Below are positions 1 to 64,000 of a stretch of DNA of 64,000 nt, one piece after another. The number at the start of each line of letters is the position of its first letter. Positions within the stretch are counted from its first letter, which is position 1. Made by a program: the position numbers and the translations under genes. Origin of the DNA: an uncultured Candidatus Binatia bacterium (GTDB lineage Bacteria > Desulfobacterota > Binatia > Bin18); NCBI GenBank assembly GCA_965200355.1, contig OZ241351.1, forward strand, positions 1,564,163 through 1,628,162, given 5' to 3'. Under the pieces are notes generated by a model. The model did no database searches. It was given only the letters and a program-made list of their open reading frames with translations, and was not told the origin of the DNA.

Positions 1-801
1 TCGCTGACCCGACTGGCTGGCGAGGCCATCAATAATCTGACCCCCACGGCGAATGTCGGTGGCGAAGCCATTAAAGTCTATCTCCTGCGACAACACGGCG
101 TGGCCGCCGATATTGGCACGGCCTCGGTTGTTGCGGCCAAGACGGCCCTCACCGTTTCTCAGGTGGCCTTTATTGTGCTGGGTCTGCCGTTTTTTCTATA
201 CCGTCTGGATATTGGCTATCATGCCTGGTGGATATTCGGGGCGGTTTTTGTCCTGGCCTACGGGTTTGTGATGGTCCTCGTGCGCTGGCAGCGGCGGGGG
301 CTGGTTGAAAAATGCGTCGGCTGGCTGCGGCATTGGTTTCCCGGCTGGAGCCGGTTGGCGCACTGGCAGGAACGGGCGCAACACATTGATGCACATCTTT
401 TTCATTTGTACGACGGAGACGCCTCCAATTTCATTGCGGCCAGCCTGTATCACTTTCTGGGCTGGGCGGTGGGGGCGGTGGAAGTCTATGTGTTTTTCAT
501 GCTGATGGGCGCCCCGGTCAGTTGGATGGACGCCCTCATTATTGAAACCATGATTCAACCCGTCACGGCTGCGGCCTTAATCATTCCCGGCGCGCTGGGG
601 GTGCGTGAGGCGGGTGGGGTCTTCCTCTGCCGCCTGCTCGGTATTGAGGAGAGCGCTGGTCTGACGCTGATGATTCTCAAACGGGCCCGAGAGGCGGTCT
701 ACAACCTCGTCGGCCTGCTCGTCCTGGCCCGAGCGGGGTATGCCCTCTTCCCGGAGAAAACTCCCCGCCCAGACCCGCGGCTGACCCGGCGTCCGGGCTA
801 G
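1..801 (+). CDS. Partial (5'-truncated by window) integral membrane protein, UPF0104 / lysylphosphatidylglycerol-synthase-TM-region (flippase-like) family
   Basis: Frame 1 is open from nt 1 (SLTRLAGEAINNLTPTANVGGEAIKVYLL...). Multiple hydrophobic helices; the GEAIKVYLL-type motif is typical of the LPG_synthase_TM/UPF0104 family. Stop at 799-801. Confidence 0.5.
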   Translation, partial: SLTRLAGEAINNLTPTANVGGEAIKVYLLRQHGVAADIGTASVVAAKTALTVSQVAFIVLGLPFFLYRLDIGYHAWWIFGAVFVLAYGFVMVLVRWQRRGLVEKCVGWLRHWFPGWSRLAHWQERAQHIDAHLFHLYDGDASNFIAASLYHFLGWAVGAVEVYVFFMLMGAPVSWMDALIIETMIQPVTAAALIIPGALGVREAGGVFLCRLLGIEESAGLTLMILKRAREAVYNLVGLLVLARAGYALFPEKTPRPDPRLTRRPG

Positions 802-3373
802 AACTCAAAGCCGGCTCTGAGATAGTAGAACCCGCCGTTGAAGCCGTAGGGCGAGGTTTTTGGATACTTCGCGCCGGCGATAGTCGCATAGGGATTGCGC
901 TGTGTATACTTGTCAAACAGGTTTTCCGCACCCACCGCGAGCGTCGCCGCCTCCATAAACGGCAGATTCAGGAAGGTATACGAGAGTTCCAGGTCCACGA
1001 GCCAGCGCGCCCCGCTATTGATGGGCAGGGCCAGCTCTTGCAGGTGGGCCTCGTAGAAACTGTCATAAAATGGAGCCGGCTGAGCAACCGCCACGGTCCG
1101 TAGGTGTGGTCAGCCGTCAGCGAAAAGCGAAATTCCGGCAAGTTCTCTTCCATGGTCCGCAGCAGCCACGGCGCGATGACGGCCGGATTATAGCTATCGA
1201 CGGCCATATCGTTCCAGTTGCCCACCAGCATGAACAGGGTGTTGCCGGCGACCGACGTCAACGGATAGGTGGCCACCACATCCACCCCCTGCGTGGTCAG
1301 GTCAGAGTCGTTGGTAAAGAAGTTGACTGTGCTGAAGGAGGAAGCCTCTGCCACCCCTTGGGCCAGCAACGCCTCAACATCCGCCTCTGTCAGGGCCAGC
1401 GGCGAGGTCAGCCAAATGCGGTCTTGGACCTTGATGCGGTAATAGTCCACCGTCACTTCCACCTTGCCCAGGTTGAAGACTGTGCCAATCGAATAATTGA
1501 CCGATTTTTCCGGCTCCAAGGGCTTGCCGCCCTTGACCACGGCGACCGGGTGGTCCGGCGGCAGGGTGCCTTGTTCTACTAATCTCCCCCCGATGAAATT
1601 TGTACTGACTTTGCGGAAATTGGTCTGCCCGACCGTCGGCGCGCGAAAACCCGAGCCGACCGAGCCGCGCACTGCAAAATTTTCCAGAAATTGCCAGCGC
1701 GCCGACGCCTTGCCGTTCAGCGTATCGCCGATTTTTTCATAGTCCTCATACCGGCCGGCGAGAGCGATGGTCAGGTTTTTGAACACCTCCGCTTCCAGGT
1801 CCAGATAGCCGCCGTAGCTGTTCCAGCGATGGGTGCCGGCCACACTCGGGCTGTGAAGCCTTGAAAGCCGTTGGAACCGATGCTGAATCCCTGCCGGGCT
1901 ATGCCCTCGTCGCTGAACCAGGAGTTCGGGTCGCCAGATTTGATCTCGAACTCCTCTTCCCGGTACTCCAGCCCGAAGGCCAAGTGCAAGGCCGAATAGA
2001 ACAGTCCGACATCGAACGGCCGAGAGATGTCGAAGTTAAACGTCTTGTCAAACTCCCGGTAGCCGCCAGGCTCATACGAGGTCGGAACATTCATCCGCAT
2101 GGCAACCAGATTCGGATTGACGGTATTGTGCATGAAAAAGGACGCAGTGTGATGTCCAAACGAGGCGCTGACGTCATAGGACCAGCCATCGAGCAGCCTC
2201 AGGCCGGTGCTGGAGAGTTCGCCGCGGAGCCCAAAGGCGATACTCCAGTCCTCAACAACCCCACCGAAACGGGGTGTGAACCCGCCCGGAAACCGCTCGT
2301 TGAAAGCCCAGCAGTGCTCGGGCAAGGCCGCCAACGCCTGGTCGTAGTTCGCCGCCGGGTTTTGGAAGACGGTCGGCCGGCCGTCTTCCTCAGGCCCCTG
2401 AAATACGCTGCCACGGGTGTTGGGATTGCGGTAGAAGAAGCCACCCTCGACCTTGCGCTCGGCATAATTGCCAAAGGCGTACAGCCGGCTGTTGATCTCC
2501 TCCAAGTCCAAGCCGAGGTTGCCGAAGAATTTGTAGTCGTATTGCACCTCTGGCGCGCCCCAAATCTGGGCCGCCGGCCGCCGCACGTGTTCGTTCCCGG
2601 CCTCAATCAGCCCGCGCGCATCGCTGCGTTGCACGCTGCGGCTGGTCTCGTCGGCATTCAGAAACTCGAAGCTGAAGTTGGCAAAGCCGTGCTCGGTCAG
2701 GGGCACGCCCAGATTGGCGGCCACTTGCACCTTGTCGCCGTCTCCGTGGTAGTTCTGGCCATAGCTGGTCTGGACGCTCAGCCCCTCGGTGTCTTCGCGC
2801 AGCTTGAAGTTCATCACGCCGGCAATGGCGTCCGAGCCATATTGAGCCGCGGCCCCGTCGCGCAGCACCTCAACTTGCTCCAGGGCAATGGCGGGAATCA
2901 CGGAAACGTCTGGAGCCTAAGAACCGTCCGAGACCCCACCTCCCAGAAAGGTAATCACCGAGGCGCGGTGGCGGCGTTTGCCGTTGACCAACACGAGGGT
3001 AGAGTCCGACGGCAGCCCGCGTAGCGTGGCTGGCCGCACGAGCGTCGCCGCGTCGCTGATGGGTTGTTGGTTGACGTTATAAGACGGCACGGTGGCCGAC
3101 AGCAGGGAGTCCATATCCCGAATGCCGTAGGTCTGTAAGTCTTCGCTCTGAATGACATCCACCGGCACCAGTGAATCCTGGGCCGAACGACCCGCCACCC
3201 GAGAGCCGATGACCCGGAGTTCTTCAAGACCAAGGACCTGTTCCTGTTGTCCGGGCTTGGGCTTCGGCCGGCTCTGGTGCCGCCGTCTCTTGCGCGCCAA
3301 TCCCCAGGGCGCTGGTAAGGATGAACACCCCCGCGAAAAGATACGACTGCCACCACTGACACTGCCTCATATT
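798..3373 (-). pseudogene. Degraded TonB-dependent outer-membrane receptor (upstream paralog of the 3483..6131 gene), broken into >=4 frame fragments
   Basis: ORF fragments 798..1094, 968..1843, 1771..2901, 2917..3300 and the signal-peptide piece MRQCQWWQSYLFAGVFILTSALG (3224..3412, a third frame) together tile a TonB receptor: plug domain, beta-barrel, C-terminal ...YYLRAGFEF. They sit in different frames, so there are several frameshifts. A 150-aa stretch is identical to the intact copy. Confidence 0.7.
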
Positions 3374-3482
3374 GCTTCCCCTCCTCCCGAGTGTCCTGTG
3401 TCGCTTTTCCACCTCAACGCGGGGGCTGGTGTGAAGGCCACCTCCCCCGCGTCATCCGCAAGACCGGCCAGGATGTCCGGGC

Positions 3483-6131
3483 TTAGAACTCGAAGCCGGC
3501 CCGCAGATAGTAGAACCCGCCGTTGAAGCCGTAGGGCGAGGTTTCCGGGTATTTCAGGCCGGCACCAGCCGCTTGCGGGTTCCTGCGCGGGTACTGATCA
3601 AAGATGTTTTCCGCGCCAAAGGCGACGGTCGCCGCCTGCATAAACGGCAGGTTCAGGAAGGTGTACGAGAGTTCCATATCGACCAGAAAGCGCTCGCCGG
3701 CATTAAAGCCGAAGCTGCCGTCGGTCGGGTAGTCGCGGAAACGGTCGTAGAAATACAACCGGGACAGGAAGCGCCACGGCCCCCAGTTGTGGTCGGCTGT
3801 CAGCGAGAACCGGAACTGCGGCAGGCCCTCTTCGATTTGCCGTACCAGCTTATCACTGATGAACTCTGGGGTGCGGCTGTCCACTTCGGTCTTATTCCAG
3901 TTGCCGACGAGCGTGAACTGCGTAAAGCCAGCCACCGATTGCAGCGGGTAGCTCGCTACCACGTCGATGCCCTGGGTGGTGGTGTCGAAGTCGTTGGTGT
4001 AGAAGCGGAGCACCGATATCTGGTTCGGCCCGACCACGGCGTCGAATTCTGCCCGGCTGATGCCCCGCTTGGCGAGTTCGTCGGCCACATTAAAGCGGCT
4101 GCTGCGAACGATGCGGTCCTGCATCTTGATACGATAATAATCGACGGTGACATCGACATCGGCCACGTTGAAGACAAGGCCGGCCGAATAGTTGACAGAT
4201 TTTTCTGGCGTCAAATCGCTGGCGCCGAAGAAGACCGAAGCCGGATGGTAGGCCGGAAAGGTGGCGTCGTCCACTAACAGGCCGTCTGAAAACGACGTCG
4301 TAATTTTGTTCACATTGGCTTGGCCGGGTGTGGGGGCGCGGAAGCCCGAGCTGACCGCTCCGCGCACGGCCAGCATCTCCACCGCCTGCCAGCGGGCCGA
4401 CACCTTCCCGTTGACGGACTCGCCGATTGGATCGTCAAAGTTCTCATACCGGCCGGCCACGCCCAGGGTCAGGGACCGAATCACTTCGGCCTCCAGGTCC
4501 ATATACAGGGCGTAATTCTTCCGCTCATAGTCACCGACGATATTGGGTCCGAATCCGGTAAACCCGTTCGAGCCAACGCCCAGCCCCTGCGGCCCGAAGC
4601 GGTCGAAGTCGGCATACCAGGAGTTTTCGCCCCCGAGTTTCACCTCATATTCTTCAATGTGATACTCGAAGCCGAACGCCATGTTCAGGTCGGAGTAGAG
4701 GAGGCTGCCGAGGTCCACGGGCCGGGAGATGTCCAGATTGAACGTCTTTTCGGTTTGGGAGACACCGCCCGGTCGGTACTCGGTTGGGATGGCGGTCCGC
4801 ATATCGGCCAACTGCGGGTTGATGGTGTTGAGCATGAAATAGTCCACGCTGTTCTCGCCGAAGTAGGCGCTCACATCGTAATACCAGCCGTTGAGCAGGG
4901 CGGAGGCGCTTTCCAGGGTTCCGGTCAGGCCAAAGGCGATGCTCCAGTCCTGCACGTAGCCGCCGAAGCGGGGAGTAAAACCGCCGGGAAAGCGCTCGAT
5001 GAACGAAAAGCAGTCCGGGCCGTTATCGGCAACTTCTCCAAATTGGGGCACGTTGCCGCGGAGAGGAATATCGCGACAGCCGCCCGACCTGCCGTCGGGC
5101 GACAGGTCAATCACCTTGACGGTGGGGGTGCCGTCTTCCAGCGAGTCGCCCCTGAAGACCCCCCCACGGGTATGAGGATTACGGAAATAGAAGCCACCCT
5201 CGACCTTGCGCTCGGCATAATTGCCAAAGGCGTACAGCCGGCTGTTGATCTCCTCCAAGTCCAAGCCGAGGTTGCCGAAGAATTTGTAGTCGTATTGCAC
5301 CTCTGGCGCGCCCCAAATCTGGGCCGCCGGCCGCCGCACGTGTTCGTTCCCGGCCTCAATCAGCCCGCGCGCATCGCTGCGTTGCACGCTGCGGCTGGTC
5401 TCGTCGGCATTCAGAAACTCGAAGCTGAAGTTGGCAAAGCCGTGCTCGGTCAGGGGCACGCCCAGATTGGCGGCCACTTGCACCTTGTCGCCGTCTCCGT
5501 GGTAGTTCTGGCCATAGCTGGTCTGGACGCTCAGCCCCTCGGTGTCTTCGCGCAGCTTGAAGTTCATCACGCCGGCAATGGCGTCCGAGCCATATTGAGC
5601 CGCGGCCCCGTCGCGCAGCACCTCAACCCGCTCCAGGGCAATGGACGGGATCGTGGAAATGTCGGCCCCCTGCGCTCCCCTGGAGTTCGGAGACCCCAGG
5701 AAATTGATCACCGACCCACGGTGGCGGCGTTTGCCGTTGACCAGCACCAGGGTGGAGTCCGGCGGCAACCCGCGTAGCGTGGCTGGTCGCACGAAGGTGG
5801 ACTCGTCGCTGATGGGTTCCTGGCCGACATTATAAGACGGCACGGTGGCCGACAGCAGGGAGTCCATGTCCCGAATGCCGTAGGTCTGCAAGTCTTCGCC
5901 CTGAATAACATCCACCGGCGCCGGCGAATCCTGGGCCGAACGACCCGCCACACGGGAGCCGACCACGCGTAGGTCGCCCAAGTCTATGATATCTGTTGAT
6001 GCCGCCGCCTCCGTCTCTTGAGCCGCGGCTGGTTCTTGCTGGTTCGTGTCTTGCGCTTCAGCCGCAGAGACACCCATCACGGTCAACACACTCACCAAAA
6101 GGCCGACCTGCCACCACTTCAGCTTTCTCAT
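3483..6131 (-). CDS. TonB-dependent outer-membrane receptor (882 aa), intact
   Basis: N-terminal signal peptide (MRKLKWWQVGLLVSVLTVMGVSAAEA). Plug motifs (DLQTYGIRDMDSLL, TLVLVNGKRR). Long barrel region. C-terminal aromatic ...LRAGFEF. Strong SD GAAGGAGG 8 nt upstream of the ATG at 6131. Confidence 0.9.
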   Translation of the reverse strand: MRKLKWWQVGLLVSVLTVMGVSAAEAQDTNQQEPAAAQETEAAASTDIIDLGDLRVVGSRVAGRSAQDSPAPVDVIQGEDLQTYGIRDMDSLLSATVPSYNVGQEPISDESTFVRPATLRGLPPDSTLVLVNGKRRHRGSVINFLGSPNSRGAQGADISTIPSIALERVEVLRDGAAAQYGSDAIAGVMNFKLREDTEGLSVQTSYGQNYHGDGDKVQVAANLGVPLTEHGFANFSFEFLNADETSRSVQRSDARGLIEAGNEHVRRPAAQIWGAPEVQYDYKFFGNLGLDLEEINSRLYAFGNYAERKVEGGFYFRNPHTRGGVFRGDSLEDGTPTVKVIDLSPDGRSGGCRDIPLRGNVPQFGEVADNGPDCFSFIERFPGGFTPRFGGYVQDWSIAFGLTGTLESASALLNGWYYDVSAYFGENSVDYFMLNTINPQLADMRTAIPTEYRPGGVSQTEKTFNLDISRPVDLGSLLYSDLNMAFGFEYHIEEYEVKLGGENSWYADFDRFGPQGLGVGSNGFTGFGPNIVGDYERKNYALYMDLEAEVIRSLTLGVAGRYENFDDPIGESVNGKVSARWQAVEMLAVRGAVSSGFRAPTPGQANVNKITTSFSDGLLVDDATFPAYHPASVFFGASDLTPEKSVNYSAGLVFNVADVDVTVDYYRIKMQDRIVRSSRFNVADELAKRGISRAEFDAVVGPNQISVLRFYTNDFDTTTQGIDVVASYPLQSVAGFTQFTLVGNWNKTEVDSRTPEFISDKLVRQIEEGLPQFRFSLTADHNWGPWRFLSRLYFYDRFRDYPTDGSFGFNAGERFLVDMELSYTFLNLPFMQAATVAFGAENIFDQYPRRNPQAAGAGLKYPETSPYGFNGGFYYLRAGFEF

Positions 6132-6151
6132 CGCACTCCTCCTTCACCAGA

Positions 6152-6340
6152 AACTTCTACAAGCCTTTGCCAACTTCTACAAGCCTTTGCCAACTTCTAC
6201 AAGCCTTTGCCAACTTCTACAAGCCTTTGCCAACTTCTACAAGCCTTTGCCAACTTCTACAAGCCTTTGCCAACTTCTACAAGCCTTTGCCAACTTCTAC
6301 AAGCCTTTGCCAACTTCTACAAGCCTTTGCCAACTTCTAC
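6152..6340. repeat. Perfect 20-bp tandem direct repeat (unit CTTCTACAAGCCTTTGCCAA), ~9.5 copies, in the divergent intergenic region between the TonB receptor and hpnJ
   Basis: Counted directly: AAGCCTTTGC recurs at 6161, 6181, ... 6321 (9 times) with exact 20-bp period. The array begins ~20 nt upstream of the receptor start codon. Confidence 0.95.
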
Positions 6341-6374
6341 CTAATCCCTGGCTTTCCCTCTTGGCTGCCCATGT

Positions 6375-6400
6375 GTATAATGCCGGGCTTTATAAGGAGA
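6375..6400 (+). promoter_or_regulatory. Putative sigma70 -10 (TGTGTATAAT) and SD (AAGGAG) for hpnJ
   Basis: TATAAT preceded by TG-rich sequence about 25 nt upstream of the ATG at 6411. AAGGAGAG lies 10 nt upstream of the ATG. No good -35 hexamer. Confidence 0.3.
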
Positions 6401-6410
6401 GCAGCACGAC

Positions 6411-7853
6411 ATGCGGACATTGTTCTTGAATCCACCTGCGTATGAAAACTTCGATGGAGGCGCCGGCTCACGCTATCAGGCGACTCGGGAGGTCTGGTCG
6501 TTCTGGTACCCGACCTGGCTGTGCTATCCGGCCGGCATGATTGACAACAGCCGCGTTCTGGACGCCCCGCCCGAAGGCTTGAATCAGGCCCAGACCGTTG
6601 AAATCGCCCAAGCGTACGATTTTGTTGTGCTGCACACCAGTACCCCGTCGGTCAAACTGGATGCGCAGACCGCGGAGTTAATAAAAGAAAAGAATCCGGC
6701 CTGCCACATCGCCTTTGTGGGCGGTCAGGCCACGGCTGAGACGGAGAAGACCTTACAGATTTCTGAGGCCATTGATATCGTCGCGCGAAAAGAGTTTGAC
6801 TACTCCATGAAGGAAGTCGCTGAGGGCTGGGAGTGGAAAGATATCCGCGGCATCAGCTATCGTCAGGACGGACACATCCATCACAATCTTGACCGTCCGA
6901 CGCTGACCAATGAAGAGCTTGACCAATTGCCCTTTGTCACCCAGATTTATGATCGGGATTTGGACTTCCGCAAGTATAACAGCCCGTATTGCCAGTATCC
7001 GTATGTGTCGTTATACACCGGCCGGGGCTGTCCGGCGCGCTGTACGTTTTGTCTGTGGCCGCAGGTGACCACCGGCCATTCCTACCGCACCCGCTCGGTG
7101 GGCAATGTCATTGAGGAAGTGCAGGAAATGCAGCGCCTCTTTCCAGGGATGAAAGAAGTCTTCTTTGATGACGACACGTTTACGGCCGACCCGAAACGCG
7201 CCCGTGAGATCGCCAAAAAAATGGGCCGTCTCGGCCTGTGCTGGTCCACGAATGCCCGCGGCAATGTTGACTACGAGACCCTCAAGGTGCTGAAAGATGG
7301 CGGGCTGCGGCTGTTTGTGGTCGGCTATGAGTCGGGCAACGCTGCCATTCTCAAAAATATCAAAAAAGGCGTGGCCCTCGAAACCTCGCGGCGGTTTACG
7401 CGGGACTGCCACCAGCTTGGTATCCTGATCCACGGCACCTTTATTCTGGGCCTGCCGGGAGAAACCCGTGAGACCATGCAGGAGACCATGCGTTTCGCCC
7501 GGGAGATGAATCCAGAAACCATTCAGGTCTCCTTGGCTTCCCCCTATCCTGGCACCGCCTTCTACGATTTCGCCCTTGACAACGGCTATATCAAGGCCGA
7601 GGACATGGTGGGTGAGTCGGGCTATCAGCAGTGCGTGATTAACTATCCCAACCTGTCCGGGGAAGAAATTTTTGAAACGGTTGAGAAATTTTACCGCTCG
7701 TACTACCTCCGTCCGCGCTATATCTTCAAAGCCGTCAAAAAGATGGCGCGCGACCCGGAGGAGCGCAAACGGATGTGGCAGGAAGGCAAAGATTTTTTCC
7801 GTACCATGCGCAAACGGCGGGAGATGAACGTCTCGTCTTCTCCGGCGGTCTAG
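6411..7853 (+). CDS. hpnJ: Hopanoid-biosynthesis-associated B12-binding radical SAM protein HpnJ (cyclitol-ether/ring-contraction enzyme)
   Basis: 480 aa. N-terminal B12-binding-like domain plus radical SAM core (YTGRGCPARCTFC). The conserved C-terminal region is typical of the HpnJ family. Immediately followed by a GT2/GT21 glycosyltransferase (hpnI) and a YdjC-family gene (hpnK), the canonical hpnIJK context. Confidence 0.75.
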   Translation: MRTLFLNPPAYENFDGGAGSRYQATREVWSFWYPTWLCYPAGMIDNSRVLDAPPEGLNQAQTVEIAQAYDFVVLHTSTPSVKLDAQTAELIKEKNPACHIAFVGGQATAETEKTLQISEAIDIVARKEFDYSMKEVAEGWEWKDIRGISYRQDGHIHHNLDRPTLTNEELDQLPFVTQIYDRDLDFRKYNSPYCQYPYVSLYTGRGCPARCTFCLWPQVTTGHSYRTRSVGNVIEEVQEMQRLFPGMKEVFFDDDTFTADPKRAREIAKKMGRLGLCWSTNARGNVDYETLKVLKDGGLRLFVVGYESGNAAILKNIKKGVALETSRRFTRDCHQLGILIHGTFILGLPGETRETMQETMRFAREMNPETIQVSLASPYPGTAFYDFALDNGYIKAEDMVGESGYQQCVINYPNLSGEEIFETVEKFYRSYYLRPRYIFKAVKKMARDPEERKRMWQEGKDFFRTMRKRREMNVSSSPAV

Positions 7854-7878
7854 CGCGTCTCCTCCCGACCGGGGGGAG

Positions 7879-9108
7879 ATGGTGTCTGACTTCCATGTCC
7901 CACAAGAAGACACCTGCCCCAACGCTGGAGATTGGGAGAGGATGGGGACGTTTATTCTGCTGATCGTCTTCTGGTTCCTGGCCGGCCTGCTGTGCTGTGC
8001 CCTGGCCTATTGCCTCTTTAGTGTCTATGCGGCCTGGCGCTTTTTCCGCTCGCGTCCGACGCCTCCCACTCCCCTGCCCCCGGTCACGATGCTCAAGCCG
8101 CTCAAAGGCGCACCGCCCGACCTGTATGACAGTCTGGCAAGCTTTTGCCAGCTCGATTACCCGACTTTTCAAATCCTGTGCGGCGTCCGTGACCCCGATG
8201 ACCCGGCCGCGGCGGTTGTGACCAAAGTGCAGCACGACTTTCCCCAGTGCGATATTTCCCTGGTTGTTGCGCCGGCGGTGATTGGGACCAATTACAAGGT
8301 CAGCACCCTGCACCACCTGACCGCCCAGATGAAGTATGACTATCTGGTCATTACCGATAGTGATGTCCGGGTTGCCCCCGACTACTTGCGAACAATCATC
8401 CCCCCCTTGACCCAGCCGGAAACCGGACTGGTGACCTGTGTGTATCGCGGCGGTTCCCGCCGGCCCGTACCAGCCCTGCTGGAATCGCTGATGATTAACA
8501 CGACTTTTACCACCCAGGTCGTGGTCGCCAGCCAGGTAGAACAGCCCTCGTATGCCTTTGGCGCAACCATGGCGCTTAAACGCGCCGGCCTCGACGCGAT
8601 TGGGGGGTTTGCCCGGCTGTCTGATTATCTGGCAGACGACTATTATCTTGGATATTTCATTGCCCAGGCTGGGTATCAGATTCGCGTGCTGCCCGCTGTC
8701 GTGGAAACCCGCCCAGACGCGGGTTCGTTGCGCGAGTTGTTTACTCATCAGTTGCGTTGGGCGCGGACGCAACGCAACTGTCGGCCCGGCGGGTATATCG
8801 GGACGGTGGTGACGTTTGGCACGGTCTGGGCCGGCGTCAGCTTGGGCTGTTTTTGGGCGTCGGTCGAGATGACGGTTCTTGCCCTCAGCGTCCTCGGGCT
8901 ACGCCTGCTGAGCGCTGCTCTGATGAACGCGGTTTTTCTCCAATCGAGGCTGCCGCGGTCGGCTCTTCTGCTGACCCCACTCACCGACCTGATCTCTTTT
9001 GTGGTCTGGTGTGCCAGCTTGTGGGGCAACACGGTCCGTTGGCGGGAGTATACCTTCCGGCTCAAAAAAGATGGGCGTATGGTGCGCGTCAGTTCAGTTA
9101 AGCCCTGA
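7879..9108 (+). CDS. hpnI: Hopanoid-associated family-2/21 glycosyltransferase HpnI (N-acetylglucosaminyl transferase onto bacteriohopanetetrol)
   Basis: N-terminal TM helix. GT-A fold motifs (YLVITDSDV DxD-like, QLRWARTQ). Membrane C-terminus. The start may be the ATG at 7942, which has a GGGAGAGG SD. Gene order hpnJ-hpnI-hpnK. Confidence 0.7.
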   Translation: MVSDFHVPQEDTCPNAGDWERMGTFILLIVFWFLAGLLCCALAYCLFSVYAAWRFFRSRPTPPTPLPPVTMLKPLKGAPPDLYDSLASFCQLDYPTFQILCGVRDPDDPAAAVVTKVQHDFPQCDISLVVAPAVIGTNYKVSTLHHLTAQMKYDYLVITDSDVRVAPDYLRTIIPPLTQPETGLVTCVYRGGSRRPVPALLESLMINTTFTTQVVVASQVEQPSYAFGATMALKRAGLDAIGGFARLSDYLADDYYLGYFIAQAGYQIRVLPAVVETRPDAGSLRELFTHQLRWARTQRNCRPGGYIGTVVTFGTVWAGVSLGCFWASVEMTVLALSVLGLRLLSAALMNAVFLQSRLPRSALLLTPLTDLISFVVWCASLWGNTVRWREYTFRLKKDGRMVRVSSVKP

Positions 9109-10023
9109 TGCTTGTGTTCCCGCACGCAGCCCAGGCAGGGCGCAGTACGGCACGAGTCGAATGTCCTGTTGAACGAGCAGCTCGCGCACGGTCGGATTCG
9201 TCAGCGCGGCCAGCTCAACATCTCGGCGATAGGTCGGCGTCCAGCGTTCGACCTCGGGACACGGCCGGCCGGCCGGATGGCAGTACAGTTCCGTGACACC
9301 GGCTTGGAGGCGCGGGAACAGGCCCCGCAGATAGGGGGCATCCAGCGCGCCGCTTTGATGCAGGCCAAACAGATGGTCCGGGTAGGGGATGCCGGCCTGC
9401 CGCAGCTTTTTTGCTGTTATCCGGGCGAGGGGGGTAAAGACCACAGACTCTCCGCGTTTCCTCAATGCCTGGCGTGGGTCAATTGTCAGGCTGGTCGCCA
9501 GGTCTTCGCGGGTCAGACGCATAGCCGGGATAGGGTATTCCTGGGCGAGGGCCAGAAGAACGTCCATAACGACCGGGTGCATATGGATGTTGAGATGGCC
9601 ATCAATATGGGACAGGGGTAAGCCGGTGTTCAGAAAACGTTCAATCTGAGCACGGCACTCGACCCGGATTTCTTGCCGCGCCCGTGGGGAAAAATAATAC
9701 TGCAAGCCGGACCGGATTGGAGCCTGGCTGAAATTCCCCTGACTATCGGTGATCGCGCGTAGGTGCGGTTTGGAGAGCACCGCCCGCCCCTGGACTAAGG
9801 TCAGATGCAGGCCAACCCCGAGGCTTGGTGTTGAGCGGGCGAGGTCAACCGCTGCCTCCCAGGCCGGCGCCGTGACCATGAGGCTGGTATTGGTCAGAAT
9901 GCCCTGCTGATGGGCGTGTAATATGCCGGTATTGACCTGAGTGGACAGGCCGAAGTCGTCTCCGTTGACGATGAGATAGCGGGCGGCGGGGCCGGCCGGC
10001 TCCGCTCTTGCCTTTAGCGGCAC
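9094..10023 (-). CDS. hpnK: YdjC/ChbG-family carbohydrate deacetylase, HpnK-like (deacetylation of GlcNAc-BHT)
   Basis: LIVNGDDFGLS...NTGILHAHQQGILT N-terminus and H/D metal-binding residues are typical of the YdjC (ChbG) family. Convergent with hpnI, overlapping it by 15 nt. Confidence 0.7.
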   Translation of the reverse strand: MPLKARAEPAGPAARYLIVNGDDFGLSTQVNTGILHAHQQGILTNTSLMVTAPAWEAAVDLARSTPSLGVGLHLTLVQGRAVLSKPHLRAITDSQGNFSQAPIRSGLQYYFSPRARQEIRVECRAQIERFLNTGLPLSHIDGHLNIHMHPVVMDVLLALAQEYPIPAMRLTREDLATSLTIDPRQALRKRGESVVFTPLARITAKKLRQAGIPYPDHLFGLHQSGALDAPYLRGLFPRLQAGVTELYCHPAGRPCPEVERWTPTYRRDVELAALTNPTVRELLVQQDIRLVPYCALPGLRAGTQASGLN

Positions 10024-10029
10024 GGAATC

Positions 10030-10150
10030 CCCCTCACCCTAGCCCTCTCCCTCCAGGGGAGAGGGAATGTAGGGGCAAGCCGCTATGTCTACGACTGCGA
10101 CCATGTGTTTCTCCGAGAGGGAATGTAGGGGCAACCCCCTGTGGTTGCCC
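10030..10150. repeat. Two copies of a dispersed REP-like repeat (core AATGTAGGGGCA(A/C)CCCCCTGTGGT(G/T)GCCCGGC) plus a 9-bp-stem hairpin CCCTCTCCC/GGGAGAGGG
   Basis: GAGAGGGAATGTAGGGGCAA occurs at ~10047 and ~10115. The same core recurs at 36666, 36745 and 37333. Confidence 0.8.
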
Positions 10151-10170
10151 GGCCGCTGTCTCTCAATCCC

Positions 10171-10917
10171 TCAGCCCTCTTCGAGCGCGTCAAGCCGTTC
10201 GATAGCGGGCAGAATGGCGCGTTCGGCATATTCGAGGTCTTGCGGAAAGTCGATTTCCGTCCAGGGCAGGTCGTCAACCCGCTCAAAGCCAGCAGGGTGC
10301 TGAGCCAGCAACACCGAAAAGGCTTCTTCGTGCTCAATGGTGTCTCGGCCCTGAGCCACACAGTCCTCAAGAATAGAGCGGAGGAGCGGGACGGCCTCTC
10401 GGGCGACCTTGAAAAAACCGACCGACTCGCCCACGAGGTCGTAGTCACCCGCGCCACCCCGGATAATGGTCAGCACCCGCCCGGCCCGGGTGAGCAGCAT
10501 TTGTTCCTCGCCGGTATTCTCGGAACTCGGGTCAAGTAAGAAGCAGCTGGCATGTCTGGAGTGCACTAAGCGTTTCAGCAAACGCACCGGGAACAGCACA
10601 TCGGCGTCCATGACCAGCAGGTCGGCATCAAACTCGTGACGCGCGCTCCAGAGCGACAGAATGGCCCCCTTTTTGTACTGCTCGTTCCTGATATAGCGCA
10701 CGGCCACCGGGCCGCAGCGCGCGCCGATTGCTTTGACAATCAGGGCTCCCCGATAGCCGATCACGATAACCGCTTCTCTGACCCCAGCCGCGCCCAACGC
10801 GGTGAGGGTGCGTTCGAGCAGGGTCTTGCCATTGACCTGAATCAAACATTTGGGCCGCTGGTCGGTGGCGGCCTGAAGGCGTTTGCCAACGCCGGCCGCA
10901 AGGATAATGGCCTTCAT
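10171..10917 (-). CDS. LicC/MobA-like nucleotidyltransferase (candidate cytidylyltransferase for a phospho(no)-alcohol such as 2-aminoethylphosphonate or phosphocholine)
   Basis: MKAIILAAGVGKRL...KCL signature of sugar/phosphoalcohol NTP-transferases. 248 aa. Last gene of the minus-strand operon; 4-nt overlap with the aminotransferase. Confidence 0.65.
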   Translation of the reverse strand: MKAIILAAGVGKRLQAATDQRPKCLIQVNGKTLLERTLTALGAAGVREAVIVIGYRGALIVKAIGARCGPVAVRYIRNEQYKKGAILSLWSARHEFDADLLVMDADVLFPVRLLKRLVHSRHASCFLLDPSSENTGEEQMLLTRAGRVLTIIRGGAGDYDLVGESVGFFKVAREAVPLLRSILEDCVAQGRDTIEHEEAFSVLLAQHPAGFERVDDLPWTEIDFPQDLEYAERAILPAIERLDALEEG

Positions 10918-12002
10918 CGCCTCCCCCCTGTCAACACTGCTTTCAGGGCCTCAAGAAAACGCTGAAAATCGTCCAGGGTCAGATGGCCCATATTGGCCAC
11001 GCGGAAGATATCGGTGCGGAGTTTGCCCTGCCCCTCGTAAATGACAAAGCCTCGTTGTTTGAGGCCGGCGTGTAAATCGGGATAGGAAACGCCCTGGGGT
11101 AAGACGAGAGAGGTCAGGGAGTTCGACCGCAATGCTGGCGGAAGGAGAAAGGCGAGGCCGAGTTGTGCAAAGCCGTTGCGCAGGAATTGCGCGGCCAGAC
11201 GGTAGCGTTCGACCCGTCCCGCTGGTGTTTCCGCCAGGAGTTCGTCAAGGGCAGCGTCGAGTGCATACCAGGCCGGGATGGCCGGAGTAAAAGGGATGCT
11301 GCGTCGTTCCTGGGCCTCCCAGTGCAGGGGCAGGTGGAGATATAACGAACGACGGGGAGCGTCCTGCATGGCTGCCATGACTTCGTTCCGAACCAACACA
11401 AAGGCTACACCCGGCTGGCCTTGGATACATTTGTTTGCCGTACAGGCGCACAGGTCCACGCTGTCACGCCCAACATCGAGGTCTTCGCCGCCCAGCGCAC
11501 TCACTGCGTCCAGCAGAAACAACCGGCCCTGCCGGCGCACGATACGGCCAATTTCCGTTACCGGGTTGAGCAGGCCGGTTGTGGTCTCATGCTGGACCAG
11601 GGCCACGGCCGTAATAGCGGGGTCAGCGCTCAAGGCAGAGGCAATCTGCTCCGGGTTGGGCGCTTGGGTCCAGGCATAGGTCAGTTCTACGGTCGGGATA
11701 CGGTGGGCTTCGGCCATCTGGCGCATCCGGTCGCCATAGACGCCGTTGTTAATGACGAGGAGCTTTCCGCCCGCGGGCAAGGCTGAGGCAATCATGGCCT
11801 CAACCGCCAGGGTGCCCGAGCCGCTGACCACCACCCCGGTATAGCCCTCCGGGGCGAACGCCTGGAGGAGCTTGGCGCGCACCGCGGCCAGCAGGTCGGC
11901 AAATTCTGCTTCGCGGTGGCAGAGGTCTCCCCGCAGCAGGGCCTGCCGGACACGTGGAGAAACATTGACCGGGCCGGGGTTCAGAAGAATGTATTGCTGC
12001 AT
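10914..12002 (-). CDS. phnW: Class-V aminotransferase, 2-aminoethylphosphonate:pyruvate aminotransferase (PhnW)-like
   Basis: Start taken at MQQYILLNPGPVNVS (ATG at 12002), not the longer ORF start that overlaps the upstream gene. Motifs LLNPGP, ANKCIQGQPGVAFV and FRVANMG parallel PhnW/AGT-family enzymes. Confidence 0.6.
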   Translation of the reverse strand: MQQYILLNPGPVNVSPRVRQALLRGDLCHREAEFADLLAAVRAKLLQAFAPEGYTGVVVSGSGTLAVEAMIASALPAGGKLLVINNGVYGDRMRQMAEAHRIPTVELTYAWTQAPNPEQIASALSADPAITAVALVQHETTTGLLNPVTEIGRIVRRQGRLFLLDAVSALGGEDLDVGRDSVDLCACTANKCIQGQPGVAFVLVRNEVMAAMQDAPRRSLYLHLPLHWEAQERRSIPFTPAIPAWYALDAALDELLAETPAGRVERYRLAAQFLRNGFAQLGLAFLLPPALRSNSLTSLVLPQGVSYPDLHAGLKQRGFVIYEGQGKLRTDIFRVANMGHLTLDDFQRFLEALKAVLTGGRR

Positions 12003-12006
12003 CACC

Positions 12007-12606
12007 TCAGTGTCCTGTGGTCCTCTGCCGGCTTGCGATGGCCTGCATAAAGCGCCTGACGATGTGCTGTGGCGCGTGCGTAATCCGACCGATATGCCGC
12101 TCCTCCCGGTCTGGCGCAATTTTAATCAGCAGAAAGGACGGTCCCTTTTTTTCGGACAGGTCTGGTGCCAGCATCTCCTGCGCCGCGGCGCGTAATTGGT
12201 CGGCATCCTCCGCGTGGCGCACATCAACATAGCCGCTCGCCCGCGCCACTGCATCGAGCGCTACGCGGCTGGAAATCGTCGGCTGGTTGCCTGTCGAGCC
12301 GTAGACTTCGTTATCAAAAACCATATGGACCAGATTGCGGGGCTGCTGCGCGCCAATCAGGGCGAGTGCGCCCATATTCATCAGGACATTGCCATCACCG
12401 TCAAAGACGACCACGCGCCGCTCGGGTTTGCTCAGGGCCACCCCAAGTGCAATGGACGCAGCCAGGCCCATTGAGCCGATCATGTAAAAATTGCCGAGCC
12501 GGTCCTCAAGATTGAAGGACTCCCGCGCAATAAACCCATTTGCATGGACTACCAGGGCGTCTTGCAGGACAGGGACCACCACCCCCAGGGCCTGGGCTAG
12601 GTTCAT
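12007..12606 (-). CDS. Phosphonopyruvate/sulfopyruvate decarboxylase, beta (C-terminal TPP-binding) subunit
   Basis: GNFYMIGSMGLAASIALG...DGDGNVLMNMGAL...NEVYGSTGNQ is the ThDP-binding C-terminal domain of the Ppd/ComE family. ATGA overlap with the alpha subunit. Confidence 0.65.
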   Translation of the reverse strand: MNLAQALGVVVPVLQDALVVHANGFIARESFNLEDRLGNFYMIGSMGLAASIALGVALSKPERRVVVFDGDGNVLMNMGALALIGAQQPRNLVHMVFDNEVYGSTGNQPTISSRVALDAVARASGYVDVRHAEDADQLRAAAQEMLAPDLSEKKGPSFLLIKIAPDREERHIGRITHAPQHIVRRFMQAIASRQRTTGH

Positions 12607-13088
12607 GCGGCCACTCCAGGCGGGAGAATCAGCGCCGCCGGGCGACTGGTCTGCTTCAGGGTCGAGGCCGCCCAGCCAATCGCGTCCTCAAGGGTCTGTT
12701 CTTCAAGCACCCGGTACGGAATTTTCAGGGTGGATAACAAGGCGGGCAGGATGTCGCCCATAATAAGATGCTCCGGCGCATCCTTGCCCTGATAGCCGCG
12801 CCACGTAATCAGCAGCAGACAGGGCAGGGCATAGATCAAACTGAGAGAAGACAGGGCATTCAGGCAGACCCCCAGACCCGAGTTCTGCATAATGACAACG
12901 GGTTGTTTGCCTGCCATATAGGCTCCTGCGGCCAGGCCCACCGCCGCGTCCTCGCGCGTCTCGGCAATATAGCCCCCCCGTTCTTCAAGCGTGGCAATCA
13001 CCCCCTTGACCAAGGAGCACGGCACTCCGGTAAAAAAATCAAAGCCGGCCTGCCTGAGATGGTGCACAAAATGGGGTCCACTGACCAT
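12603..13088 (-). CDS. Phosphonopyruvate/sulfopyruvate decarboxylase, alpha (N-terminal pyrimidine-binding) subunit
   Basis: 161 aa; FFTGVPCSLVKGVI...VVIMQNSGLG is typical of the ComD/Ppd N-domain. The split 161 + 199 aa architecture matches ComDE sizes. Confidence 0.65.
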   Translation of the reverse strand: MVSGPHFVHHLRQAGFDFFTGVPCSLVKGVIATLEERGGYIAETREDAAVGLAAGAYMAGKQPVVIMQNSGLGVCLNALSSLSLIYALPCLLLITWRGYQGKDAPEHLIMGDILPALLSTLKIPYRVLEEQTLEDAIGWAASTLKQTSRPAALILPPGVAA

Positions 13089-13112
13089 GAGGGAACGGGC
13101 CTCCTTTTTGGG

Positions 13113-15980
13113 CTATTGGCTTGGTTGGGTCGGACTCAATCGGCTCACCTCACGCCCCCTGTCTCCTGTCGAGTCCTGCCCGGGGAGTGCTGGAGCGGCG
13201 AGCCTCGAATCCTGCCGGCTTCCTTCCGTTCGATATAAGAGCAGGGGCAGAATCACAATAGAGGCGAGCAGGACGCTCCCGACTGCCAGGGTCAGCAGGA
13301 GGCCCATGCTGAAAATGCCATAGTACTGAGCGACCATCAGACTCCCAAAGCCGACCATGGTCGTCAGCGAAAACAGCACAACCGCCTGGCCGGTACTGCC
13401 GGCAATCAGGCTGCCGACCGAGCCGACCTGACCGGCCCGAAAACGATGGACGAGATGGATACCATTCTCTACGCCAATGCCGATAATCAGGGGGGCGGCA
13501 ACCATATTGGCCAGATTAAATTGCACATTCCCCAGCCACATCAGGCCCGCGGTCCAGACCATGCCCAGACCGAGTGGCAGGACGGCCAGCAGGGCATCCG
13601 TGACCCGTCGGAGCGCCACAAAGGTGACAACCAGGATGGCGAGGAAGGCATACCCGGCCGCCTCAATATAACCGGCCTGCATCGCCCCAATAGACTCGTA
13701 GCCAATAATCGGGGAGCCGGTCACATCCGGGTCAACCGTGCGCAACTGCCGAATGAACTCCGTTAGTGGCTCGCGCTCCCAGATATTTTCCTTGGGATAG
13801 ATCTGTAAAAGAAACCGTTGGCCGTCGCGGCTGACAAAGCGGCTGCGCAACTGAGACGGGACATCCGCAAAGGTAATCGGCCCAGCCGGAGATAAATTAT
13901 TCTTGAGCAGAGACCATTTGTCCTGAAAGTCGACAAACAGCGCGTCCTGAAAAAGGGCCAGACGCTGCTGAACATTCTGTTCGGGCAGGGTGCGGAGCGC
14001 TTCAAAAACGGCCAGCAGATGATGGCGGGCCTCATGCAGGAGCGTTTCGCTGGTGTCTTCCTGGGTGCGAATTTTCAGACGGAGTTTATCCAGGGTCTGG
14101 GCCAGCGGCTTGACTGCCACCGGCTGGGGGTCCGTGCGGAGCGGAGGGAGCTCGCTCAGCAGCGGGCGCATAGCAGCAAGGATAGGCAGGCGTTCCTGTT
14201 GTCCGTCCGGAATCAGTGAGGCGACGCTCTCCACAGTTTCCACGCTGGACAGGGCGGCAAATGCCAGGGCCTTTTGCCGCGCCGCTTCTGGCGTCGAGGC
14301 GGTCGCCAAGGAGTTCCAGGACGAGCGTTCAGAGTTTTCAATGATGCGTTTTTCCCACTCAACAGACTCGGTGCCGTGCGCCTGGAGGTTCAGCAAATTA
14401 TAGTCAAAGGAGACCCAGGGCAGCGCCAGGAGTCCCGCCGCGGTGGCCAGGCCGGCGATGCCGAAGAGGACCCCGCTCTTCTGTTCGACGTATCGGCCCA
14501 GCCCAGAAAACGCTGTCTGCAAGAGCGTCTGTCGTCCGACGGCAACCCGCCAGGGCCAGAACGCATCCATCCCGACGATCATGGCCGGCAAGAACGTCAG
14601 AATCGCCACAACCGACAACAGAATGCCCCCGCCCGAAATGATGCCGAGTTCCTGCACGCCGCGAAAGTCCGCCAGTATGACCGCAAAAAAGGCGAGCGCG
14701 GTGGTCAGCGCCCCCGCAATAATGCTGGGGACGGTCTGTTCAAACACGATGGTAATGGCTTCGGCCTGGTTTTTGCCCTTGCCCCGCTCTTCCTCATAGC
14801 GGGTCATGAAATGGACGCCGAAGTCGTCGGCCAGGCCGAGCAGCATTGGGGCGATAAAGACGGTAATAATCGTCAGATGACCGACTGAGAGGGTGACAAA
14901 ACCCAGCGTCCAACTCAGACCGATCATGAGCGCTGAAACAATGAAGAGCGGGTGCCGAATTCGCCGGAAAAAGATCAAGTACAGGAGCGCAATACCCGAC
15001 AGGGACACCACGGTTGCCACGGCCGTATCGTGCTGAGCGCTGAGCATTTCATCATTGCCCAGCGCCTTTGTGCCGGTGACGCCAGCCTCCAGACCCGGAA
15101 ACTCCCCTTTCAACTCGGCAATCGCCTGCCGAATAGCGGCCATCGACTCCTGAAGGTCGTTGAAACCCGCGCTGGCGTCTTCTTTTGCCTCGACCATGAG
15201 GAAGAGGTATTGACGGTTCTCGGCAATGAGGAAGCCGTCATCATCGAGCTGGGCGGTCCCACCAAAAAACTCGGCCCAGGGAGAGCGGTAGCGGTAGTCT
15301 TGTCCGTGCAGCGCGCGTGCAATCTCCTGTAATAATGCGGTGAGGAAGGACAACTGAGAGTCGGAGAACTCACCCGAGTCCTCATCCAGCGGGGCTCCCA
15401 GCCCGAGGAAGTCGTCAACCAGATGCGACACAACGGCCCGACTGACTTGGGTGTTAATCGCCTCGAACAGCGTATTCAGACCGGGGTTTGTCAGCAACTC
15501 GTGAATGATCTCTTGCGAGTCTGCCAGACTCCGCTGTAAATCGCGCAGATCCTCAGCCGGCAGATAGAGCAGCTTCTTGCCCTCTAAGGAGGAAGCATCG
15601 ACGCGGTAAAAAATCTCGGCAATATGCTCCTGCTCCCGAGCGAGCCGTTCACCCAGACGGGTCACAAAGGCTTTGCCCTGGGGGATGTCTTGCGGGGCAA
15701 CCACCACCGCCACCTGATCCACCCCGACAAATTCTTCGGAATACTCTTCGTCGAGTTGCAGGTAGCGCTTATCGGTCGAAATCAGATCATTGCGGCCGGT
15801 GACGAGTTCGAGGTGGCGGGCGGTGTAGACCGAGGCCGCAACCGAAAGCAGGAGACACAGGGCCAGGGCCGTCTTGGCGTAGGCAACGATTCCCCGAGCG
15901 CAGGCTCGCAGGGCGCGTTTTTCCAGGGCAACGAGGCGGTGTTTCAAAGAAGGGCTGACCTGCACGGATACGGTCTCCAC
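13113..15980 (-). CDS. hpnN: RND/MMPL-family hopanoid transporter HpnN-like (955 aa)
   Basis: 12-TM RND topology with two large periplasmic loops. The size and MMPL-type motifs match HpnN. Sits in an operon with MlaC- and MlaA-like genes and next to hpnIJK. Confidence 0.75.
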   Translation of the reverse strand: METVSVQVSPSLKHRLVALEKRALRACARGIVAYAKTALALCLLLSVAASVYTARHLELVTGRNDLISTDKRYLQLDEEYSEEFVGVDQVAVVVAPQDIPQGKAFVTRLGERLAREQEHIAEIFYRVDASSLEGKKLLYLPAEDLRDLQRSLADSQEIIHELLTNPGLNTLFEAINTQVSRAVVSHLVDDFLGLGAPLDEDSGEFSDSQLSFLTALLQEIARALHGQDYRYRSPWAEFFGGTAQLDDDGFLIAENRQYLFLMVEAKEDASAGFNDLQESMAAIRQAIAELKGEFPGLEAGVTGTKALGNDEMLSAQHDTAVATVVSLSGIALLYLIFFRRIRHPLFIVSALMIGLSWTLGFVTLSVGHLTIITVFIAPMLLGLADDFGVHFMTRYEEERGKGKNQAEAITIVFEQTVPSIIAGALTTALAFFAVILADFRGVQELGIISGGGILLSVVAILTFLPAMIVGMDAFWPWRVAVGRQTLLQTAFSGLGRYVEQKSGVLFGIAGLATAAGLLALPWVSFDYNLLNLQAHGTESVEWEKRIIENSERSSWNSLATASTPEAARQKALAFAALSSVETVESVASLIPDGQQERLPILAAMRPLLSELPPLRTDPQPVAVKPLAQTLDKLRLKIRTQEDTSETLLHEARHHLLAVFEALRTLPEQNVQQRLALFQDALFVDFQDKWSLLKNNLSPAGPITFADVPSQLRSRFVSRDGQRFLLQIYPKENIWEREPLTEFIRQLRTVDPDVTGSPIIGYESIGAMQAGYIEAAGYAFLAILVVTFVALRRVTDALLAVLPLGLGMVWTAGLMWLGNVQFNLANMVAAPLIIGIGVENGIHLVHRFRAGQVGSVGSLIAGSTGQAVVLFSLTTMVGFGSLMVAQYYGIFSMGLLLTLAVGSVLLASIVILPLLLYRTEGSRQDSRLAAPALPGQDSTGDRGREVSRLSPTQPSQ

Positions 15981-16038
15981 TCACCCAACGCGCTGGGATG
16001 TCTCAGACGAAGAGAGGCGGGGGCAGCGAGGCCGGCGT

Positions 16039-16647
16039 TTATCCGGCCTCGTCGGTCTTGGCGTTTGCAATGATCTGCTGCATCCGCTTCACCAACTCTT
16101 CGTAGGACTGTTTGGACATGAGCGATTGCACTTGTCTGCGCAGGTTGCTGGCCATACTGACCCCGTCGAGCCGAACGTCCCAGATTTTCCATACGCCCTC
16201 CGACTGATTGAGCCGAAAACCGATGGTCACCCGCCCCTCATCTGGATTCACGACCGAGACCTCGGTCAGGGCCTCGTTGCCTTGCTGCTGCATGTCGCCG
16301 TATTCGAACTGGGTGTCCGCCAGAAATTCCGACGCTCTGGGGTAGGCCAGTTCACGCAGCAAGCGTGTCAAAAGGCCGATGAAATCAGCCTCCTTCTCTT
16401 GGCCGAGGGTGTCCCAGTGGGGTCCCATCAGCCAGCGCGACAGTTGCGTAATGGCCAGGTTTTTTTCGATCTCTTCATTGGTGCACTGCGGGGGAGCCGA
16501 GGGCAAACCAAAGTCTTGACCACACGACTGCATAGTCGAGAGCAGCCGCTCGGTCACCTCCGCCGGAGAATCTGCCCAGCCGAGCCGGGGAAAAAGGAGA
16601 CCGACCACCAAAAGGAGAATTGTGACCACGATCAAGCTCCTCAACAC
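16039..16647 (-). CDS. MlaC/Ttg2D-family periplasmic lipid-binding protein (HpnM-like)
   Basis: 202 aa with signal peptide. Size and pattern fit toluene-tolerance Ttg2D/MlaC proteins found in hpn clusters. Confidence 0.55.
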   Translation of the reverse strand: MLRSLIVVTILLLVVGLLFPRLGWADSPAEVTERLLSTMQSCGQDFGLPSAPPQCTNEEIEKNLAITQLSRWLMGPHWDTLGQEKEADFIGLLTRLLRELAYPRASEFLADTQFEYGDMQQQGNEALTEVSVVNPDEGRVTIGFRLNQSEGVWKIWDVRLDGVSMASNLRRQVQSLMSKQSYEELVKRMQQIIANAKTDEAG

Positions 16648-16688
16648 GCCAGTCGCCGTTTTCCTGATGTTTGCACGAGGCCGGCGGC

Positions 16689-17459
16689 CTATTCTGCGAT
16701 CTGCCTCTCCCGATTTTGCAGATAGAAGTCTTGCACTGCGCTATACATATCAAGAGAGTAGCGGTCCACACTCTCGAAGAGTTCCAGATTGAGAGAGCGT
16801 TCGTTGACCGCACTGCTGACCAGGGTGCCTGTATCCGTTGCCATGACTTCGACCGTGGATAAAAAATAGATCTTCGGGTCCATCGCTCCGTCAGCCACCC
16901 GGCCAATAGCATCGCGCACCGTGGAAGGGCCGATAAAGGGCAGCACCAGATACGGACCCGAAGCCACGCCATATTTCCCGAGCGTTTGCCCAAAGTCTTC
17001 TTCGCTGACTTCGAGTCCGAACTGCGTTTTGGCCACATCGAAAAAGCCGAACCCACCGACGGTTGTGTTAATCGCAAAGCGCCCGGCTTCCCGCGCCGCC
17101 CCGTCCAGCTTGAGCTGAAAGAGGCTATTCGCAAAGCGCGGCACAACCCCGATATTATGGAAAAAACGGCGCACGCTGAGACGCGCCGGCTCCGGCACCG
17201 CCCCGGCATAGGAACGGGCGACCGGGCGGAGAATATGTTCGTCCATCCAGATGTTGAAAGAGAACATCTTCTCATTAAAGGGTTCAAAAACAGACGGTTT
17301 GTACACCGGGGTGGATCTGTCAAGCATGTCCAGCGAGTCATCCAGCCCCGACTGCATTGCCCCATTCTGAGCCCCGGCCTTTGGCACATGCGGGCCAAGT
17401 CCGAGAACACTGACGAAACACACAACCATCATCACACCGCTCAGTCGTTGTTTTTGCAT
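16689..17459 (-). CDS. MlaA/VacJ-family outer-membrane lipoprotein
   Basis: Signal peptide, then conserved VacJ region (FNEKMFSFNIWMDEHILRPVARSY...GRFAINTTVGGFGFFDVA...LVLPFIGPSTVRD). Confidence 0.8.
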   Translation of the reverse strand: MQKQRLSGVMMVVCFVSVLGLGPHVPKAGAQNGAMQSGLDDSLDMLDRSTPVYKPSVFEPFNEKMFSFNIWMDEHILRPVARSYAGAVPEPARLSVRRFFHNIGVVPRFANSLFQLKLDGAAREAGRFAINTTVGGFGFFDVAKTQFGLEVSEEDFGQTLGKYGVASGPYLVLPFIGPSTVRDAIGRVADGAMDPKIYFLSTVEVMATDTGTLVSSAVNERSLNLELFESVDRYSLDMYSAVQDFYLQNRERQIAE

Positions 17460-17477
17460 TGTTCTACTCTCTGCATA

Positions 17478-17900
17478 CTAGGCGTTTCGGGTTGGCAGCA
17501 AAACGGTCGCCGTACCAATGACCCAGCGTTCGCCGTCATCGTTCTCCATCCAGATATCACACTCAGCCGTCCGTCGCTCCGTATCCTTCTGGGTGACAAA
17601 GCCGAGCAGGTGAATCGCGCAGTCGGGCAGGACCGGGCTGCGAAACGTCGTACCGATCCGGGTAATCTGGGCGGCTTGGTTCCACTCGCCGATCAGTCGG
17701 GCCAGCAAGCCCATACTCAGGACCCCAGGCGCGATCATGCCCGGCAGGCCCTCCTGGCGGGCCCCTTCGTCGTCCGTGAAGCGGGGGAAATCCATACCGG
17801 CCGTTTTGGCGTATTTGCGGACAAAATCCTTGGTCAGGAGCAGGTCGATAGGCGGCAACTCGTCGCCCTCTTCGACCTCTTCAAAATAGCGCGTCTTCAT
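17478..17900 (-). CDS. MaoC-like (hot-dog) enoyl-CoA hydratase subunit
   Basis: 140 aa hot-dog fold. ATGA overlap with the upstream MaoC-like partner gene. Confidence 0.65.
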   Translation of the reverse strand: MKTRYFEEVEEGDELPPIDLLLTKDFVRKYAKTAGMDFPRFTDDEGARQEGLPGMIAPGVLSMGLLARLIGEWNQAAQITRIGTTFRSPVLPDCAIHLLGFVTQKDTERRTAECDIWMENDDGERWVIGTATVLLPTRNA

Positions 17901-18340
17901 CGCTGCATAATCCTATGGTCAACAATCGCAACCTGCTGGCCGTCCTGGTTCGTGATCTTATTCCGCAGGACGATAAAATACATGGAGCCGCTGCGCCCGG
18001 TTTTCTCGTAAATATCGTGGATGGTGCTGACCATTTTCAGCCGGTCCCCGGGTCGGACTGGAGCAAAAATTTCAACATCACGTCCACCGTCAAAGCCGAC
18101 CTTGCCGAAACGCGGCATATGCTCGGGCGTCATTTTTTTGGGCCGGAGCCGGGTCACATACGTCGGAGCCGCCACCAGACCGCCATAGGGGCCGTTCGCA
18201 GCCGCTTCTGGGTCGGTGTAGAGCGGGTTGGTCTCTCCCAGCGCCTCGGCAAATTGCAGGATGTCGGCTGTCTCAACCGCTGGAAAGTCGGTTTCGTCAA
18301 ACACCTGGCCTAAAATGGACCGATCAAATTCCAGTGCCAT
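17897..18340 (-). CDS. MaoC-like (hot-dog) dehydratase subunit, partner of 17478..17900 (ChsH1/ChsH2-type split hydratase)
   Basis: 147 aa. Two adjacent small hot-dog proteins are typical of heteromeric MaoC hydratases. Confidence 0.65.
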   Translation of the reverse strand: MALEFDRSILGQVFDETDFPAVETADILQFAEALGETNPLYTDPEAAANGPYGGLVAAPTYVTRLRPKKMTPEHMPRFGKVGFDGGRDVEIFAPVRPGDRLKMVSTIHDIYEKTGRSGSMYFIVLRNKITNQDGQQVAIVDHRIMQR

Positions 18341-18351
18341 GCGTGTCTCCT

Positions 18352-19038
18352 CTACGCGCCCGACCCACCGTTGGGCGCCGGCCGGGCTGGGGTGCGTCGG
18401 ACCCGAAAATCAACCGGACGGTAGCCGCCGGTTCGGAGCGCCTCAACCAATTCTTCTGTATTCGTAATATCTTGCTCAAACGCGGTGGCGCAAATCCCGA
18501 CAAAGCTGACCAGATGGGCATCGCTGCCCCCAAAGGCGTGATAGCCATACGTATCAATCAGCGCGGCCACCCGTTCATTTTCGCCTTTTTTGCTGCCCCC
18601 GTTCAGAGCTTCAACGCCCACAACGCCGGCGAGCGGAGGACGGTTTGCATAGTGTTCAATCAGGCCGATAGTGGGCCGCCCTGGGTGACACGGCATGGCC
18701 ACCCCGCCCATGCGCGCCACTTCGTCAATCAACTCCTGGGCTCGCAGCCGGACGTTGGAGAAGTCGAAGCGTCGCAGCATGGCGTCGTTGACCCCATATA
18801 CCAGCACATGACCATACTCGGTCTCGACTTCAGACGCTTTAAGAATCAGCAGGTCATACTTATCTTCCAGCGCCCGGTAGTCACTCTGGGTGTCGAACTG
18901 ACGGTGTTCGGTCAGCACGATGCCGTCCAGCGGCCGTTCGCCTCGTTTCCGGGCCAGCCATTTGAGATAAGCCTCAACCGGGGCGCGGCTGTCGTCCGAG
19001 GCTTCAGAATGAAGGTGGAGGTCAATTACTCGTGCCAT
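18352..19038 (-). CDS. PHP-domain metal-dependent phosphoesterase
   Basis: MARVIDLHLHSEASDDS N-terminal His-rich PHP motif. 228 aa. Confidence 0.7.
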   Translation of the reverse strand: MARVIDLHLHSEASDDSRAPVEAYLKWLARKRGERPLDGIVLTEHRQFDTQSDYRALEDKYDLLILKASEVETEYGHVLVYGVNDAMLRRFDFSNVRLRAQELIDEVARMGGVAMPCHPGRPTIGLIEHYANRPPLAGVVGVEALNGGSKKGENERVAALIDTYGYHAFGGSDAHLVSFVGICATAFEQDITNTEELVEALRTGGYRPVDFRVRRTPARPAPNGGSGA

Positions 19039-19138
19039 GGGATATCTGCGTCAATGGTCAGCGTCATTTTTCTGGCTGCAAAATACGGCCCTATAGTGCC
19101 AGAAGCCAACGATTTGAGTCAATTGGGTCAGCCGAGTC

Positions 19139-19582
19139 CTATGCGTCGGACCCCACTGACGAGGCGACCGGCGTGAACAGTGGCACCGAGACATCTGGCG
19201 TCAGGTCCTCGAAGGTGACTTCGACCGGCATGCCGATGGTGACGCTCTCCGGGTCACAGCCCACGATATTGGTCAGCACCCGTACCCCTTCTTCCAGTTC
19301 GACATAGGCCATGACGTAGGGCACTTTGGTGCGAAAACCCGCACTCTGATTCTGACGGGTAATCGTAAAGGTGTAGACCGTCCCCTTGCCGCTACAGCGC
19401 AGCCACTCAAAGTCCGGCGACAGGTCTTCGAGGCAAAAGGCCCGGGGATAGTAAAAGACCGTTCCACATTCACGACATTTCTGGACATACAGCTCGTGCC
19501 GGGCGCAGGCTTCCCAGAACGGGCGGGACTCTTCATCGACCCGTGGAACCGGACGACTCGTTTTCTTTCTCTCATCAGCCAT
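19139..19582 (-). CDS. DUF35 protein (OB-fold + rubredoxin-like Zn-ribbon), the scaffold/partner subunit of SCP-x-type thiolases/aldolases
   Basis: CxxC...CxxC (CRECGTVFYYPRAFC) followed by an OB-fold. Start set at MADERKK, which has a GAGGGA SD. Confidence 0.75.
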   Translation of the reverse strand: MADERKKTSRPVPRVDEESRPFWEACARHELYVQKCRECGTVFYYPRAFCLEDLSPDFEWLRCSGKGTVYTFTITRQNQSAGFRTKVPYVMAYVELEEGVRVLTNIVGCDPESVTIGMPVEVTFEDLTPDVSVPLFTPVASSVGSDA

Positions 19583-19622
19583 AAGCATTTCCCTCGTTGC
19601 TGGCCTCGTTGCTGAACCGCGT

Positions 19623-20771
19623 CTATACGCCGAGGACCAGAGAGGCACCGCTGTGCCGCAGCCCGAGCGTGCCACCCGTTCCATGACAAAAGGCGAGGGC
19701 GCAATTTTCGACTTGCCGCTCCCCACACTCGCCGCGTAACTGCTTGACCGCCTCAATCACCAGAAAAATACCGCGCATCCCAGGGTGGTTGGAGGATAGC
19801 CCGCCGCCGTCGGTATTGAGCGGGAGTTCCCCGCCCAGACCAATACGGCCGTTCTGGACATACGCCCCGCCTTCCCCTTTTGGGCAAAATCCCAGGCTTT
19901 CGAGGGTAATACAGACGGTAATGGTGAAGGAGTCATAAATCATGGCCATGTCAAAGTCGCTATGACTCACCCCGGCCCGCTGCATGGCCGTGGGACCGGA
20001 CTGCTTGGCCGCCGCGTCAGTAATATCGCGCATCCCGGCGCTGGTATGCGCGCAGGACTCTGCCGCACTCAGGAGATACACCGGCTTTTTTCTGAGGTCG
20101 CGCGCCCGCTCCGCAGAGGTGACCACCAGCGCGCCGCCGCCGTCGGAGATCATGCAGCAGTCCAGCAAGTGCAGCGGTGACGACACCTCGCGCGAGGCCA
20201 GGACGTCGTCAACGCTAATCGGATCGCGAAACTTGGCGTGCGGATTCAGCGCGGCGTGTTGGCGCGTGGTCACGGCAATCTCGGCCAGCTGTTCACTGGT
20301 TGTGCCGAATTCATACATATGCCGCTGGGCGGCCAGGGCGTAGGCCCCAACGGTGGTCGGACCGTAGCAGCCTTCAAATTGTTCGGGCGGGTCGCCGCTC
20401 CCACCCCCCCCGGTGCCAACGGCAAAACGGTCTGAGGACCATTTGCTGCCGTACAGGATCAGGGCGACCGTGCAGTAGCCGGCGGCAATCGCCGCCGCGG
20501 CATGGGCCGTATGCGACACAAAGGACGAGCCCCCAATCGAGTTGGAGTCCAGGAAATCGGGGTTGAGATTCAGATGCTCGGCCAAGGCGATAATCCCCAT
20601 CCCGCCCACCCCCGAGGTCAACAGGCCGTCCACGTCTTTGATACTCAGCCCGGCATCGTCCAGCGCGCCGCGCGCGCTCTCGGCCATGAGCTGGTATTGG
20701 GTCTTATGCGGAGCCCAACGGAGCGGGTGCTCGTAGACGCCGGCCAGCGCGGCTTTTCGACTGATACTCAT
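19623..20771 (-). CDS. SCP-x/Ltp-type thiolase-fold protein (thiolase or retro-aldolase)
   Basis: 382 aa thiolase fold lacking the classical thiolase N-terminal motifs. Adjacent to the DUF35 gene, as in Ltp2-ChsH2, BbsAB and the archaeal thiolase/HMGCS/DUF35 complexes. Confidence 0.75.
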   Translation of the reverse strand: MSISRKAALAGVYEHPLRWAPHKTQYQLMAESARGALDDAGLSIKDVDGLLTSGVGGMGIIALAEHLNLNPDFLDSNSIGGSSFVSHTAHAAAAIAAGYCTVALILYGSKWSSDRFAVGTGGGGSGDPPEQFEGCYGPTTVGAYALAAQRHMYEFGTTSEQLAEIAVTTRQHAALNPHAKFRDPISVDDVLASREVSSPLHLLDCCMISDGGGALVVTSAERARDLRKKPVYLLSAAESCAHTSAGMRDITDAAAKQSGPTAMQRAGVSHSDFDMAMIYDSFTITVCITLESLGFCPKGEGGAYVQNGRIGLGGELPLNTDGGGLSSNHPGMRGIFLVIEAVKQLRGECGERQVENCALAFCHGTGGTLGLRHSGASLVLGV

Positions 20772-21607
20772 ACGCTTCCTCTTTCATTGAAGAACGCCTG
20801 AATGGCGTCGCAGGCGGCCTGCGGTTTTTCAAGTGGCAGCCAGTGACCGGCCTCGGGAATGACCGCCAGTTGGGCATTCGGAATATGGTCCCGCAGCTCT
20901 TCGGCCTGAGCGACGGGCGTGGTGGCGTCATCGGCGCCGGCCAGCACCAGTGTCGGCCGGTCAATCTGTCCAAGCTGGGCTCTCAGGTCAACCTGCTGGC
21001 AGGCCAGCAAATCAAAATAGCGGACCCGCGGGTCGGTTTTAATCTGCTCCATCCAGCCAGCCTGGATAATCTCCTGCGGTGTCTGCGGTGAGCACGACAC
21101 CTTGGTAAACGGCTGTCCCCGCCGGCCTTTCATCACCGCCTGCCAGGTGCTGAGTAACTCATCCGGGATAGTGAATTGCGCTGCGGTGCAGGTCAGGACG
21201 AGGCATTCGACCATATCCGCGTGGCGCAGGGCCAAGTCCAGGGCAATGGCACCCCCCATCGAATGGCCAATAATCACCACCGGGCGGACAGCCAAGGTCT
21301 GCCACAAGCGATAGGTAAAGTCGCTATACGCGGCCACGCTTTTGAGACTTTCTGTTCCGCTCGAACGTCCGTGGCCTGGAAAGTCGAAGGCGAGCGGACT
21401 GTGAGCCGCGGAGAGAATATCCAGCATTTTATGGGCGAAATGCCCATTACTGCCCGCCCCGTGGACGTATAAAAAGAGTCGGCCTTGGCTGACATCAGGC
21501 ACGACCGGCGGCAGCGTTGTCTGGCCGGTGTGAAAGTAATGCACCGCATAGCCATCAACATCAATATATTTGGTTGGCATAGCCCCTCGCTTTGGAAAAA
21601 CTGTCAA
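20768..21607 (-). CDS. Alpha/beta-hydrolase fold protein
   Basis: GHSMGG nucleophile elbow; 279 aa; overlaps the thiolase start by 4 nt. Confidence 0.75.
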   Translation of the reverse strand: MTVFPKRGAMPTKYIDVDGYAVHYFHTGQTTLPPVVPDVSQGRLFLYVHGAGSNGHFAHKMLDILSAAHSPLAFDFPGHGRSSGTESLKSVAAYSDFTYRLWQTLAVRPVVIIGHSMGGAIALDLALRHADMVECLVLTCTAAQFTIPDELLSTWQAVMKGRRGQPFTKVSCSPQTPQEIIQAGWMEQIKTDPRVRYFDLLACQQVDLRAQLGQIDRPTLVLAGADDATTPVAQAEELRDHIPNAQLAVIPEAGHWLPLEKPQAACDAIQAFFNERGSV

Positions 21608-21755
21608 AAGATGTACTGACTAATCGGGCAGGGTCGAGTTTGTCAAGAGTGAGGCGCGAGAGGAAGGCCGACGGAGGTCACACGTCAAGCCACGCTCCAT
21701 GCCACCGCTCAGCCCTGGCCGGCTCTATCATGCCCAGCCCAGCCTGAAGAGCCAG

Positions 21756-24700
21756 CTACAGCGCTGCCACGCTGAGGTCGTTTGTGCGCTCGGCCAGCCG
21801 CCGCTCAAACGCGGCTAGCTCGTCATCCAGGATCGTGAAGTATTTGGCTTGGGGATGGTGGAAGACGAGCGCCGAGACCGAGGCTTCTGGCTCCATCATA
21901 TAGCCCTCGGTCAGCCCAACGCCGATTGCAGCGGTGATGGGCAACACCCGAAACAAACCTGCCTGGTCTTCGAGGCGTGGACAGGCCGGATAGCCGAAAC
22001 TTACCCGGACGCCACGGTAGCGCGCCTTGAAGCGCTCTCGCATGGTCAACTCCGGTGGGTCGGCAAAACCCCACATCGCCCGCAGGCGCTGATGGAGCAG
22101 TTCGGCAAACGCCTCCGCGCCCTCAATCGCCAGGGCTTGCAGGATATGGGACTGAAGATAGCGGCCCGCCTCACGGTACTGGGCCGCGAGTTCGCGGACC
22201 CCGTGGCCACAGGTCACGGCAAACAGCGCGATATAGTCCTGTTCACCGCTGCTCGCTGGAGCCACAAAATCACTCAGACACAGGCCCTCGCCATGTTGCT
22301 GGCGGGGAAAGACAAACGTGGCGGCAATCTCTTGGCCGTTGGCCCGATACAGCCGCAGGCGGTCGCCGTCGGCCTGGGCCGGAAAAAATTGATATACCGC
22401 CCGCGCCCGCAATAATTTTTTGGCCACCACCTCATCTATCACGGCTTGGACCTGCTGGTGTAACTCGCCCGCTTTTTTGTCACCCTGGGCTAACAAGGTC
22501 TCAAGATTCCCTTTGAGGCCCAGATGCTTGCCGTACAGCATGGTGGGGTTGAGATAGGCAAAAATCGCGTCCAGGTCATACGCATCAAGCGTATGCAGCC
22601 GCAGGTCGGGCGGATGTGGGGCCGGCTGTGCGTGTGAAAGCAGCGTAGGTTGGATAGCTGGCGTCTCGGCTGCGCCCGGTTGGGGTGCGCGCGCCGGGCG
22701 TGCCAGACGTGCCCGCTCTTTCTCAAGGTCTCGTAGCAGCGCCCCGCGCCGGTCTGCATCCATAATCTGGTTGGCCAGGTCCAGACCACGCATGGCATCG
22801 TTCGCGTAGCAGACCAGGCCGGCATACTCGGGGGCAATTTTATTGGCGGTAAAACGGGGAGTCAGCGCGGCCCCGCCAACCAGCAGGGGACAGCTCACTT
22901 GGGCCGTGGTGAGGTCCTGGGCCGTCACCACCATCTGTTGGGCCGATTTGACCAGTAAACCGGACAGACCTACGAGGTCGGGTTGATGGGTGCGCACGGC
23001 TTCTATCAGGGTTTCGGGCGCAACTTTAATGCCGAGGTTGACCACCCGGTAGCCGTTGTTGGCCAGGATGATCTCCACCAGGTTTTTCCCGATATCATGC
23101 ACATCACCCTTGACGGTGGCCAGGAGGACGGTGCCTTTGAGCCCCCCGTCCGGCGAAGCGGAAACGGGTCCAGCGCCTTCAGGGTGTTGGACACCTTCCC
23201 CCTTTTTCTCCATAAAGGGTTCGAGATGCCCAACCGCCGCCTTCATGGCCTCCGCACTCTGCAAGACCTCGGCCACAATGAGTTCGTTGTTATTAAACAG
23301 CCGGCCGACCTTATCCATCCCCGCCATGAGCGGTCCGTTGATAATGTCCAGGGGGGCGCGCTCGGTGAGGGCGGTGTTGAGGTCGTCTATCAGCCCGTCT
23401 TTGGAGCCCTCTATGATGGACCGCGCCAGCCGTTCATCTAGCGGCAGGTCGGCGCGCGTATCCCGCACGGTACTCTCTTTCTTGTGTCGAAAGTGAGCGG
23501 CAAAGGCGGCCACCGGGTCTGGGCCATGCCAGTAAATGAGATCGTTGGCCAGGCGTTTTTCTGCTTCGACAATCGAGGCGTAGCGTTCGAGCTTTTCCGT
23601 GTTCACTATCGCCAAGTCGAGCCCGGCCTTGACACAGTGGTAGAGAAACACCGAGTTCAACACCTCGCGCCCGGCCGGGGGCAGGCCAAAGGACACATTG
23701 CTGATGCCCAGAATGGTCTTGCAGGCCGGCAGCGCGTGTTTAATCAGCCGGACGCCGGCTATCGTCTCCTCACCCGCGCCAATATAGTTGCGGTCGCCAG
23801 TTCCCAGGGGAAACACCAGCGGATCAAAAATAATATCTTCGGCGACCAGGCCGTACTTCTGGGTCAGCAGCGCATAGCTGCGTTTGGCCACGGCGAGCTT
23901 CCGCTGCCGGGTAACGGCCATGCCCTGTTCCGGGTCTTCATCGATACAGCCCACCACCACCGCCGCCCCGTAGCGTTTGAGCAGCGGCACGACTTGGGCA
24001 AACCGTTCCTCGCCGTCCTCCAGGTTGATTGAGTTGATAATCGCCTTGCCCTGGGAACGCTCAAGCGCGGCTTCAATGACCTGCGTGTCGGTCGAGTCGA
24101 TCATCAGCGGGACTTTGATCTTCCGCACCAGCATATCCAGAAAGGCGGTCATATCGCCGCGTTCTTCACGGTCCGGGTCGGCCAGGCAGACATCCACGAT
24201 ATGGGCCCCGCCCCGCACCTGTCGGCGGCCGATTTCCGCGCCCTCTTCAAACGCGCCGTCGCGGATGAGCCGCTTGAATTTGCGCGAGCCAATGACATTC
24301 GTGCGCTCCCCGACCAGCACCGGGCGTTTGTCTTCGTCAATCACCAGGGGTTCAAGTCCCGAGACCACGCTGCGGGTCGTTGTCGGCGGCCTGCGCGGCG
24401 GCTTGCCCTCCAGCATCTGACTCAGCAAGGCGATATGGGCGGGGGTCGTGCCACAGCAGCCGCCCAGCATATTGAGCCAACCGGCATCGACAAACCGTTC
24501 GAGCTTGGCCACGACCATCTGGGGGGATTCGTTGTAGTGGCCTTCTTCGTCTGGCAGCCCGGCGTTCGGAATACACAGCGTGGGAAAACGGGAGAATGCC
24601 GCCAAGGTCCGGAGATGATCGGTCATGAAATCGGGTCCGGTCGCACAGTTGAGGCCAAGTGCCAACAGGTCCCGATGGGCCACGGAGGTATAGAGGGCCT

Positions 24701-25361
24701 CCACTCCCTGGCCGGCCAACATCGTTCCCATGGTTTCAATCGTGACCGAGACGGCAACCGGGACGCGGAGCCCGACCGTCCGAAACGCAGCGTCAACCCC
24801 CAAGAGGCCGGCTTTCAGGTTGAGGGTATCCTGGGTCGTTTCCATCAGCAGTAGGTCAACGCCCCCCCGGAGCAGGCCGGCTGCTTGTTCCGCATAGGCG
24901 TGCCGCAGTTGGCCGAAGGTCGTCCCGCCGGTGACTGAAATCGTTTTGGTCGTTGGCCCCATGGAGCCGGCCACAAAGCGGGGCCGGTGTGGAGAGCTGT
25001 GACGACGGGCACAGGTCTGGGCGAGTTGGGCCGCGGTCTGGTTAATGGCACTCGTCTGCTCGTGCAGACCATACTCGGCCAGGACGATACGCGACGCGCC
25101 AAAGGTATTCGTTTCAATGATATCCGCCCCGGCCCGCAAGAAGTCGTCGTGAATCTGGGTGATGGCGTCAGGGCAAGTCAACACCAAGTGTTCATTGCAG
25201 CCTTCGTAGGCCAGCCCGCCGAAATTGTCCGGGCTCAGATTTTGGGCCTGGATAGATGTCCCCATAGCGCCGTCAAAGAGCAGGACCCGCTCACGCAGGA
25301 GGGCGCACAGGTCACGCGCCCGGGCCGATAACGAAGGCAGTCTGTCGTTCACATTGCCCAC
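21756..25361 (-). CDS. metH: Cobalamin-dependent methionine synthase MetH (1201 aa)
   Basis: Homocysteine-binding, pterin-binding, B12-binding (GDVHDIGKN) and AdoMet-activation domains, in canonical order. Confidence 0.9.
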   Translation of the reverse strand: MGNVNDRLPSLSARARDLCALLRERVLLFDGAMGTSIQAQNLSPDNFGGLAYEGCNEHLVLTCPDAITQIHDDFLRAGADIIETNTFGASRIVLAEYGLHEQTSAINQTAAQLAQTCARRHSSPHRPRFVAGSMGPTTKTISVTGGTTFGQLRHAYAEQAAGLLRGGVDLLLMETTQDTLNLKAGLLGVDAAFRTVGLRVPVAVSVTIETMGTMLAGQGVEALYTSVAHRDLLALGLNCATGPDFMTDHLRTLAAFSRFPTLCIPNAGLPDEEGHYNESPQMVVAKLERFVDAGWLNMLGGCCGTTPAHIALLSQMLEGKPPRRPPTTTRSVVSGLEPLVIDEDKRPVLVGERTNVIGSRKFKRLIRDGAFEEGAEIGRRQVRGGAHIVDVCLADPDREERGDMTAFLDMLVRKIKVPLMIDSTDTQVIEAALERSQGKAIINSINLEDGEERFAQVVPLLKRYGAAVVVGCIDEDPEQGMAVTRQRKLAVAKRSYALLTQKYGLVAEDIIFDPLVFPLGTGDRNYIGAGEETIAGVRLIKHALPACKTILGISNVSFGLPPAGREVLNSVFLYHCVKAGLDLAIVNTEKLERYASIVEAEKRLANDLIYWHGPDPVAAFAAHFRHKKESTVRDTRADLPLDERLARSIIEGSKDGLIDDLNTALTERAPLDIINGPLMAGMDKVGRLFNNNELIVAEVLQSAEAMKAAVGHLEPFMEKKGEGVQHPEGAGPVSASPDGGLKGTVLLATVKGDVHDIGKNLVEIILANNGYRVVNLGIKVAPETLIEAVRTHQPDLVGLSGLLVKSAQQMVVTAQDLTTAQVSCPLLVGGAALTPRFTANKIAPEYAGLVCYANDAMRGLDLANQIMDADRRGALLRDLEKERARLARPARAPQPGAAETPAIQPTLLSHAQPAPHPPDLRLHTLDAYDLDAIFAYLNPTMLYGKHLGLKGNLETLLAQGDKKAGELHQQVQAVIDEVVAKKLLRARAVYQFFPAQADGDRLRLYRANGQEIAATFVFPRQQHGEGLCLSDFVAPASSGEQDYIALFAVTCGHGVRELAAQYREAGRYLQSHILQALAIEGAEAFAELLHQRLRAMWGFADPPELTMRERFKARYRGVRVSFGYPACPRLEDQAGLFRVLPITAAIGVGLTEGYMMEPEASVSALVFHHPQAKYFTILDDELAAFERRLAERTNDLSVAAL

Positions 25362-25481
25362 CCAAGTCCTGAAGGGGCACCCGTGTCAACATCTGTATAG
25401 CGATTGGGGGACACGGTGACGCTTTTCCTTATACGGAGGCCGACGTGGAGCATACAGGGAATGCAGACGGCCGTCTCAAAC

Positions 25482-25515
25482 GGCACTACGCGCAGCATTG
25501 ACCGCGCGTAGTGCC
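25482..25515. promoter_or_regulatory. Perfect 12-bp-arm palindrome (GGCACTACGCGC-N10-GCGCGTAGTGCC) in the divergent metH/res intergenic region; candidate operator
   Basis: Read directly. A second 10-bp palindrome GACGGCCGTC sits at 25466-25475. No adjacent U-tract on either strand, so a terminator is unlikely. Confidence 0.35.
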
Positions 25516-25746
25516 GCCTCTTATATACGCCGAGAAATTGCTTGTCTAATGGGGTAGGGGTGTGGACGGGGGACGGTCAACAGAGAAGGAGAAAATGTCG
25601 GGACGGTCTCAATCGGGATTGCCACCACACAGGCGAAGCGCTAGGGGAGAGGAGCGAGGGCCTGTCCCTGTCACTTTTTGCCGAAGAGTCCGCTGGACCA
25701 GGAATGTTCCGAACACAGAAAAAACCACCCAAGGGAAGGACGGCGA

Positions 25747-28700
25747 TATGGCCGACCAGAGCCAGCCGGAGGGCGCGCTCGTCCAATCTGAGAAAACGGC
25801 CGCTCGTCAGTCTTCCTTCCCGGAGCCAGGCGTTCTGATGGACCAGCGCTTCTTCCAACAGCCTGTTTTGAATTCGCCCTACGAGTATCCCAGGCAGCAC
25901 TGGGAGCTTGATGAGCAGGGACAGCCAACCCAGCGGATCATCGCAACCCGCCGCCGGGCCGAGTTTATTACGCCCATTCCAAAGCCGCGCAAACGCAAAG
26001 GCTCCGCGCACCAGCAGTCACTCGCCTTAGATGAAGGCCACGGACTCTCAACCGCTGAGCAGCAGTACGACCCGACCTCCATTATCACCGCGCTCCGTCG
26101 TCAGGTGGACCAGTGGCGCAGCCGACCGAATCCGGCCGACTGGCAGGTGACACCCGAGACCGCTCGTCTGCTGCAACACTGGAGACAGCATCAGTTCAGC
26201 ACTATCCGGCCCTTCTTCTGTCAAGTGGAAGCCGTGGAAACCGCGATCTGGCTGACCGAGGTTGCTCCGAGAGCGGGCAAGACCGGCAAGGATTTTCTGG
26301 CACATCTCACCAACGCCAATACCGACGCCAATCCGGGTTTACAGCGCGTGGCGCTCAAGCTCGCCACCGGCGCGGGCAAGACCACGGTTCTTGCCATGCT
26401 GATCGCCTGGCAGACCATCAACGCGGTCCGCCGCCCAACGAGCAGAAGATTTACCCGTGGCTTTCTGGTCGTTACGCCCGGTTTGACGATCCGTGACCGG
26501 CTGCGCGTCCTGCAACCGAACGACCCGGACAGCTATTACGCCAGCCGGGAGCTGGTGCCGGGCGATATGCGCGGCGACCTCAGCCGGGCCAAAATCGTCA
26601 TTACCAACTATCACGCCTTCAAGCGGCGTGAGCGCATGGCGCTTTCAAAAGGCGGTCGCTCGTTGCTCCAGGGGCGCGGGGCCGCCTTGAACACCTTGGA
26701 GACCGAAGGGCAGATGCTTCAGCGCGTCATGCCCGACCTGATGGGCCTGAAAAATATCGTGGTGATGAACGATGAGGCCCACCACTGCTACCGCGAGAAA
26801 CCGGAAAAAGATGACGAAGGAATACTGAAAGGCGACGAGCGAAAAGAAGCGGAGAAAAACAATGAGGCGGCGCGGCTGTGGATTTCTGGCCTGGAAGCCG
26901 TGGGCCGCACGCTGGGTCTGGCGCGGATTATCGACGTATCGGCCACACCGTTCTTTCTGCGCGGCTCGGGCTATGCCGAGGGCACGCTGTTTCCCTGGAC
27001 GATGAGCGACTTTTCCCTCATGGACGCCATCGAATGCGGAATTGTCAAGCTGCCCCGGGTGCCGGTGGCAGACAACATCCCTGGCGGCGAAATGCCGAAA
27101 TTCCGCAATCTGTGGCAACATATTCGACCCCGGATGCCGAAAAAGGGCCGGGGCAAAGCCAAGACCCTTGACCCGCTCAGCCTGCCGGTTGCACTCCAGA
27201 CCGCCCTGGACGCCCTGTACGGCCATTACCAACAGACCTCTGCGTTATGGCAGCAGAAGGGCATTCAGGTGCCGCCCTGTTTTATCGTGGTGTGCAATAA
27301 CACCTCGACCTCCAAGCTGGTGTATGACTATATCTCCGGCTTTTGGCGGGACAATGACGACGGTTCACCGACACTCGAGCATGGCCGCTTGCCGCTGTTC
27401 CGAAACCATGAGGCCGACGGGACTCAATTGGCGCGTCCGCGTACCCTCCTCATCGACAGCCAGCAACTCGAATCCGGGGCTGCCCTGGACACCAATTTTC
27501 GGGCGATGGCGTCAGATGAGATAGCACGCTTCCGCCGCGAGATTATCGAACGGACCGGCGACCATCGCCAGGCCGAAAACCTGTCTGACCAAGACCTGCT
27601 GCGGGAAGTCATGAACACGGTCGGCAAGCCGGGCCGGTTGGGCGCGTCGATTCGTTGCGTGGTGTCGGTTTCCATGCTGACCGAAGGCTGGGACGCCAAC
27701 ACGGTCACGCACGTGTTAGGCGTGCGCGCCTTTGGCACGCAATTATTGTGCGAACAGGTCATTGGGCGGGCCTTGCGCAGGCAATCCTACACGCTGAATG
27801 AGAAGGGGCTGTTGAATGTGGAATACGCCGATGTGCTGGGGATTCCGTTTGACTTTACCGCCAAGCCGGTTGTTGCTCCGCCCCAAACGCCCCGCGAGAC
27901 CGTGCAGGTTCAAGCGGTGCGGCCCGACCGCGACCATTTGGCCATTCAGTTTCCCCGGGTCGCCGGCTATCTCGTTGAACTGCCGGAGGAACGACTCAGC
28001 GTGCAGTTCAACGCCGATTCCGTTCTGGAATTGACCCCAGACCTGGTTGGCCCCTCAATGACCCGGAACGCGGACATTATTGGCGCGGATGTTGACCTGA
28101 GCCTGAAGCATCTGGACAACCTGCGTTCCTCAACCGTGGCGTTCCACGTGACCAAGCGCCTGCTCTACACCAAATGGCGCGACCCTGGCGCAGCACCGAA
28201 GCTCCACTTATTCGGGCAGTTGAAACGCATTTCGGGCAGTTGAAACGCATCACCACGCAATGGCTGGCGACCTGTCTGGTCTGCAAAGGCCGGACCTACC
28301 CCGCTCAACTCCTGTATCAGGAGCTGGCCGATATGGCCTGCGAGCGCATTACTGCTGGTATCACCCGTTCCGTCATCGGCGACCGGCCCGTAAAAGCCGT
28401 GTTGGACCCCTACAATCCCACCGGCTCGACCACGCACGTGCACTTCCATACCTCCAAAGCGCACCGCTGGCAGACGGATGCCCGGCGGTGTCATATCAAC
28501 TGGGTCATCCTCGACAGCGATTGGGAGGCCGAATTCTGCCGGGTGGTTGAGTCGCACCCCGCGGTGCGGGCCTATGTGAAAAATCACAACCTCGGCCTGG
28601 AGGTGCCCTACCGCTCCGGCTCGACCCTGCGGACCTATATTCCCGACTTTATCGTGCTGCTGAACGACGGGCATGACGACCCGTTGCATCTGATTGTTGA

Positions 28701-28854
28701 GATCAAAGGCTATCGGGGCGAGGACGCCAAGTACAAGAAGGCGACGATGGAGACCTACTGGATTCCCGGCGTGAATAATCATGGGCAGTATGGCCGCTGG
28801 GCGTTTGCCGAGTTTACTGCGGTTTATGATATTGAGCGGGAATTGGGGATGTGA
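25747..28854 (+). pseudogene. res: Type III restriction enzyme Res subunit (SF2 DEAH helicase + C-terminal PD-(D/E)xK nuclease), frameshifted by a 20-bp tandem duplication
   Basis: Walker A (KLATGAGKTT) and DEAH (VVMNDEAHHCY). C-terminal PDF...IVEIKG nuclease motif lies in ORF 28174..28854. The two ORFs join seamlessly if one copy of TTCGGGCAGTTGAAACGCAT is removed. Confidence 0.8.
28211..28250 (+). repeat. Perfect 20-bp tandem duplication (TTCGGGCAGTTGAAACGCAT x2) inside res, creating TGA at 28241-28243
   Basis: Read directly: 28211-28230 equals 28231-28250. Confidence 0.95.
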
Positions 28855-28885
28855 GGGGTTAGTGGATAGTGGGGAGTGGGGAGCG
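28855..28885. repeat. GGGGTTAGTGGATAGTGG repeat copy immediately 3' of res (same family as the repeats flanking the four-helix-bundle cassette)
   Basis: TGAGGGGTTAGTGGATAGTGGGGAGTGGGGA directly follows the res stop codon. Confidence 0.7.
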
Positions 28886-31190
28886 ATTCTTCTACGAGGC
28901 GATTGAAGGCTGTCTGTGTTCCTCCGGCAAAGCGCTTGACGGTCGGTAAGTAATAGATTATCCGCCCCTTGAGAGTACGCTGTGCTCCTCGCGATCACGA
29001 GCCGGCCGAAATCCTGGGGCTTTTTTATGCTTGCCCGCTGGACACAATTCTATGCCTCGAAAAGCGAAGAAGACGGCCAAGACGGTTGAAACTCTGCGGC
29101 ACCCCGACGCCTCGCGTAAGAACATCCCCACGGCTGAGTTTCAGGCGGTGATGCGTAAGGACGAACAGAGTCCGATTCAGGTTGCCTATGAGCGGCGCAA
29201 CCGCGACCTGGACCCGTAACTGGTGTGGCGGGGGAAGGATGAACAGGACGGGGCGGATTTGGTGGTGCAGGCTCCGCCGTTGTACATTCAGGAGAAGGTG
29301 CATCCGAAGGTGTTGATTGACGATTTGCGGCAGCGCAGCAAGGAGACCGGCGACGCGAGCGCGCAGCCGGATTTGTTCGCGGATTTTAACGGGCTGCCGA
29401 GCGCGGACGCGCAGACCGAGTTTTATCAGCACGACGCCAACTGGTCGAACCGGATGATTTTGGGCGATAGCTTGCAGGTGATGGCGTCGCTGGCCGAACG
29501 CGAGGGCCTGCGCGGCAAGGTGCAGTGCATTTACCTTGACCCGCCTTACGGCATCAAGTTCAACAGCAACTTTCAGTGGTCAACCACGAGCCGCGATGTC
29601 AAGGACGGGAAGGCAGACCACATCACGCGGGAGCCGGAGCAGGTGAAGGCGTTTCGGGATACGTGGCGGGATGGGATTCATTCGTATTTGACGTATTTGC
29701 GGGACCGGCTGACGGTGGCGCGGGATTTGTTGGCGGAGAGCGGTTCCATCTTCGTGCAGATTGGGGATGAGAATGTCCATCGGGTGCGGGCGGTGATGGA
29801 GGAAGTTTTCGGACAGGACAACCATATTGCAGATATTGTTGTCCTGAAGACAAGTAGCCAAACGTCCCAATACCTTGCTGGAATAGCTGACTATGTAGTT
29901 TGGTATGCCGTCGATAAGGAACGCTTGAAGTACCGGCAACTGAACAAATTCAAAAAGCTTGGAGAAACAGGAACAACCCAATACCTATGGGAACTATCGC
30001 TAGACTTACAGGAATCGCGGATATCTAAGGAACGGAATCCCAGAGGGCATGTGTTTGCCGCTGACAATCTCTCCAGTCAATCCGGCGGTGAAACGACTAG
30101 GTTTGAATTCACCGTATCAGGAAAGATATTTCGGGTCGCTAGAGGAGGCTGGAAGACGAACTTGCAAGGAATGAGGCGTCTGGAGAAAGCTCACAGACTC
30201 AAGCCAATTGGTAAATCCTTGATGTATCGGAGATTTTTGGACGATTTTCCAGTCTATCCTATCGCTAATGTCTGGGACGATGTCTTGGCGACAGGATTCT
30301 CTGAACAGAAGGTATATGTTGTTCAGAGTTCTCAGAAGCTAGTCCAACGCTGCGTCCTCATGACCACCGACCCCGGCGACCTCGTTCTTGACCCAACCTG
30401 CGGTTCTGGCACGACGGCCTACGTTGCTGAACAGTGGGGCCGGCGGTGGATTACGATTGATACGTCTCGCGTCGCCTTGGCCCTGGCCCGTGCCCGTATC
30501 ATGGGTGCTCGCTATCCCTACTACCTGCTCGCCGACAGCCGCGACGGCCAAATCAAAGAAGCCGCGCTGGCCCGCAAAGCTCCCTCGGAAGTGCCCATAT
30601 ACACCGACATCCGCCAAGGCTTCGTGTACGAGCGCGTCCCCCACATCACCCTCAAGGCCATCGCCAACAACGCCGAAATCGACGTAATATGGGAGAAATG
30701 GCAGGAGACGATTCAGCCGCTGCTTGAACAACTCGGAGCCATCGTCGGCGATTCGCCCCTACCGGAATGGGAAGTACCAAGAGACCTGCCGGACCCGTGG
30801 CCGCCGGAGGCTGCGCCGCTGCACGAACAATTCTGGACGGCGAGGGTGGCGCGTCAGCGCGAAATCGACGCCTCCATCGCGGCCAAAGCCGACTACGAGT
30901 ACCTCTACGACAAGCCCTACGAGGATAAGAAAAAAGTTCGGGTGGCCGGGCCGTTTACGGTCGAAAGCCTGTCTCCGCACCGGGTGTTGGGTGTCGATGA
31001 AAACGACGAACTCATCGACCGTGTAGCTGAAAGCACGGTCGGGTACGGCGAAAAGCAGGACTTCGCCGCAGTGATTCTGGAAAACCTCAAAACCGCCGGC
31101 GTGCAGCAGGCCCACAAAGACGACAAAATTACCTTCACCGCAATCACCCCCTGGCCGGGCGATTTGATCTGCGCCGAAGGCCGGTTTGAT

Positions 31191-31310
31191 AGTGGAGTAG
31201 GGGAGAAGGGAGAGTGGATAGAGGGGAAGTGGATAGTGGATAGAAGGGAAGTGGATAGTGGCGAGCAAGACAGCGAAAAACTATCCACTCTCCCCTCATC
31301 ACTATCCACT
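31191..31310. repeat. GTGGATAG-rich hairpin element (4 direct GTGGATAG copies opposed by CTATCCAC copies) lying in-frame inside mod
   Basis: GAGTGGATAGAGGGGAAGTGGATAGTGGATAGAAGGGAAGTGGATAGTG ... AACTATCCACTCTCCCCTCATCACTATCCACTG; a MITE-like inverted repeat. Confidence 0.75.
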
Positions 31311-31608
31311 GAAAATCGCGGCGCGATTTTCATCGGCCCGGAGTTTGGTACGGTCTCGCGCCCGGATTTGGTGGCTGCGGCTCGTGAAGCCGCGGAGGGC
31401 GGTTTTGACGCGCTGATTACTTGCGCCTTCAATTACGACGCGCGCTCGTCCGAGTTTGACAAGCTCGGTCACATTCCTGTGCTCAAAGCTCGCATGAACG
31501 CCGACCTGCATATGGCCGACGATCTGAAGAACACTGGCAAGGGCAATTTGTTCGTCATTTTTGGCGAGCCGGATATTACCGTGGCGAGTGAAGAGTGGTT
31601 AGTGGATA

Positions 31609-32001
31609 GTGTCGGAAACAGAATTGCTCCGTATGACATCTTTACGCTCGTATCGGGACTTGACGGTTTGGCAGAAATCAATGGACTTGACGGTGAGGAT
31701 TTACGCGCTGACGCAGCGCTTTCCTGCCGACGAGAAATATGGGATTACCTCACAAATGCGGCGGGCGGCGTCCTCGATTCCGGCGAACATCGCGGAAGGG
31801 CAGGCAAGGCGCACGACGGGGGAGTTTCTTCAGTCGCTTGGCATTGCGCGGGGCTCGCTGGCAGAACTGGAGACCTTTCTGACCTTATCCGAAAGGCTGG
31901 AGTTGATCGACAAGAAGGCTTCCGAGACCTTGTTGAACGACTGCGCCGAGATAAACAGAATGCTCTACGCCCTGATGCGCTCACTAACCCCTATCCACTA
32001 A
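31609..32001 (+). CDS. Four-helix-bundle protein (TIGR02436 / 23S-rRNA-intervening-sequence protein family)
   Basis: 130 aa with YRDLTVWQKSMDLTVRIYALTQRFPADEKYGITSQMRRAASSIPANIAEGQARRTTGEFLQSLGIARGSLAELETFL, characteristic of the IVS-encoded four-helix-bundle family. It lies in a frame different from mod and is bounded by GGTTAGTGGATAGTG (31596-31610) on the left and a CTAACCCCTATCCAC tandem array on the right. Confidence 0.8.
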   Translation: MSETELLRMTSLRSYRDLTVWQKSMDLTVRIYALTQRFPADEKYGITSQMRRAASSIPANIAEGQARRTTGEFLQSLGIARGSLAELETFLTLSERLELIDKKASETLLNDCAEINRMLYALMRSLTPIH

Positions 32002-32071
32002 CCCCTATCCACTAACCCCTAACCCCTATCCACTAACCCCTATCCACTATCCACTAACCCCTATCCACTAC
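31982..32071. repeat. Tandem array (~6 copies) of the 14-15-bp unit CTAACCCCTATCCAC (reverse complement GTGGATAGGGGTTAG)
   Basis: Read directly; forms the right border of the four-helix-bundle cassette. Confidence 0.9.
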
Positions 32072-32348
32072 TCTCAGGTCACGGTCCACGGGGTGGACGT
32101 ATATCCCAACACCGGCGAAATCCGTAGCGACAGTGCCGACGGCATTGCCTGCTGGTTTATCGACACCGACTACAACGAAGAGAGTTTCTTCGTTCGTCAC
32201 GCCTATTTCCTCGGTGCCAACGATCCCTATAAGGCGCTCAAGACGACCCTCAAAGCCGAGATTAACGCAGACGCCTGGGCAACCCTCAACCGCGACACCT
32301 CCCGCCCGTTCGCCAAACCGGAGTCGGGCCGGATTGCGGTCAAGGTCA

Positions 32349-32687
32349 TCAATCACCTGGGGGATGAGGTGATGAAGGTGTTTCGACTCGACTAAAGGCA
32401 TTCTCTCTCGTATCAAAAGTCAGAGATACCTGGGTGCCGAGCTGACGTAAAACCGCGTCTATCGTGCCGGCCTTGGTGGCATGGTCCGGGTTCAGCATAC
32501 GTCGCACCTCGTTTTCGCCAACGTCCAGGGCGCGGGCGAGGCAACGTTGTGAGATGTTGGCCTGACGATAGGCTTCGTAGAGGGCCGCTTTGAGGACGAT
32601 CTGTAATGGCGGGATGACCAACGGCCGCCGCGTGCTGGCGCGTGTGGGCTCGGGTAAGGCCCGGCCCTCGCAGACCGTCGTTGCCAT
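32349..32687 (-). CDS. HicB-like antitoxin / XRE-type HTH protein; upstream reading frame stays open to 32813 without a canonical start
   Basis: C-terminal HTH (ISQRCLARALDVGENEVRRMLN). The in-frame upstream extension ...GRFIVTFPDFGWGATDGATCEEALEEAKDLLRELMATT resembles the HicB N-domain but contains no ATG or GTG. No hicA-like partner was recognised. Confidence 0.4.
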   Translation of the reverse strand: MATTVCEGRALPEPTRASTRRPLVIPPLQIVLKAALYEAYRQANISQRCLARALDVGENEVRRMLNPDHATKAGTIDAVLRQLGTQVSLTFDTRENAFSRVETPSSPHPPGD

Positions 32688-32815
32688 CAGTTCCCGCAGT
32701 AAGTCCTTGGCCTCTTCCAGCGCCTCCTCACAGGTCGCGCCATCAGTGGCCCCCCAACCAAAGTCGGGAAACGTGACGATAAACCGCCCGTCTTCGACAG
32801 GCAGAAGGACACTCT

Positions 32816-33655
32816 CTAGCGATTATCCCCGAACGCGGCGTCGCGCTCCTTGGCCCGCTTGGACCCGGAAAAGGTGTCTTCGCCCTTTTCCAGCCGATAC
32901 ATGCGGGTGAGGGCGTATGACTGAAACGCGCCGGTGACGCCGGTCCGAAAGCCAGCTTCGTCCTGCATCTGGTTCACCGAGAATTTGGCGATCCGCAGTG
33001 CATAGGCATCTTGCAGGGCGATCCGCTGAGCGAGCTTGCGCGTCTCTGCGGCGAGCTGGTCGCGCGGCACAACCTCGTTGACCAGCCCAAGCCGCTCGGC
33101 CTCTGCCGCGGTAATCCAATCGCCAGTAAAGAGATATTGCTTGGCTTTGCGAAAGCCGATGTCCCAGGCTAGACTGGCGTACTGGACATGGGCCCCCGCC
33201 CAGCGGACCGTGCGGTCGCAAAACTTGGCATCGTCCGCAGCGATAATGAGATCACAGGCCGAGGCCAACATCAGCCCGCCCATAATGCAGTAGCCCTGGA
33301 CTTGGGCAATGGTCGGTTTGGGGCAATCCCGCCAGCGCAGGGTGCAGTCGAGATAGAGGTCCCGGCCGCGTTTATATTCACCCGGCATTCCCTGTGGATA
33401 CGGACGCTTTTTCCAGTCCTCCCGTTCTTGCGGCGTCCCAATGTCATGGCCGGCAGAAAAATGCTTGCCGGCGCCGGCCACGATAATGACTTTGACCGAC
33501 TCGTCTTCCGCGGCGGCGGCCAGGGCCTGATCAAACTCTTCCAGCATCAACCGACTCTGGGCATTGAGTGCCTCAGGGCGGTTGACGGTGATGGTCAGGA
33601 CCGCCTCATCCTGTTGCTGGGTCAGGGTTGTATAGCTCATAATTCCCTCCTTCAT
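32816..33655 (-). CDS. Enoyl-CoA hydratase/isomerase (crotonase) family protein
   Basis: VKVIIVAGAGKHFSAGHDIG oxyanion-hole motif; 279 aa. Confidence 0.85.
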   Translation of the reverse strand: MKEGIMSYTTLTQQQDEAVLTITVNRPEALNAQSRLMLEEFDQALAAAAEDESVKVIIVAGAGKHFSAGHDIGTPQEREDWKKRPYPQGMPGEYKRGRDLYLDCTLRWRDCPKPTIAQVQGYCIMGGLMLASACDLIIAADDAKFCDRTVRWAGAHVQYASLAWDIGFRKAKQYLFTGDWITAAEAERLGLVNEVVPRDQLAAETRKLAQRIALQDAYALRIAKFSVNQMQDEAGFRTGVTGAFQSYALTRMYRLEKGEDTFSGSKRAKERDAAFGDNR

Positions 33656-33681
33656 TCAGGGTGAACGGTCCCGCCGGGGCT

Positions 33682-34329
33682 TTAGGTTCTGATGGCCAGT
33701 TCTTCTTTTGCTTCTTTGCGGGCGCGCCGCCCCAGATAGCCACCGTGGTGGAATTTGGCATAATCGGCTTTGGTAAAGCGTTTGCGCGTCATAAGGACCA
33801 AGGTCAGGGCATCGCCCAGGGCCAGGATGGCGGTGGTGCTGGCCGAGGGGGTCAGGCCGATTGGGCAGGGCTCTTTAATGGTGCCAACGCTGAGAACGAG
33901 GTCGCTCTTCTGGGCAATGGGGGAGCGCGGATGACCGGTCACGGCGATGAGCGGGAGGGCGTATAGTTGTTTGGCCCGGTGGATGGTTTCCAGGACTTCG
34001 CGCGTTCTGCCGCTATTGGAAAATGTCATGATAACGTCGTCTTTGCTGACCAGACCCAGGTCGCCGTGAGCGGCCTCACCGGGATGCAGAAAACAGGCCG
34101 GCGTGCCGGTTGAGGACAGCGTAGTCGCAATTTTCATGGCAATAATCCCGACTTTGCCCATGCCGGTAAGAATGACTTTGCCACGACAGTGCTCCAGCAG
34201 GTCCACTGCGCGCAGAAAGTCGTTGTTGAGGCGAATGGAACGGATCGCCTCGGCTTCGGCTTCGAGAATGGCTCGGGCGTGGGTCAGCTCATCCGGGTGT
34301 TGGGTGTGGTCTGGGCGGTCTTTTGACAT
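33682..34329 (-). CDS. SIS-domain protein (KpsF/GutQ-like sugar-phosphate isomerase domain only)
   Basis: Start set at MSKDRPDH. GKVILTGMGKVG and VIMTFSNSGRTRE are SIS motifs. No CBS domains. Confidence 0.65.
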   Translation of the reverse strand: MSKDRPDHTQHPDELTHARAILEAEAEAIRSIRLNNDFLRAVDLLEHCRGKVILTGMGKVGIIAMKIATTLSSTGTPACFLHPGEAAHGDLGLVSKDDVIMTFSNSGRTREVLETIHRAKQLYALPLIAVTGHPRSPIAQKSDLVLSVGTIKEPCPIGLTPSASTTAILALGDALTLVLMTRKRFTKADYAKFHHGGYLGRRARKEAKEELAIRT

Positions 34330-34433
34330 GGCTGTTCTCGGGTGTGGTGGCGAGTGGCGAGTCGTGAGTGGAAAGTAGAGGGGAGGGCCGGGGTGGACGC
34401 CCCCACTGACCATGCGTCTTGCTCCCCAATTTT

Positions 34434-36584
34434 TCAGCGTTGCCAGCGCGCGCGGCGGCCGCGGGCCAGGGCTTTGTTTGTGCTGCGCGGGGTGGCTTTT
34501 TTGGGGCGGCCCCGCGTAGCAGGTTGCTTGGTTGGCGCTGCCGGCGTTTCTGAGGCCGTGGGCGGAACGGCGGCTGTTTCACCGGGTAAACCCAGAGAGC
34601 GGCGTTCCAAATCCTGTACACGGTCGCGGAGGGCCGCGGCCTGCTCAAAATCCAGGGCCGCGGCCGCGGCCTGCATGTCCTGACGGGTCTGGGCGATCAG
34701 CTTGGGCAGGTCCTTGGTAGCGATATATCCTTCGCTGTCCTCAGAGACGCTGGGGAGCGTCACCTGGTCGGCGGCATAGACCTTCACCAAGGGCGAGGAC
34801 AGGGCCTTGCGGATACTCTCGGGGGTGATGCCGTGCTGCTTATTATACTTGGACTGGATGCGCCGCCGGCGCAGGGTTTCATCAATGGCCCGCTGCATCG
34901 AAGCGGTCATTTTGTCAGCGTACAGCAGGACGGTCCCGTTCACGTTCCGCGCGGCCCGGCCAATGGTCTGGATCAGAGAACGCTCAGAGCGTAGATAGCC
35001 CTCTTTGTCCGCGTCCAGAATGGCGACCAGAGAAACCTCGGGAATATCGAGGCCCTCGCGCAGCAGGTTGATGCCAATCAGGACATCGAAGCGGCCCTGG
35101 CGCAGGGCACGAATAATTTCCACGCGCTCAATCGTGTCGATATCCGAGTGGAGATAGCGGACCCGAACGCCGATTTCCTGATAGTAATCGGTCAGGTCTT
35201 CAGCCAACCGCTTGGTCAGCGTGGTGGCGAGGACCCGCTCGCCTTTTTCGCTCCGCTGCCGGATTTCTTCGAGCAGATCGTCTACTTGCTCACCGGCCGG
35301 CCGGACCGCAATGTCGGGGTCCAGCAGACCGGTGGGACGAATGAGCTGTTCAACCACGCGGCCCTTGCTCTGTGCGCGTTCATAGTCGCCCGGCGTTGCC
35401 GAGACATAGACCGTCTGGCCGGCGCGCCGCTCGAATTCCTGAAAACTGAGGGGGCGGTTGTCCAGAGCGGAGGGCAGCCGAAAGCCATACTCCACCAGGG
35501 TGGTCTTGCGCGAGCGGTCACCGCGATACATGCCGCCAATCTGAGGGACGGTGACATGGCTCTCGTCAATAAAGACGAGGTAGTCGTCAGGAAAATAGTT
35601 GAGCAGCGTATGGGGCGGCTCGCCCGGCTGGCGGCCATCCAGATGACGCGAGTAATTCTCAATGCCCGGACAAAAGCCCATTTCGCGCAGGAGCGCGAGA
35701 TCATACCGGGTGCGCTGCTCCAGGCGCTGGCTTTCAAGGCGCTGGTCTGCCTGTTGCAGTTCTTTGAGTCGTTCTGCCAGCTCCTCTTGGATGGCCTGGG
35801 TGGCGCGCTGCATCCGGCCCGAGGTGGTGACGTAGTGGCTGGCCGGGTAAATGGCGATTTTATCCAGCCGGCGCAAGACTTTGCCTCTGAAGGGATCAAT
35901 CTCGGCAATCGTCTCGACCGTATCGCCAAAGAATTCGACCCGCACTGCGCGGCTCTCCTCGTAGGCCGGAAAGACCTCAACCACATCGCCCCGGACCCGA
36001 AACGTGCCGCGATGAAAATCAAAATCGTTGCGCTGGTACTGAATATCGACCAGCTTGCGGAGCAGCGCGTCGCGGTCTACCTGGCTGCCCTCTTCGATAA
36101 AGAGGATGAGATCAAAATACGATTCGGGCGACCCGAGCCCATAGATACAGGAGACACTGGCGACGATAATAGTATCGCGTCGCTCCAGCAGTGCCTTGGT
36201 TGCGGAGTGGCGCATCTTATCGATTTCTTCGTTAATCGAGGCGTCTTTCTCTACATAGGTATCGCTCTGAGGGACGTAGGCTTCGGGCTGGTAGTAATCG
36301 TAATAACTGACGAAATAGCGAACCGCATTGTCCGGGAAGATGTCTTTGAATTCATTATAGAGCTGGGCCGCCAGGGTTTTATTAGGTGCCATCACCAGCG
36401 TTGGCCGGTTCAGCCGCGCAATGACATGCGCCATGGAAAAGGTTTTGCCCGAGCCGGTGACACCCAGCAGCACCTGATGGGGCAGTCCGTCTTGCAAGCC
36501 TTGGGTCAGCTGAGCAATCGCCTGGGGCTGGTCGCCCTGGGGCTGAAAGTCCGAGACGAGTTTGAAGGCAGTGTGGGCGGGCAT
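34434..36584 (-). CDS. uvrB: Excinuclease ABC subunit B (UvrB) with an unusual ~45-aa basic C-terminal tail
   Basis: Walker [10 protein letters not shown], beta-hairpin region, helicase motifs, UVR domain ([14 protein letters not shown]). Tail ...[32 protein letters not shown]. Confidence 0.9.
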
Positions 36585-36659
36585 GTCGGCGCATCATAGC
36601 AGGGAAGTGGGAGAGGGTCAGCTAGGGAGCAAGCGACACCACGGGCCTCATACCTCCCA

Positions 36660-36790
36660 GGGGCATAAAAATGTAGGGGCACCCCCCTGTGGTGGCCCAG
36701 CCCTGTGGTGGCCCGGCTTGGTCGGCAGACCTCACAACGGCCCATGCAGATGTAGGGGCACCCCCCTGTGGTGGCCCGGCTTGGTCCCGT
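36660..36790. repeat. Two to three copies of the REP-like repeat ATGTAGGGGCACCCCCCTGTGGTGGCCCGGC
   Basis: Copies at 36666-36700 (with internal duplication CTGTGGTGGCCC x2) and 36745-36778. They generate spurious ORFs that read VGAPPCGGPA. Confidence 0.85.
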
Positions 36791-36850
36791 TGCAATCCGT
36801 GCAGGGTTATGGCTCACTACCCCTATCCTAGCCCAGTGAAGGAGGACGGT

Positions 36851-37264
36851 ATGATCCAGCAGTGGTGGAAAATAGCACGAACAACGCTGAGCCTGCTCGC
36901 ACTCGGAGCGGTTGCCGGCATGTCCGCGGCTTGGGCCGACCAGCCGGCTGAAGGAGAGGCGGCAACGGTGCGGAAATTTACGATCGTCAATGTATTATAC
37001 GAAGGCGACAAGATGTTTGTGCCGTCTGTGCTGATCGCCGAGCAGGGCGACACGGTGCGGATCAAGGTCGTCAATAAAATTCCCGGCGACCCGCCCAACC
37101 ACGGCTTTGCCATTCCGGCCTTTGGCGTCGAAGAGGTGGTCAACAGCGGAGAGACCAAGACGGTCGAGTTTATGGCAGACAAAGCCGGTCTGTTTGACGT
37201 GAAGTGCCAATTACACCCCGCCCATCTTTCTGCCCAACTGATTGTGCATGAGAGCGGGAAGTAG
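36851..37264 (+). CDS. Cupredoxin-fold (plastocyanin/azurin-like) periplasmic protein
   Basis: Start at MIQQWWK with SD GAAGGAGG. Signal peptide. Putative type-1 copper ligands: HGF...C(QLH)...H. The longer ORF beginning at 36689 is repeat-derived. Confidence 0.6.
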   Translation: MIQQWWKIARTTLSLLALGAVAGMSAAWADQPAEGEAATVRKFTIVNVLYEGDKMFVPSVLIAEQGDTVRIKVVNKIPGDPPNHGFAIPAFGVEEVVNSGETKTVEFMADKAGLFDVKCQLHPAHLSAQLIVHESGK

Positions 37265-37295
37265 GCCGGATGGTATGGCGGTTCCTACGGGCCGC

Positions 37296-37370
37296 CAGCC
37301 CCCTCGCCCTCGCCCACCAGGGACGAGGGCATAATGTAGGGGCACCCCCCTGCGGTGGCCCGGCCCCCTC
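37296..37370. repeat. Imperfect hairpin (GCCCTCGCCC-ACCA-GGGACGAGGGC) plus a fifth REP-like copy (TAATGTAGGGGCACCCCCCTGCGGTGGCCCGGCC)
   Basis: Read directly, between the cupredoxin gene and the LptFG stop. Confidence 0.6.
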
Positions 37371-39645
37371 AGCCCTGATTGCGCCAGGCAAAGAGGCCGG
37401 CCAGCAGCGCCGCGCCGAGCGCCGGCCCCCAACCGGCCAGGGTGGGAGACAGGAGGCCGCCATAGCCGAGTGAGGCACACACCCCGGTCAACAGCACATA
37501 GCCCACGCCAAGGACGACGCTCACCAGCAGGGTGACGGCTGGGCCCGGAAACGGCGGACCGTGCAGCGCAAAGAACAGGACGATAGCCGGCAGCAACACG
37601 CAGGCCAGGGGGGCGGCGTATTTGACGTTGAGGTCAACCCAATAGGTGGTGACGTCATAGCCGGCGACTTCTGTCCCGCTGATTTCCTGGGCCAACTGCC
37701 AGACGCTCAGGTGCATGGTATCAAGCTGGATATCCGGGGCTTCCCCTAACTGTATGAGCGGCTCGGCCGGCTCGCGCTGAAGGCCGTTTTCCGAGATACG
37801 AATACGCACCGGGTCGTCGAGCTCCCACATCCCATTGCCGATATGCTTGGCGCGGCGCGCATCGGTGCGGCTGAGGGGCAAGCCCTGCTCACTCAGTTCG
37901 TAGATCGACACATCGGTGGCTTCTTCCAGGGCCGGGTCGAGCCGGGTTGCCTGAGACACATGGCTGCCGGCCCGGTACCAGACTATTTTTTGTAAGATAC
38001 CGGTGGGGAGGGTGCGATCCTTGATTTGTGTCTCTTTGAGGCGGTCGGCCAGGGCGTTTGAGCGCGGCACGATGGATTCGTTCAGCACAAAGGAGACGGG
38101 GGTGACAAGGCCGGCAACCAGGAGCAGGCAGGACAGCGGGCGGGTGGCAGAAACCCCGCAGGCGCGCATACCGAGCAGTTCCCGGTGAAAAGACAGCGTG
38201 CTGACGGTGAGAGCGGTTGCCAGCAGCAGGGCCATGGGAACAATGCGTGAGGCCAGCAAGGGGGTGCGGGCGCTGTAGAACCGGAGGGCCTCACGCGGTG
38301 TGGCATGGTGACGGGCAAACCATTCGAGGCGTTCAAGAATATCAACCAGGAGATAACCCATGAGCAAAAAGCCAAAGGCCAGGCCCAACATGAGGAGATA
38401 GTGTTGCAGCACGTAGCGCGGCAAGAGGCAGGGGCGTGTGTGGAGGGCCGCTGGAGCTGCTGCCTCGGTGGGGTCCTGAACCGGCTGTTCAGCGCGTGTG
38501 GGCCGTTTGACCCAGGGCCGGTCTTGCAACCCGAGGAGGAGGCCGGCCAGCCCGCCGACGAGCAGATTGGGCAGCCAGACGCCCAGCCCGACGGGCACTG
38601 CGCCGGCCTGGACAAGCCCGTCGCCGAGTTGGGTGCAGCCGTAATACCCCACGGTCAGCACCAACCCCAGAACGCCGCCCGACGCGCGCGAGAAGCGGGG
38701 GCCCAGATAGACGAGGGGCAGGGCGAACAGGCTGAAAACGATCCCGGCCATCGGCGCTGCAAAACGACGGTGCAGCTCGGTGCGCGCCCCCCGCGCTTGT
38801 GGGTGCTCTCCTGCCAGGGCGGTTGCTCGCACGTGGTCAATCAGCGCCGGCAACGAGAGCCGGGTCAGCGGCTGAGCCGGCCACGTCTCGGTGCGCGGTG
38901 TTTCCCGCAGCACGGTCTCAAAGGTTTGGAAACGGGTCTCTCCCCCGCCTTCCTGGGGGGAGAGGAGTATAACGCCATCGTATAAAATCAGCCGCGCGGT
39001 CCCCTGCGCCAGGGGCTGTACGCGCCCACGTTCGGCAAAAAGCGTCTGTCCGGCAAAATACTCCTGGCTGGTATCCGGCACCCATAAGAGGATGCCGCGC
39101 AGGCTATCCCCCCGGGCCGAAATTTCCCGGGCGCTCATGCGGGCCTCCCCGAACTCATGCACGCGGCCCGGACGTAGCGCCACGCCGGGATTTTGCTGGA
39201 TCATGCGGCCCAGGGCGTCATCCAGCGCGCGCAGGGCGGCGGGGGCGGTAAACAGCGAAAAGCCCAGCCCGAACAGCGTCAGGACCGTGCCAAAGCCCAG
39301 AATCGGCAGCGCCAAATGCCGCCGGGCCAGACCCGCGGCTTCAAGGGCCAGCAGTTCCCGGTCAGACCGGAGACGGCCCAGCCCGACCAGGGTGCCCACC
39401 AGCACGGCAAAGGGCAGGGTGCGAGACAGGAGCGGGACCAACTCATAAAAAGCGATCCAGCCGACCGCGGCCAGGCCCAGACCCCGATTGATTACCAAGT
39501 CAGAGAAGCCGAGCAAGTCTTTGGTCAGCACCAGTGCGGTCAGCCCGAACACGGCCCACAGGGTGGGCGCAAACAATTCGGCGACAATATAAAAGCCGAG
39601 CGGCTGGCCGAGTCGGCGTGGTGAGAAAGACGGGCGGGCACACAT
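37369..39645 (-). CDS. Fused LptF-LptG-like (YjgP/YjgQ family) permease, 758 aa with two tandem permease modules
   Basis: Two successive YjgP/YjgQ-type modules, each with an N-terminal TM bundle, a periplasmic beta-jellyroll region and C-terminal TMs. The second module begins around ...YVLQHYLLMLGLAFGFLLMGYLLVDILERL. Confidence 0.6.
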   Translation of the reverse strand: MCARPSFSPRRLGQPLGFYIVAELFAPTLWAVFGLTALVLTKDLLGFSDLVINRGLGLAAVGWIAFYELVPLLSRTLPFAVLVGTLVGLGRLRSDRELLALEAAGLARRHLALPILGFGTVLTLFGLGFSLFTAPAALRALDDALGRMIQQNPGVALRPGRVHEFGEARMSAREISARGDSLRGILLWVPDTSQEYFAGQTLFAERGRVQPLAQGTARLILYDGVILLSPQEGGGETRFQTFETVLRETPRTETWPAQPLTRLSLPALIDHVRATALAGEHPQARGARTELHRRFAAPMAGIVFSLFALPLVYLGPRFSRASGGVLGLVLTVGYYGCTQLGDGLVQAGAVPVGLGVWLPNLLVGGLAGLLLGLQDRPWVKRPTRAEQPVQDPTEAAAPAALHTRPCLLPRYVLQHYLLMLGLAFGFLLMGYLLVDILERLEWFARHHATPREALRFYSARTPLLASRIVPMALLLATALTVSTLSFHRELLGMRACGVSATRPLSCLLLVAGLVTPVSFVLNESIVPRSNALADRLKETQIKDRTLPTGILQKIVWYRAGSHVSQATRLDPALEEATDVSIYELSEQGLPLSRTDARRAKHIGNGMWELDDPVRIRISENGLQREPAEPLIQLGEAPDIQLDTMHLSVWQLAQEISGTEVAGYDVTTYWVDLNVKYAAPLACVLLPAIVLFFALHGPPFPGPAVTLLVSVVLGVGYVLLTGVCASLGYGGLLSPTLAGWGPALGAALLAGLFAWRNQG

Positions 39646-39727
39646 TGCTGGAAGTCTGTCTGTGAGGGCCGACGGCCTGCTCCTGCTTGATTCGTGGCTG
39701 GTTTTCTCTTATACCGGGCAGAGTCAT

Positions 39728-40534
39728 TCGGCTACTGTGCAGCAATTCATGAAGGCGATTATTTTAAGCGCGGGGCAGGGCAAGCGCCTCCTGCCCCTGA
39801 CCGCAACAACCCCCAAATGTCTGCTACCAGTTGATGGCAGCCGGCCGGCCCTGGAAATCCAACTCCAGACGCTGGCCGCGTGCGGCATTCAACGCGCGAC
39901 GGTTATGACCGGCTTTGGGGCCGACAAGGTGGAACATTTTCTGGCCGGCCGCCGGCTGCCGCAGATTGCCGTGACCACCCGCTTTAATCCGTTCTTTGCC
40001 GTATCGAATAATCTGGCCACGTGCTGGACTGCCATCCCAGAAATGACTGAGGATTTTGTGCTGCTGAACGGCGATACCTTATTTGAGCCGGCGGTGTTAG
40101 AGCGTCTTCTGCTCGCCCCGTTTGCGGCGATCCGTCTGGCGATTGATCGCAAGCCCAGCTATGACGAGGATGACATGAAGGTCTCGATTCGCCACGAGCG
40201 TCTCCTGGCCGCGGTAGGAAAAACACTGTCACCGGCGGTCGTGCATGGCGAATCCATCGGGCTGATGACTGTTCGGGCCAGTGGCGTGTCTGCCTTCCGG
40301 GCTGCCCTGGAGCAGGCCATGCGCGACCCGCGCGGCCTCCAGCGTTGGTATTTATCAGTCATTGATTCTCTGGCCGCCTCCTCCCTGGTCGAAGTGGCCT
40401 CCATTGAGGGGCTGTGGTGGACCGAGACAGATACCCCAGACGACCTGGCCGAGGCCCAAACCCATTTTTCCTCTCAACCGGCGCGCTGCTCCGCTTGTGA
40501 GACCGCGGCACCGGTTGGCGAGCCGTCAAGATAG
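39728..40534 (+). CDS. LicC/MobA-like nucleotidyltransferase (second copy)
   Basis: MKAIILSAGQGKRLLPLTATTPKCLLPV signature. Start set at 39728. Confidence 0.65.
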   Translation, partial: SATVQQFMKAIILSAGQGKRLLPLTATTPKCLLPVDGSRPALEIQLQTLAACGIQRATVMTGFGADKVEHFLAGRRLPQIAVTTRFNPFFAVSNNLATCWTAIPEMTEDFVLLNGDTLFEPAVLERLLLAPFAAIRLAIDRKPSYDEDDMKVSIRHERLLAAVGKTLSPAVVHGESIGLMTVRASGVSAFRAALEQAMRDPRGLQRWYLSVIDSLAASSLVEVASIEGLWWTETDTPDDLAEAQTHFSSQPARCSACETAAPVGEPSR

Positions 40535-43084
40535 GGCCTCGGGCTCGTCCTGATAATGCTGAGCATCGGGCTCCGGGGGAGGGTGAAATCCAAGTAAGCG
40601 GCGGACGTGTTGGGCAACCGTCTCAAACTCGCGCAGGGCCGGGCGAGGGGAGAGCTCGACTGACACCCCAAAAAAACGGGCCATGTCTCTCTGGACGAGG
40701 GCCGCGTGCAAGGCGTTCAGGTCGCGCCGTGGCTGGATAAAGCCGCGTTCGATCAAGCGGGCACACAGATAAGATATGCCGCGTTGCGGCTGGACGCTCC
40801 TGCGGGGGGTGAGCCGTTTCGCCTGCGCTTGGTTGATAACCCATTCCTTGCCGCGTCCCCATATATGATCCGGGCGTTGTGGCAAGGGATAGATATGTAG
40901 TGGGGTGTCCGTGGTCGCGGCTTCAGCCAGCATGGATTCGCTCTCACCAGTCACGATTAAGATATCGGCAAGAGCGAGGTAGCCCATATAGGGATTGGCC
41001 TGGTGGTCGGGCTGCCAGGAGTACACAAAGTGTGATGGTCCCAGTCCCTCACCCAGGGCCGCGGCCGCGGCTGTGCTGGTGCGGCGACTGGTGGTGGCAA
41101 AGACTTTGCCCTTGACGGTCTCGGCAAACGCCCGGACATCTTGTCCCATTTTTCGGGCAATGTGGGGATCAAATTGATAGCGCGGGGTTGCCCCGCCGAC
41201 CAGGAGCATAATCCAGGGATGCGGGGCGTCCTGGACGAGAGGCCGCCAGTGGGCCGCGGCCTGCTGGAGCCGTTCAGGGCTGATTTGGGTCAGTGGCGCG
41301 AGGGTCTCAATCCGGCGCGGATGCGGGGGAAAACGAAAGTGGGCGCAGCCAACACTCACATCTGTTGGCCGGAGCGGACGACTTCCTTTGCGACCGAGTA
41401 TCACGAGTTGGGTCTGTCCCCCACTCTGTTGTTGGACCCAACGGGCAACCTGAGCCGGCTGCCAGCCGGCGGTAATGATCAGGTCGGGCCAGGGCGGGGC
41501 GAGCACATCGGAACGGCCCCGTTCCAAACCCATCAGGGTTGAACGGTGCTTCCCAAGCAGGCCCCCGTATAACAGGCCCGGCTCTCGAAAAGACAGCGTC
41601 TTGGTCGTGTAGGGCCAACCGAGGCTCTTGGCAAGACCGAGCGCTTGGGTTGTGGTGCCCGGCTTGTGGGAGGTGAGGACCCACACCACGGGTTGGCGGC
41701 CGAGGTTCCCCCCACAGACCTGGATGTGCGGGCTGGTGGGAGGCACGGGCTTTTTTTTAGGCGTCCAGCCTCTCCAGCCGGCCCCGTGGCTCATCTCGAT
41801 TGTGAGGTGCCACTGGACGCCTGGGTAGCGAGGGCTGAGGCGGTCCAGATGCGCGCGCCACCAGGCCAGGGGTCGTGCTCGGCCCCGGAGGGGGGGGCCA
41901 TGTGGGAGGGGGTATGCACACGAACCGTGGCTGACCGCAAGACACACAAAGCGCCGAGCGTGGTGAAAGAGGTCTGCCAACATCCAAGGGACATCTTCAT
42001 CGGGAAGAAAATCCAGCGTCGCTGTACACACCACGCCGTCTGCAACTGGGCCGGCGGCAGGGGCTGGGGCGGCGCAGGCTGGGTTATAGTGGGAGACGAG
42101 GGGGTCAGGACGGCGAGTCAAAAAGGGACTGAGGCCAAAAGAGTAATCCAGCAGCGTGCGCTGCGGTGTCGTGGCTCTGAGTTTTTCTACCTGCTCCTGA
42201 AACTCGCGGCTGTGACCATTCCGGGGCGCTGGTCTCGGGCCGGGCGAAGCGTCCCGGAGACGGGCGCACAAGGTCTGGTAGCCGACACTGGGCCGCTGGG
42301 CCTGAAAGACCTGGTAGCCGGCGGCGTCTGCGGTCTGCTCCAGGTCAAACCAGACCTGTCCAACCGGATTGTGCTGGTAGGCGAAGCGCTGAGGAAACGG
42401 CTGCCAGGGCTGAGCATGAATCGTTGTATAGTGTAACAGCTTGGAGCGTTTTGGCGCGTACTCAGTGTCCCGGGCGTTCCAGTCTGGGTCAAGCGCTCCC
42501 CACAGGCCGGGAACGGCGCGGGCCGCAGCCTCTAGCTGCTGGCGCCGCTGCTGTTGGGCGGCCTCCAGCGTCCAGATTGCGGCCATCTGCTCACAATCGA
42601 GCAACATCACCGAGGTATCGTGACCGTGAATGGACAGAAAACCGGCCTTGCCCAGAGGCGTGTCAAACAATGCACCTGGGTCGGCTAAATACAGTTGATC
42701 GGTATCATTATAGAGCGCCCGCCCGTGCCCTTGGGCAAAATACGGGATGGCAAAGCGATAGTTCGTAAAGCCGGTCAGCCAGCCGCGCCGGTCAAAACCG
42801 GCCAAGTCTTTCATCAGGTAGACTGTATAGACACGGGCAGGGTCACGCACCTGTTCAATGGACCAGATAAAAACACGCTCGGCCCGATGCTGGCCCGGCT
42901 CCGTCCCGACAAAGATGCGAACCGGCGGCTGCGCACTCGGGGCCGTCCCTGCCCGGACCCCGAGGACGACCCGTTCGAGTTGGGTCCGGGTGCCCGGTCT
43001 GGCATACGGCTCGGGGCGCAGCATTGCCCGCACGCTCTTGCGCAGTCTTGTGGCAAAATCCGAGACGGCCATAGCGTGGTCCAC
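40526..43084 (-). CDS. Large two-domain putative glycosyltransferase (N-terminal GT-A/GT8-like nucleotide-sugar transferase domain + C-terminal ELM1/DUF1022-like domain)
   Basis: N-terminal region has a DxD-like YNDTDQLYLAD. The C-terminal ~350 aa resemble the ELM1/DUF1022 family (VWVLTSHKPGTTTQALGLAKSLGW). 852 aa. Confidence 0.4.
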   Translation of the reverse strand: MDHAMAVSDFATRLRKSVRAMLRPEPYARPGTRTQLERVVLGVRAGTAPSAQPPVRIFVGTEPGQHRAERVFIWSIEQVRDPARVYTVYLMKDLAGFDRRGWLTGFTNYRFAIPYFAQGHGRALYNDTDQLYLADPGALFDTPLGKAGFLSIHGHDTSVMLLDCEQMAAIWTLEAAQQQRRQQLEAAARAVPGLWGALDPDWNARDTEYAPKRSKLLHYTTIHAQPWQPFPQRFAYQHNPVGQVWFDLEQTADAAGYQVFQAQRPSVGYQTLCARLRDASPGPRPAPRNGHSREFQEQVEKLRATTPQRTLLDYSFGLSPFLTRRPDPLVSHYNPACAAPAPAAGPVADGVVCTATLDFLPDEDVPWMLADLFHHARRFVCLAVSHGSCAYPLPHGPPLRGRARPLAWWRAHLDRLSPRYPGVQWHLTIEMSHGAGWRGWTPKKKPVPPTSPHIQVCGGNLGRQPVVWVLTSHKPGTTTQALGLAKSLGWPYTTKTLSFREPGLLYGGLLGKHRSTLMGLERGRSDVLAPPWPDLIITAGWQPAQVARWVQQQSGGQTQLVILGRKGSRPLRPTDVSVGCAHFRFPPHPRRIETLAPLTQISPERLQQAAAHWRPLVQDAPHPWIMLLVGGATPRYQFDPHIARKMGQDVRAFAETVKGKVFATTSRRTSTAAAAALGEGLGPSHFVYSWQPDHQANPYMGYLALADILIVTGESESMLAEAATTDTPLHIYPLPQRPDHIWGRGKEWVINQAQAKRLTPRRSVQPQRGISYLCARLIERGFIQPRRDLNALHAALVQRDMARFFGVSVELSPRPALREFETVAQHVRRLLGFHPPPEPDAQHYQDEPEALS

Positions 43085-43087
43085 CTT

Positions 43088-44830
43088 TTACGCGGTTTGC
43101 TGTACGTAAGGAGGCGAAGCCGCGGTGTCAACTGGCCTGAGCTGGCCGGCCTCCAGGCGATACACGTGGTCAGCAATATCCAACAACGCCGGCTGGTGGG
43201 ATATCGCCAGGATGGTCATTGTGCCCCGCAGGCGCTGAACGGTCTGGCAAATAGCGGCCTCGCTCTCAGGGTCAAGCGCGGTGGTGGCTTCATCCAGAAT
43301 GAGGAGTTGGGGCGCATGGACGAGCGCCCGCGCAATGGCAATCCGCTGTCGCTGGCCCCCGGACAATCGGGCGCCCCGCTCTCCGACCCTGGTTGACATT
43401 CCGTCCGGCAGGCTCTGCACAAACTCCCACGCCTCGGCGGCGCGTAAGGCCGCTTTGACGTCGGCTTCTGTCAGCCCGCTATCGCCCAGCGTCACATTGG
43501 CAAAGACGCTTTCGTGGAGCAGCAGCATTTCTTGCGGAACATAGCCGATAGCCGTGCGCCACGCGGTCAGGTCCATTGAGGTCAGCGGCACCCCGTCGAT
43601 AGCGACGGCGCCGCTCTGGGGCTGGAGCAGGCCGGCAATCAGGTCTACCGTAGACGTTTTCCCCGTTCCTGACGGGCCGATAAGGAGGGTCACATGTCCG
43701 GCTGGAATGATGCACGAGGCCCGCTCAAGGATGGGTTTCTCGGCATACGCAAAGCTGACTTCCTGGAGGGTAACGCTGTGGGTCAGCTGGGGGTGGCGGG
43801 TGCCGGTGTTGGTCTCTCTGGCCGCCTCTGACTGCTGGAGGGTGTCTTGGAGAGACCAGTAGGCGCTCTCCCGAGCGGCCATGCGCTGATACTGACGCTG
43901 GGCCTTGTTCAGGCTGCTCAGGGTGCGCCCGAACAGCAGAACCAGCATAATCACCGCGTCAATAGACAGCGCCCAGTACGTGAGGGCAATATACAGGCCC
44001 CCAACCAGACAAGCGATCAGCAGCGGGTCCTGTAAGGCGCGGAGCGCCTCATTGCTCAGGACTTCGCGCTGCAAGGCGCGGTTTAAGCGTTGGGTACTCC
44101 GCTCGAGCAGGGGGCCGACCTGCGTCTCGCGGCCCATCGCCTTGAGCGGCTTGACCGCGTACAGCACGTCGGTCAGTTGTCCGAGCACGGCCTTGAGCAG
44201 AACCGTCTGGCGGGCTCCGGCCCGCCGCGCCAACCGGACGAGGCGATGTAAGCCAAAGATGAGCAGTGCCCCAAACAGGGCCGCCCCCAGGGTCGCCGAC
44301 CAGGAGACAGAAACGGCAAGGATGACGTATAAGAGGGTTTGGATGCTGAAGGCCAGAATCGTGACCGCATACAGATAGGCTTCAGAGGCCCGCGTGGCTT
44401 CGGTCGCAAACGCATTGGCAAAGCCGCCGACCGGCTGGCGCACATAGTATTCCCAGCGAGCGGCCAGGAGGGAGCGCAACAGGCACAGCCGCAGGTCGGT
44501 GGCCACATGGGCGACCATATAGCCGACCTGCTTTTGGGCGAGCAGGACAAAGGCCGCTTTGAGGAGCATACCGGCGACGATGATCAGACACAGCAGGCCG
44601 ATGCTGGGCTGAAGACCAAACATGGCCAGGACCGCCCGGCTGGTCTGTTCCAGGCTGGTGGGAGTGGTGTCGGGTGAGAGGGCTGGATTGTGGACCCGGG
44701 TTGCCAGACCCAAGAGCGGCAAGAGGCTGGAGAAACTCAGGCCCTCGGCAAAGGTTGCGAATATGAGACAGGCCAGGGTGAGCGCGCTCCGTCCGGGATA
44801 GGCGCGGGCAAAGGCAAGCAGGAGACGCAT
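43088..44830 (-). CDS. ABC exporter, fused TMD-NBD (MsbA/lipid-A-exporter-like)
   Basis: 6-TM domain, then Walker A GPSGTGKTS, signature LSGGQRQRIAIARAL, Walker B LILDEATTALD. Confidence 0.85.
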   Translation of the reverse strand: MRLLLAFARAYPGRSALTLACLIFATFAEGLSFSSLLPLLGLATRVHNPALSPDTTPTSLEQTSRAVLAMFGLQPSIGLLCLIIVAGMLLKAAFVLLAQKQVGYMVAHVATDLRLCLLRSLLAARWEYYVRQPVGGFANAFATEATRASEAYLYAVTILAFSIQTLLYVILAVSVSWSATLGAALFGALLIFGLHRLVRLARRAGARQTVLLKAVLGQLTDVLYAVKPLKAMGRETQVGPLLERSTQRLNRALQREVLSNEALRALQDPLLIACLVGGLYIALTYWALSIDAVIMLVLLFGRTLSSLNKAQRQYQRMAARESAYWSLQDTLQQSEAARETNTGTRHPQLTHSVTLQEVSFAYAEKPILERASCIIPAGHVTLLIGPSGTGKTSTVDLIAGLLQPQSGAVAIDGVPLTSMDLTAWRTAIGYVPQEMLLLHESVFANVTLGDSGLTEADVKAALRAAEAWEFVQSLPDGMSTRVGERGARLSGGQRQRIAIARALVHAPQLLILDEATTALDPESEAAICQTVQRLRGTMTILAISHQPALLDIADHVYRLEAGQLRPVDTAASPPYVQQTA

Positions 44831-44878
44831 GGCGAGAAGAGCGGCAGAGTGTGGAGACGGGAAGGAGCCCAGGGCGCG

Positions 44879-46123
44879 CTAGCGCGCGGCGCGTTCCTCT
44901 CTATTCCAGAACTGGACCACGCGCAGGGAGTGTAAACCGAAGGAAACGGCCTGCCAGACCACTATCAGGGCAAAGGTCAGCACCGGGAAGCCCAGGAGCA
45001 GGCCGACCATGAAGACGGGAACGTTGATATTCCGTCGCGAGATCCACGTTCGCATCCGCTCATCAAACCGCGTACAGCCATGAATAGACCGGCCAACCCG
45101 GGCGCTGAACAACGCGGCGACGATACGGTCCGCAACATACAAGACCGCCATCCAGACGGCCAACTGCATCACCGGAGCGGTCAGAGTTCCGGCCCCTAAT
45201 GCCCACGCCCAGGCAAAATACCATAACGGCGGATGGATGATGTCCAGGCCGTGGTCCAGAATATCGCCCAGCCGGGAGGCGCTGAAGGTCAGACGGGCCA
45301 GCTTACCGTCAACAGAATCCAGCACACTCATGGTGTAGGCCAGGCTAAAAGCTGTGACCCAATAGCCCTGGGCAAAGAGGGGTATGGCCAGGAAGGTGAG
45401 GCCGACATTCAAAAGCGAAACCAGGTTGGGATGCACCCGCCAGCGCGCCAGCGGACGAACGACGCGCCAGACTAAGGGCGGGTAGACATATTTGGTAAAG
45501 AAATCGGTCGAGCCCTTATAATTGGACCAGAACAGAAAACGTTCCGCCCGGTCCCGGCCGGTGGGGTTGACAATGCGAAACAGATAGACGGGCAGGTCGC
45601 GCCGCAGCTTGCGGATATAGGATGGAACGTCACTGAGGCGCACCTCCTGTAGGCTTCCGTGCTGTATGTTTTTCTGGGCAAGCTCGGGCGGGGAGAGACC
45701 CGGCGTGTCGGCGTTGAGCAGCGAAACGTCTCCGTCCAGGCGCAGGACCGCGGTCTGCTCTGGGCCGCAGTCCCCACGGGCCGCCCAGGAACCGGACCGG
45801 CCGGCAAGATGGCGCAGGAGCCGGCTGTCAACCACGGCCCGAGCCTCCAGGACAAGCAGGGGGCTGTTGGGGGTGTCTGGCGGCAGACCGGTCCGATAGT
45901 CCGCCAGCGTTTGAGCGCCCTCCCCCCACTGGAGCGGAAGTTTCTGCCTCAGGCGGGCGGGGAGGAGTGAAGGCAGATGGGTGGTCTCAGCGGCAAGTTG
46001 AATATAGACCGCGCTTAGCTCCAGGCCGGCTTCAAGCAGCGTATGGAGCTGGCGTTCAAGCAGCGTCATGCCGAAGACGCGGAGTGCGCTCCTCGGGTCT
46101 GTTGCGTCAATCCAAATACGCAT
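44879..46123 (-). CDS. CDP-alcohol phosphatidyltransferase-family membrane protein with an N-terminal degenerate NTP-transferase-like domain (IPCT/DIPPS-like architecture), copy 1
   Basis: Start set at MRIWIDATD. C-terminal motif DSVDGKLARLTFSASRLGDILDHGLD (D-G-x2-A-R...G-x3-D-x3-D). Paralogous to 51780..53015. Confidence 0.65.
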   Translation of the reverse strand: MRIWIDATDPRSALRVFGMTLLERQLHTLLEAGLELSAVYIQLAAETTHLPSLLPARLRQKLPLQWGEGAQTLADYRTGLPPDTPNSPLLVLEARAVVDSRLLRHLAGRSGSWAARGDCGPEQTAVLRLDGDVSLLNADTPGLSPPELAQKNIQHGSLQEVRLSDVPSYIRKLRRDLPVYLFRIVNPTGRDRAERFLFWSNYKGSTDFFTKYVYPPLVWRVVRPLARWRVHPNLVSLLNVGLTFLAIPLFAQGYWVTAFSLAYTMSVLDSVDGKLARLTFSASRLGDILDHGLDIIHPPLWYFAWAWALGAGTLTAPVMQLAVWMAVLYVADRIVAALFSARVGRSIHGCTRFDERMRTWISRRNINVPVFMVGLLLGFPVLTFALIVVWQAVSFGLHSLRVVQFWNREERAAR

Positions 46124-46179
46124 CTTGATTCTCAGGAGGCTCAGGACTATCAGTACGAAAGCCGAAAGGAAATCCCGCA

Positions 46180-47015
46180 ACATGCAGCAGCACGGCCATT
46201 CTGAAAATGCCCAACCTGCCGAGCAGCCTGGTCTGACGGCCTTGGTGCTTGCCGGACGCCGCGGGCCGCAGGAGAGGGTCGCCCAGGCCGCGGGCCAGAG
46301 CCACAAAGCCTGTATCCCGGTTGCCGGCGTCCCCATGCTCGTGCGGGTGCTGACCAGCCTCCGAACGGCTGGGCCGGTGCGGGACATCGTGGTCAGTAGC
46401 GACGATGCGTCAGTCCTGGCCGACTGTGGGGAGGCCGGCGGGGTCAGATTCCACGCCAGTCAAGCCTCTCCGGCAGCCAGTGTGCTGGATTACTTTGAAG
46501 CGCACGGAGCACGGGGTCCGGTGCTGGTGACAACGGCTGACCATGCGCTGCTCACCCCGGTTATGGTCAAGTATTTCTGTACTGCGGCCCAGCACTGCGA
46601 GGCCGATATCGTTATTGGGCTGGTCTCCGCTTCACTCTTTCGCGCGTCATATCCCGCGTCACGCCGGACCTTTCTCGTGTTGGCAGATGAGGGCTGGAGC
46701 GGAACGAATCTTTTTCTCCTGCGGACCGCACAGGCGGCGCGGGCGGTGCGGTTTTGGGTGCGCGCCGGGCAGTTTCGGAAGCGACCCTGGCGGCTGGTGA
46801 GTACGTTTGGATGGGGGAATCTGGTGCGCCTGCTCTGTCGTCGGCTCGACCGGCCGGCGGCTCTGGTCCAGGCTTCCCGCGTTCTGGGTGCCCGGGTCGG
46901 CCTGGTCGAGATGCCATTTGCCGAGGCGGCCCTTGATGTAGACACTCCTGCGGACCTGGTGATGGTTGAACATATCCTGGCCGCCCGTGAACAAGACGGC
47001 CAAACGGACATCTGA
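46180..47015 (+). CDS. MobA-like NTP-transferase-fold protein (third nucleotidyltransferase-like gene)
   Basis: ALVLAGRRG...ACIPVAGVPMLVRVLTSLRTAG pattern; start at MQQHGHS with an AAAGGAAA SD. Confidence 0.5.
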
Positions 47016-47035
47016 AGCAGACGAGGAAACGGTGT

Positions 47036-47755
47036 ATGGCCAAGAGGCACGATATCGAAACCCTGATGGAACAGACGGAGCAGCCGTTCAACTCGCCAGC
47101 GTTTGATACCTTCACCGCGGCCTGGGCAGTCTCGCAACGCACGAAGAAAGCCGCAGAAACGCCGGACCGAGCCGAGGTTCAGTCCACCCCGGACGCGCAG
47201 CCGGACCAGACCCCGGCTGTGGAAAATGACCCGGAAGTTTTACGCCGCAAAACAGAACATATGTTTCACGGCCCTGTGCTTGATACCTTTACCGCGGCCT
47301 GGGCAGCCTCAAAGGACAAGATCAAACCCCGTCCCGCACCCAAGCCGAACAATGAGCATATTGTCCGCCAGATTTATACCCATCTCTGCATGGCCGGGAT
47401 GCAGGGCGACGTGAGGCCCATCCTCCAGCCGTTGTCGGACGCTGTGGAATGGCACTCGCCCGGACCCGAGGCCATCCCCTGGGCCGGGACCGTCCGGGGG
47501 CGCAAGCAGGTCGTGGAGTGGTTTGCCACGCGCGGCAAAACGCTAGAGGTCGAACAATTGGTGCCCAGAGAATTCATTACGCAGGGCAATCAGGTGATTG
47601 TCATGTGCCAGGAACGCAGCCGGGTGAGGGCCACCGGCAAAAGGTACGACGTGGCCGTCATGGCCGCCTGGACCCTGCTGCACGGTGTCGTGACGCATTA
47701 TCGTGAGGCGTATGATACGGCGACGGTGCTGGCCGCCTTGATTTCTTCTTCCTGA
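47036..47755 (+). CDS. Hypothetical protein with duplicated N-terminal ~30-aa motif and C-terminal SnoaL/NTF2-like domain
   Basis: FNSPAFDTFTAAWAVSQ and FHGPVLDTFTAAWAASK are internal repeats; a 27-bp exact DNA repeat occurs at 47102 and 47278. The C-terminal ~120 aa resemble ketosteroid-isomerase/SnoaL-like domains. Confidence 0.4.
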   Translation: MAKRHDIETLMEQTEQPFNSPAFDTFTAAWAVSQRTKKAAETPDRAEVQSTPDAQPDQTPAVENDPEVLRRKTEHMFHGPVLDTFTAAWAASKDKIKPRPAPKPNNEHIVRQIYTHLCMAGMQGDVRPILQPLSDAVEWHSPGPEAIPWAGTVRGRKQVVEWFATRGKTLEVEQLVPREFITQGNQVIVMCQERSRVRATGKRYDVAVMAAWTLLHGVVTHYREAYDTATVLAALISSS

Positions 47756-47802
47756 TCGTACCTGCCCCTCTCCTCAACCACCTCGCTCATGGCTACTTGT
47801 CC

Positions 47803-48045
47803 TTATCTTTTTGAAGCAGGTTGGAGGCTTGGGATAACAATAATCCGCTCTTCGTTTGTTTCTGGATTCCGTACCACGACCTCGGTGTAGCCCTGGCCTG
47901 CTTGTACCTGCAATGCACGACTGATTTGGAGTGATTCACGAACCGAGTCTGCCATTGAGGCAAAATGACCCTGCTCGGTGATATTCTTCAGGCTATCCAA
48001 ACTCCGCTCATCAAAGCTAAAAACAACACGACGAGTCTTTGGCAT
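47803..48045 (-). CDS. Small hypothetical protein (possible ribbon-helix-helix DNA-binding fold) in a low-GC islet
   Basis: 80 aa; N-terminal RVVFSFDERSLDSL looks like a beta-strand followed by helices. Local GC ~48% against ~63% for the window. Confidence 0.3.
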   Translation of the reverse strand: MPKTRRVVFSFDERSLDSLKNITEQGHFASMADSVRESLQISRALQVQAGQGYTEVVVRNPETNEERIIVIPSLQPASKR

Positions 48046-48170
48046 ACTGTTCCCCCTTATTATGTCTATAAGGTAGTCTGTATTGATATTAAATTGTTAA
48101 GCAATAGATATCAAATGAGATGTCGATGTAGACGTGTGGCTATTCTCCCCTTCACCATGCCTCCTCCGCT

Positions 48171-49478
48171 TCACGGCTTTATCAAGCCAATCACGTATTC
48201 CTGGTGCATTCGTTCCTCGATTTGTGAATGTCTTTGTGACCCCCAGCGGGCCGGCATCATGCGTTTGTCGCGGGCCAGATGGCGAACGCCAATGCCGGTC
48301 AACTCAAAGCCAACTTTTTCACCGAGGGCGGCCAAGCCTTTATGGGTTTCGACATCCAGACCGCGGAGGTTTGAGGTGCCAACAACAATCACTGCTGGCT
48401 TGCCTTTTTTCAAAACGCGCCCCATCTCCCCGATTACCGCGGCCATCTCACCGAAATAGCGCCGCAGGGCCGCGGCCTTTTTTGCGTCTCGTTCGGCCAG
48501 TTGTGTCAGCGTTGTTTCGCATTGTCGGGGTAAATCGTTGAATTGAGTCGGGCCGGCCGTGTCGTGTCCTAGATAGTGCGCGCGAATCCTGGACAGGGTG
48601 TCGATAGGCCAACCAAACCAGACCAGCGAGAACTTATGCGCCCGCATGTAATCAATCGCGTTGTTGGCATAGGGTGGTGAGGTCACGATGAGATCAACGC
48701 TGGCAGACGGCAAGCCAGTGTTGGCCGCGCCGGCCGCCAGAACGCGGGCAGGGTGCTGTGGTGTCGTCGTATAGGCGGCATTGGTGCTGAGGGTCTGTTT
48801 CAGTCGCTTGGTGAATTCGACGAACCCCGAGTTGGGTTTTTTGTCAACGACCCTATGCGGGCGCGTATGCGCCAAGTCGCGGGCCAGCGAAACGCCGCCG
48901 GATTTTGCAATAATGGTTGACGAAAAAACAATCTTGAAGAAAGTTTGCAGCCCCTCTGGTTGGACTTTTTCGATGCCTTGCAACAGCGCGAGGAGTTCCA
49001 ACTGCTGTTGGGGGACAAACCAGAAATCAATAAACGCGCGCGTTTTCGGATCAAAACGCCGGTCCAGGGCGTATTCCAGTTGGTCACGGTCTCGGTGCAG
49101 GGCACGTTGGGCTGCATGGATCAACCCGGTTCCGGTTTCCCATGCGTAGGCTGCGTTGACAGGACGCAGCTTGGCCGTCGCAATCAGGCGCGCGAGGGGG
49201 TCAATATCACAGCCGATGGCCCGCCGGCCCAGACGCGCGGCCTCTACCAGGGTCGTGCCTGAGCCGGACATGGGATCAAGCACGACCTCGCCGGCGTCCG
49301 TGAAAGATTCGATGAAAAACTGTGGGAGTTGTGGCGGAAATTTAGCGGGAAAGGGATGCCACGTATGAGTGGTGTGCTTTTGGTTTGCGCCGTGGAAATC
49401 CAGGTCGGCGCGTAAGGCTGCCGGCAAGCGGGTACGGCAATGAGCGTGCAGACGGTTTCCTGGAGTACTCGTCATCTC
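48171..49478 (-). CDS. DNA amino-methyltransferase (N6-adenine or N4-cytosine; motif I then motif IV order, alpha-class), apparently orphan
   Basis: Start set at MTSTPGN; the upstream part of the ORF is low-complexity and overlaps the protease gene. Motif I DPMSGSGTT, motif IV SPPY (IVTSPPYANNAIDY). No restriction-endonuclease candidate adjacent. Confidence 0.7.
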   Translation of the reverse strand, partial: EMTSTPGNRLHAHCRTRLPAALRADLDFHGANQKHTTHTWHPFPAKFPPQLPQFFIESFTDAGEVVLDPMSGSGTTLVEAARLGRRAIGCDIDPLARLIATAKLRPVNAAYAWETGTGLIHAAQRALHRDRDQLEYALDRRFDPKTRAFIDFWFVPQQQLELLALLQGIEKVQPEGLQTFFKIVFSSTIIAKSGGVSLARDLAHTRPHRVVDKKPNSGFVEFTKRLKQTLSTNAAYTTTPQHPARVLAAGAANTGLPSASVDLIVTSPPYANNAIDYMRAHKFSLVWFGWPIDTLSRIRAHYLGHDTAGPTQFNDLPRQCETTLTQLAERDAKKAAALRRYFGEMAAVIGEMGRVLKKGKPAVIVVGTSNLRGLDVETHKGLAALGEKVGFELTGIGVRHLARDKRMMPARWGSQRHSQIEERMHQEYVIGLIKP

Positions 49479-49587
49479 GGAGGTGGTAAGCAGCTTTTTG
49501 TTTATCGGACCGTCGGGACCAGGCCTGAATTGCCCCGACGGCGGGAAAACCGTGCACAATGGAGCGTCAGGCGGTGAAACCGAGGAG

Positions 49588-50622
49588 CTACGTTGCCTGG
49601 AGCGCTTCTGCACTATCCGGGTTTTTGGGGGTGGGGGCCGGACGAAAATACCGCTCTCTGTCCGAGGAACGCACGGTAACGTCTTTGATCTCGGTCCCGT
49701 GGAGGAGGGTGAGGGTGATATCGGCCCCGGCCTCCCCAACCGCCCACAGCTTGCGATAGAAGTCGGCTTGGTCTTTGACCGGCTGACCGGCAACCTTGAG
49801 GACCAAATCGTTGATCTGCACCCCGGCTTGCTCTGCCGGCCCGTCCGGTGCCACAAACATGATAATCAGCTTATCGCGGAACTCCTCGGTAAAGAGTCCG
49901 AGCCAGGGCCGCGGGGCGGCCTTGGTGCGGCCGGTCCGAATCAGGTCGGTGAGGATGGGCTTGAGATGGTCAATCGGCACAAACATATTCCCGGCCAAAG
50001 ACTCCCGGCCGGGCAGGGCGTCATTGACTAACAGCGAGCCAATGCCCAGCAGCTTGCCGTCCGGTCCAATCAGCGCAGCGCCGGCATAGCGGGGATGTGG
50101 CGGGGCGGTGAAAATGGCGTCTTCGAGCAGGTATTCCCAATAGCCGGCAAATTCTCGCCGTGAGGTCACCAAAGTCGGGCGGACCGAAGCCGCATTGCTG
50201 TCGCTGGCAATAATGACTTCTGTCCGCTCAGCCAAGTCGGCAGACCTGCCAAGTGGCATGGGGGTCACGTTGAGGGGTTCGTTGGCGCGTAAAAGACCAA
50301 AACCGGTTTGGGTGTCATGGGCCACAACGGTGGCCAGGATGGGTTTCCCGTCTATGCCCGTGACCTCAACCCGGCGGGCTTCCATGACCAAATAGCCGAT
50401 GGTGAGAATATGCCCCTGGGTATCAATGACCACGCCGCTCCCGCTCCGTTGTTCCCCAAGAAACTGGGCCGTGCGCGCACTGGCCGGGACCTCAGCCCGA
50501 ATCGTCACCATGGCGGACAGGACATCGCTGGCGACGGGCTCCGGAACGGCCAACTGCGGGCTGAACACCGGGGTCAGGAGACCGACCCAGAACAGCAGTA
50601 ACGACGATGGGCGGGTATTCAT
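49588..50622 (-). CDS. HtrA/DegP-like trypsin-fold periplasmic protein with one PDZ domain; catalytic Ser (and probably Asp) substituted
   Basis: Signal peptide, trypsin-fold, PDZ (GVQINDLVLKVAGQPV). The position aligned to GNSGGPL reads YAGAALIGP (Ser to Ala). Confidence 0.55.
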   Translation of the reverse strand: MNTRPSSLLLFWVGLLTPVFSPQLAVPEPVASDVLSAMVTIRAEVPASARTAQFLGEQRSGSGVVIDTQGHILTIGYLVMEARRVEVTGIDGKPILATVVAHDTQTGFGLLRANEPLNVTPMPLGRSADLAERTEVIIASDSNAASVRPTLVTSRREFAGYWEYLLEDAIFTAPPHPRYAGAALIGPDGKLLGIGSLLVNDALPGRESLAGNMFVPIDHLKPILTDLIRTGRTKAAPRPWLGLFTEEFRDKLIIMFVAPDGPAEQAGVQINDLVLKVAGQPVKDQADFYRKLWAVGEAGADITLTLLHGTEIKDVTVRSSDRERYFRPAPTPKNPDSAEALQAT

Positions 50623-50624
50623 AA

Positions 50625-51641
50625 TCAGACTCTCTGTGCAGACTGCTCTGCTTCTAGCGCCAGGTTTGTGGAAGAGTCAAGAGTGAGGCCGGGCGAGAGA
50701 GGCTGCTCGGCAGCATGGTGGAAACTGGCTGTTTTCGGGTCATACCCGCGGGCGGTCAGGGTGATCTGAAAACGCGGTCGCCCGTTCGCCGTGCCGTATG
50801 ACACGATCCGATACAAGTGGTAGCGTGAGCGCCGCTGTGGCCGCCGACCAATCGCCGCGGAGGCGGGGACCCCGACAACCGGAATCGGCCCCCAGGGTCC
50901 GGGGATACTCGCCCTGACGGTGCGGTGCACATGGCCGTGCAGAATAAGCTCCGCGCCAGTTTTGGCGAGCACGGCCCGTAAGTCAGCCGCGTCGGTGAGG
51001 CGGCGGCGGGCCGTGAGGGCGATGGGTTGGGGCGGATGGTGAATGAGCACGACCCGACACAAGGGCGTGTTTGCCAAGGCGTGCAGGAGCCGCTCAAGTC
51101 GGTCGAGTTGCGTTTGACCGACCGTGCCTGAAGCAGAGAAGGGGGCTGTTGCGCGCGCGGTTGAGACGCCGACCAGGGCGACCGGTCCGCAGGTCCGCAG
51201 GGTTGGAAACTCGGTTGGCGGAAAGTCTGGGGGCAGCCGCGTCGGACCTGACCACGTATCCGGCAGGATATGCGAGCGCATATAGTCGCCCCAATATGCC
51301 CACGGACAAGATTCGCTCCGGCGCGTATAGGTGTCATGGTTGCCGGGGATCAGGGAAACGCGCTGTGGGCCGCCCATTTTTTGCAACCACGGGAGGGAGG
51401 CGGAGAACTCGTCTTCGAGCGCCACATTCGTCAGGTCGCCGGTAATGACCACATGGCCCGGCCCTTGGGTGTGTAAATCGTCAATCAGCGCGGCCAGGAC
51501 TTCGGGGCGGTATTCCTTGCGACGCCGCAAGGACCACGACACGACGCCCAAGACGCGCTTGTTCAGAATATCTCCGGGACGCCGGACCCGGACCGGGGTG
51601 ACGTGCAGGTCTGATAAATGGGCAAGCGTAAAGGCTGGCAT
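50625..51641 (-). CDS. Calcineurin-like metallophosphoesterase
   Basis: LSDLHV...VVITGDLTN...GNHD...HGHVH motif series. Confidence 0.8.
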   Translation of the reverse strand: MPAFTLAHLSDLHVTPVRVRRPGDILNKRVLGVVSWSLRRRKEYRPEVLAALIDDLHTQGPGHVVITGDLTNVALEDEFSASLPWLQKMGGPQRVSLIPGNHDTYTRRSESCPWAYWGDYMRSHILPDTWSGPTRLPPDFPPTEFPTLRTCGPVALVGVSTARATAPFSASGTVGQTQLDRLERLLHALANTPLCRVVLIHHPPQPIALTARRRLTDAADLRAVLAKTGAELILHGHVHRTVRASIPGPWGPIPVVGVPASAAIGRRPQRRSRYHLYRIVSYGTANGRPRFQITLTARGYDPKTASFHHAAEQPLSPGLTLDSSTNLALEAEQSAQRV

Positions 51642-51779
51642 GGTGTGTTGCTCCAGATGGTGCTCTCCAATCTATACCACCTCTCTGGCGTATGATAAGA
51701 CCGCCCGGCCGGGGGCAGCAGCTCGGGGTGACGACTGGCCGGCGGTGGTCAAGTTGCTCGGTGACGCAGAGGAGCGAGA

Positions 51780-53015
51780 TTGATGAAGCCGATGGCGGGA
51801 GCCGGGCGGGTGCAGGTATGGCTCGCCGAACAATCAGAGGCCGGAGCGCAGGCTGAAAACGCTGCCACGATTCCGGTCGAAGTGTGGGGCCTCTCACCGG
51901 TAGAACGCCTCCGGCGCACCCTCCGGGCCGCGGGGGTGCCTGAGGCGCAGATTGCAACAGGCCCACGCCGTCCTCCGGTTCCCCCTGACAGCCCCCTCCT
52001 CGTTTTTCGTACCGATTATGTTTTTGACGAGCGCTTAATCCGCGTATTGCTGAAGAAGAGTCTTGAGCGGAGCGGTGGCCGTAGCCTGGCGCTCGTCGAT
52101 CCCGATACCCCCGCAAGCATTGTCGCGCTTGTGACATCAGGCAGTCAGACCGGAGCGCTGCCGGCCGGCCCGACCGGTATGGATGCAGTGCCGCGGGAAC
52201 ACCTGCACTGCCGAGTGCCGAATGACCTTGTTGCTGCCTATTCTTCGGCCCTGCGTAAATACGACCCACCCTATCTTCTCCGGGTGGGGGCGCACTCACG
52301 GACCCAGATTGAAAATCATCTGTTTCGGGCGTCGTATAAGGGGATTACCGACGTGGTGACCAAATGGGTCTGGCCGCTGCCGGCCCGCGCTGTGACGCGC
52401 CGGCTCGCCCGCGCCCATGTTGCGCCCAATATCGTGACCGGGCTGAGTTGGCTGCTGGTGAGTGTCACGACCTGGCTCTTTGTTGAGGGACAATTTGGCT
52501 CTGGCTTAGTATGTGCCTGGCTCATGACCTTTTTGGATACCGTGGATGGCAAGCTGGCCCGCGTCACCTGCACCACAAGTCGAATGGGCCATGTGCTGGA
52601 CCACGGCCTTGACCTCATCCACCCGCCATTCTGGTATATCGCCTGGGCGACGGGCCTGGCCGGCAGTTTTTCTTCGGCCCTGCTCTGGCAGGAGCCGGTC
52701 GTGGCGATTATCGTTGGCGGGTATCTGCTCGGACGGCTTCTCGAAGGGCTCTTTTTGCTGGTGTTTCACCTGGAAATTCACTCGTGGCGGCCCATTGATT
52801 CGTTTTTTCGGACCATTACCGCCCGCCGGAATCCGAACCTGATTCTCTTGACGCTCGGGACCCTGGCCGGTCGTCCCGACCTGGGCTTCTGGCTGGTGGC
52901 GGTCTGGACCGTCTGTTCTCTGGGGTTTCACACGCTGCGCCTGGGCCAAGCCTGTGTGCAACGCTGGCGTGGCCGGCCGATTCACACCTGGCAGGAAGTC
53001 GGGAGGCCGGCATGA
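51780..53015 (+). CDS. CDP-alcohol phosphatidyltransferase-family membrane protein with N-terminal NTP-transferase-like domain, copy 2 (paralog of 44879..46123)
   Basis: DTVDGKLARVTCTTSRMGHVLDHGLDLIHP motif. Overall collinear similarity to copy 1 (FRASYKGITDVVTKWVWP vs FWSNYKGSTDFFTKYVYP). Confidence 0.65.
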   Translation: MMKPMAGAGRVQVWLAEQSEAGAQAENAATIPVEVWGLSPVERLRRTLRAAGVPEAQIATGPRRPPVPPDSPLLVFRTDYVFDERLIRVLLKKSLERSGGRSLALVDPDTPASIVALVTSGSQTGALPAGPTGMDAVPREHLHCRVPNDLVAAYSSALRKYDPPYLLRVGAHSRTQIENHLFRASYKGITDVVTKWVWPLPARAVTRRLARAHVAPNIVTGLSWLLVSVTTWLFVEGQFGSGLVCAWLMTFLDTVDGKLARVTCTTSRMGHVLDHGLDLIHPPFWYIAWATGLAGSFSSALLWQEPVVAIIVGGYLLGRLLEGLFLLVFHLEIHSWRPIDSFFRTITARRNPNLILLTLGTLAGRPDLGFWLVAVWTVCSLGFHTLRLGQACVQRWRGRPIHTWQEVGRPA

Positions 53016-53111
53016 GGCACAAGGGGGCGGCGCATGGGGCCCAGCGCCGGCCGTATCAGCCAGGAATGACGCTTGTGGACAGCATAGGTCGATCTGTATT
53101 CCGGGGCTTCC

Positions 53112-54089
53112 GTGCGACTCGGGCTGTTCAGTAATTGTCAGGCCGGTCTGAGCCGGGGGTCTCTGGGGGCGGTTCAACAGGCCCTCAAGCACGCGCCCGA
53201 GGTCGTGCATGTGACAACGCGGTCGAGCGCAGAGGTGCCCGAAGCGCTGGCCGACCTCGCTCGCCGGGGTGTGACGCTCCTTGCGGTGAATGGCGGAGAT
53301 GGCACGCTGCAACGTGTCTTGACTGAGGTGCTGACCGGCTCGGCCTTTGAACCGCTGCCGGCGATTGCGCCGTTGCCTGGCGGACGAACAAATATGAGCG
53401 CCGCGGACATGGGCAGTACGGCGTCGCCGGCCGCTGGACTTATGGCGTTAATCCGCGCGTTGCGGACCAATACGCTGGAGCAGCGGGTCGTGCGCCGGCC
53501 GGTCTTGCGCGTCGCCTGCGGCCCGGACACGAGCCCGCAGTATGGTCTGTTTTTCGGTGCGGGGGTGATCCAGCGAGCGCTCGCCTTGAAGCATCGGCTC
53601 TATCCCAAACGGCGTTTGCAGGGCCTGTTCGGGGCCGGACTCTTTTTAGGCGGGGCCCTGCTGCGGGTGGCGAGCGGTGCCCCCAGCGGCACGTTTGCCC
53701 CAGATGATATTGGCTTGGCGTTTGACCAGCGGGCCAAGGAGCCGTTCAGCGAGCAGCTGGCACCACAGCCGTTGCAACTCGTGATGGCAACCACGCTGCA
53801 CCGGCTCTTCCTGCGGCTCTGTCCGTTTTGGGGAACCGAAGCGGCCCCGCTTCGGTTTACTGCCATTGCGGCACATGCCGCCCGGAGCCCGGTTGCTGTC
53901 TGGAAGGTCTTACGTGGGCTGCCCCCGCCGCGGTTTGCGCTGGACTCGGGCTATTGCAGTCACAATGTGGAGCAGCTGACCGTGCGCCTGGATTGCGGTT
54001 TTACCATTGATGGCGAACTCTTTGAGCCGCAGCTGGGTCGGACCCTGCATCTTGCGACCGACCAGCGCCTCCGTTTTATTCGCGCCTAA
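53112..54089 (+). CDS. DAGK_cat/YegS-family lipid kinase (diacylglycerol / sphingoid-base / ceramide kinase-like)
   Basis: LAVNGGDGTLQRVL motif, which is the catalytic GGDG loop. GTG start. Confidence 0.7.
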   Translation: MRLGLFSNCQAGLSRGSLGAVQQALKHAPEVVHVTTRSSAEVPEALADLARRGVTLLAVNGGDGTLQRVLTEVLTGSAFEPLPAIAPLPGGRTNMSAADMGSTASPAAGLMALIRALRTNTLEQRVVRRPVLRVACGPDTSPQYGLFFGAGVIQRALALKHRLYPKRRLQGLFGAGLFLGGALLRVASGAPSGTFAPDDIGLAFDQRAKEPFSEQLAPQPLQLVMATTLHRLFLRLCPFWGTEAAPLRFTAIAAHAARSPVAVWKVLRGLPPPRFALDSGYCSHNVEQLTVRLDCGFTIDGELFEPQLGRTLHLATDQRLRFIRA

Positions 54090-54103
54090 GTAGGCGAGAC
54101 AGT

Positions 54104-55087
54104 ATGCGAGATGACGTGCACGCACCCCTGCCGGCTCTGACCGCCCTCTTGGCTCAAGAGTGGACCCAGCCGGTGCCTGAAGCCGCCCACGTCGTGGCCG
54201 CCGCAATTCAACAGCGTCATGCCGAGGCAATAGATGCCGTACTGTTTTACGGTTCCTGCCTCCGCACTCAGCAGACTGCCGACGCGGTGCTCGACTTTTA
54301 CGTGCTCGTCCGCTCGTACCGGTCTTGCTATGACAGGCGGCTGCTCAGATGGCTGAACGCCCTGCTGCCGCCAAATGTGTTCTATATTGAGGCCAGGCAG
54401 GGGAGGCGGACGCTACGGGCGAAATACGCGGTGATCTCGACCGCGGATTTCGAGCGGGCGACGACTCCAACCGCTGTCCCCGCTCTGATCTGGGCCCGCT
54501 TCTGTCAGCCAGCCCGGCTCGTGTTTGTACGTAGCGAGGAAGTGCGGGAGCGCGTCATACACGCCGCAACACAAGCGACGCTGACCTTTCTTTCGCGCGC
54601 GGTTCTCTTTTTTGCGCAGCGTGACTTGCGTCGCCCTTTTCACTTGGCTGACCTGTGGCAGAGGGGATTTCGAGAGACGTATCGGACCGAGCTGCGGACC
54701 GAACGGCCGGAAACCATCCGGGCATTATACGCCGCCTGGCCGGAACGCTACGACCGAATCGCACGCTTGGGGCTCAAACTGCTGGAGCAGCAGGAGAGAT
54801 GGGCCTGTCAAGAACGCGCTGGACGATGGGCGGTTGCGCTGCCACGGCGGACCCGCTGGGCCGGCCGGGTCAGTTGGGCCGGCCGGGCGACCGGAGCAAA
54901 ATGCCTGTATGCGGTGCGGCTCCTCAAAACCGCGCTGACCTTTGACGATTGGCTGCCCTATGTCTTATGGAAACTGGGCCGGCATAGCGGGGTCTGGGTG
55001 GAACTGTCAGAGCGACAGCGACGTTACCCCCTGCTCTTCGGCTGGCCGGTATTGTTCAGGCTTCTTCGCCAACGTGCTCTGCGTTAA
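54104..55087 (+). CDS. Hypothetical protein; possible nucleotidyltransferase-fold (Tam41/Mmp37-like phosphatidate cytidylyltransferase) protein
   Basis: AVLFYGSCLR...VLDFYVLV resembles a minimal hG[GS]...D NTase motif. Assignment is weak. Confidence 0.25.
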   Translation: MRDDVHAPLPALTALLAQEWTQPVPEAAHVVAAAIQQRHAEAIDAVLFYGSCLRTQQTADAVLDFYVLVRSYRSCYDRRLLRWLNALLPPNVFYIEARQGRRTLRAKYAVISTADFERATTPTAVPALIWARFCQPARLVFVRSEEVRERVIHAATQATLTFLSRAVLFFAQRDLRRPFHLADLWQRGFRETYRTELRTERPETIRALYAAWPERYDRIARLGLKLLEQQERWACQERAGRWAVALPRRTRWAGRVSWAGRATGAKCLYAVRLLKTALTFDDWLPYVLWKLGRHSGVWVELSERQRRYPLLFGWPVLFRLLRQRALR

Positions 55088-56192
55088 GCGGGGCAGCGCG
55101 CCGCCGGCCCATCCGGGCGACCAGATGCCTGAGGGCCGAGAGAATACCGCGTTCACTCGTCTGCTGATAAACACTCGCGGGAGAGAGTTCCCCTTGCAAT
55201 TGCCGATGGAGCCGACCGAGATGATGGTAGGGGACATTGGGTAAGAGATGGTGGAGGGCGTGATAGCGGAGACCCACCGGAGCGGCAAGAACGGTGAAGA
55301 CTGGCCAGCCACATAGATTGACGGAATCGAGCAGTTGTTCGGTGATATTCAACCGCCGTCCGGTATGGTCATACCGATGCGCGGCTAAGGTTCGGATTTG
55401 GTTGACGATCAACATGCCGGCCGTCACGATATACCACTGCACGAGCCAGACCCCAGGGATCTGTCCAGCATACCAGCTTACGCCCACCAGCCAGGCGACC
55501 AGCGCGGCTGCCCATTCTTGACTGCGCCACCGTCGTCGATACTGCCTCCCCGGCAGGGGGCGGCGATACGCAACATTGATCACCAGGGTTGAAGCCCGCT
55601 GAATAACGATCTTGCGCAACGGAGGAATCACTGATGAAAGAGGACCGATGATCCCCCAGCGCAGCGGCAACAAAAGTGGCACAACGCAGACGCTCAGCAC
55701 AAACCAGACCAAGCCGAGAGGAGTGCCATGAGCGAGCGGCATATATTCGGGGTCGCCGACTGTTCCGAAGGTGTGAGAGCGGTGATGGTCTCCATGTGCA
55801 CCCACATACATGAGACTCGGCAGCATGACCGGCAGACCGACCACGGCGTGCCAGGCGATTTCAAAACCAGGCAGGCTGCCCCGCTTCTGGTGGGCAATTT
55901 CATGAATGAATAAGGCCGCGCGGAGAAGGGCCAGGAGAGCCACGCTCGTCGCGGCGCAATAGGCCGGAGAGCCAAATGAGTGCTGGACGCTCAACCAAAA
56001 GGCCGTCCAGCCCACAAGAGAAGACAGCAAAAGGTCCAGCCAATAGAGGCCGGCCTTGGGCCGGAATATGGAGGCAAAGCGCTTCCGTATCTGCGCGGCG
56101 AACTGCTCGTCCGCTACTTCGCCAAGACCTTCGTTTTGAAATGCCACAGGATGAATGCTCCGGTTTGACCTTGGGCTCTGCCGCCTCATCAT
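55056..56192 (-). CDS. Membrane fatty-acid/sphingolipid desaturase family protein
   Basis: Three His boxes (HEIAHQ, HGDHHRSH, HALHHLLPNVPYHH) with 4 TM helices. Confidence 0.8.
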   Translation of the reverse strand: MMRRQSPRSNRSIHPVAFQNEGLGEVADEQFAAQIRKRFASIFRPKAGLYWLDLLLSSLVGWTAFWLSVQHSFGSPAYCAATSVALLALLRAALFIHEIAHQKRGSLPGFEIAWHAVVGLPVMLPSLMYVGAHGDHHRSHTFGTVGDPEYMPLAHGTPLGLVWFVLSVCVVPLLLPLRWGIIGPLSSVIPPLRKIVIQRASTLVINVAYRRPLPGRQYRRRWRSQEWAAALVAWLVGVSWYAGQIPGVWLVQWYIVTAGMLIVNQIRTLAAHRYDHTGRRLNITEQLLDSVNLCGWPVFTVLAAPVGLRYHALHHLLPNVPYHHLGRLHRQLQGELSPASVYQQTSERGILSALRHLVARMGRRRAAPLNAEHVGEEA

Positions 56193-56383
56193 ACAGGAGC
56201 CTCTATAAGAGCGACCGGAACAGCCCTGTCAAGAGCAGAGGGTTAAGAGCGAAGGGTCAAGAGCGAAGGGTGAATCGATGGGGAAGCCTCTGAGGAACAG
56301 CGTCATTCTCAGGCAGGCACGCGGCTGGCTGTGTTGCCCCTTGGTTAAAAGGGAGAAATCTGTTATCTAGCGTCCGACTTTAC

Positions 56384-57433
56384 ATGATTCGAGTTACCGT
56401 GAGCACCCGAGCAATAACACCCCGCGCCCCGCTGGTGAAGGCTGGGACCCGCATTCTTGTGACCGGAGGAACTGGCTTTATTGGCTCGCACCTTGTGGAT
56501 GCGCTCATCGAACAGGGCGTCCGGCCGCGGGTGCTCGTTCGCCCGACGAGTGATCCCGCCCGCCTCGCTCACGAGCAGACCGGTAAGGTCGAGTTGGTCG
56601 CGGGGGCACTCGAAGACCCCGACAGCCTGGCACGGGCGGTCTCTCAAGTTGATACCGTCTTTCATCTTGCCGCGGTGACAAAGGCGCACACAGAAGAGGC
56701 GTATCTGGGCGCGAATGCTGAAGGAACGCAGCGGCTCGTTCAGGCCATGCGGGCCGCACAGCCGCGCCCGCAGCGTCTTGTCTATCTCAGTTCACTGGCC
56801 GCCGCGGGTCCGGCTCAGGCCGGTCGGCCGGTTGAACCGCACGATACCCCCTCCCCCATTACCGCCTATGGACGCAGTAAGCTCGTCGGGGAACGAGCCT
56901 GCTTGGCCGCGTCCGATACTTTCGAGGTCGTCGCCTTACGGGCGCCGGTTGTGTACGGTCCACGAGAAAAAGACTTTTTTTTGCTCTTTCGTCTGGCCTC
57001 TCGGGGCCTTTTGCCAACGCCAACAGGACCGGATGGTGTGGTGCAGCTTGTCCATGTGACGGATTTGGTCCAAGCCCTGCTCCGTGCGGCTCTCATGCCT
57101 GAGGCGCGCGGGGTCTATCACGTGGCGGAATCCCGTCCCTATGCCTGGGGTGAGATTGCGGCCTATTTGGGTCAGGCCGTTGGGCGTTCGGTTCGTCTGG
57201 TCCGTATCCCACGATTGCTGGTGCGAATGGCGGCAACGGTCAGCGAAGGAGGCGCAGCCGTCCTCGGGCGCGCAACGATATTCAACCGTGAAAAAGTCAA
57301 GGAACTCCTGGTTCCTGGCTGGCTGTGCGAAACCGCGCTGGCCAAGCAAGAGTTAGGATTTGAGGCGCAGATCCCGCTGGCCACCGGATTTGCGGCAACC
57401 GCGGCATGGTACAAACAACAGAAATGGTTATAG
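56384..57433 (+). CDS. NAD(P)-dependent epimerase/dehydratase-family (extended SDR) protein; candidate CerR-type ketosphinganine/ceramide reductase
   Basis: ILVTGGTGFIGSHLV Rossmann motif; 349 aa. Immediately upstream of the Spt and GNAT genes. Confidence 0.75.
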   Translation: MIRVTVSTRAITPRAPLVKAGTRILVTGGTGFIGSHLVDALIEQGVRPRVLVRPTSDPARLAHEQTGKVELVAGALEDPDSLARAVSQVDTVFHLAAVTKAHTEEAYLGANAEGTQRLVQAMRAAQPRPQRLVYLSSLAAAGPAQAGRPVEPHDTPSPITAYGRSKLVGERACLAASDTFEVVALRAPVVYGPREKDFFLLFRLASRGLLPTPTGPDGVVQLVHVTDLVQALLRAALMPEARGVYHVAESRPYAWGEIAAYLGQAVGRSVRLVRIPRLLVRMAATVSEGGAAVLGRATIFNREKVKELLVPGWLCETALAKQELGFEAQIPLATGFAATAAWYKQQKWL

Positions 57434-57530
57434 CGAACACCGTCATTGGGCTTGGGGGATTGAGGTGAAACCGGGACCGCAACATGTCATGCAAACTGAC
57501 AATCGAGGATGTCACGGAGAGGGGGACGGG

Positions 57531-58724
57531 ATGAACCTTTTCGAGAAATGCGCTCGTTTTACGCGTGCTCGGGAGGCTCAAGCAACTGGCTATTATCCGT
57601 TTTTTACACCCATAGAGTCGTCTGAAGGGACTGAAGTCGTCGTGCGCGGTGAGCCCAAGGTGATGATGGGCTCAAATAACTATCTCGGCCTCACCCACCA
57701 TCCAAAGGTGTTGGAAGCCGCTGAGGCCGCTCTCAGGCGCTATGGCAGTGGGTGCACTGGCAGCCGCTTCTTAAATGGGACGCTGGACTTGCACGATGAA
57801 CTCGAAGCGCGTCTGGCTCGTTTTCTCAACAAAGAGGCCGCGCTCGTTTTCAGTACAGGCTATCAGACCAATCTCGGTATCCTGGCAACCCTGATCGGAA
57901 AAAAGGACTATCTCTATCTCGATAAGCTCGACCACGCCAGCGCGGTAGACGGCTCTCAGCTTGCCCACGGGACGGTGCTGCGCTATCCGCACGGAGACCT
58001 CGACGCCCTGGAGCAGCAATTGCACAAGACCCCGGCCAAGGCGGGCAAGCTGATTGTTACGGATGGCATTTTTTCTATGGAGGGCGATATCGCCGACCTG
58101 CCGAGTTTGGCGGCCCTGGCCGAGCAGTACCAGGCCGAGATCATGGTTGATGATGCCCACTCCCTTGGGGTGTTAGGCCAGAACGGTGGCGGGACGGCGC
58201 AGCATTTCGGGGTAGAGGACCGGGTCGGTCTTATTATGTCGTCCTTCTCCAAGTCTCTGGCAGCGATTGGCGGTGTGGTGGCTGGTCCAGAGCCCGTTAT
58301 TCACTATCTGAAGCACCACGCCCGCTCTTTGATTTTCAGCGCCAGTATGCCGCCGCCGTCGGTGGCCACGGTGTTGACCGCCTTGCAGATTATTGAAGAA
58401 GAGCCCGAACGACGGACCGCCCTGTGGCGAAATACGCGCCGGATGCAGGCTGGGCTCAAGCAGCTCGGCTATGACATCGGAACGAGTGACACGCCGGTGA
58501 TTCCTATTATTGTCGGCGATATGTGGCTGATGGGCATGATCTGGAAAGAACTGTTTGACTCCGGCATTTTTACCAACCCGGTTATCCCGCCGGCCGTCCC
58601 TGAGAATTCGTGTCGGATTCGGATTTCCATGATGGCCACCCACACCGATGAACAGATCGACTTTGTCCTAGCGGTCTTTGCCCGTATCCGGCCCCACATC
58701 CAGATGGAAAAAGTTGCGGTGTAG
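57531..58724 (+). CDS. spt: Alpha-oxoamine synthase family enzyme, serine palmitoyltransferase (Spt)-like
   Basis: Start at MNLFEKC with SD GGAGAGGGGG. MMGSNNYLGL and FSKSLAAIGG (PLP-lysine region) are typical of the SPT/KBL/BioF family. Lipid context favours Spt. Confidence 0.7.
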   Translation: MNLFEKCARFTRAREAQATGYYPFFTPIESSEGTEVVVRGEPKVMMGSNNYLGLTHHPKVLEAAEAALRRYGSGCTGSRFLNGTLDLHDELEARLARFLNKEAALVFSTGYQTNLGILATLIGKKDYLYLDKLDHASAVDGSQLAHGTVLRYPHGDLDALEQQLHKTPAKAGKLIVTDGIFSMEGDIADLPSLAALAEQYQAEIMVDDAHSLGVLGQNGGGTAQHFGVEDRVGLIMSSFSKSLAAIGGVVAGPEPVIHYLKHHARSLIFSASMPPPSVATVLTALQIIEEEPERRTALWRNTRRMQAGLKQLGYDIGTSDTPVIPIIVGDMWLMGMIWKELFDSGIFTNPVIPPAVPENSCRIRISMMATHTDEQIDFVLAVFARIRPHIQMEKVAV

Positions 58725-58751
58725 AAGCGTTGCCGCCGTGCCGCGCCAGAG

Positions 58752-59894
58752 ATGCCCAGAGATGTACGGATAGACCCGGTCCGTGACCGGCAGGACTTGC
58801 GCCAGTTCATCCACCTGCCGTGGCAGCTGTATCGGGACGACCCGGCCTGGGTCCCGCCCCTGCTTTTTGATCTGAAAAAACTCCTCTCTCCCAAACGGCA
58901 CCCCTTCCACCAACACGCCGACGTCCAATATCTTCTTGCCCACCTGAATGGGCAGGTCGTGGGACGGATTGCGGCCATTGTCAATCATCGGCATATCCAG
59001 TTTCACAACGAGTCAGTGGGCTTCTTCGGTTTTTTTGAGAGTATTGACGACCAGGGGGTTGCCCAGGCGTTATTAACCAGCGCGGAACACTGGGTCGGCA
59101 CGCACGGGGTGCGGAGCATTCGGGGACCGATGAGTTTCTCGACCAATGAGGAGTGCGGGTTGTTGATTGATGGTTTCAGCACGGCCCCCATGGTGATGAT
59201 GCCCCACCAGCGCCCCTACTACGCCCGCTTGCTCCGCACCGCGGGCTATGCCAAGGCGCGGGACCTGTTGGCGTATTTCATTGATCTGCGGAAAGACGCG
59301 ACTATCCCGGAACGGCTCGTGCATGGGGTGCAACGGCTCCAGCAGAAACAGGCCATCACGATCAGGCAGATTCATTTGGCTCGATTTGAAGAAGAAGTGC
59401 GCCTGTTGCAGGCCATCTACCACAGGGCCTGGGAACATAACTGGGGCTTTGTGCCGATGACTGAGGCTGAGGTAGACCTGCTTGCGGATTCGCTTCGCCT
59501 CGTTGCGGACCCCCGGCTGTGCCTTATTGCCGAATTGGAGAATAAGCCGGTTGGTTTTACCCTCGCCCTTCCAGACTATAACCAGGTCCTCCAGCGCATG
59601 AATGGCCGCCTCTTCCCGTTGGGGGCGCTGAAGTTGCTCTGGTACAAGCGGCGGATTGACGCGCTCCGGGTCCTGTTGCTTGGCACCAATCCAGATGTTC
59701 GGGTACGCGGTCTGGATGCGATGCTGTACCTCAAACTCTGGCAGGACGTGCCGGCCTACGGTTACCGGCGCGTGGAATGTTCGTGGATTCTGGAAGAGAA
59801 TTGGGCGATGCGGCGCGGTCTCGAACGCATGGGCGCGCAGGTATATAAAACTTACCGGATATTCGAGAAAACATTGTCAGCGGGGGACAAGTGA
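58752..59894 (+). CDS. GNAT-fold protein of the bacterial ceramide synthase (bCerS)-like family
   Basis: N-terminal FIHLPWQLYRDDPAWVPPL motif and ~380-aa length resemble the bCerS-type GNAT family. 28-nt gap after spt. Confidence 0.5.
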   Translation: MPRDVRIDPVRDRQDLRQFIHLPWQLYRDDPAWVPPLLFDLKKLLSPKRHPFHQHADVQYLLAHLNGQVVGRIAAIVNHRHIQFHNESVGFFGFFESIDDQGVAQALLTSAEHWVGTHGVRSIRGPMSFSTNEECGLLIDGFSTAPMVMMPHQRPYYARLLRTAGYAKARDLLAYFIDLRKDATIPERLVHGVQRLQQKQAITIRQIHLARFEEEVRLLQAIYHRAWEHNWGFVPMTEAEVDLLADSLRLVADPRLCLIAELENKPVGFTLALPDYNQVLQRMNGRLFPLGALKLLWYKRRIDALRVLLLGTNPDVRVRGLDAMLYLKLWQDVPAYGYRRVECSWILEENWAMRRGLERMGAQVYKTYRIFEKTLSAGDK

Positions 59895-60148
59895 CAGCAG
59901 ACAATCAATGCGGTGCAGGCCGGCGCTTCCTGTATCACTGGTTTCGACGGGAGACGGTGAAGCGCGCCCTGAAAGTGGCCAGTGTCGTGGGACCCATCCT
60001 GACCGTGATCAATCAATATGACCTGCTTTTGAATCTCGAATTCTCTCCTCGGCTCGGTCTCAAGATCGCCCTGACCTTCCTTGTGCCGTACAGCGTTTCG
60101 TCCTATTCGTCCGCCAGGGCCTATATGGACAGAGAGCGTTCCGGCTGA
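59891..60148 (+). CDS. Small hypothetical membrane-associated protein (85 aa)
   Basis: GTGA overlap with the preceding gene. One hydrophobic segment. No recognisable family. Confidence 0.2.
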   Translation: MTADNQCGAGRRFLYHWFRRETVKRALKVASVVGPILTVINQYDLLLNLEFSPRLGLKIALTFLVPYSVSSYSSARAYMDRERSG

Positions 60149-60162
60149 CACCGGCCGCCACG

Positions 60163-60978
60163 CTAGAACGCGGCAAGGGGAGTTGCGAACTCCTGCTCAG
60201 CCTGAGGATTGGCAATCGGGTCGGCGCTCAGGTCCACCTCCTCGGCCGTCCGCATGGTGCCAATGATCCAGTCGGCCAAGACGTTCACCACGTTGAGATT
60301 CTGGTAGGGATAACGATGGTGAATATAGTGATGGGTACGCACGAATCGAAACGCCTGGGTGCGTTCAATCCAGCGGTTGCGAGGGACGTGTATACAATAG
60401 TGAATATACTCGTACAGGGCGTAGTCGAGGGCGAGGGCCAGGAGCCCCCCAACACAGACGGGCCAGCCAAACGCCCAGCCGAAGCCGAGCAGGAGGGGCA
60501 GATGCAGCCCGATGAGCAGGGGCGCATTCCACCACGCAAAGGTGACTTTTTTGGGATCAACTCCAGGCTGGATATGATAGGTCGCGTCAGCCCGGAAGAG
60601 CCCGTGGTGGACGAGGGCGTGAGCCCGGAATGAGTAGGGTAGGGTCAGGGTGTGCATCAGATATTTGTGCAACGCCCATTCAAAAAAGCTGGAATACAGA
60701 ATGAGTCCAATAAAGCCGATTGTGCCCTTTGCCAGTCCCCAGAGAAGCGGTTCCAGTGTCAATGTGTGCTCCCTTTCCTGCGTTCCCCTCCCCCACCTCA
60801 GCTCTTCGCCTCGCGAACAGAGGAAGGACGCGCTGGGGATGCGGTGTGCAATTCGTGCGTGCACGCTCTTGATGAAGTCTTGACTGTATAGAGAAAAGCG
60901 CCCGGCCTGGCAATAGCCTCTCCGTTGGCGCGTGCCGGCTGGACCGTGCTGGTTCCAGGCGGCGGCAGGTGCGATCAT
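60163..60978 (-). CDS. Fatty-acid hydroxylase superfamily protein (sphingolipid/fatty-acid hydroxylase or sterol-desaturase-like); start uncertain
   Basis: His boxes HKYLMH, HALVHHG and HHYIHHRYP in the C-terminal 190 aa. The N-terminal ~80 aa of the ORF are low-complexity, so the true start is probably internal. Confidence 0.6.
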   Translation of the reverse strand: MIAPAAAWNQHGPAGTRQRRGYCQAGRFSLYSQDFIKSVHARIAHRIPSASFLCSRGEELRWGRGTQEREHTLTLEPLLWGLAKGTIGFIGLILYSSFFEWALHKYLMHTLTLPYSFRAHALVHHGLFRADATYHIQPGVDPKKVTFAWWNAPLLIGLHLPLLLGFGWAFGWPVCVGGLLALALDYALYEYIHYCIHVPRNRWIERTQAFRFVRTHHYIHHRYPYQNLNVVNVLADWIIGTMRTAEEVDLSADPIANPQAEQEFATPLAAF

Positions 60979-61055
60979 ACTTGACGCTCGAAGAGAACTT
61001 GCCTAAAGGGTGGAAGCGCCTCAGCCCTATTTGATTACAGCCGGGAGGGTGTCCC

Positions 61056-62186
61056 ATGTCTACACAAGCCGCGATTCCCATGCAGGACTATTTTGTCATT
61101 TCCGCAGACTGCCATGTACTGGAGCCGCCCGACCTCTGGGAAAAGCGGATTGCGGCCAAGTTTCGCCACCGGATTCCGCGTTTGACGGTCGATACCAACG
61201 GGCGGAAATGGCTGGTCGTTGAAGGGCAGGACAAAAAGCGTATCCGCGACTTCACCCTGAGCGGAGAAGATTTAGAGCGGGCCAAGGGCGGGAGTTTCGA
61301 CCTAGAACGGCGGCAGCAGGATTTGGCCAGGGACGGGATTGACGCGGAAGTCATTTATCCCAATCGGGGGCTGCTGATGTGGACCTCGCCTGACCCGGCC
61401 ATGCAAACCGCCATGTGTCGGGTCTGGAATGACTGGGCGATTGAGGTGTTCAGCCCAGCGCAAAAACGCTCCGTCCCCACCGCCGCCATTGCCCCGCAAG
61501 ACGTTGACGCTGCCGTACAGGAGGTCCAGCGCGTTGCCAAGCTCGGCTATAAAACCGTTTTTCTGCCCGTCACCGTTCCAGACCAGCCCTATAATCTCAC
61601 ATTATACGATCCCCTGTGGGCAGCCATTCAAGAAACCGGGATGCCCCTGAGTTTCCACGTGGGAACGGGCAAAGACCCGCGCACCGCCTCGGGCAATGGT
61701 GGTGCGATTATTAACTACGTGGTCCATGCCTTATCAACGGCGATTGATCCGGTGGTCCATCTGTGCGCGTCTGGGGTGTTGGAGCGTTTCCCCGCCCTCA
61801 AGTTTGTGACGGTCGAAGCCGGGATTGGCTGGCTGGCCTGGACACTCTGGGTCATGGACGAGGGTTTTCACAAACACCACTTCTGGATTGCGCCCAAGCT
61901 GTCGATGCCGCCGAGTGAGTATTTTCGCCGTCAAGGCTATGCCACCTTTCAGGACGATCCGGTTGGACTGGAGACGCGCCAATGGATTGGTATTGACCGG
62001 CTCTTGTGGGGGGATGATTATCCGCATCACGAAGGCACTTGGCCGCGTTCACAGGAAGCCATTGACCGGACTATGGGCGATCTCACCGAGTCCGAACGAC
62101 GCCAGGTCTTGGGGCTCAACGCGGCCCAACTATACGGTTTTGATCTGCCCACGGGTCAGCCAGATGCTGAGGAGAGTCGCATATGA
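61056..62186 (+). CDS. Amidohydrolase-2 family metal-dependent hydrolase/decarboxylase
   Basis: SADCHVLEPP...HVGTG...GDDYPHHEG, the TIM-barrel metal-ligand pattern of the ACMSD/LigI-type family. Confidence 0.75.
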   Translation: MSTQAAIPMQDYFVISADCHVLEPPDLWEKRIAAKFRHRIPRLTVDTNGRKWLVVEGQDKKRIRDFTLSGEDLERAKGGSFDLERRQQDLARDGIDAEVIYPNRGLLMWTSPDPAMQTAMCRVWNDWAIEVFSPAQKRSVPTAAIAPQDVDAAVQEVQRVAKLGYKTVFLPVTVPDQPYNLTLYDPLWAAIQETGMPLSFHVGTGKDPRTASGNGGAIINYVVHALSTAIDPVVHLCASGVLERFPALKFVTVEAGIGWLAWTLWVMDEGFHKHHFWIAPKLSMPPSEYFRRQGYATFQDDPVGLETRQWIGIDRLLWGDDYPHHEGTWPRSQEAIDRTMGDLTESERRQVLGLNAAQLYGFDLPTGQPDAEESRI

Positions 62187-63598
62187 GCGCCGGACGGCTT
62201 GAGACGCTACGCCTGGACTGGGGGGAGGCCGAGAAAGCGCCGGCAGACCGGAAGCGCTGGCTGGGCGCGTGGCTGGTCAGCCGAGACGGAGAAGAGAGCG
62301 ACTATTTTTACGACGGTCCCGGCGGGCGGCACACGACACATCGGGTGCCGCCCGAAGCTATCGGCTTTCGCCTGCGGTGGTACCCGAGTGAAAATGAGGT
62401 CAGCATCAACCTTGAACTGGGTCCTATGGCCAGTGTGGTTGACGACTACCTGTTTGCCGAGCCGGCTGGCCCGGATGCCGAGGTGCTGATTGGCGAAGAT
62501 TTTTCCTCCCCGTATGCCTCGCACCAAGGCAAGGACCTGGGGGTCACCACCTGGAAGGGCGAGGAGTGGAAGCGGGGCGGGGGCACGACCTGGGGCTGGT
62601 ATAGCTACGACCCCGAACTGGACCTGTTCTACTACGGGACCGGAAATCCAGGCGCCTGGAATCCAGACCAGCGGCCGGGGGATAATAAGTGGTCGATGAC
62701 GCTGTTTGCCCGGAATCCTGATACGGGCCAAGCCAAGTGGGCGTATCAAATGACCCCGCACGATGCGTGGGATTATGACGGAATCAATGAAAACGTGCTG
62801 ATTGACCTGCCTAATGGAGACGGAAAAGTCCAAAAGGTTCTGGTCCACTTTGACCGCAACGGCTTTGCCTACAAGGTTGACCGGACATCCGGCCGGGTCC
62901 TGGCCGCGGATAAATTTGGCCATGTGAACTGGGCCAAAGAGATTAACCTGGAGACCGGCCGGCCAGTCGAAAACCCCGACAAGCGTACAAAAGAAGGGGT
63001 GAATACGGAAGGCATCTGCCCCGGAGCCATGGGAACCAAGGACCAACAGCCGGTGTCCTATTCACCGAGAACCAATCTTTTTTATGTGCCAACCAACCAT
63101 CTGTGCATGGATTATGAGGGAATGAAAGTCCGCTATATTGCCGGCGTGCCCTATGTTGGCGCGGTTGTCAAAATGTTCCCCGGCCCTGGCGGGCACCGAG
63201 GGGAATTCATTGCCTGGGACCCGGTGGCTGGTGAGAAAAAATGGGGCATTAAGGAAAAATGGTCGGCCTGGAGCGGGGCGCTTTCGACCGGCGGTGATGT
63301 GGTGTTCTACGGGACCATGGACGGCTGGTTCAAGGCGGTCCACGCTGTGACTGGCGAAGAACTGTGGAAGTTCAAAGCCGGCTCTGGCATTATTGGCGCG
63401 CCCATGACCTATCTCGGACCGGATGGCAAGCAGTACGTGGCGATTCTCTCCGGGATCGGTGGTTGGTCGGGTCTCGTCGTTGCCGGCGACCTGTCAACGG
63501 ACGATCCCACCGCGGCGCTGGGTGCGGTGGGCGCATTTGCCGACCTGGGAAAAGACACAAATAAAGGCGGGATGTTGTACGTCTTTGCGCTTGAGTAA
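62183..63598 (+). CDS. xoxF: 5'-truncated PQQ-dependent alcohol/methanol dehydrogenase (XoxF/MxaF-type) lacking signal peptide and N-terminal propeller blades; probable gene remnant
   Basis: C-terminal ~370 aa are collinear with MDH large subunits (WGWYSYDPELDLFYYGTGNPGAWN, PHDAWDYDG, ...GGMLYVFALE). The N-terminal ~100 aa are unrelated and non-secretory. ATGA overlap with the amidohydrolase. Confidence 0.65.
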   Translation: MSAGRLETLRLDWGEAEKAPADRKRWLGAWLVSRDGEESDYFYDGPGGRHTTHRVPPEAIGFRLRWYPSENEVSINLELGPMASVVDDYLFAEPAGPDAEVLIGEDFSSPYASHQGKDLGVTTWKGEEWKRGGGTTWGWYSYDPELDLFYYGTGNPGAWNPDQRPGDNKWSMTLFARNPDTGQAKWAYQMTPHDAWDYDGINENVLIDLPNGDGKVQKVLVHFDRNGFAYKVDRTSGRVLAADKFGHVNWAKEINLETGRPVENPDKRTKEGVNTEGICPGAMGTKDQQPVSYSPRTNLFYVPTNHLCMDYEGMKVRYIAGVPYVGAVVKMFPGPGGHRGEFIAWDPVAGEKKWGIKEKWSAWSGALSTGGDVVFYGTMDGWFKAVHAVTGEELWKFKAGSGIIGAPMTYLGPDGKQYVAILSGIGGWSGLVVAGDLSTDDPTAALGAVGAFADLGKDTNKGGMLYVFALE

Positions 63599-63630
63599 GC
63601 GAGCGTGCTCGACCCGCCGTAAAGCCTCTT

Positions 63631-64000
63631 ATGCTCAACCACGCTGAGGGGGGACGACGAGCAGCCCCCCACGCTGCCGTTTGTCTCACCCTCCTCCTGC
63701 TCCTGTCTGTCCCGTTCCTCTTGGTCACCGCTTGGGCAACCGAGACGGAGGAGGCGACCCAACTGTTGCGTGTTTGTGCAGACCCCAACAATCTGCCGTT
63801 TTCTAATCGGCAGCAAGAAGGGTTTGAGAATAAAATCGCCGCGGTCCTGGCCCGTGGGTTGGGCCGCGCAGTCGCCTATACGTGGTGGCCCCAGCGCCGG
63901 GGATTTCTGCGCAGTACGCTGAACGCCGCTCGGTGTGATGTGGTCATGGGTCTGCCGGCCGATATGGATATGGTCTTAACGACGCAGCCGTATTACCGTT
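63631..64000 (+). CDS. xoxJ: Partial (3'-truncated by window) MoxJ/XoxJ-like periplasmic solute-binding-fold protein associated with quinoprotein dehydrogenases
   Basis: Signal peptide, then LRVCADPNNLPFSN, typical of the MxaJ/XoxJ family. ORF runs off the window end. Confidence 0.5.
   Translation, partial: MLNHAEGGRRAAPHAAVCLTLLLLLSVPFLLVTAWATETEEATQLLRVCADPNNLPFSNRQQEGFENKIAAVLARGLGRAVAYTWWPQRRGFLRSTLNAARCDVVMGLPADMDMVLTTQPYYR

Follow-up and report, generated by a model that had tools for sequence, protein, structure and literature searches.

A perfect tandem array of a 20-bp unit lies between the divergently transcribed genes for a TonB-dependent outer-membrane receptor and the hopanoid-associated protein HpnJ in an uncultured Candidatus Binatia bacterium, and we are on balance inclined to regard it as a young, lineage-specific VNTR situated in the transcribed leader of the receptor gene, where its length would alter receptor expression. 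Most likely it is an ordinary length-variable leader or promoter repeat, and neither a protein-binding array nor a special kind of promoter. The whole stretch of DNA analyzed, 64,000 nucleotides long, is referred to here as the window, and coordinates are those of the window unless a related locus is named. The array and the genes around it are arranged as follows:

3483 to 6131, minus strand: TonB-dependent outer-membrane receptor, 882 amino acids, intact, with Plug and TonB_dep_Rec_b-barrel domains (100% identical to P0001).
6132 to 6151, minus strand: 20-nt gap separating the array from the receptor ATG, containing the Shine-Dalgarno (SD) sequence GGAGGAG (the reverse complement of 6137-6143); this ribosome binding site (RBS) region is homologous in relatives.
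6152 to 6340, no strand assigned: tandem array of 9 x AACTTCTACAAGCCTTTGCC followed by AACTTCTAC, found by TRF, in the sequence itself, and by pattern search.
6341 to 6410, plus strand: hpnJ core promoter and short leader, with the block GCTTTCC.TCT, a -10 hexamer TATAAT, and the SD AAGGAGAG, all conserved in relatives.
6411 to 7853, plus strand: hpnJ, a hopanoid-associated B12-binding radical SAM protein (HpnJ profile TIGR03471).
7879 to 9108, plus strand: hpnI glycosyltransferase (gene callers place the start at 7942, giving 388 amino acids).
9094 to 10023, minus strand: hpnK, a YdjC-like deacetylase, convergent with hpnI.

The array consists of nine full units and a 9-nt partial unit, and every copy is identical. 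TRF reports a period of 20, 9.4 copies (9.45), 100% matches, 0 indels, and a score of 378, the highest in the 64-kb window (the runner-up scores 164); direct reading of the letters matches the TRF call for 6152-6340, and a pattern search across the 64 kb returns 9 exact full units where the chance expectation is 0. All three agree with the initial annotation, which had described a perfect 20-bp array of about 9.5 copies and had added that it was not CRISPR; the units are indeed contiguous, and the absence of spacers excludes a CRISPR array. Head-to-tail units of at least 10 bp with nothing between them are the structure of a VNTR or minisatellite. In the sense of the receptor gene the unit reads GGCAAAGGCTTGTAGAAGTT; the GC content of the array is about 0.47, and its plus strand is strongly richer in C than in G. 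That all copies are 100% identical implies either recent expansion or ongoing homogenization. The initial annotation had also proposed looking for the unit elsewhere in the genome: at up to 3 mismatches, no further copy lies outside the array in the 64-kb window, and none is found in the corresponding region of any of 80 related loci (0/80), which were retrieved with HpnJ from GTDB species representatives.

The array is real. The same 189-bp array, together with its flanks, is present in a separate ENA assembly contig (L001, ERZ25068762) that differs from the window by 1 mismatch and 1 gap over 5,085 nt, and short-read Logan contigs of the same strain stop exactly 30 nt into the array, the usual behavior of k-mer assemblers at repeats; the identical second assembly and the breaking of short-read contigs at the array together rule out an assembly artefact. 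The 20-mer copy number is 9.4 in both long-read assemblies, which amount to essentially one strain (n=2); short-read contigs cannot count the copies. When HpnJ, HpnI, HpnK, and the receptor were used for exact-protein look-ups, the only contigs retrieved were those of the source strain.

The genes on either side are those originally named, a TonB receptor and hpnJ, as confirmed by domain matches for the former and by a 726.7-bit match of HpnJ to TIGR03471 (cut-off 577.6) for the latter; the distances of about 20 and 70 nt given at the time are likewise borne out by the coordinates, which put 20 nt (6132-6151) between the array and the ATG of the receptor gene and 70 nt (6341-6410) between the array and that of hpnJ. 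The receptor ORF beside the array has a good SD and aligns over its full length with orthologues; its protein is on record once, in a 3.83-Mb contig, and the next nearest receptors are 90-92% identical. The initial statement that the array occupies the divergent promoter holds for the receptor side but not for the hpnJ side, where both the -10 and the upstream block fall outside the array. Specifically, the hpnJ -10 TATAAT (TGTGTATAAT), with TGTG just before it, is at 6376-6381 and the SD AAGGAGAG at 6394-6401, and since the array ends at 6340 the hpnJ core promoter lies outside it. The receptor promoter must instead lie inside or beyond the array, because the 20 nt left on that side, SD included, are too short to hold a promoter; no receptor promoter is recognizable to the right of the array.

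Directly downstream of the array-adjacent receptor, at about 801-3300 on the minus strand, the window contains a second TonB-dependent receptor paralogue split over frames -2, -1, and -3. The breaks are near 1850 and 1068 (at least 2 frameshifts), and relatives have an intact 869-aa gene; the second paralogue is probably a pseudogene.

The nearest of the related loci come from Candidatus Binatia MAGs, many of which are long-read assemblies at chromosome level; their HpnJ proteins are 93-96% identical in amino acids to that of the window. The divergent arrangement of receptor (minus strand) and hpnJ (plus strand) is kept in 17 close relatives with intergenic lengths of 105-621 nt, and the hpnJ promoter block GCTTTCCTTCTTT..(C/T)(A/G)TGTATAAT is kept in the window and in all relatives. 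Between the hpnJ promoter and the receptor RBS, most relatives share a conserved block of about 200 nt (sequences from L006-L013, L015, L019, and L033, aligned in A1 and A3, some 60-230 nt ahead of the receptor start codon), in which can be found i) an inverted repeat GAGAGAAGA...TCTTCTC with about 30 nt between the arms; ii) a -10-like hexamer, TATAGT or TATGGT (TATAAT in L019), which precedes the receptor ATG by about 60-75 nt; and iii) short palindromes just downstream of that hexamer (CCTGCACGTGCAGG in L006, CCGTGCACGG in L009). As an RNA the block folds weakly (RNAalifold, -7.06 kcal/mol with a covariation term of -0.83). The window lacks this entire block, and the array occupies its place; the lost block was possibly the receptor promoter together with an operator. 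The intergenic length of the window, 279 nt, is close to the 286-297 nt typical of relatives, a near-equality which we treat as coincidence. Also absent from the window is a GC-rich segment of about 45 nt found in the hpnJ leader of relatives, so that 6382-6410 is shortened. In one relative (L014) the receptor and hpnJ start codons are only 105 nt apart, implying that in this clade the receptor promoter can overlap the hpnJ promoter or lie beyond it. No significant single-copy progenitor of the 20-bp unit was found in relatives, the best matches (11/12 bases in L021, L026, and L006) having p values of about 0.01-0.03, uncorrected over 19 comparisons.

Two other features of this intergenic region in relatives deserve mention. 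In the GC-rich hpnJ leader segment that the window lacks (L006-L033, at about 4940-5000), a CCUUC just after the -10 can pair with GAAGG of the SD region; all five pairs (5/5) are preserved in 16/17 sequences, and the remaining sequence breaks two. The pairing may be an anti-SD element; its consensus energy is weak (-5.9 kcal/mol) and covariation is nearly nil. In L089, a gene for a Uma2-family endonuclease and a 163-aa ORF (861-2510) have been inserted between receptor and hpnJ, with a copy of the hpnJ promoter, leader, and first codons on either side of the insert.

The segment next to the receptor RBS has also been duplicated in tandem in other lineages, each time with a different unit. Sister lineages carry a 13-bp unit, TGCATGTTATATC, repeated in tandem between the likely receptor -10 and the SD/RBS. 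In one sister species, represented by five genomes whose hpnJ genes are at least 98.9% identical in nucleotide sequence, the number of 13-bp copies differs from genome to genome:

L094: 3.6 copies.
L093: 4.6 copies.
L018: 4.6 copies.
L088: 4.8 copies.
L087: 5.9 copies.

A single metagenome, ERZ25067264, is the source of three of these genomes (L087, L088, and L094). In species further removed (L012, L017, L095, and L089), the 13-bp unit is present in about three degenerate copies, and L007 has, at 4667-4760 and immediately upstream of the receptor start, a tandem duplication of about 37 nt (CAGAATTTTTTCTCTACCTA..GTACAC x 2) that includes the RBS-proximal leader. Variation from 3.6 to 5.9 copies within the sister species marks the site beside the receptor RBS as a recurrent tandem-repeat hotspot. 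The RBS-adjacent segment has thus undergone at least 3 independent expansions in the clade, and in the sister species it shows true VNTR behavior. No expansion at this site is more extreme than the array in the window: across about 0.87 Mb of related loci, none of the arrays reported by TRF combines 5 or more copies with an identity of 95% or higher. Recurrent duplication at one site can, of course, reflect a mutational hotspot without selection.

Elsewhere in the clade, about 5.5 kb downstream of hpnJ, pyrimidine-rich 13-bp arrays (CTCTATCGCCCCT and variants) of 2.8-4.5 copies are present in L020 (10543-10578), L021 (10442-10477), and L026 (10586-10644), which suggests that intergenic DNA in this clade commonly carries short arrays.

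We can now be more explicit about how a leader repeat of this kind might arise and act. Replication slippage or unequal recombination would have built the 20-bp array in the leader or promoter region of the receptor gene, at a site prone to tandem duplication throughout this Binatia clade, and the array takes the place of the roughly 200-nt block that holds the likely receptor promoter in relatives. The receptor promoter is accordingly placed, in this proposal, beyond the array, so that transcription would start near or within the hpnJ promoter region, cross the array, and endow the receptor mRNA with a repetitive 5′ leader of about 190 nt; each 20-nt unit gained or lost would then alter the length of the leader and, through a length-dependent cis effect, receptor expression. 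The hpnJ core promoter would not be re-spaced by such changes, and any influence of the array on hpnJ would have to be exerted through sequence context at least about 36 nt upstream of the -10. We infer that the array is transcribed as leader because the receptor promoter must be inside or beyond it, because the arrays of sister lineages lie downstream of a likely -10, and because the L014 gap is so short. Array length probably tunes receptor expression, although it could be neutral. Among the three readings offered in the initial annotation (binding sites for a regulator, a copy-number-variable tract that tunes expression, and repeated sigma-54-like elements), it is the second that seems to fit best, on the basis of the 13-bp variation in the sister species.

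The main alternative is that the array arose as a neutral by-product of regulatory decay, in which the ancestral promoter block was lost and a meaningless 20-bp duplication then slipped under relaxed selection; the array would have no regulatory role, and the receptor locus might itself be heading to inactivation. We regard this as possible, if less likely. The adjacent downstream receptor paralogue (about 801-3300, minus strand) does have at least 2 frameshifts where relatives have an intact gene of 869 aa; the window lacks both the upstream block of ~200 nt and the ~45 nt of hpnJ leader; no promoter-like site is recognizable in or beside the array; and the source contig, at 3.83 Mb, compares with 3.6-6.0 Mb in related chromosome-level records. 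Yet the receptor next to the array is intact, with 882 aa, a good SD, and full-length alignment to its orthologues; the independent origin of arrays at this position in sister lineages is at least consistent with selection on the site; and expression would probably be affected by any 189 nt placed between promoter and RBS.

Having the receptor promoter within or beyond the array, with 20 nt left before the ATG, would also be expected if each 20-bp unit were itself a weak receptor promoter and copy number set promoter dosage, for which the promoter tandem repeats of M. tuberculosis are a precedent (PMC12817950). The minus strand does offer TTGGCA (5/6 to the -35 consensus) and TTGTAG-N17-TAGAAG, which at 7/12 is the best sigma-70 candidate that could be found by hand in the array; TAGAAG, however, lacks the final T, and a scan of both strands for the sigma-70 consensus (-35/-10 spacing of 16-18 nt, at least 9/12 matches, T at position 6 of the -10) finds no site in or beside the array within 5900-6700. 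The arrays of sister species, moreover, are downstream of the likely -10 and thus in the leader. Nor does sigma-54 help. The initial annotation had seen TGGCAAA-N4-TTGTA on the minus strand, a miscount by one: a T followed by GGCAAAGGCTTGTAGAAGTT gives TGGCAAA-GGC-TTGTA, hence TGGCAAA-N3-TTGTA, with a spacing of GG-N9-GT where sigma-54 needs GG-N10-GC. With as many as 2 mismatches allowed, TGGCAC-N5-TTGCW matches 21 times in the window and 0 times in 6152-6340, and on both the spacing and the missing consensus match we reject a sigma-54 promoter and, with it, the idea of repeated sigma-54-like elements. That the units serve as tandem promoters of any kind seems to us improbable.

More improbable still is an array of regulator-binding sites resembling iterons or operators, the first of the original readings, in which a protein coating the nine phased sites would regulate either or both of the flanking genes. 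Its attractions are the length of the unit, since 20 bp is within the size range of iterons and operators, and the location of the array in a divergent control region. Against it, i) the unit has no inverted-repeat (dyad) symmetry; ii) no Rep, partition, or regulator/transcription-factor gene is present within about 15 kb, where the neighbors are the receptor paralogue, the hopanoid genes hpnJ, hpnI, and hpnK, other lipid genes, and genes for a nucleotidyltransferase, an aminotransferase, a TPP enzyme, an MMPL transporter, MlaC, and MlaA; iii) DnaA boxes are not enriched (3 matches vs 1.75 expected, the sole nearby one being the reverse complement of the hpnJ -10); iv) the unit has no second location in the 64-kb window and is missing at this locus from all related genomes, in which both flanking genes are kept; v) perfect identity of the copies points to recent expansion rather than to maintained sites; and vi) 20 bp is 1.9 helical turns, so that successive sites turn by about -34 degrees and leave one face of the helix. 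An iteron or origin is accordingly rejected, since neither a rep gene nor an AT-rich element accompanies the array and DnaA boxes are not in excess, and so is an operator array, with neither dyad symmetry nor other copies in the 64-kb window or the 80 related loci.

Several further candidates were considered and set aside. A structured RNA, whether riboswitch or leader, is rejected for lack of any Rfam family (no match at E <=1 in 5800-6800, with 7 related loci likewise giving nothing at the gathering threshold) and of a significant fold: the receptor-sense leader folds with -81.7 kcal/mol, for a z of -1.84 against shuffles that is not significant, and the hpnJ-sense RNA of the array is essentially unstructured (z +4.27). 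A coding repeat is excluded on the plus strand, where the ORFs over the array (5996-6445 among them) run into both the N-terminal end of the receptor gene and the beginning of hpnJ, and on the minus strand because the TAG of the unit hits all reading frames within 60 nt (three units). Nor does the array appear to derive from a mobile element or phage, the unit having no match in IMG/VR and a single match in JGI metagenomes, located inside an unrelated AT-rich coding sequence and attributable to chance.

TonB-dependent outer-membrane receptors are typical targets of phages, colicins, or immunity, and in Neisseria and Haemophilus some of them are phase variable, as with the poly-C tract in the fetA promoter and the CCAA repeats of hgp genes; such tracts have units of 1-4 nt, lie between -35 and -10 or inside the ORF, and act as on/off switches. 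The Binatia array resembles these in pairing a gene for a TonB-dependent receptor with a slippage-prone repeat, but its unit is 20 nt long and upstream of the RBS, which would give graded effects, and its host is an uncultured environmental or symbiotic Binatia rather than a host-adapted pathogen. Plasmid and chromosomal iterons are similar in having several direct repeats of about 17-22 bp; unlike iterons, the copies here are strictly contiguous and identical, occupy a chromosomal, syntenic intergenic locus, and have no adjacent rep gene, AT-rich unwinding element, or DnaA-box cluster. With the VNTR and minisatellite loci used in MLVA the array shares head-to-tail units of at least 10 bp, high identity, an intergenic location, and the property of breaking short-read assemblies; it is the same kind of locus as a generic VNTR, the sole extra being its position at the receptor RBS, at a site that expands recurrently.

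Closest in logic to the leader reading that we prefer are the hmw1A and hmw2A genes of H. influenzae, where a 7-bp repeat, (ATCTTTC)n, is transcribed in the 5′-UTR and changes length by slippage, and where a longer tract lowers expression in a manner that needs a long RNase III-cleaved hairpin formed by the repeats and a G-rich arm (PMC12721329). As in hmw1A/hmw2A, a perfect tandem repeat would, on this reading, lie between the promoter and the start codon of a gene for an outer-membrane or surface protein; the unit is, however, 20 bp and not 7 bp, and as the array RNA has no significant fold (z -1.84), an hmw-like hairpin mechanism is not indicated. We infer by analogy that the hmw type of transcribed-leader logic may apply to the Binatia array. 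The second useful comparison is with the promoter tandem repeats (PTRs) of M. tuberculosis, whose copy number changes at 1e-2 to 1e-3 per chromosome, which vary within and between strains, and which are proposed to tune promoter strength (PMC12817950). Both are longer-unit repeats of promoter regions seen only in long-read assemblies, and the 13-bp array of the sister species likewise varies within a species; PTRs, however, duplicate recognizable promoter elements, whereas the 20-bp unit contains no consensus promoter.

Contingency-locus repeats lie in the promoter, 5′-UTR, or ORF of a surface or uptake gene and are defined by reversible, high-frequency changes of length that alter expression; the array, directly upstream of the SD of a TonB-dependent receptor gene, has the position expected of such a repeat and would be a candidate for the class. 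One might go further and propose that the receptor leader is a true contingency locus in uncultured Binatia, in which lineages have repeatedly evolved different arrays at one position (20 bp x 9.4 in the window, 13 bp x 3.6-5.9 in a sister species, and the 37-bp duplication in L007) under selection that may have favored rapid, heritable tuning of the receptor, for instance in response to phage or colicin pressure or to a fluctuating substrate. We advance this proposal tentatively and consider it doubtful; if true, phase or rheostat variation mediated by repeats would reach beyond host-adapted pathogens, into an environmental or symbiotic phylum known from metagenomes only. Should array length tune the receptor, as our preferred reading holds, the locus would illustrate how repeats can vary gene expression in Binatia, which are known here from MAGs alone, as well as convergent repeat evolution at one regulatory site; should it prove neutral, it would be just a young VNTR within a remodeled intergenic region. 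In the literature searched, no paper mentions Binatia and hopanoids together. What the present comparison adds is the finding of different arrays at a single TonB-dependent-receptor regulatory site across Binatia lineages, together with a within-species copy-number polymorphism that is visible in long-read MAGs. The locus is usable as a strain-typing marker for these populations, and it is a reminder that short-read assemblies break at such arrays and hide them.

Other repeats are present elsewhere in the window. Two heptamer tandem arrays, mutually inverted, are found at 31188-31261 (GGATAGTG-type) and 31982-32070 (complement CACTAACCCCTATC x 6.4), where they flank a plus-strand ORF (31609-32001, 130 aa) encoding a 23S rRNA intervening-sequence/four-helix-bundle protein (PF05635, 1.9e-40). 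The heptamer-array unit sits in the 3′ part of an N6/N4 DNA methylase frame (29223-) beside a ResIII helicase gene (25562-28243), and the arrays and PF05635 ORF together look like an element inserted into a restriction-modification locus. Finally, a perfect 20-bp duplication (TTCGGGCAGTTGAAACGCAT x 2.0) is present at 28211-28250, at the 3′ end of the ResIII helicase ORF, where ORFs overlap.

Follow-up and report, generated by a model that had tools for sequence, protein, structure and literature searches.

As tabulated in PMC12324291 from the work of Schmerk et al. 2015 on Burkholderia cenocepacia, the head group of bacteriohopanetetrol (BHT) is tailored by the glycosyltransferase HpnI (BHT to N-acetylglucosaminyl-BHT), the deacetylase HpnK (GlcNAc-BHT to GlcN-BHT) and the radical-SAM enzyme HpnJ (GlcN-BHT to BHT cyclitol ether). 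An HpnN-HpnM-HpnS pathway for hopanoid trafficking was proposed in 2025 (PMC12324291), with HpnN covered by Doughty 2011 and Kumar 2017, and HpnM and HpnS by a preprint of Lawrence et al. 2025. In phosphonate metabolism, PntC makes CMP-AEP (AEP, 2-aminoethylphosphonate) and occurs in a natural fusion with a transaminase (Rice et al., PMC6697681).

The locus analysed here, within a window of 64 kb, is best explained as a cluster of envelope-lipid genes, carried by an uncultured Candidatus Binatia bacterium and organized as two convergent transcription units. A preliminary description had placed hopanoid tailoring genes alongside MMPL-type RND, MlaC-like and VacJ-like genes in this region, and the open reading frame (ORF) list, together with NCBIfam and Pfam scans of the window, located every named gene at its coordinates. 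The first unit (plus strand) would comprise hpnJ-hpnI. The second (minus strand, approximately 12.5 kb) would begin with genes for an alpha/beta hydrolase, a thiolase, a DUF35 protein, a PHP protein, two MaoC proteins, an MlaA-like protein and an MlaC-like protein, and continue with those for an HpnN-like RND pump, the alpha and beta subunits of a phosphonopyruvate decarboxylase (Ppd), an AEP transaminase, a PntC-like nucleotidyltransferase and HpnK. In the ORF list the minus-strand genes are spaced by 4-bp overlaps and gaps of 18-58 bp, consistent with one operon. More than 30 independent contigs show this arrangement again, which is far beyond chance; as all related loci belong to one class, the synteny may in part have been inherited and not selected. 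Our reading, to which we assign a probability of roughly 0.6, is that hopanoid aminosugar/cyclitol tailoring and an HpnN/HpnM/HpnS-type shuttle are co-expressed here with a supply of CMP-AEP for a lipid head group.

The product of hpnJ (6411..7853, plus strand), a B12-binding radical-SAM enzyme, matched the HpnJ model TIGR03471 with 726.7 bits (cutoff 577.6; E 1e-218) in the NCBIfam scan, has a PF04055 match with a CxxxCxxC motif from residue 207, and is 82-96% identical between related loci. Of the HpnP/HpnR methylases, raised beforehand as an alternative for this protein, HpnR is clearly rejected, its model scoring only 62 bits (cutoff 650), and the HpnP model was absent from the NCBIfam matches. 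The GT21 glycosyltransferase gene hpnI (7879..9108, plus strand) scored 373.9 bits against TIGR03472 (cutoff 310) and 156 bits against PF13506, with a DSD motif at residue 160 of the product; its true start is likely at about 7942, later than in the ORF list, and identical contigs call the gene as 388 aa. The YdjC-type deacetylase gene hpnK (9094..10023, minus strand) scored 308.3 bits against TIGR03473 (cutoff 232.6) and 251 bits against PF04794. All three therefore lie above the NCBIfam equivalog cutoffs, bearing out the tailoring set that had been proposed, and in the distant relative L039 HpnJ, HpnI and HpnK again exceeded the curated cutoffs (742.7, 369.4 and 309.6 bits). The family models show HpnI, HpnK and HpnJ to be orthologues of enzymes of the BHT to GlcNAc-BHT to GlcN-BHT to BHT cyclitol ether route, which they would be predicted to catalyse here. 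The hpnJ-hpnI-hpnK order described earlier holds by position but not as a single unit: hpnK lies on the opposite strand, converges with hpnI with a 15-bp overlap of the 3' ends, and is the terminal gene of the minus-strand transporter/phosphonate operon, a position kept in 26 related loci. Neither the 64-kb window nor the examined flanks yielded shc, hpnH or hpnG, hence hopanoid synthesis by the organism is presumptive.

At the left edge of the window, which truncates it, lies a gene for an HpnL-like membrane protein (LPG_synthase_TM/flippase-like; 1..801, plus strand; frame open from base 1), the partial product of which scored 126 bits against TIGR03476; the full-length orthologue in L035 reached 181.3 against the HpnL cutoff of 195.65. 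This gene directly adjoins hpnJ in L037 and L050 and is separated from it in the window by two TonB-dependent receptor genes; ancestrally, it was probably the neighbour of hpnJ-hpnI.

The pump gene (13113..15980, minus strand) encodes a putative inner-membrane lipid transporter of the HpnN-like RND (MMPL/HAE-3) type, with hydropathy consistent with a 12-helix protein bearing two large periplasmic loops. Its best solved relatives are the HpnN structures 6WU0 and 5KHN (E 2e-57), with which it is colinear over residues 39-920, yet it falls below both HpnN cutoffs (TIGR03480, 595.2 against 751.85; NF052374, 341 against 1100). The BstA model scored 266 (cutoff 1400). At 198 bits, the HpnN characterised from Burkholderia is only distantly related, and more than 150 uncharacterised cluster representatives score at least 389 bits against the pump. 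The adjacent MlaC-like (HpnM-like) periplasmic lipid-binding protein (16039..16647, minus strand) has an N-terminal signal peptide and scored 74.7 bits against PF05494 and 45.7 against the HpnM model TIGR03481 (cutoff 160.1). The MlaA/VacJ-like (HpnS-like) protein (16689..17459, minus strand; PF04333, 215 bits) and all of its orthologues carry a signal peptide cleaved at a predicted AxA site and lack a lipobox, and in L023, L027, L049 and L051 the gene is replaced by one for a TolC-like OEP together with a small ORF. The RND, MlaC-like and MlaA-like triad matches that of the HpnN-HpnM-HpnS proposal (PMC12324291), and the earlier assignment to hopanoid export stands to that extent, but not at the level of the HpnN and HpnM models; that the triad exports hopanoids is plausible from its sequence relationships. 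The pump would extract its substrate, a polycyclic or amphiphilic lipid, from the inner membrane, passing it to the MlaC-like carrier in the periplasm, which would deliver it to the MlaA-like outer-membrane partner, following the HpnN-HpnM-HpnS scheme.

Only 18 bp separate the MlaA-like gene from the first MaoC gene of an upstream co-directional module (17478..21607, minus strand), with which it and the downstream operon are probably co-transcribed. Domain and family scans assigned to this module an alpha/beta hydrolase, an SCP-x/Ltp-type thiolase, a DUF35 protein (ChsH2-type OB/zinc ribbon), a PHP-domain phosphoesterase and two MaoC-type hydratase subunits; among solved structures the thiolase is closest to 4U4E (E 9e-115), with lipid-transfer proteins, 6OK1 among them, ranking next. 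Nearly all related loci preserve the synteny of the thiolase/MaoC module, L048 having none upstream.

Between the pump and hpnK, spanning 10171-13088 on the minus strand, lie the phosphonate-type genes. The Ppd alpha subunit gene (12603..13088; TPP enzyme N-terminal domain) starts 24 bp past the pump stop codon and overlaps by 4 bp the beta subunit gene (12007..12606; TPP-binding C-terminal domain). The two products match model positions 1-152 (131.2 bits) and 175-358 (176.6 bits) of TIGR03297, respectively; the sulfopyruvate decarboxylase models score on a par (ComD 130.2, cutoff 147.95, for alpha; 176.8, cutoff 221.5, for beta), and in the NCBIfam scan the split enzyme is under every cutoff, Ppd and sulfopyruvate alike. 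The best solved relative of the beta subunit is 9IZ3_B, a 'putative phosphonopyruvate decarboxylase beta subunit' (E 1e-31). The aminotransferase (10914..12119; likely start at about 12002, later than in the ORF list) is shown by family models to be of the AEP type, as judged from a TIGR03301 PhnW-AepZ score of 363.2 (cutoff 360.8) and from its best solved relatives, which are AEP-pyruvate transaminases/PhnW at E 2e-61 and, at E 1e-54, the transaminase domain of 6PD1, a fusion of PntC and AEP transaminase from Treponema denticola. The nucleotidyltransferase (10171..10917; PF12804), the start of which overlaps the aminotransferase gene end by 4 bp, is closest among solved structures to the 6PD1 PntC domain, in a full-length match (E 8e-12), with LicC next; it conserves the equivalent of Glu196 and has Asp at that of Glu104. 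The best solved relatives of decarboxylase, transaminase and nucleotidyltransferase are thus phosphonate enzymes in all three cases. The split decarboxylase and transaminase would convert phosphonopyruvate to AEP, which the nucleotidyltransferase would activate with CTP to CMP-AEP.

No PEP mutase turned up in the 64-kb window or, across 50 loci, up to 10 kb from the pump, whether sought by its motif, among the Pfam assignments of the called genes or by tblastn with an approximate PepM query. Known AEP clusters nearly always contain this enzyme, which would have to be encoded elsewhere in the genome. Similarly, the minus-strand operon encodes no AEP transferase, and the phosphonyl transferase of this lineage would also be encoded elsewhere, candidates being two CDP-alcohol phosphotransferase genes at 44879-46387 and 51780-53015.

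Synteny was assessed in the 30 loci that have a pump of at least 58% identity and for which sequence downstream of it could be read. In all 30, Ppd alpha/beta lay immediately downstream of the pump; hpnK was within the same operon as the pump and AEP genes in 26, and hpnI/hpnJ converged on hpnK in approximately 25. The pump-Ppd link was kept despite the MlaA/TolC-like swap, gain or loss of PMT and PEMT genes, and movement of the thiolase module and TonB receptors. Far from being unrelated-looking, as had been supposed, the phosphonate genes are linked to the pump more stably than any other partner. Since the AEP cassette is held between the pump and hpnK in related genomes, CMP-AEP most likely feeds head-group modification of a lipid using the pump route, a hint of some as yet undescribed membrane lipid that bears a phosphonate. 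Deeper lineages additionally carry an ArnT-like GT-C enzyme, a PEMT/ICMT-like membrane methyltransferase and, beside hpnJ, a cytidylyltransferase/CDP-alcohol phosphotransferase fusion, interleaved with hpnL/J/I/K; such a set of enzymes is the toolkit of the predicted 'Group 1' phosphonolipid clusters (PMC8942020). Two loci have partial clusters: L027 has the pump, Ppd and transaminase genes without those for the nucleotidyltransferase and HpnK/I/J, and L041 has hpnL/J/I without the pump half.

The whole cluster could represent one pathway, although we regard this as doubtful. HpnI, HpnK and HpnJ would build an aminosugar or cyclitol head group on BHT, AEP would be added from CMP-AEP to a head-group hydroxyl by the CDP-alcohol phosphotransferase fusion (deeper lineages) or a paralogue (this genome), PEMT-like enzymes would N-methylate it where present, and the RND/MlaC/MlaA shuttle would carry the product to the outer membrane. 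The interleaving of the genes in deeper lineages (hpnL, CDP-OH transferase, hpnJ hpnI, hpnK, PEMT, PMT, nucleotidyltransferase, transaminase, Ppd, RND), as opposed to separate blocks, favours such a pathway, as do the predicted co-transcription of hpnK with the AEP cassette in 26 loci and the retention of the CDP-alcohol phosphotransferase beside hpnL/J/I in the split L041 cluster; the closest models of the fusion, moreover, are DIPPS and PIP synthases, which act on cyclitol hydroxyls, and HpnJ makes a cyclitol. It is countered by the cluster of the window lineage, which has no CDP-OH fusion, PMT or PEMT, by the lack of a PEP mutase in the window or near the pump in 50 loci, and by L027, with AEP genes and pump but no hpn genes. 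A lipid of that kind is also undescribed. In the literature searched, no paper combined hopanoids with phosphonopyruvate decarboxylase, and the one study of Binatota recovered (a paper and its preprint) mentions hopanoids only with regard to other taxa or to terpene clusters at large.

Somewhat less likely still, the pump with its MlaC-like and MlaA-like (or TolC-like) partners may export an AEP lipid that is not a hopanoid (diacylglycerol-AEP or ceramide-AEP), in which case the hpn genes would be neighbours in a lipid island and not the pathway to its cargo. Pump, Ppd and transaminase are indeed the most invariant part of the cluster (30/30), persisting in L027 without hpnK/I/J, and the pump is distant from the characterised HpnN; its nearest solved and modelled relatives are nonetheless hopanoid and sterol transporters, and hpnK lies inside the operon in 26 loci with hpnI/hpnJ convergent on it in about 25. 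The window does contain a set of bacterial ceramide genes as well as the two CDP-alcohol phosphotransferase genes, and sphingophosphonolipids are known in Bacteriovorax stolpii, with CDP-OH clusters predicted in Burkholderiales (PMC8942020), but the ceramide genes are more than 35 kb away. It is highly improbable that phosphonates are not involved at all, such that the split TPP enzyme decarboxylates sulfopyruvate or another 2-oxoacid, the transaminase forms taurine or some other small amine that goes into a lipid or osmolyte, and the nucleotidyltransferase activates another phospho-compound, for instance a phosphorylated sugar or cyclitol to supply HpnI or the CDP-alcohol transferase. The equal, sub-cutoff ComD/ComE and Ppd scores would accommodate this, as would the missing PEP mutase near the pump in some 50 loci and a nucleotidyltransferase that also matches inositol-1-phosphate cytidylyltransferases and resembles PntC only weakly (48 bits). 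The transaminase, however, exceeds an AEP-specific cutoff and has AEP transaminases as its best solved relatives by a wide margin, the one solved structure close to the beta subunit carries a Ppd beta annotation, the transaminase/nucleotidyltransferase pair mirrors the natural PntC-transaminase fusion, and a sulfonate, we infer, could not be activated as a nucleotide conjugate in like manner.

Relative to B. cenocepacia HpnI-HpnK-HpnJ, the Binatia proteins pass the equivalog models, with GT21, YdjC and B12-radical-SAM domains, intact motifs and clustered genes, and differ in hpnK being on the opposite strand as the last gene of a transporter/phosphonate operon. The HpnN-HpnM-HpnS triad, described for alpha- and gammaproteobacteria and not for Binatia, is likewise encoded by RND, MlaC-like and MlaA-like genes side by side next to hopanoid genes, with signal peptides on the periplasmic components and a pump colinear with solved HpnN structures; the Binatia pump and MlaC-like protein, in contrast, are below the HpnN/HpnM cutoffs, and the MlaA-like protein lacks a lipobox and has a TolC-like replacement in sister lineages. 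As in Escherichia coli Mla (MlaA-MlaC-MlaFEDB), genes for MlaA and MlaC domain proteins occur together, which implies that lipid is shuttled through the periplasm, but the inner-membrane partner is an RND pump and not the MlaFEDB ABC complex. Methylococcus capsulatus BstABC also pairs an HpnN-related RND pump with periplasmic carriers of polycyclic lipids; there the carriers are PhnD-/TRAP-type and not Mla-type, and the Binatia pump is far below the BstA cutoff. With Ppm-Ppd-AEPT-PntC (Rice et al. 2019) the locus shares adjacent Ppd, AEP transaminase and LicC/PntC-like nucleotidyltransferase genes, and with Group 1 'CDP-OH' phosphonolipid clusters (Li & Horsman 2022) the CDP-alcohol phosphotransferase of deeper Binatia lineages. 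It departs from known AEP/CMP-AEP clusters in having no adjacent PEP mutase, which is usually adjacent or fused to PntC there, in a decarboxylase split into alpha and beta subunits, and in the placement of the cassette between a lipid RND pump and hpnK.

Every gene that the preliminary description had named in its hopanoid tailoring and export module (6411-17459) was recovered where it had been placed, both in the ORF list and in NCBIfam and Pfam scans. The genes hpnJ (6411-7853; TIGR03471) and hpnI (7879-9108; TIGR03472, with a GT21 domain) are located on the plus strand, whilst the minus strand carries hpnK (9094-10023; TIGR03473, with a YdjC domain) and genes encoding a nucleotidyltransferase (10171-10917), a class-V aminotransferase (10914-12119), two halves of a TPP-dependent decarboxylase (12007-12606 and 12603-13088), an MMPL-type RND pump (13113-15980), an MlaC-domain protein (16039-16647) and an MlaA-domain protein (16689-17459). 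The proposed hpnJ-hpnI-hpnK order holds by position only: hpnJ and hpnI share a strand, but hpnK lies on the opposite strand as the terminal gene of a minus-strand operon, with its 3' end overlapping that of hpnI by 15 bp. Between 21607 and 9094 the minus-strand genes are separated by short gaps or overlap by 4 bp (18 bp between MaoC1 and the MlaA-like gene, 24 bp between the RND gene and the gene for the alpha subunit of a putative phosphonopyruvate decarboxylase (Ppd), and 147 bp upstream of hpnK), and the transcription unit is therefore likely to be much longer than the 6411-17459 module. A scan for promoters and terminators was uninformative, since counts were the same as in shuffled sequence, and Rfam and tRNA scans returned no matches; in particular, there was no cobalamin riboswitch close to hpnJ or to either TonB receptor gene.

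All three tailoring proteins scored above the curated cutoffs of their family models, as did HpnJ, HpnI and HpnK from one locus of a second type (type B, below). HpnJ reached 726.7 bits with the TIGR03471 equivalog model (cutoff 577.6), and retains an intact radical-SAM CxxxCxxC motif (CPARCTFC from residue 207; PF04055, 75.7 bits) together with a weak B12-binding domain (PF02310, 21.8 bits versus a gathering score of 32.1). The possibility that this protein is instead a hopanoid methylase was rejected, as the HpnR model scored 62 bits against a cutoff of 650 and no HpnP model was among the matches; on family-model scores it is HpnJ rather than HpnR. HpnI scored 373.9 bits with TIGR03472 (cutoff 310) and 156.5 bits with PF13506, and has an intact DxD motif (DSD at residue 160), whilst HpnK scored 308.3 bits with TIGR03473 (cutoff 232.6) and 251 bits with PF04794. 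For these three proteins, and for the transaminase considered below, such sequence matches speak to family membership only.

According to Table 1 of PMC12324291, HpnI yields N-acetylglucosaminyl-bacteriohopanetetrol (GlcNAc-BHT), HpnK yields glucosaminyl-BHT (GlcN-BHT) and HpnJ yields BHT cyclitol ether. A survey of IMG genomes in the same paper found HpnI and HpnJ confined to genomes that also encode squalene-hopene cyclase (SHC) and HpnH, and this co-occurrence lends indirect support to hopanoid production by the Binatia organism. Neither SHC nor HpnH turned up in the window or in the flanks examined, and a scan for the SHC DxDDTA motif was negative; in three of the related loci compared with the window (L035, L039 and L041) the region upstream of hpnL contains unrelated housekeeping or catabolic genes.

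The presence of an RND pump with MlaC-like and MlaA-like genes had been taken as a signature of hopanoid trafficking to the outer membrane, and the triad is indeed situated beside hopanoid genes, although the pump and the MlaC-like protein fall under the HpnN and HpnM cutoffs. The pump scored 595.2 bits with TIGR03480 (cutoff 751.85) and 341.3 bits with NF052374 (cutoff 1100), yet its top solved relatives are two HpnN structures, 6WU0 (E 2e-57) and 5KHN; residues 39-920 align colinearly with 21-865 of 6WU0, essentially over the full length, and hydropathy is consistent with 12 helices and two periplasmic loops. When 1.84 billion cluster representatives were searched exhaustively, over 150 uncharacterised ones, clustered at 50% identity, scored 389-1180 bits with the pump, compared with only 198 and 182 bits for the solved HpnN proteins. 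As these representatives outscore solved HpnN, the sequence comparison places the pump in a large HpnN-like branch, and the pump is not a close orthologue of characterised HpnN. This distant position fits the split described in PMC12324291, where HpnN-annotated proteins fall into two clades, one of Pseudomonadota and the other of Desulfobacterota together with uncharacterised taxa. Identity with the sterol transporter BstA was rejected (NF045600, 266.3 bits versus a cutoff of 1400). In the alignment with 6WU0, the Asp, Thr and Leu residues corresponding to HpnN D344, T818 and L826 are conserved in the pump, and these three positions were reportedly found to be functionally important by Kumar et al. 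in 2017. At residues ~830-845 the pump reads GIGVENGIHL where Burkholderia HpnN reads GVGVAFKVYF, and it keeps an acidic residue absent from characterised HpnN, which may bear on proton coupling.

The MlaC-like protein matched the HpnM model over its C-terminal part only (TIGR03481, 45.7 bits versus 160.1), and satisfied the generic MlaC domain model (PF05494, 74.7 bits). The MlaA-like protein (PF04333, 215 bits) carries an export signal and its gene adjoins the MlaC-like gene, so that the domain, export signal and adjacency expected of HpnS (Lawrence et al. 2025) are all present. It and all of its orthologues have a signal of the signal-peptidase-I type without a lipobox, whereas E. coli MlaA possesses one. 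Delivery of hopanoids to the outer membrane is a predicted role of the pump.

Searching species-representative genomes with the pump sequence gave 29 loci, nearly all from Candidatus Binatia metagenome-assembled genomes, with 58-91% identity. Synteny was assessed from local tblastn searches of window proteins against the loci, the contexts of matching proteins and a metagenome scan with an hpnL fragment. Among loci with a pump of at least 58% identity and with downstream sequence available, all 30 have the Ppd-alpha and Ppd-beta genes directly after the pump, and the aminotransferase gene follows these in every contig that reaches far enough. The hpnK gene occupies the same operon as the pump in 26 loci, with hpnI and hpnJ convergent upon it in approximately 25. 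Pumps of 45-57% identity (L025, L047 and L052) were found alone or in unrelated contexts, and are therefore silent on cargo.

Two arrangements were distinguished. In type A, which includes the window and its relatives, genes for the MlaA-like and MlaC-like proteins, the RND pump, Ppd alpha and beta, transaminase and nucleotidyltransferase are followed by hpnK, with hpnI and hpnJ on the opposite strand. Type B loci (L039, L046 and L049-L051), with pumps of 58-63% identity, carry additional genes between that for the nucleotidyltransferase and hpnK, encoding an ArnT-like GT-C glycosyltransferase (PMT/PMT_2) and either one or two membrane methyltransferases of the PEMT/ICMT-like kind, often swap MlaA for a TolC-like OEP and a small ORF, and encode a 423-aa fusion of an NTP-transferase-like domain with a CDP-alcohol phosphotransferase (IPCT/DIPPS-like) between hpnL and hpnJ. 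This fusion gene (minus strand, 9318-10589 in L039 and 11766-13034 in L041) was also identified in L038, L042 and L044, all of them from deeper Binatia-like lineages, and remains with the hpn genes even when the pump half is located elsewhere, as in L041. A conserved gene for a 371-aa membrane protein, with a weak LiaF-TM match, adjoins it.

There were several exceptions to this conservation: L027 encodes only the pump, Ppd and transaminase, L041 has hpnL, the CDP-alcohol phosphotransferase gene, hpnJ and hpnI but lacks the pump half, and L048 lacks the upstream thiolase/MaoC module. In L023, L027, L049 and L051 (~7500-9300 in each), the TolC-like OEP gene and a conserved ORF of 85-99 aa take the place of the MlaA-like gene upstream of MlaC-RND, and no membrane-fusion protein gene was seen at these four loci; it is unusual for an HpnN-like pump to be paired with a channel in the outer membrane. 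In L037, hpnL is immediately upstream of hpnJ, whereas in the window two TonB-dependent receptor genes intervene. One of these (968-2901, minus strand) appears to be split into two overlapping ORFs of 291 aa (barrel part) and 376 aa (plug end), either through a frameshift or sequencing error or because it is a pseudogene, and the other encodes an intact 882-aa receptor (3483-6131); their position between hpnL and hpnJ is confined to the window's lineage.

The four genes between the pump and hpnK resemble those of 2-aminoethylphosphonate (AEP) synthesis. The aminotransferase exceeded the cutoff of the AEP-specific model TIGR03301 (363.2 versus 360.8 bits), and its top solved relatives are AEP-pyruvate transaminases (PhnW; E 2e-61) and the transaminase domain of Treponema denticola Tde1415. 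The top solved relative of the decarboxylase beta subunit is a 'putative phosphonopyruvate decarboxylase beta subunit' (E 1e-31). The two Ppd subunits together scored 307.8 bits against the single-chain model cutoff of 312.5, and the ComD/ComE (sulfopyruvate) models scored equally, all being just under cutoff. The nucleotidyltransferase, whose gene overlaps that of the transaminase by 4 bp, most closely matched the PntC domain of the Tde1415 fusion among solved proteins (E 8e-12; a weak match of 48 bits), followed by LicC; of the acidic pair that contacts the AEP amine in Tde-PntC, the equivalent of Glu196 is Glu and that of Glu104 is Asp. Because the transaminase, nucleotidyltransferase and Ppd-beta all resemble phosphonate enzymes, the cassette most likely makes AEP and CMP-AEP, the products of the phosphonyl-tailoring pathway as set out in PMC6697681. 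The weak point of this assignment is the missing PEP mutase, whose gene in known clusters generally neighbours that of the nucleotidyltransferase or is fused to it, according to the same paper. None was identified in the window or ~50 related loci by motif, in Pfam lists or by tblastn, the last with an approximate Mytilus PepM query.

Further lipid-related genes were observed in the window. A bacterial sphingolipid-type set (51780-59894) encodes a 411-aa CDP-alcohol phosphotransferase (51780-53015), a DAG-kinase-like protein (53112-54089), a fatty-acid desaturase family protein (55056-56192, minus strand), an HpnA/CerR-like SDR (56384-57433), a serine palmitoyltransferase (57360-58724; 529 bits with the CFB-type model, under its cutoff of 640) and a GNAT acyltransferase (58752-59894); this set could supply the acceptor for CMP-AEP, which would yield ceramide-AEP. 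A second head-group or export set (39662-46387) consists of genes for an NTP transferase (39662-40534) and, on the minus strand, an 852-aa protein with an ELM1-like glycosyltransferase domain (40526-43084), an MsbA/HepA-like ABC exporter (43088-44830) and a 502-aa CDP-alcohol phosphotransferase (44879-46387), a paralogue of the 411-aa protein with 36-39% identity.

We infer the cargo and direction of transport, the AEP acceptor and hopanoid production by the organism. The best-supported reading, to which we assign a probability of about 0.6, combines hopanoid head-group tailoring, an HpnN/HpnM/HpnS-type shuttle and a co-transcribed supply of CMP-AEP. BHT would be converted to GlcNAc-BHT, GlcN-BHT and then the cyclitol ether, the shuttle would move the lipid from the inner to the outer membrane, and CMP-AEP would be co-supplied for a lipid head group. 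A more tentative and rather doubtful proposal is that Binatia produce a hitherto undescribed class of hopanoid, a BHT-glucosamine or BHT cyclitol ether bearing AEP, N-methylated in some lineages, which one co-regulated cluster would both build and deliver to the outer membrane. It owes its weight to the type B loci, where the CDP-alcohol phosphotransferase fusion, PEMT-like methyltransferases and GT-C enzyme, the toolkit of predicted phosphonolipid clusters in PMC8942020, are interleaved with hpn genes.

Export of a non-hopanoid AEP lipid by the pump appears unlikely; the ceramide gene set and two CDP-alcohol phosphotransferases of the window favour it, and the hopanoid gene hpnK, which shares an operon with the pump, speaks against it. 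We consider it very improbable that the cassette serves a non-phosphonate pathway, for example one involving sulfopyruvate. The two Ppd subunits together scored 307.8 bits against the single-chain model cutoff of 312.5, and the ComD/ComE (sulfopyruvate) models scored equally, all being just under cutoff.

Other features of the window were also recorded. Directly upstream of the MlaA-like gene, and syntenic in almost all related loci, 17478-21607 (minus strand) encodes an alpha/beta hydrolase, an SCP-x/Ltp-type thiolase, a DUF35 (ChsH2-type) protein, a PHP phosphoesterase and two MaoC-type hydratase subunits, and resembles the steroid side-chain hydratase/aldolase (ChsH1-ChsH2-Ltp2) or thiolase-DUF35 complexes. 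Within 25562-32015 (plus strand), a BPTD_3080-family restriction endonuclease is divided into two ORFs (25562-28243, model positions 1-773; 28174-28854, positions 763-966), likely by a frameshift, and is followed by a gene for a 930-aa DNA methyltransferase-containing protein (29223-32015, plus). LptF and LptG are fused in a single 758-aa polypeptide (37369-39645, minus), with both models above their cutoffs. A PQQ-dependent dehydrogenase ORF of the methanol/ethanol family (62183-63598, plus) matches model positions 212-530 only, so its N-terminus is truncated or its start miscalled, and a nitrosocyanin-like cupredoxin (36689-37264, plus) scored 72.7 bits, under its cutoff.

Hopanoids serve as geological biomarkers and rank among the major lipids of membranes, and how they reach the outer membrane has only begun to be worked out. 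The locus carries the proposed HpnN/MlaC/MlaA route into a separate lineage of phylum level that is uncultured, and natural variants in which a TolC-like protein replaces MlaA could inform studies of mechanism. An AEP/CMP-AEP cassette is obligatorily coupled to the pump and hpnK, which leads to a testable prediction of a phosphonate-modified envelope lipid, possibly a phosphono-hopanoid, which, if true, would link C-P bond chemistry to hopanoids and constitute a phosphonate-bearing biomarker lipid. Since the AEP-type genes here are not anchored to a PEP mutase, surveys restricted to pepM neighbourhoods would miss such clusters.

A literature search retrieved no paper combining 'hopanoid' and 'phosphonopyruvate decarboxylase', and the Binatota papers found addressed neither hopanoids nor the synthesis of phosphonates in this context. 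Taken singly, the HpnIJK pathway, the HpnN/M/S proposal and the Ppd-AEPT-PntC pathway are already known, whilst the host lineage, the cassette without an adjacent PEP mutase, the alternation of MlaA with a TolC-like protein and the fusion of three known modules into one conserved operon are new. The RND, MlaC-like and MlaA-like genes beside hopanoid genes form the same combination as the HpnN-HpnM-HpnS hopanoid trafficking pathway that was proposed in 2025 for alpha- and gammaproteobacteria (PMC12324291).

What the first reader, a model, noticed from the sequence alone, without database searches (positions are those of the whole stretch)
10171..13088. Aminoethylphosphonate-type module (split Ppd/ComDE-like decarboxylase + PhnW-like aminotransferase + LicC-like cytidylyltransferase) embedded in the hopanoid-transport operon, with no PEP mutase in the window
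Four tightly coupled genes (ATGA/4-nt overlaps) lie between hpnN and hpnK on the same strand. A TPP decarboxylase of the phosphonopyruvate/sulfopyruvate family plus a class-V PhnW-like aminotransferase would make 2-aminoethylphosphonate (or taurine, if the substrate is sulfopyruvate). The LicC-like nucleotidyltransferase would then make CMP-AEP for transfer onto a lipid or glycan. Two things are unusual and, to my knowledge, undescribed: the placement inside a hopanoid operon, and nearby CDP-alcohol transferases plus a sphingolipid cluster. This suggests a phosphonate-headgroup hopanoid or sphingophosphonolipid pathway. The missing ppm must be elsewhere, or the pathway uses sulfopyruvate.
Basis: inference. 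Interest (0 to 1): 0.8.

Follow-up and report, generated by a model that had tools for sequence, protein, structure and literature searches.

The report
Aminoethylphosphonate-type module in hopanoid locus
Four co-transcribed genes resembling the middle of the pathway for a carbon-phosphorus (phosphonate) lipid head group sit inside a hopanoid tailoring and export locus of an uncultured Binatia bacterium; two phyla keep this arrangement, but the enzyme that would make the C-P bond is not encoded nearby.

Summary
Window 10171-13088 (minus strand) holds a split TPP decarboxylase (161 + 199 aa), a class-V aminotransferase that passes NCBI's AepZ/PhnW cut-off, and a LicC/PntC-like nucleotidyltransferase. 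They lie between an HpnN-like RND transporter and hpnK, and no PEP-mutase-family gene is in the 64 kb.

The source is a Candidatus Binatia chromosome. About 20 Binatia genomes keep the same locus, and all four genes are under purifying selection (dN/dS 0.05-0.24). Anammox Brocadiales independently place the module beside bona fide hpnJ/K/I. In Nitrospirota, Scalindua and Myxococcota the module is followed by a CDP-alcohol phosphotransferase and an HpnL-like protein. That is the gene set of already-predicted phosphonolipid clusters.

In seven of those loci the neighbour is a PEP-mutase-like/nucleotidyltransferase fusion. Its motif is EDNxxPKRCS instead of the EDKx5NS that defines PepM. One Binatia lineage keeps a 67-codon relic of it.

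Best reading: synthesis and CMP activation of 2-aminoethylphosphonate, or a close isostere, for a membrane lipid tied to hopanoid tailoring and export, with the mutase step unlinked or absent. I could not test whether this genome has any mutase, so a phosphoethanolamine or taurine route is not excluded. It is a new variant of a known kind.

The parts
12603..13088 (-). Alpha subunit (161 aa) of a split TPP-dependent decarboxylase of the phosphonopyruvate/sulfopyruvate decarboxylase family
   Evidence: PF02776. TIGR03297 Ppd 131.2 bits and TIGR03845 ComD 130.2 bits, both below cut-off. Best solved homologue is RhiE, 127 bits. dN/dS 0.05-0.11.
12007..12606 (-). Beta subunit (199 aa), with the TPP-binding motif GDG-x26-N; ATGA overlap with alpha
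   Evidence: PF02775. TIGR03846 ComE 176.8 and TIGR03297 176.6 bits. RhiF 113.5 bits. 3382 homologues, the top 120 at least 66% identical.
10914..12002 (-). Class-V aminotransferase of the AepZ/PhnW (2-aminoethylphosphonate) type, 362 aa; PLP-lysine motif TANKCIQG
   Evidence: TIGR03301 363.7 bits > cut-off 360.8. PhnW structures 9KK8/1M32 at 208-211 bits.
10171..10917 (-). LicC/PntC-like nucleotidyltransferase, 248 aa, motif LAAGVGKRL; ATGA overlap with the aminotransferase
   Evidence: PF12804. Best solved homologue Tde-PntC 6PD1, full length, 48 bits, then LicC 45 bits.
13113..15980 (-). HpnN-like RND (HAE3/MMPL) lipid exporter, 24 nt upstream of the module
   Evidence: TIGR03480 595 bits (< 751.85); BstA 266 bits. 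Adjacent to the module in all complete Binatia loci and in L077.
16039..17459 (-). MlaC/HpnM-like periplasmic lipid carrier (16039-16647) and MlaA-like outer-membrane lipoprotein (16689-17459)
   Evidence: PF05494 and PF04333. HpnM only 45.7 bits, below 160.1.
9094..10023 (-). hpnK (BHT-N-acetylglucosamine deacetylase family), same strand, 147 nt after the module
   Evidence: TIGR03473 308.3 > 232.6.
6411..9108 (+). hpnJ (6411-7853) and hpnI (7879-9108), convergent with hpnK
   Evidence: TIGR03471 726.7 > 577.6; TIGR03472 373.9 > 310.
1..801 (+). HpnL-like flippase-like membrane protein (LPG_synthase_TM), N-terminus cut by the window edge
   Evidence: PF03706. 34% identical to the HpnL-like gene that follows the module in Nitrospirota, and 53% to that of Binatia L092.
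44879..46387 (-). CDP-alcohol phosphotransferase, 502 aa, with an N-terminal NTP-transferase-like region; candidate transferase only, not an orthologue
   Evidence: PF01066. 22-24% identity over both domains to the module-linked transferase 'c3'.
51780..53015 (+). Second CDP-alcohol phosphotransferase, 411 aa, paralogue of the first, beside the ceramide-type genes; candidate only
   Evidence: PF01066. 36% identical to the 502-aa protein.
39662..40534 (+). Second LicC-like nucleotidyltransferase (290 aa), 30% identical to the module's
   Evidence: It resembles the NTP domain of the mutase-like fusion of relatives.
17478..21607 (-). Upstream block on the same strand, syntenic in Binatia: abhydrolase, thiolase-like, DUF35/ChsH2-OB, PHP_C metallohydrolase, two MaoC hydratases. 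Its role in the pathway is unknown.
   Evidence: Conserved in Binatia loci down to 58% TPP-beta identity.

Best explanation
The four genes are the middle of a phosphonolipid-type head-group pathway.

Proposed steps:
1. The split TPP enzyme decarboxylates phosphonopyruvate to phosphonoacetaldehyde.
2. The AepZ-type aminotransferase makes 2-aminoethylphosphonate (AEP).
3. The PntC/LicC-like enzyme makes CMP-AEP.
4. A CDP-alcohol-type phosphotransferase then moves the aminoethylphosphonyl group to the hydroxyl of a membrane lipid.
5. The adjacent HpnN-like RND / MlaC-like / MlaA-like system carries that lipid to the outer membrane.

Shown:
- Gene identities by homology.
- Apparent operon layout: 4-nt overlaps or gaps, a 24-nt gap to the transporter gene, and no convincing terminator in the scan.
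- Purifying selection on all four genes.
- Conserved linkage to hpnI/J/K and the transporter.
- Linkage elsewhere to a CDP-alcohol transferase, an HpnL-like protein and a PEP-mutase-like gene.

Inferred:
- The substrates.
- The acceptor. My split, given AEP: hopanoid polyol (BHT-glucosamine or cyclitol ether) about 0.35-0.4; diacylglycerol or ceramide about 0.5; glycan or LPS about 0.1.
- The existence of an unlinked mutase in this genome.
For: - Family scores: AepZ model passed (363.7 > 360.8). The two decarboxylase halves sum to 307.8 bits against the Ppd model (cut-off 312.5), whereas ComD and ComE reach only 88% and 80% of their cut-offs.
- Closest solved proteins: RhiEF split PnPy decarboxylase, PhnW, Tde-PntC.
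- The same four genes occur in Nitrospirota, Scalindua, Brocadiales, Myxococcota and Methylomirabilota. There they are followed by an NTP-like/CDP-alcohol phosphotransferase and an HpnL-like gene. This is the gene set of published predicted phosphonolipid clusters (PMC5987646).
- In 7 loci, and in L089, a PEP_mutase-family/NTP_transf_3 fusion is adjacent. Such fusions are a hallmark of Ppm (883 of 905 fused PF13714 proteins; PMC6697681).
- A basal Binatia lineage keeps a 67-codon relic of that gene beside the module, with two CDP-alcohol transferases interleaved among hpnK/I/J/L.
- Brocadiales place the module next to hpnJ/K/I, all above cut-off.
- dN/dS is 0.05-0.24 for all four genes.
Against: - No PEP-mutase-family gene in 64 kb, nor within 10 kb of the module in about 27 Binatia loci.
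- The mutase-like neighbour in other phyla lacks the defining EDKx5NS motif (EDNxxPKRCS) and scores below the Ppm cut-off (284.5 < 319.55). C-P bond formation is therefore unproven even there.
- Ppd and ComDE models score equally on each subunit.
- PntC enzymes were never tested against phosphoethanolamine, and only one of the two amine-contacting Glu residues is kept.
- The module-linked transferase has no orthologue in the window.
- Most lineages carry the module without hpn genes.
- No phosphorus-containing hopanoid is known: the literature searches found nothing.
Confidence: 0.5

Rival explanations
1. A mutase-independent phosphate-ester route. The decarboxylase acts on 3-phosphohydroxypyruvate, the serine-pathway intermediate, which is one atom longer than phosphonopyruvate. 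This gives phosphoglycolaldehyde. The aminotransferase then makes phosphoethanolamine and the LicC-like enzyme makes CDP-ethanolamine for a CDP-alcohol transferase. The result is a de novo bacterial Kennedy-type head-group supply.
For: - It explains why about 27 Binatia loci, Scalindua, Brocadiales and some Nitrospira loci have no mutase-family gene within 10 kb.
- It explains why the module stays under strong purifying selection after the neighbouring mutase-like gene decayed to a relic.
- The decarboxylase is equidistant from Ppd and ComDE models, as a third specificity would be.
- LicC-family enzymes accept phosphoethanolamine weakly (Table 1 of PMC6697681).
Against: - No enzyme of this family is known to use phosphohydroxypyruvate (my knowledge).
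- The aminotransferase passes the AEP-specific model.
- Where a neighbour exists it is a PEP-mutase-family protein, not a serA-type gene.
- There is no positive evidence for this route.
Confidence: 0.15
2. Sulfonate chemistry. The enzyme is a ComDE-type sulfopyruvate decarboxylase giving sulfoacetaldehyde, which is transaminated to taurine for a taurine-conjugated lipid.
For: - ComD and ComE models score as high as the Ppd model on each half.
- Several homologues are auto-named sulfopyruvate decarboxylase by JGI.
- No ppm in the window.
Against: - Both ComD and ComE scores are well below cut-off (130.2 < 147.95; 176.8 < 221.5).
- No comA/B/C, sulfolactate or cysteate genes appear among the ORFs scanned.
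- A nucleotidyltransferase followed by a CDP-alcohol phosphotransferase needs a phosph(on)ate, not a sulfonate.
- The aminotransferase groups with AEP transaminases.
Confidence: 0.07
3. A remnant or salvage module. After loss of the linked mutase and transferase, the genes now only process environmental AEP or phosphonoalanine-derived phosphonopyruvate. AEP is interconverted with phosphonoacetaldehyde, and scavenged AEP is activated. There is no dedicated tie to hopanoids, and the synteny is inherited.
For: - There is a relic of the mutase-like gene, and the module-linked transferase is missing from the main Binatia clade.
- The Binatia synteny counts as a single evolutionary event.
Against: - The decarboxylase subunits are among the most constrained genes of the locus (dN/dS 0.05-0.13 for alpha). 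A salvage role does not require them.
- Linkage to hpnI/J/K recurs in Brocadiales with a different gene order.
Confidence: 0.08

Closest known systems
Predicted bacterial phosphonolipid gene clusters (Nostoc lichen cyanobionts, Burkholderia): pepM, ppd, AEPT, NTP transferase, CDP-alcohol phosphatidyltransferase, hpnL (PMC5987646, Fig. 7)
   Same: The ppd, AEP aminotransferase and NTP transferase are present as one apparent operon. Relatives add the CDP-alcohol transferase and the HpnL-like protein directly downstream.
   Different: - No pepM here.
- The decarboxylase is split.
- The transferase is not in the locus.
- The module is embedded between an HpnN-like exporter and hpnK/I/J.
- Where a mutase-family gene is adjacent in relatives, it carries EDNxxPKRCS, not EDKx5NS.
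Pnt pathway: PntC AEP cytidylyltransferases, e.g. the Treponema denticola Tde1415 PntC-AEPT fusion (PDB 6PD1; PMC6697681)
   Same: The nucleotidyltransferase aligns over its full length to Tde-PntC, and the aminotransferase to its AEPT domain (188 bits). The two genes are translationally coupled here, which mirrors the fusion.
   Different: - Only 48 bits to PntC, about the same as to LicC.
- Asp replaces Glu104, while the Glu196 equivalent is kept.
- Not fused to, or near, a Ppm.
- A lipid rather than a glycan context.
RhiEF, heterodimeric phosphonopyruvate decarboxylase of rhizocticin biosynthesis (PDB 9IZ3/9IZ4)
   Same: Two-subunit architecture. It is the best solved homologue of both halves (127 and 113.5 bits).
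   Different: RhiEF sits in a pepM-containing antibiotic cluster. The enzyme here belongs to a large environmental clade (3382 homologues) that was never seen next to a canonical pepM in 80 loci.
ComDE sulfopyruvate decarboxylase (coenzyme M biosynthesis)
   Same: Split alpha/beta TPP enzyme. HMM scores equal those for Ppd.
   Different: Below both equivalog cut-offs. There is no CoM or sulfolactate context, and the partners are phosph(on)ate-handling enzymes.
hpnI/hpnK/hpnJ pathway to bacteriohopanetetrol glucosamine and cyclitol ether, with the HpnN exporter
   Same: hpnI, J and K pass equivalog cut-offs and flank the module.
   Different: No described hopanoid locus contains a decarboxylase / aminotransferase / cytidylyltransferase module (one search found no paper). 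The transporter and the MlaC-like protein are only HpnN- and HpnM-like.
IPCT/DIPPS (CTP:inositol-1-phosphate cytidylyltransferase + CDP-inositol transferase)
   Same: The nucleotidyltransferase (67.6 bits) and the module-linked transferase of relatives (95 bits) both hit the bifunctional IPCT/DIPPS model. That is the same two-step logic of cytidylyl activation followed by CDP-alcohol transfer.
   Different: Far below cut-off (580 bits). The enzymes are separate proteins, and the upstream genes make an amino-phosph(on)ate, not inositol phosphate.

Membership tests
Phosphonopyruvate decarboxylase (TIGR03297; split form RhiEF) | TPP-binding N and C halves with a GDG...N motif | tested here: met
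   PF02776 and PF02775; GDG-x26-N read in the beta subunit.
Phosphonopyruvate decarboxylase (TIGR03297; split form RhiEF) | Score at or above the NCBIfam equivalog cut-off (312.5 bits) | tested here: not met
   131.2 (alpha) + 176.6 (beta) = 307.8 bits, marginally below.
Phosphonopyruvate decarboxylase (TIGR03297; split form RhiEF) | Co-occurrence with a PEP mutase that supplies phosphonopyruvate | tested here: not met
   None in the window or within 10 kb in the Binatia loci. The whole genome could not be searched.
Phosphonopyruvate decarboxylase (TIGR03297; split form RhiEF) | Decarboxylates phosphonopyruvate in preference to sulfopyruvate or pyruvate | not testable with these tools
   Needs an enzyme assay.
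Sulfopyruvate decarboxylase ComDE (TIGR03845/TIGR03846) | Scores above the equivalog cut-offs | tested here: not met
   130.2 < 147.95 and 176.8 < 221.5.
Sulfopyruvate decarboxylase ComDE (TIGR03845/TIGR03846) | Context with sulfolactate, phosphosulfolactate or cysteate genes | tested here: not met
   None among the roughly 50 window ORFs scanned or among the conserved neighbours in 80 loci.
AEP aminotransferase AepZ/PhnW (TIGR03301) | Score above the equivalog cut-off | tested here: met
   363.7 > 360.8, marginal.
AEP aminotransferase AepZ/PhnW (TIGR03301) | Closer to AEP transaminases than to serine-pyruvate/alanine-glyoxylate aminotransferases; PLP lysine present | tested here: met
   PhnW 208-211 bits; AGXT/SPT about 95-114; a Pyrococcus 'serine aminotransferase' 175. 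Motif TANKCIQG.
PntC phosphonate cytidylyltransferase | LicC-like PF12804 fold with a GxGxR(L) motif; best solved homologue is a PntC | tested here: met
   The margin over LicC is weak (48.3 versus 45.1 bits).
PntC phosphonate cytidylyltransferase | Glu104 and Glu196 (Tde numbering) contacting the AEP amine | tested here: inconclusive
   Asp at the 104 position (as in LicC) and Glu at the 196 position. Ari-PntC is also LicC-like.
PntC phosphonate cytidylyltransferase | Fused to, or within about 5 genes of, a Ppm | tested here: not met
   Not in the window. Met only in relatives, and there with a non-canonical mutase-like protein.
Predicted phosphonolipid cluster (pepM-ppd-AEPT-NTPT-CDP-alcohol PT-hpnL) | CDP-alcohol phosphotransferase and hpnL-like gene in the cluster | tested here: inconclusive
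   The HpnL-like gene is 9 kb away (1-801). Only distant paralogues of the transferase lie 32-40 kb away. Both are adjacent in Nitrospirota, Scalindua, Brocadiales, Myxococcota and Binatia L092.
Predicted phosphonolipid cluster (pepM-ppd-AEPT-NTPT-CDP-alcohol PT-hpnL) | pepM with EDKx5NS | tested here: not met
Hopanoid tailoring/export locus (hpnI, hpnJ, hpnK, hpnN, hpnM) | hpnI, hpnJ and hpnK above equivalog cut-offs | tested here: met
   373.9 > 310; 726.7 > 577.6; 308.3 > 232.6.
Hopanoid tailoring/export locus (hpnI, hpnJ, hpnK, hpnN, hpnM) | hpnN and hpnM above cut-offs | tested here: not met
   595.2 < 751.85 (and 341 < 1100); 45.7 < 160.1.
PEP mutase (for the fusion protein next to the module in relatives, e.g. 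L078 5553-7232) | EDKx5NS motif and a TIGR02320 score above cut-off | tested here: not met
   Motif IEDNVYPKRCSF; 284.5 < 319.55, yet this is the best-scoring family. 51% identical to the canonical Ppm 5UNC.

The most novel reading that the evidence does not exclude
Binatia and anammox Brocadiales make a hopanoid whose polar head (bacteriohopanetetrol glucosamine or cyclitol ether) carries an aminoethylphosphonyl or phosphoethanolamine group. The group would be installed from a CMP-activated donor by a CDP-alcohol-type transferase, and the lipid exported by the HpnN-like/MlaC/MlaA system. The C-P bond, where it is made, would come from an unrecognised PEP-mutase variant (EDNxxPKRCS) that every pepM survey has filtered out. 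In the main Binatia clade the pathway would run without any mutase.
Probability: 0.2. Interest if true: 0.85.

Novelty: new variant of a known kind. Interest (0 to 1): 0.62.

Why it matters
Hopanoids are major membrane lipids and geological biomarkers, and no phosphorus-bearing hopanoid head group is known. A conserved link between hopanoid tailoring and export genes and an AEP-type activation module predicts a new lipid class, or at least co-regulated outer-membrane remodelling. The organisms concerned matter for the nitrogen and carbon cycles: anammox bacteria, Nitrospira and Binatia.

The work also exposes a blind spot. All phosphonate gene surveys require a perfect EDKx5NS motif. A large PEP-mutase-like family with EDNxxPKRCS sits in the same clusters and shows the same fusion to nucleotidyltransferases. 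If it makes C-P bonds, environmental phosphonate producers are undercounted. If it does not, these 'phosphonolipid' clusters make something else.

Both questions can be tested directly with available Nitrospira cultures and anammox enrichments.

Tried and rejected
- **Arsenic analogue.** A Ppd homologue acts on arsonopyruvate in bisenarsan biosynthesis. I rejected this as an explanation of the EDN-type protein because that pathway's mutase is a phosphoglycerate-mutase-type enzyme plus an EPSP-synthase homologue, not an ICL/PEP-mutase fold.
- **Finding a mutase in this genome by contig length.** I looked for chromosome-length 'signatures' (3,829,929 bp and about 28 related Binatia chromosomes) among the homologues of the Binatia EDN-type domain. 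None appeared in the best 120. This is a weak test, because only the top 120 hits are listed.
- **Searching with the 67-codon relic.** It returned only the same relic in a second genome.
- **PntC-versus-LicC residue test.** Inconclusive.
- **Nitrospinota relatives of the decarboxylase.** Their neighbours are glyQS, pyruvate phosphate dikinase, an epimerase and an MsbA-like ABC transporter. This says nothing about the substrate.
- **Context of a Binatia EDN-type fragment (P0125).** Uninformative.
- **The Elm1-fusion protein (40526-43084).** No solved homologue.
- **Promoter/terminator scan.** At background level.
- **tRNA and Rfam scans.** Nothing in the window.
- **Literature searches.** Hopanoid + phosphonopyruvate decarboxylase, bacteriohopanepolyol + aminoethylphosphonate, and Nitrospira + Ppd each returned zero papers. 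A looser search on Binatota/Binatia + phosphonate/hopanoid returned 58 papers, and the one I opened was not relevant.

Full report
**What is in the window**

On the minus strand, 12603-13088 and 12007-12606 encode the N-terminal (PF02776) and C-terminal (PF02775) halves of a TPP enzyme and overlap by ATGA. A class-V aminotransferase starts 4 nt later (10914-12002). A PF12804 nucleotidyltransferase (10171-10917) overlaps it by ATGA.

A 955-aa RND/MMPL gene ends 24 nt upstream. hpnK starts 147 nt downstream on the same strand, and hpnI and hpnJ converge on it. The scan found no convincing terminator inside this stretch.

NCBIfam scores hpnI, hpnJ and hpnK above their equivalog cut-offs. The transporter is only HpnN-like (595 < 751.85), and the neighbouring MlaC-like protein is barely HpnM-like (45.7 < 160.1). 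There are two small corrections: one junction is a gap rather than an overlap, and 'hpnN' should read 'HpnN-like'.

**Identity of the four proteins**

- The aminotransferase passes the AepZ/PhnW equivalog (363.7 > 360.8). It matches solved AEP transaminases at 208-211 bits, against about 95-114 for alanine-glyoxylate/serine-pyruvate enzymes and 175 for a Pyrococcus 'hypothetical serine aminotransferase'.
- The best solved homologue of the nucleotidyltransferase is the AEP cytidylyltransferase domain of Tde1415, aligned over its full length. The margin over LicC is only 48 versus 45 bits. Of the two Glu residues that contact the AEP amine, one is Asp here.
- The decarboxylase halves score the same on the Ppd and ComD/ComE models (131/130 and 177/177 bits). 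Summed, they reach 98.5% of the Ppd cut-off, but only 88% and 80% of the ComD and ComE cut-offs.
- The closest solved structure for both halves is RhiEF, the heterodimeric phosphonopyruvate decarboxylase of rhizocticin biosynthesis. A split Ppd therefore has precedent.

**No mutase in the window**

- A six-frame search for EDKx5NS and relaxed variants found nothing.
- About 50 ORFs scanned against Pfam gave no PF13714 hit.
- tblastn with PEP-mutase-family domains gave only noise.
- No comA/B/C-type or sulfolactate genes were seen either.

**Source and conservation**

The beta subunit is identical to a protein on a 3,829,929-bp contig.

I mapped the window's proteins onto those loci. About 20 Binatia genomes, down to 58% beta-subunit identity, keep this whole order:

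- abhydrolase, thiolase-like, DUF35, PHP_C, MaoC, MaoC
- MlaA, MlaC, MMPL
- alpha, beta, aminotransferase, nucleotidyltransferase
- hpnK, with hpnI and hpnJ convergent

Against 11 of these genomes, dN/dS is 0.05-0.11 (alpha), 0.07-0.24 (beta), 0.06-0.14 (aminotransferase) and 0.06-0.20 (nucleotidyltransferase). That is as constrained as the transporter and more constrained than hpnK. The module is in use.

**The module elsewhere**

Nitrospirota, Scalindua, Brocadiales, Myxococcota and a Methylomirabilota contig carry the same four genes. Where the contig extends far enough, two genes follow directly. The first is a 430-650-aa protein with an NTP-transferase-like N-terminus and a CDP-alcohol phosphotransferase C-terminus (PF01066; best NCBIfam hits are DIPP, AIP and PIP synthases). 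The second, usually present, is an HpnL-like LPG_synthase_TM protein.

This is the gene set already published as a predicted phosphonolipid cluster in Nostoc cyanobionts and Burkholderia: CDP-alcohol phosphatidyltransferase, NTP transferase, pepM, ppd, AEPT and hpnL (PMC5987646).

**The hopanoid link**

Two Brocadiales loci read hpnJ, radical SAM, hpnK, hpnI (opposite strand), an unknown 291-aa gene, then alpha, beta, aminotransferase, nucleotidyltransferase and the CDP-alcohol transferase. Their hpnJ, hpnK and hpnI score 743, 288 and 356 bits, all above cut-off.

Identities to the Binatia proteins are about 50%, no higher than to Nitrospira, and the gene order differs. This is not a recent transfer of one block.

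A basal Binatia lineage (L052 = L092) is the most telling. Its order is:

- HpnL-like, the module-linked CDP-alcohol transferase, hpnJ, hpnI
- a second 204-aa CDP-alcohol transferase, hpnK, a small ORF, a PMT_2 glycosyltransferase
- a 67-codon relic of the mutase-like gene, a squalene-cyclase-repeat protein
- nucleotidyltransferase, aminotransferase, glyoxalase, beta, alpha, MMPL, MlaC, MlaA

Head-group transferases are interleaved with hopanoid tailoring genes there. Another lineage (L077) joins the decarboxylase, the transferase and HpnL-like genes to an MMPL and a MlaC-like gene.

Adjacency of a roughly 3-kb module to one particular locus in genomes of 3-5 Mb, in two phyla and through rearrangements, is very unlikely by chance. 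It argues for functional coupling. It does not show that the hopanoid is the acceptor, and most lineages carry the module without hpn genes.

**The missing mutase**

None of the 80 loci has an EDKx5NS protein within 10 kb.

However, five Nitrospiraceae loci, the Myxococcales locus and one Binatia locus (L068) have a 559-572-aa fusion next to the module. It combines a PEP_mutase-family domain with an NTP_transf_3 domain. Its best family is PEP mutase (284.5 bits, cut-off 319.55), ahead of phosphonopyruvate hydrolase (266) and methylisocitrate lyase (201). It is 51% identical to the canonical Ppm 5UNC and keeps the Arg and His that hold the phosphoryl group.

The gating-loop motif is IEDNVYPKRCSF instead of IEDKRFPKVNSF. 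Among the 120 closest database relatives, 105 read EDNxxPKRCS exactly, 14 are near variants and none has EDKx5NS.

The contexts match those of true Ppm:

- L089: fusion, alpha, beta, aminotransferase, nucleotidyltransferase, CDP-alcohol transferase, methyltransferase.
- L090: 2-hydroxyacid dehydrogenase, mutase-like protein, an NTP-transferase/aminotransferase fusion and glycan genes.

Published surveys keep only perfect EDKx5NS matches, so this family has been excluded from them. Whether it forms C-P bonds is unknown. The Lys-Arg-Cys of its loop recalls the KRCGH of the lyases in the superfamily (my knowledge).

**Is there a mutase in this genome?**

I could not test this properly. The main Binatia clade has no trace of the gene near the module. 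The relic in L092 shows the linkage was ancestral and was lost while the rest stayed intact. Neither of my indirect searches found an intact copy on any of about 29 Binatia chromosomes recognisable by length, but both tests are weak.

The module-linked transferase also has no orthologue in the window. The two CDP-alcohol transferases at 44879-46387 and 51780-53015 are paralogues of each other (36%). They are only 22-24% identical to the module-linked transferase, although the 502-aa one aligns with it over both domains.

**Weighing**

I put about 0.5 on AEP synthesis and CMP-AEP activation for a membrane lipid tied to the hopanoid and exporter genes, with the mutase unlinked. Given AEP, I split the acceptor at about 0.35-0.4 hopanoid polyol, about 0.5 diacylglycerol or ceramide, and about 0.1 glycan or LPS.

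- A mutase-independent route from 3-phosphohydroxypyruvate to CDP-ethanolamine would explain the missing gene and the tied Ppd/ComDE scores. It has no positive evidence (0.15).
- The taurine route fits the HMM tie but not the downstream cytidylyl and CDP-alcohol logic (0.07).
- A salvage remnant is disfavoured by the strong constraint on the decarboxylase (0.08).
- The sphingolipid idea rests on a cluster 40 kb away with no conserved linkage.

**Novelty**

The enzymes and the pathway logic are known. Three things are new:

- the conserved embedding in a hopanoid tailoring and export locus across two phyla;
- the absence of a linked mutase under continued selection;
- the association, in other phyla, with a non-canonical PEP-mutase family.

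Two targeted searches, hopanoid with phosphonopyruvate decarboxylase and bacteriohopanepolyol with aminoethylphosphonate, returned no papers. I rate it a new variant of a known kind, with interest 0.62.

Noticed in passing
L078 5553-7232 (-); also L061, L070, L075, L083, L047, L068, L089 8001-9542: A large, widespread PEP-mutase-like family with the motif (I/L)EDNxFPKRCS in place of EDKx5NS. It is often fused to an NTP_transf_3 domain. It is 51% identical to the canonical Ppm 5UNC and sits in phosphonolipid-type and glycan clusters. Every published pepM survey excludes it by its motif filter.
   Followed up: partly
L052 14085-14302 (-) = L092 10001-10204: A 67-codon relic (residues about 2-72) of the EDN-type mutase-like gene beside an otherwise intact module in a basal Binatia lineage. 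The same relic, 89% identical, is in a second genome of 5.54 Mb.
   Followed up: yes
window 17478-21607 (-): A block of abhydrolase, SCP-x/Ltp2-like thiolase, DUF35 (ChsH2 OB-fold), PHP_C metallohydrolase and two MaoC hydratases. It is syntenic with the transporter and module throughout Binatia. It resembles the ChsH1-ChsH2-Ltp2 set that cleaves steroid side chains. Its function here is unknown.
   Followed up: partly
window 801-3237 (-): A second TonB-dependent receptor, 54-72% identical to the intact one at 3483-6131, is split over three reading frames, with shifts near 1070 and 1850. It is either a pseudogene or carries long-read indel errors. In relatives it is an intact gene of about 878 aa.
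   Followed up: partly
window 10059-10143: Two copies (90% identical, 56 nt apart) of a 29-nt direct repeat, GAGAGGGAATGTAGGGGCAA..., fill the 147-nt spacer between the nucleotidyltransferase and hpnK. It may be a small repeat element or a regulatory site.
   Followed up: no
window 51780-59894: A bacterial ceramide-type cluster: CDP-alcohol transferase, DAGK_cat lipid kinase, an unknown 327-aa protein, a fatty-acid desaturase (opposite strand), an NAD epimerase (CerR-like), serine palmitoyltransferase (529 bits, below the 640 cut-off) and a GNAT (bCerS-like).
   Followed up: partly
window 37369-46387: A fused LptF/LptG permease (758 aa) lies next to a second LicC-like nucleotidyltransferase, an 852-aa protein with a C-terminal Elm1 domain and an N-terminal half with no detectable family, an MsbA-like ABC exporter and a 502-aa CDP-alcohol transferase. 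This may be a second head-group or LPS decoration unit.
   Followed up: partly
window 25562-32015 and 48171-49856: A ResIII helicase-like protein (893 aa) plus a 930-aa N6/N4 DNA methylase, and a further 561-aa methylase. These are restriction-modification-like genes in stretches of lower GC (0.56-0.57).
   Followed up: no
L036-L086 (Nitrospinota loci, e.g. L062 8558-10561): Nitrospinota keep only the two decarboxylase subunits, preceded by an NAD epimerase/dehydrogenase and pyruvate phosphate dikinase and followed by an MsbA-like exporter. There is no aminotransferase, nucleotidyltransferase or mutase-family gene within 10 kb. The substrate there is equally unexplained.
   Followed up: partly
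L085 8626-9501 and L072 8627-9502: A conserved 291-aa protein with no family hit lies directly upstream of the module in both Brocadiales loci. It diverges from hpnI across a roughly 210-bp spacer.
   Followed up: no
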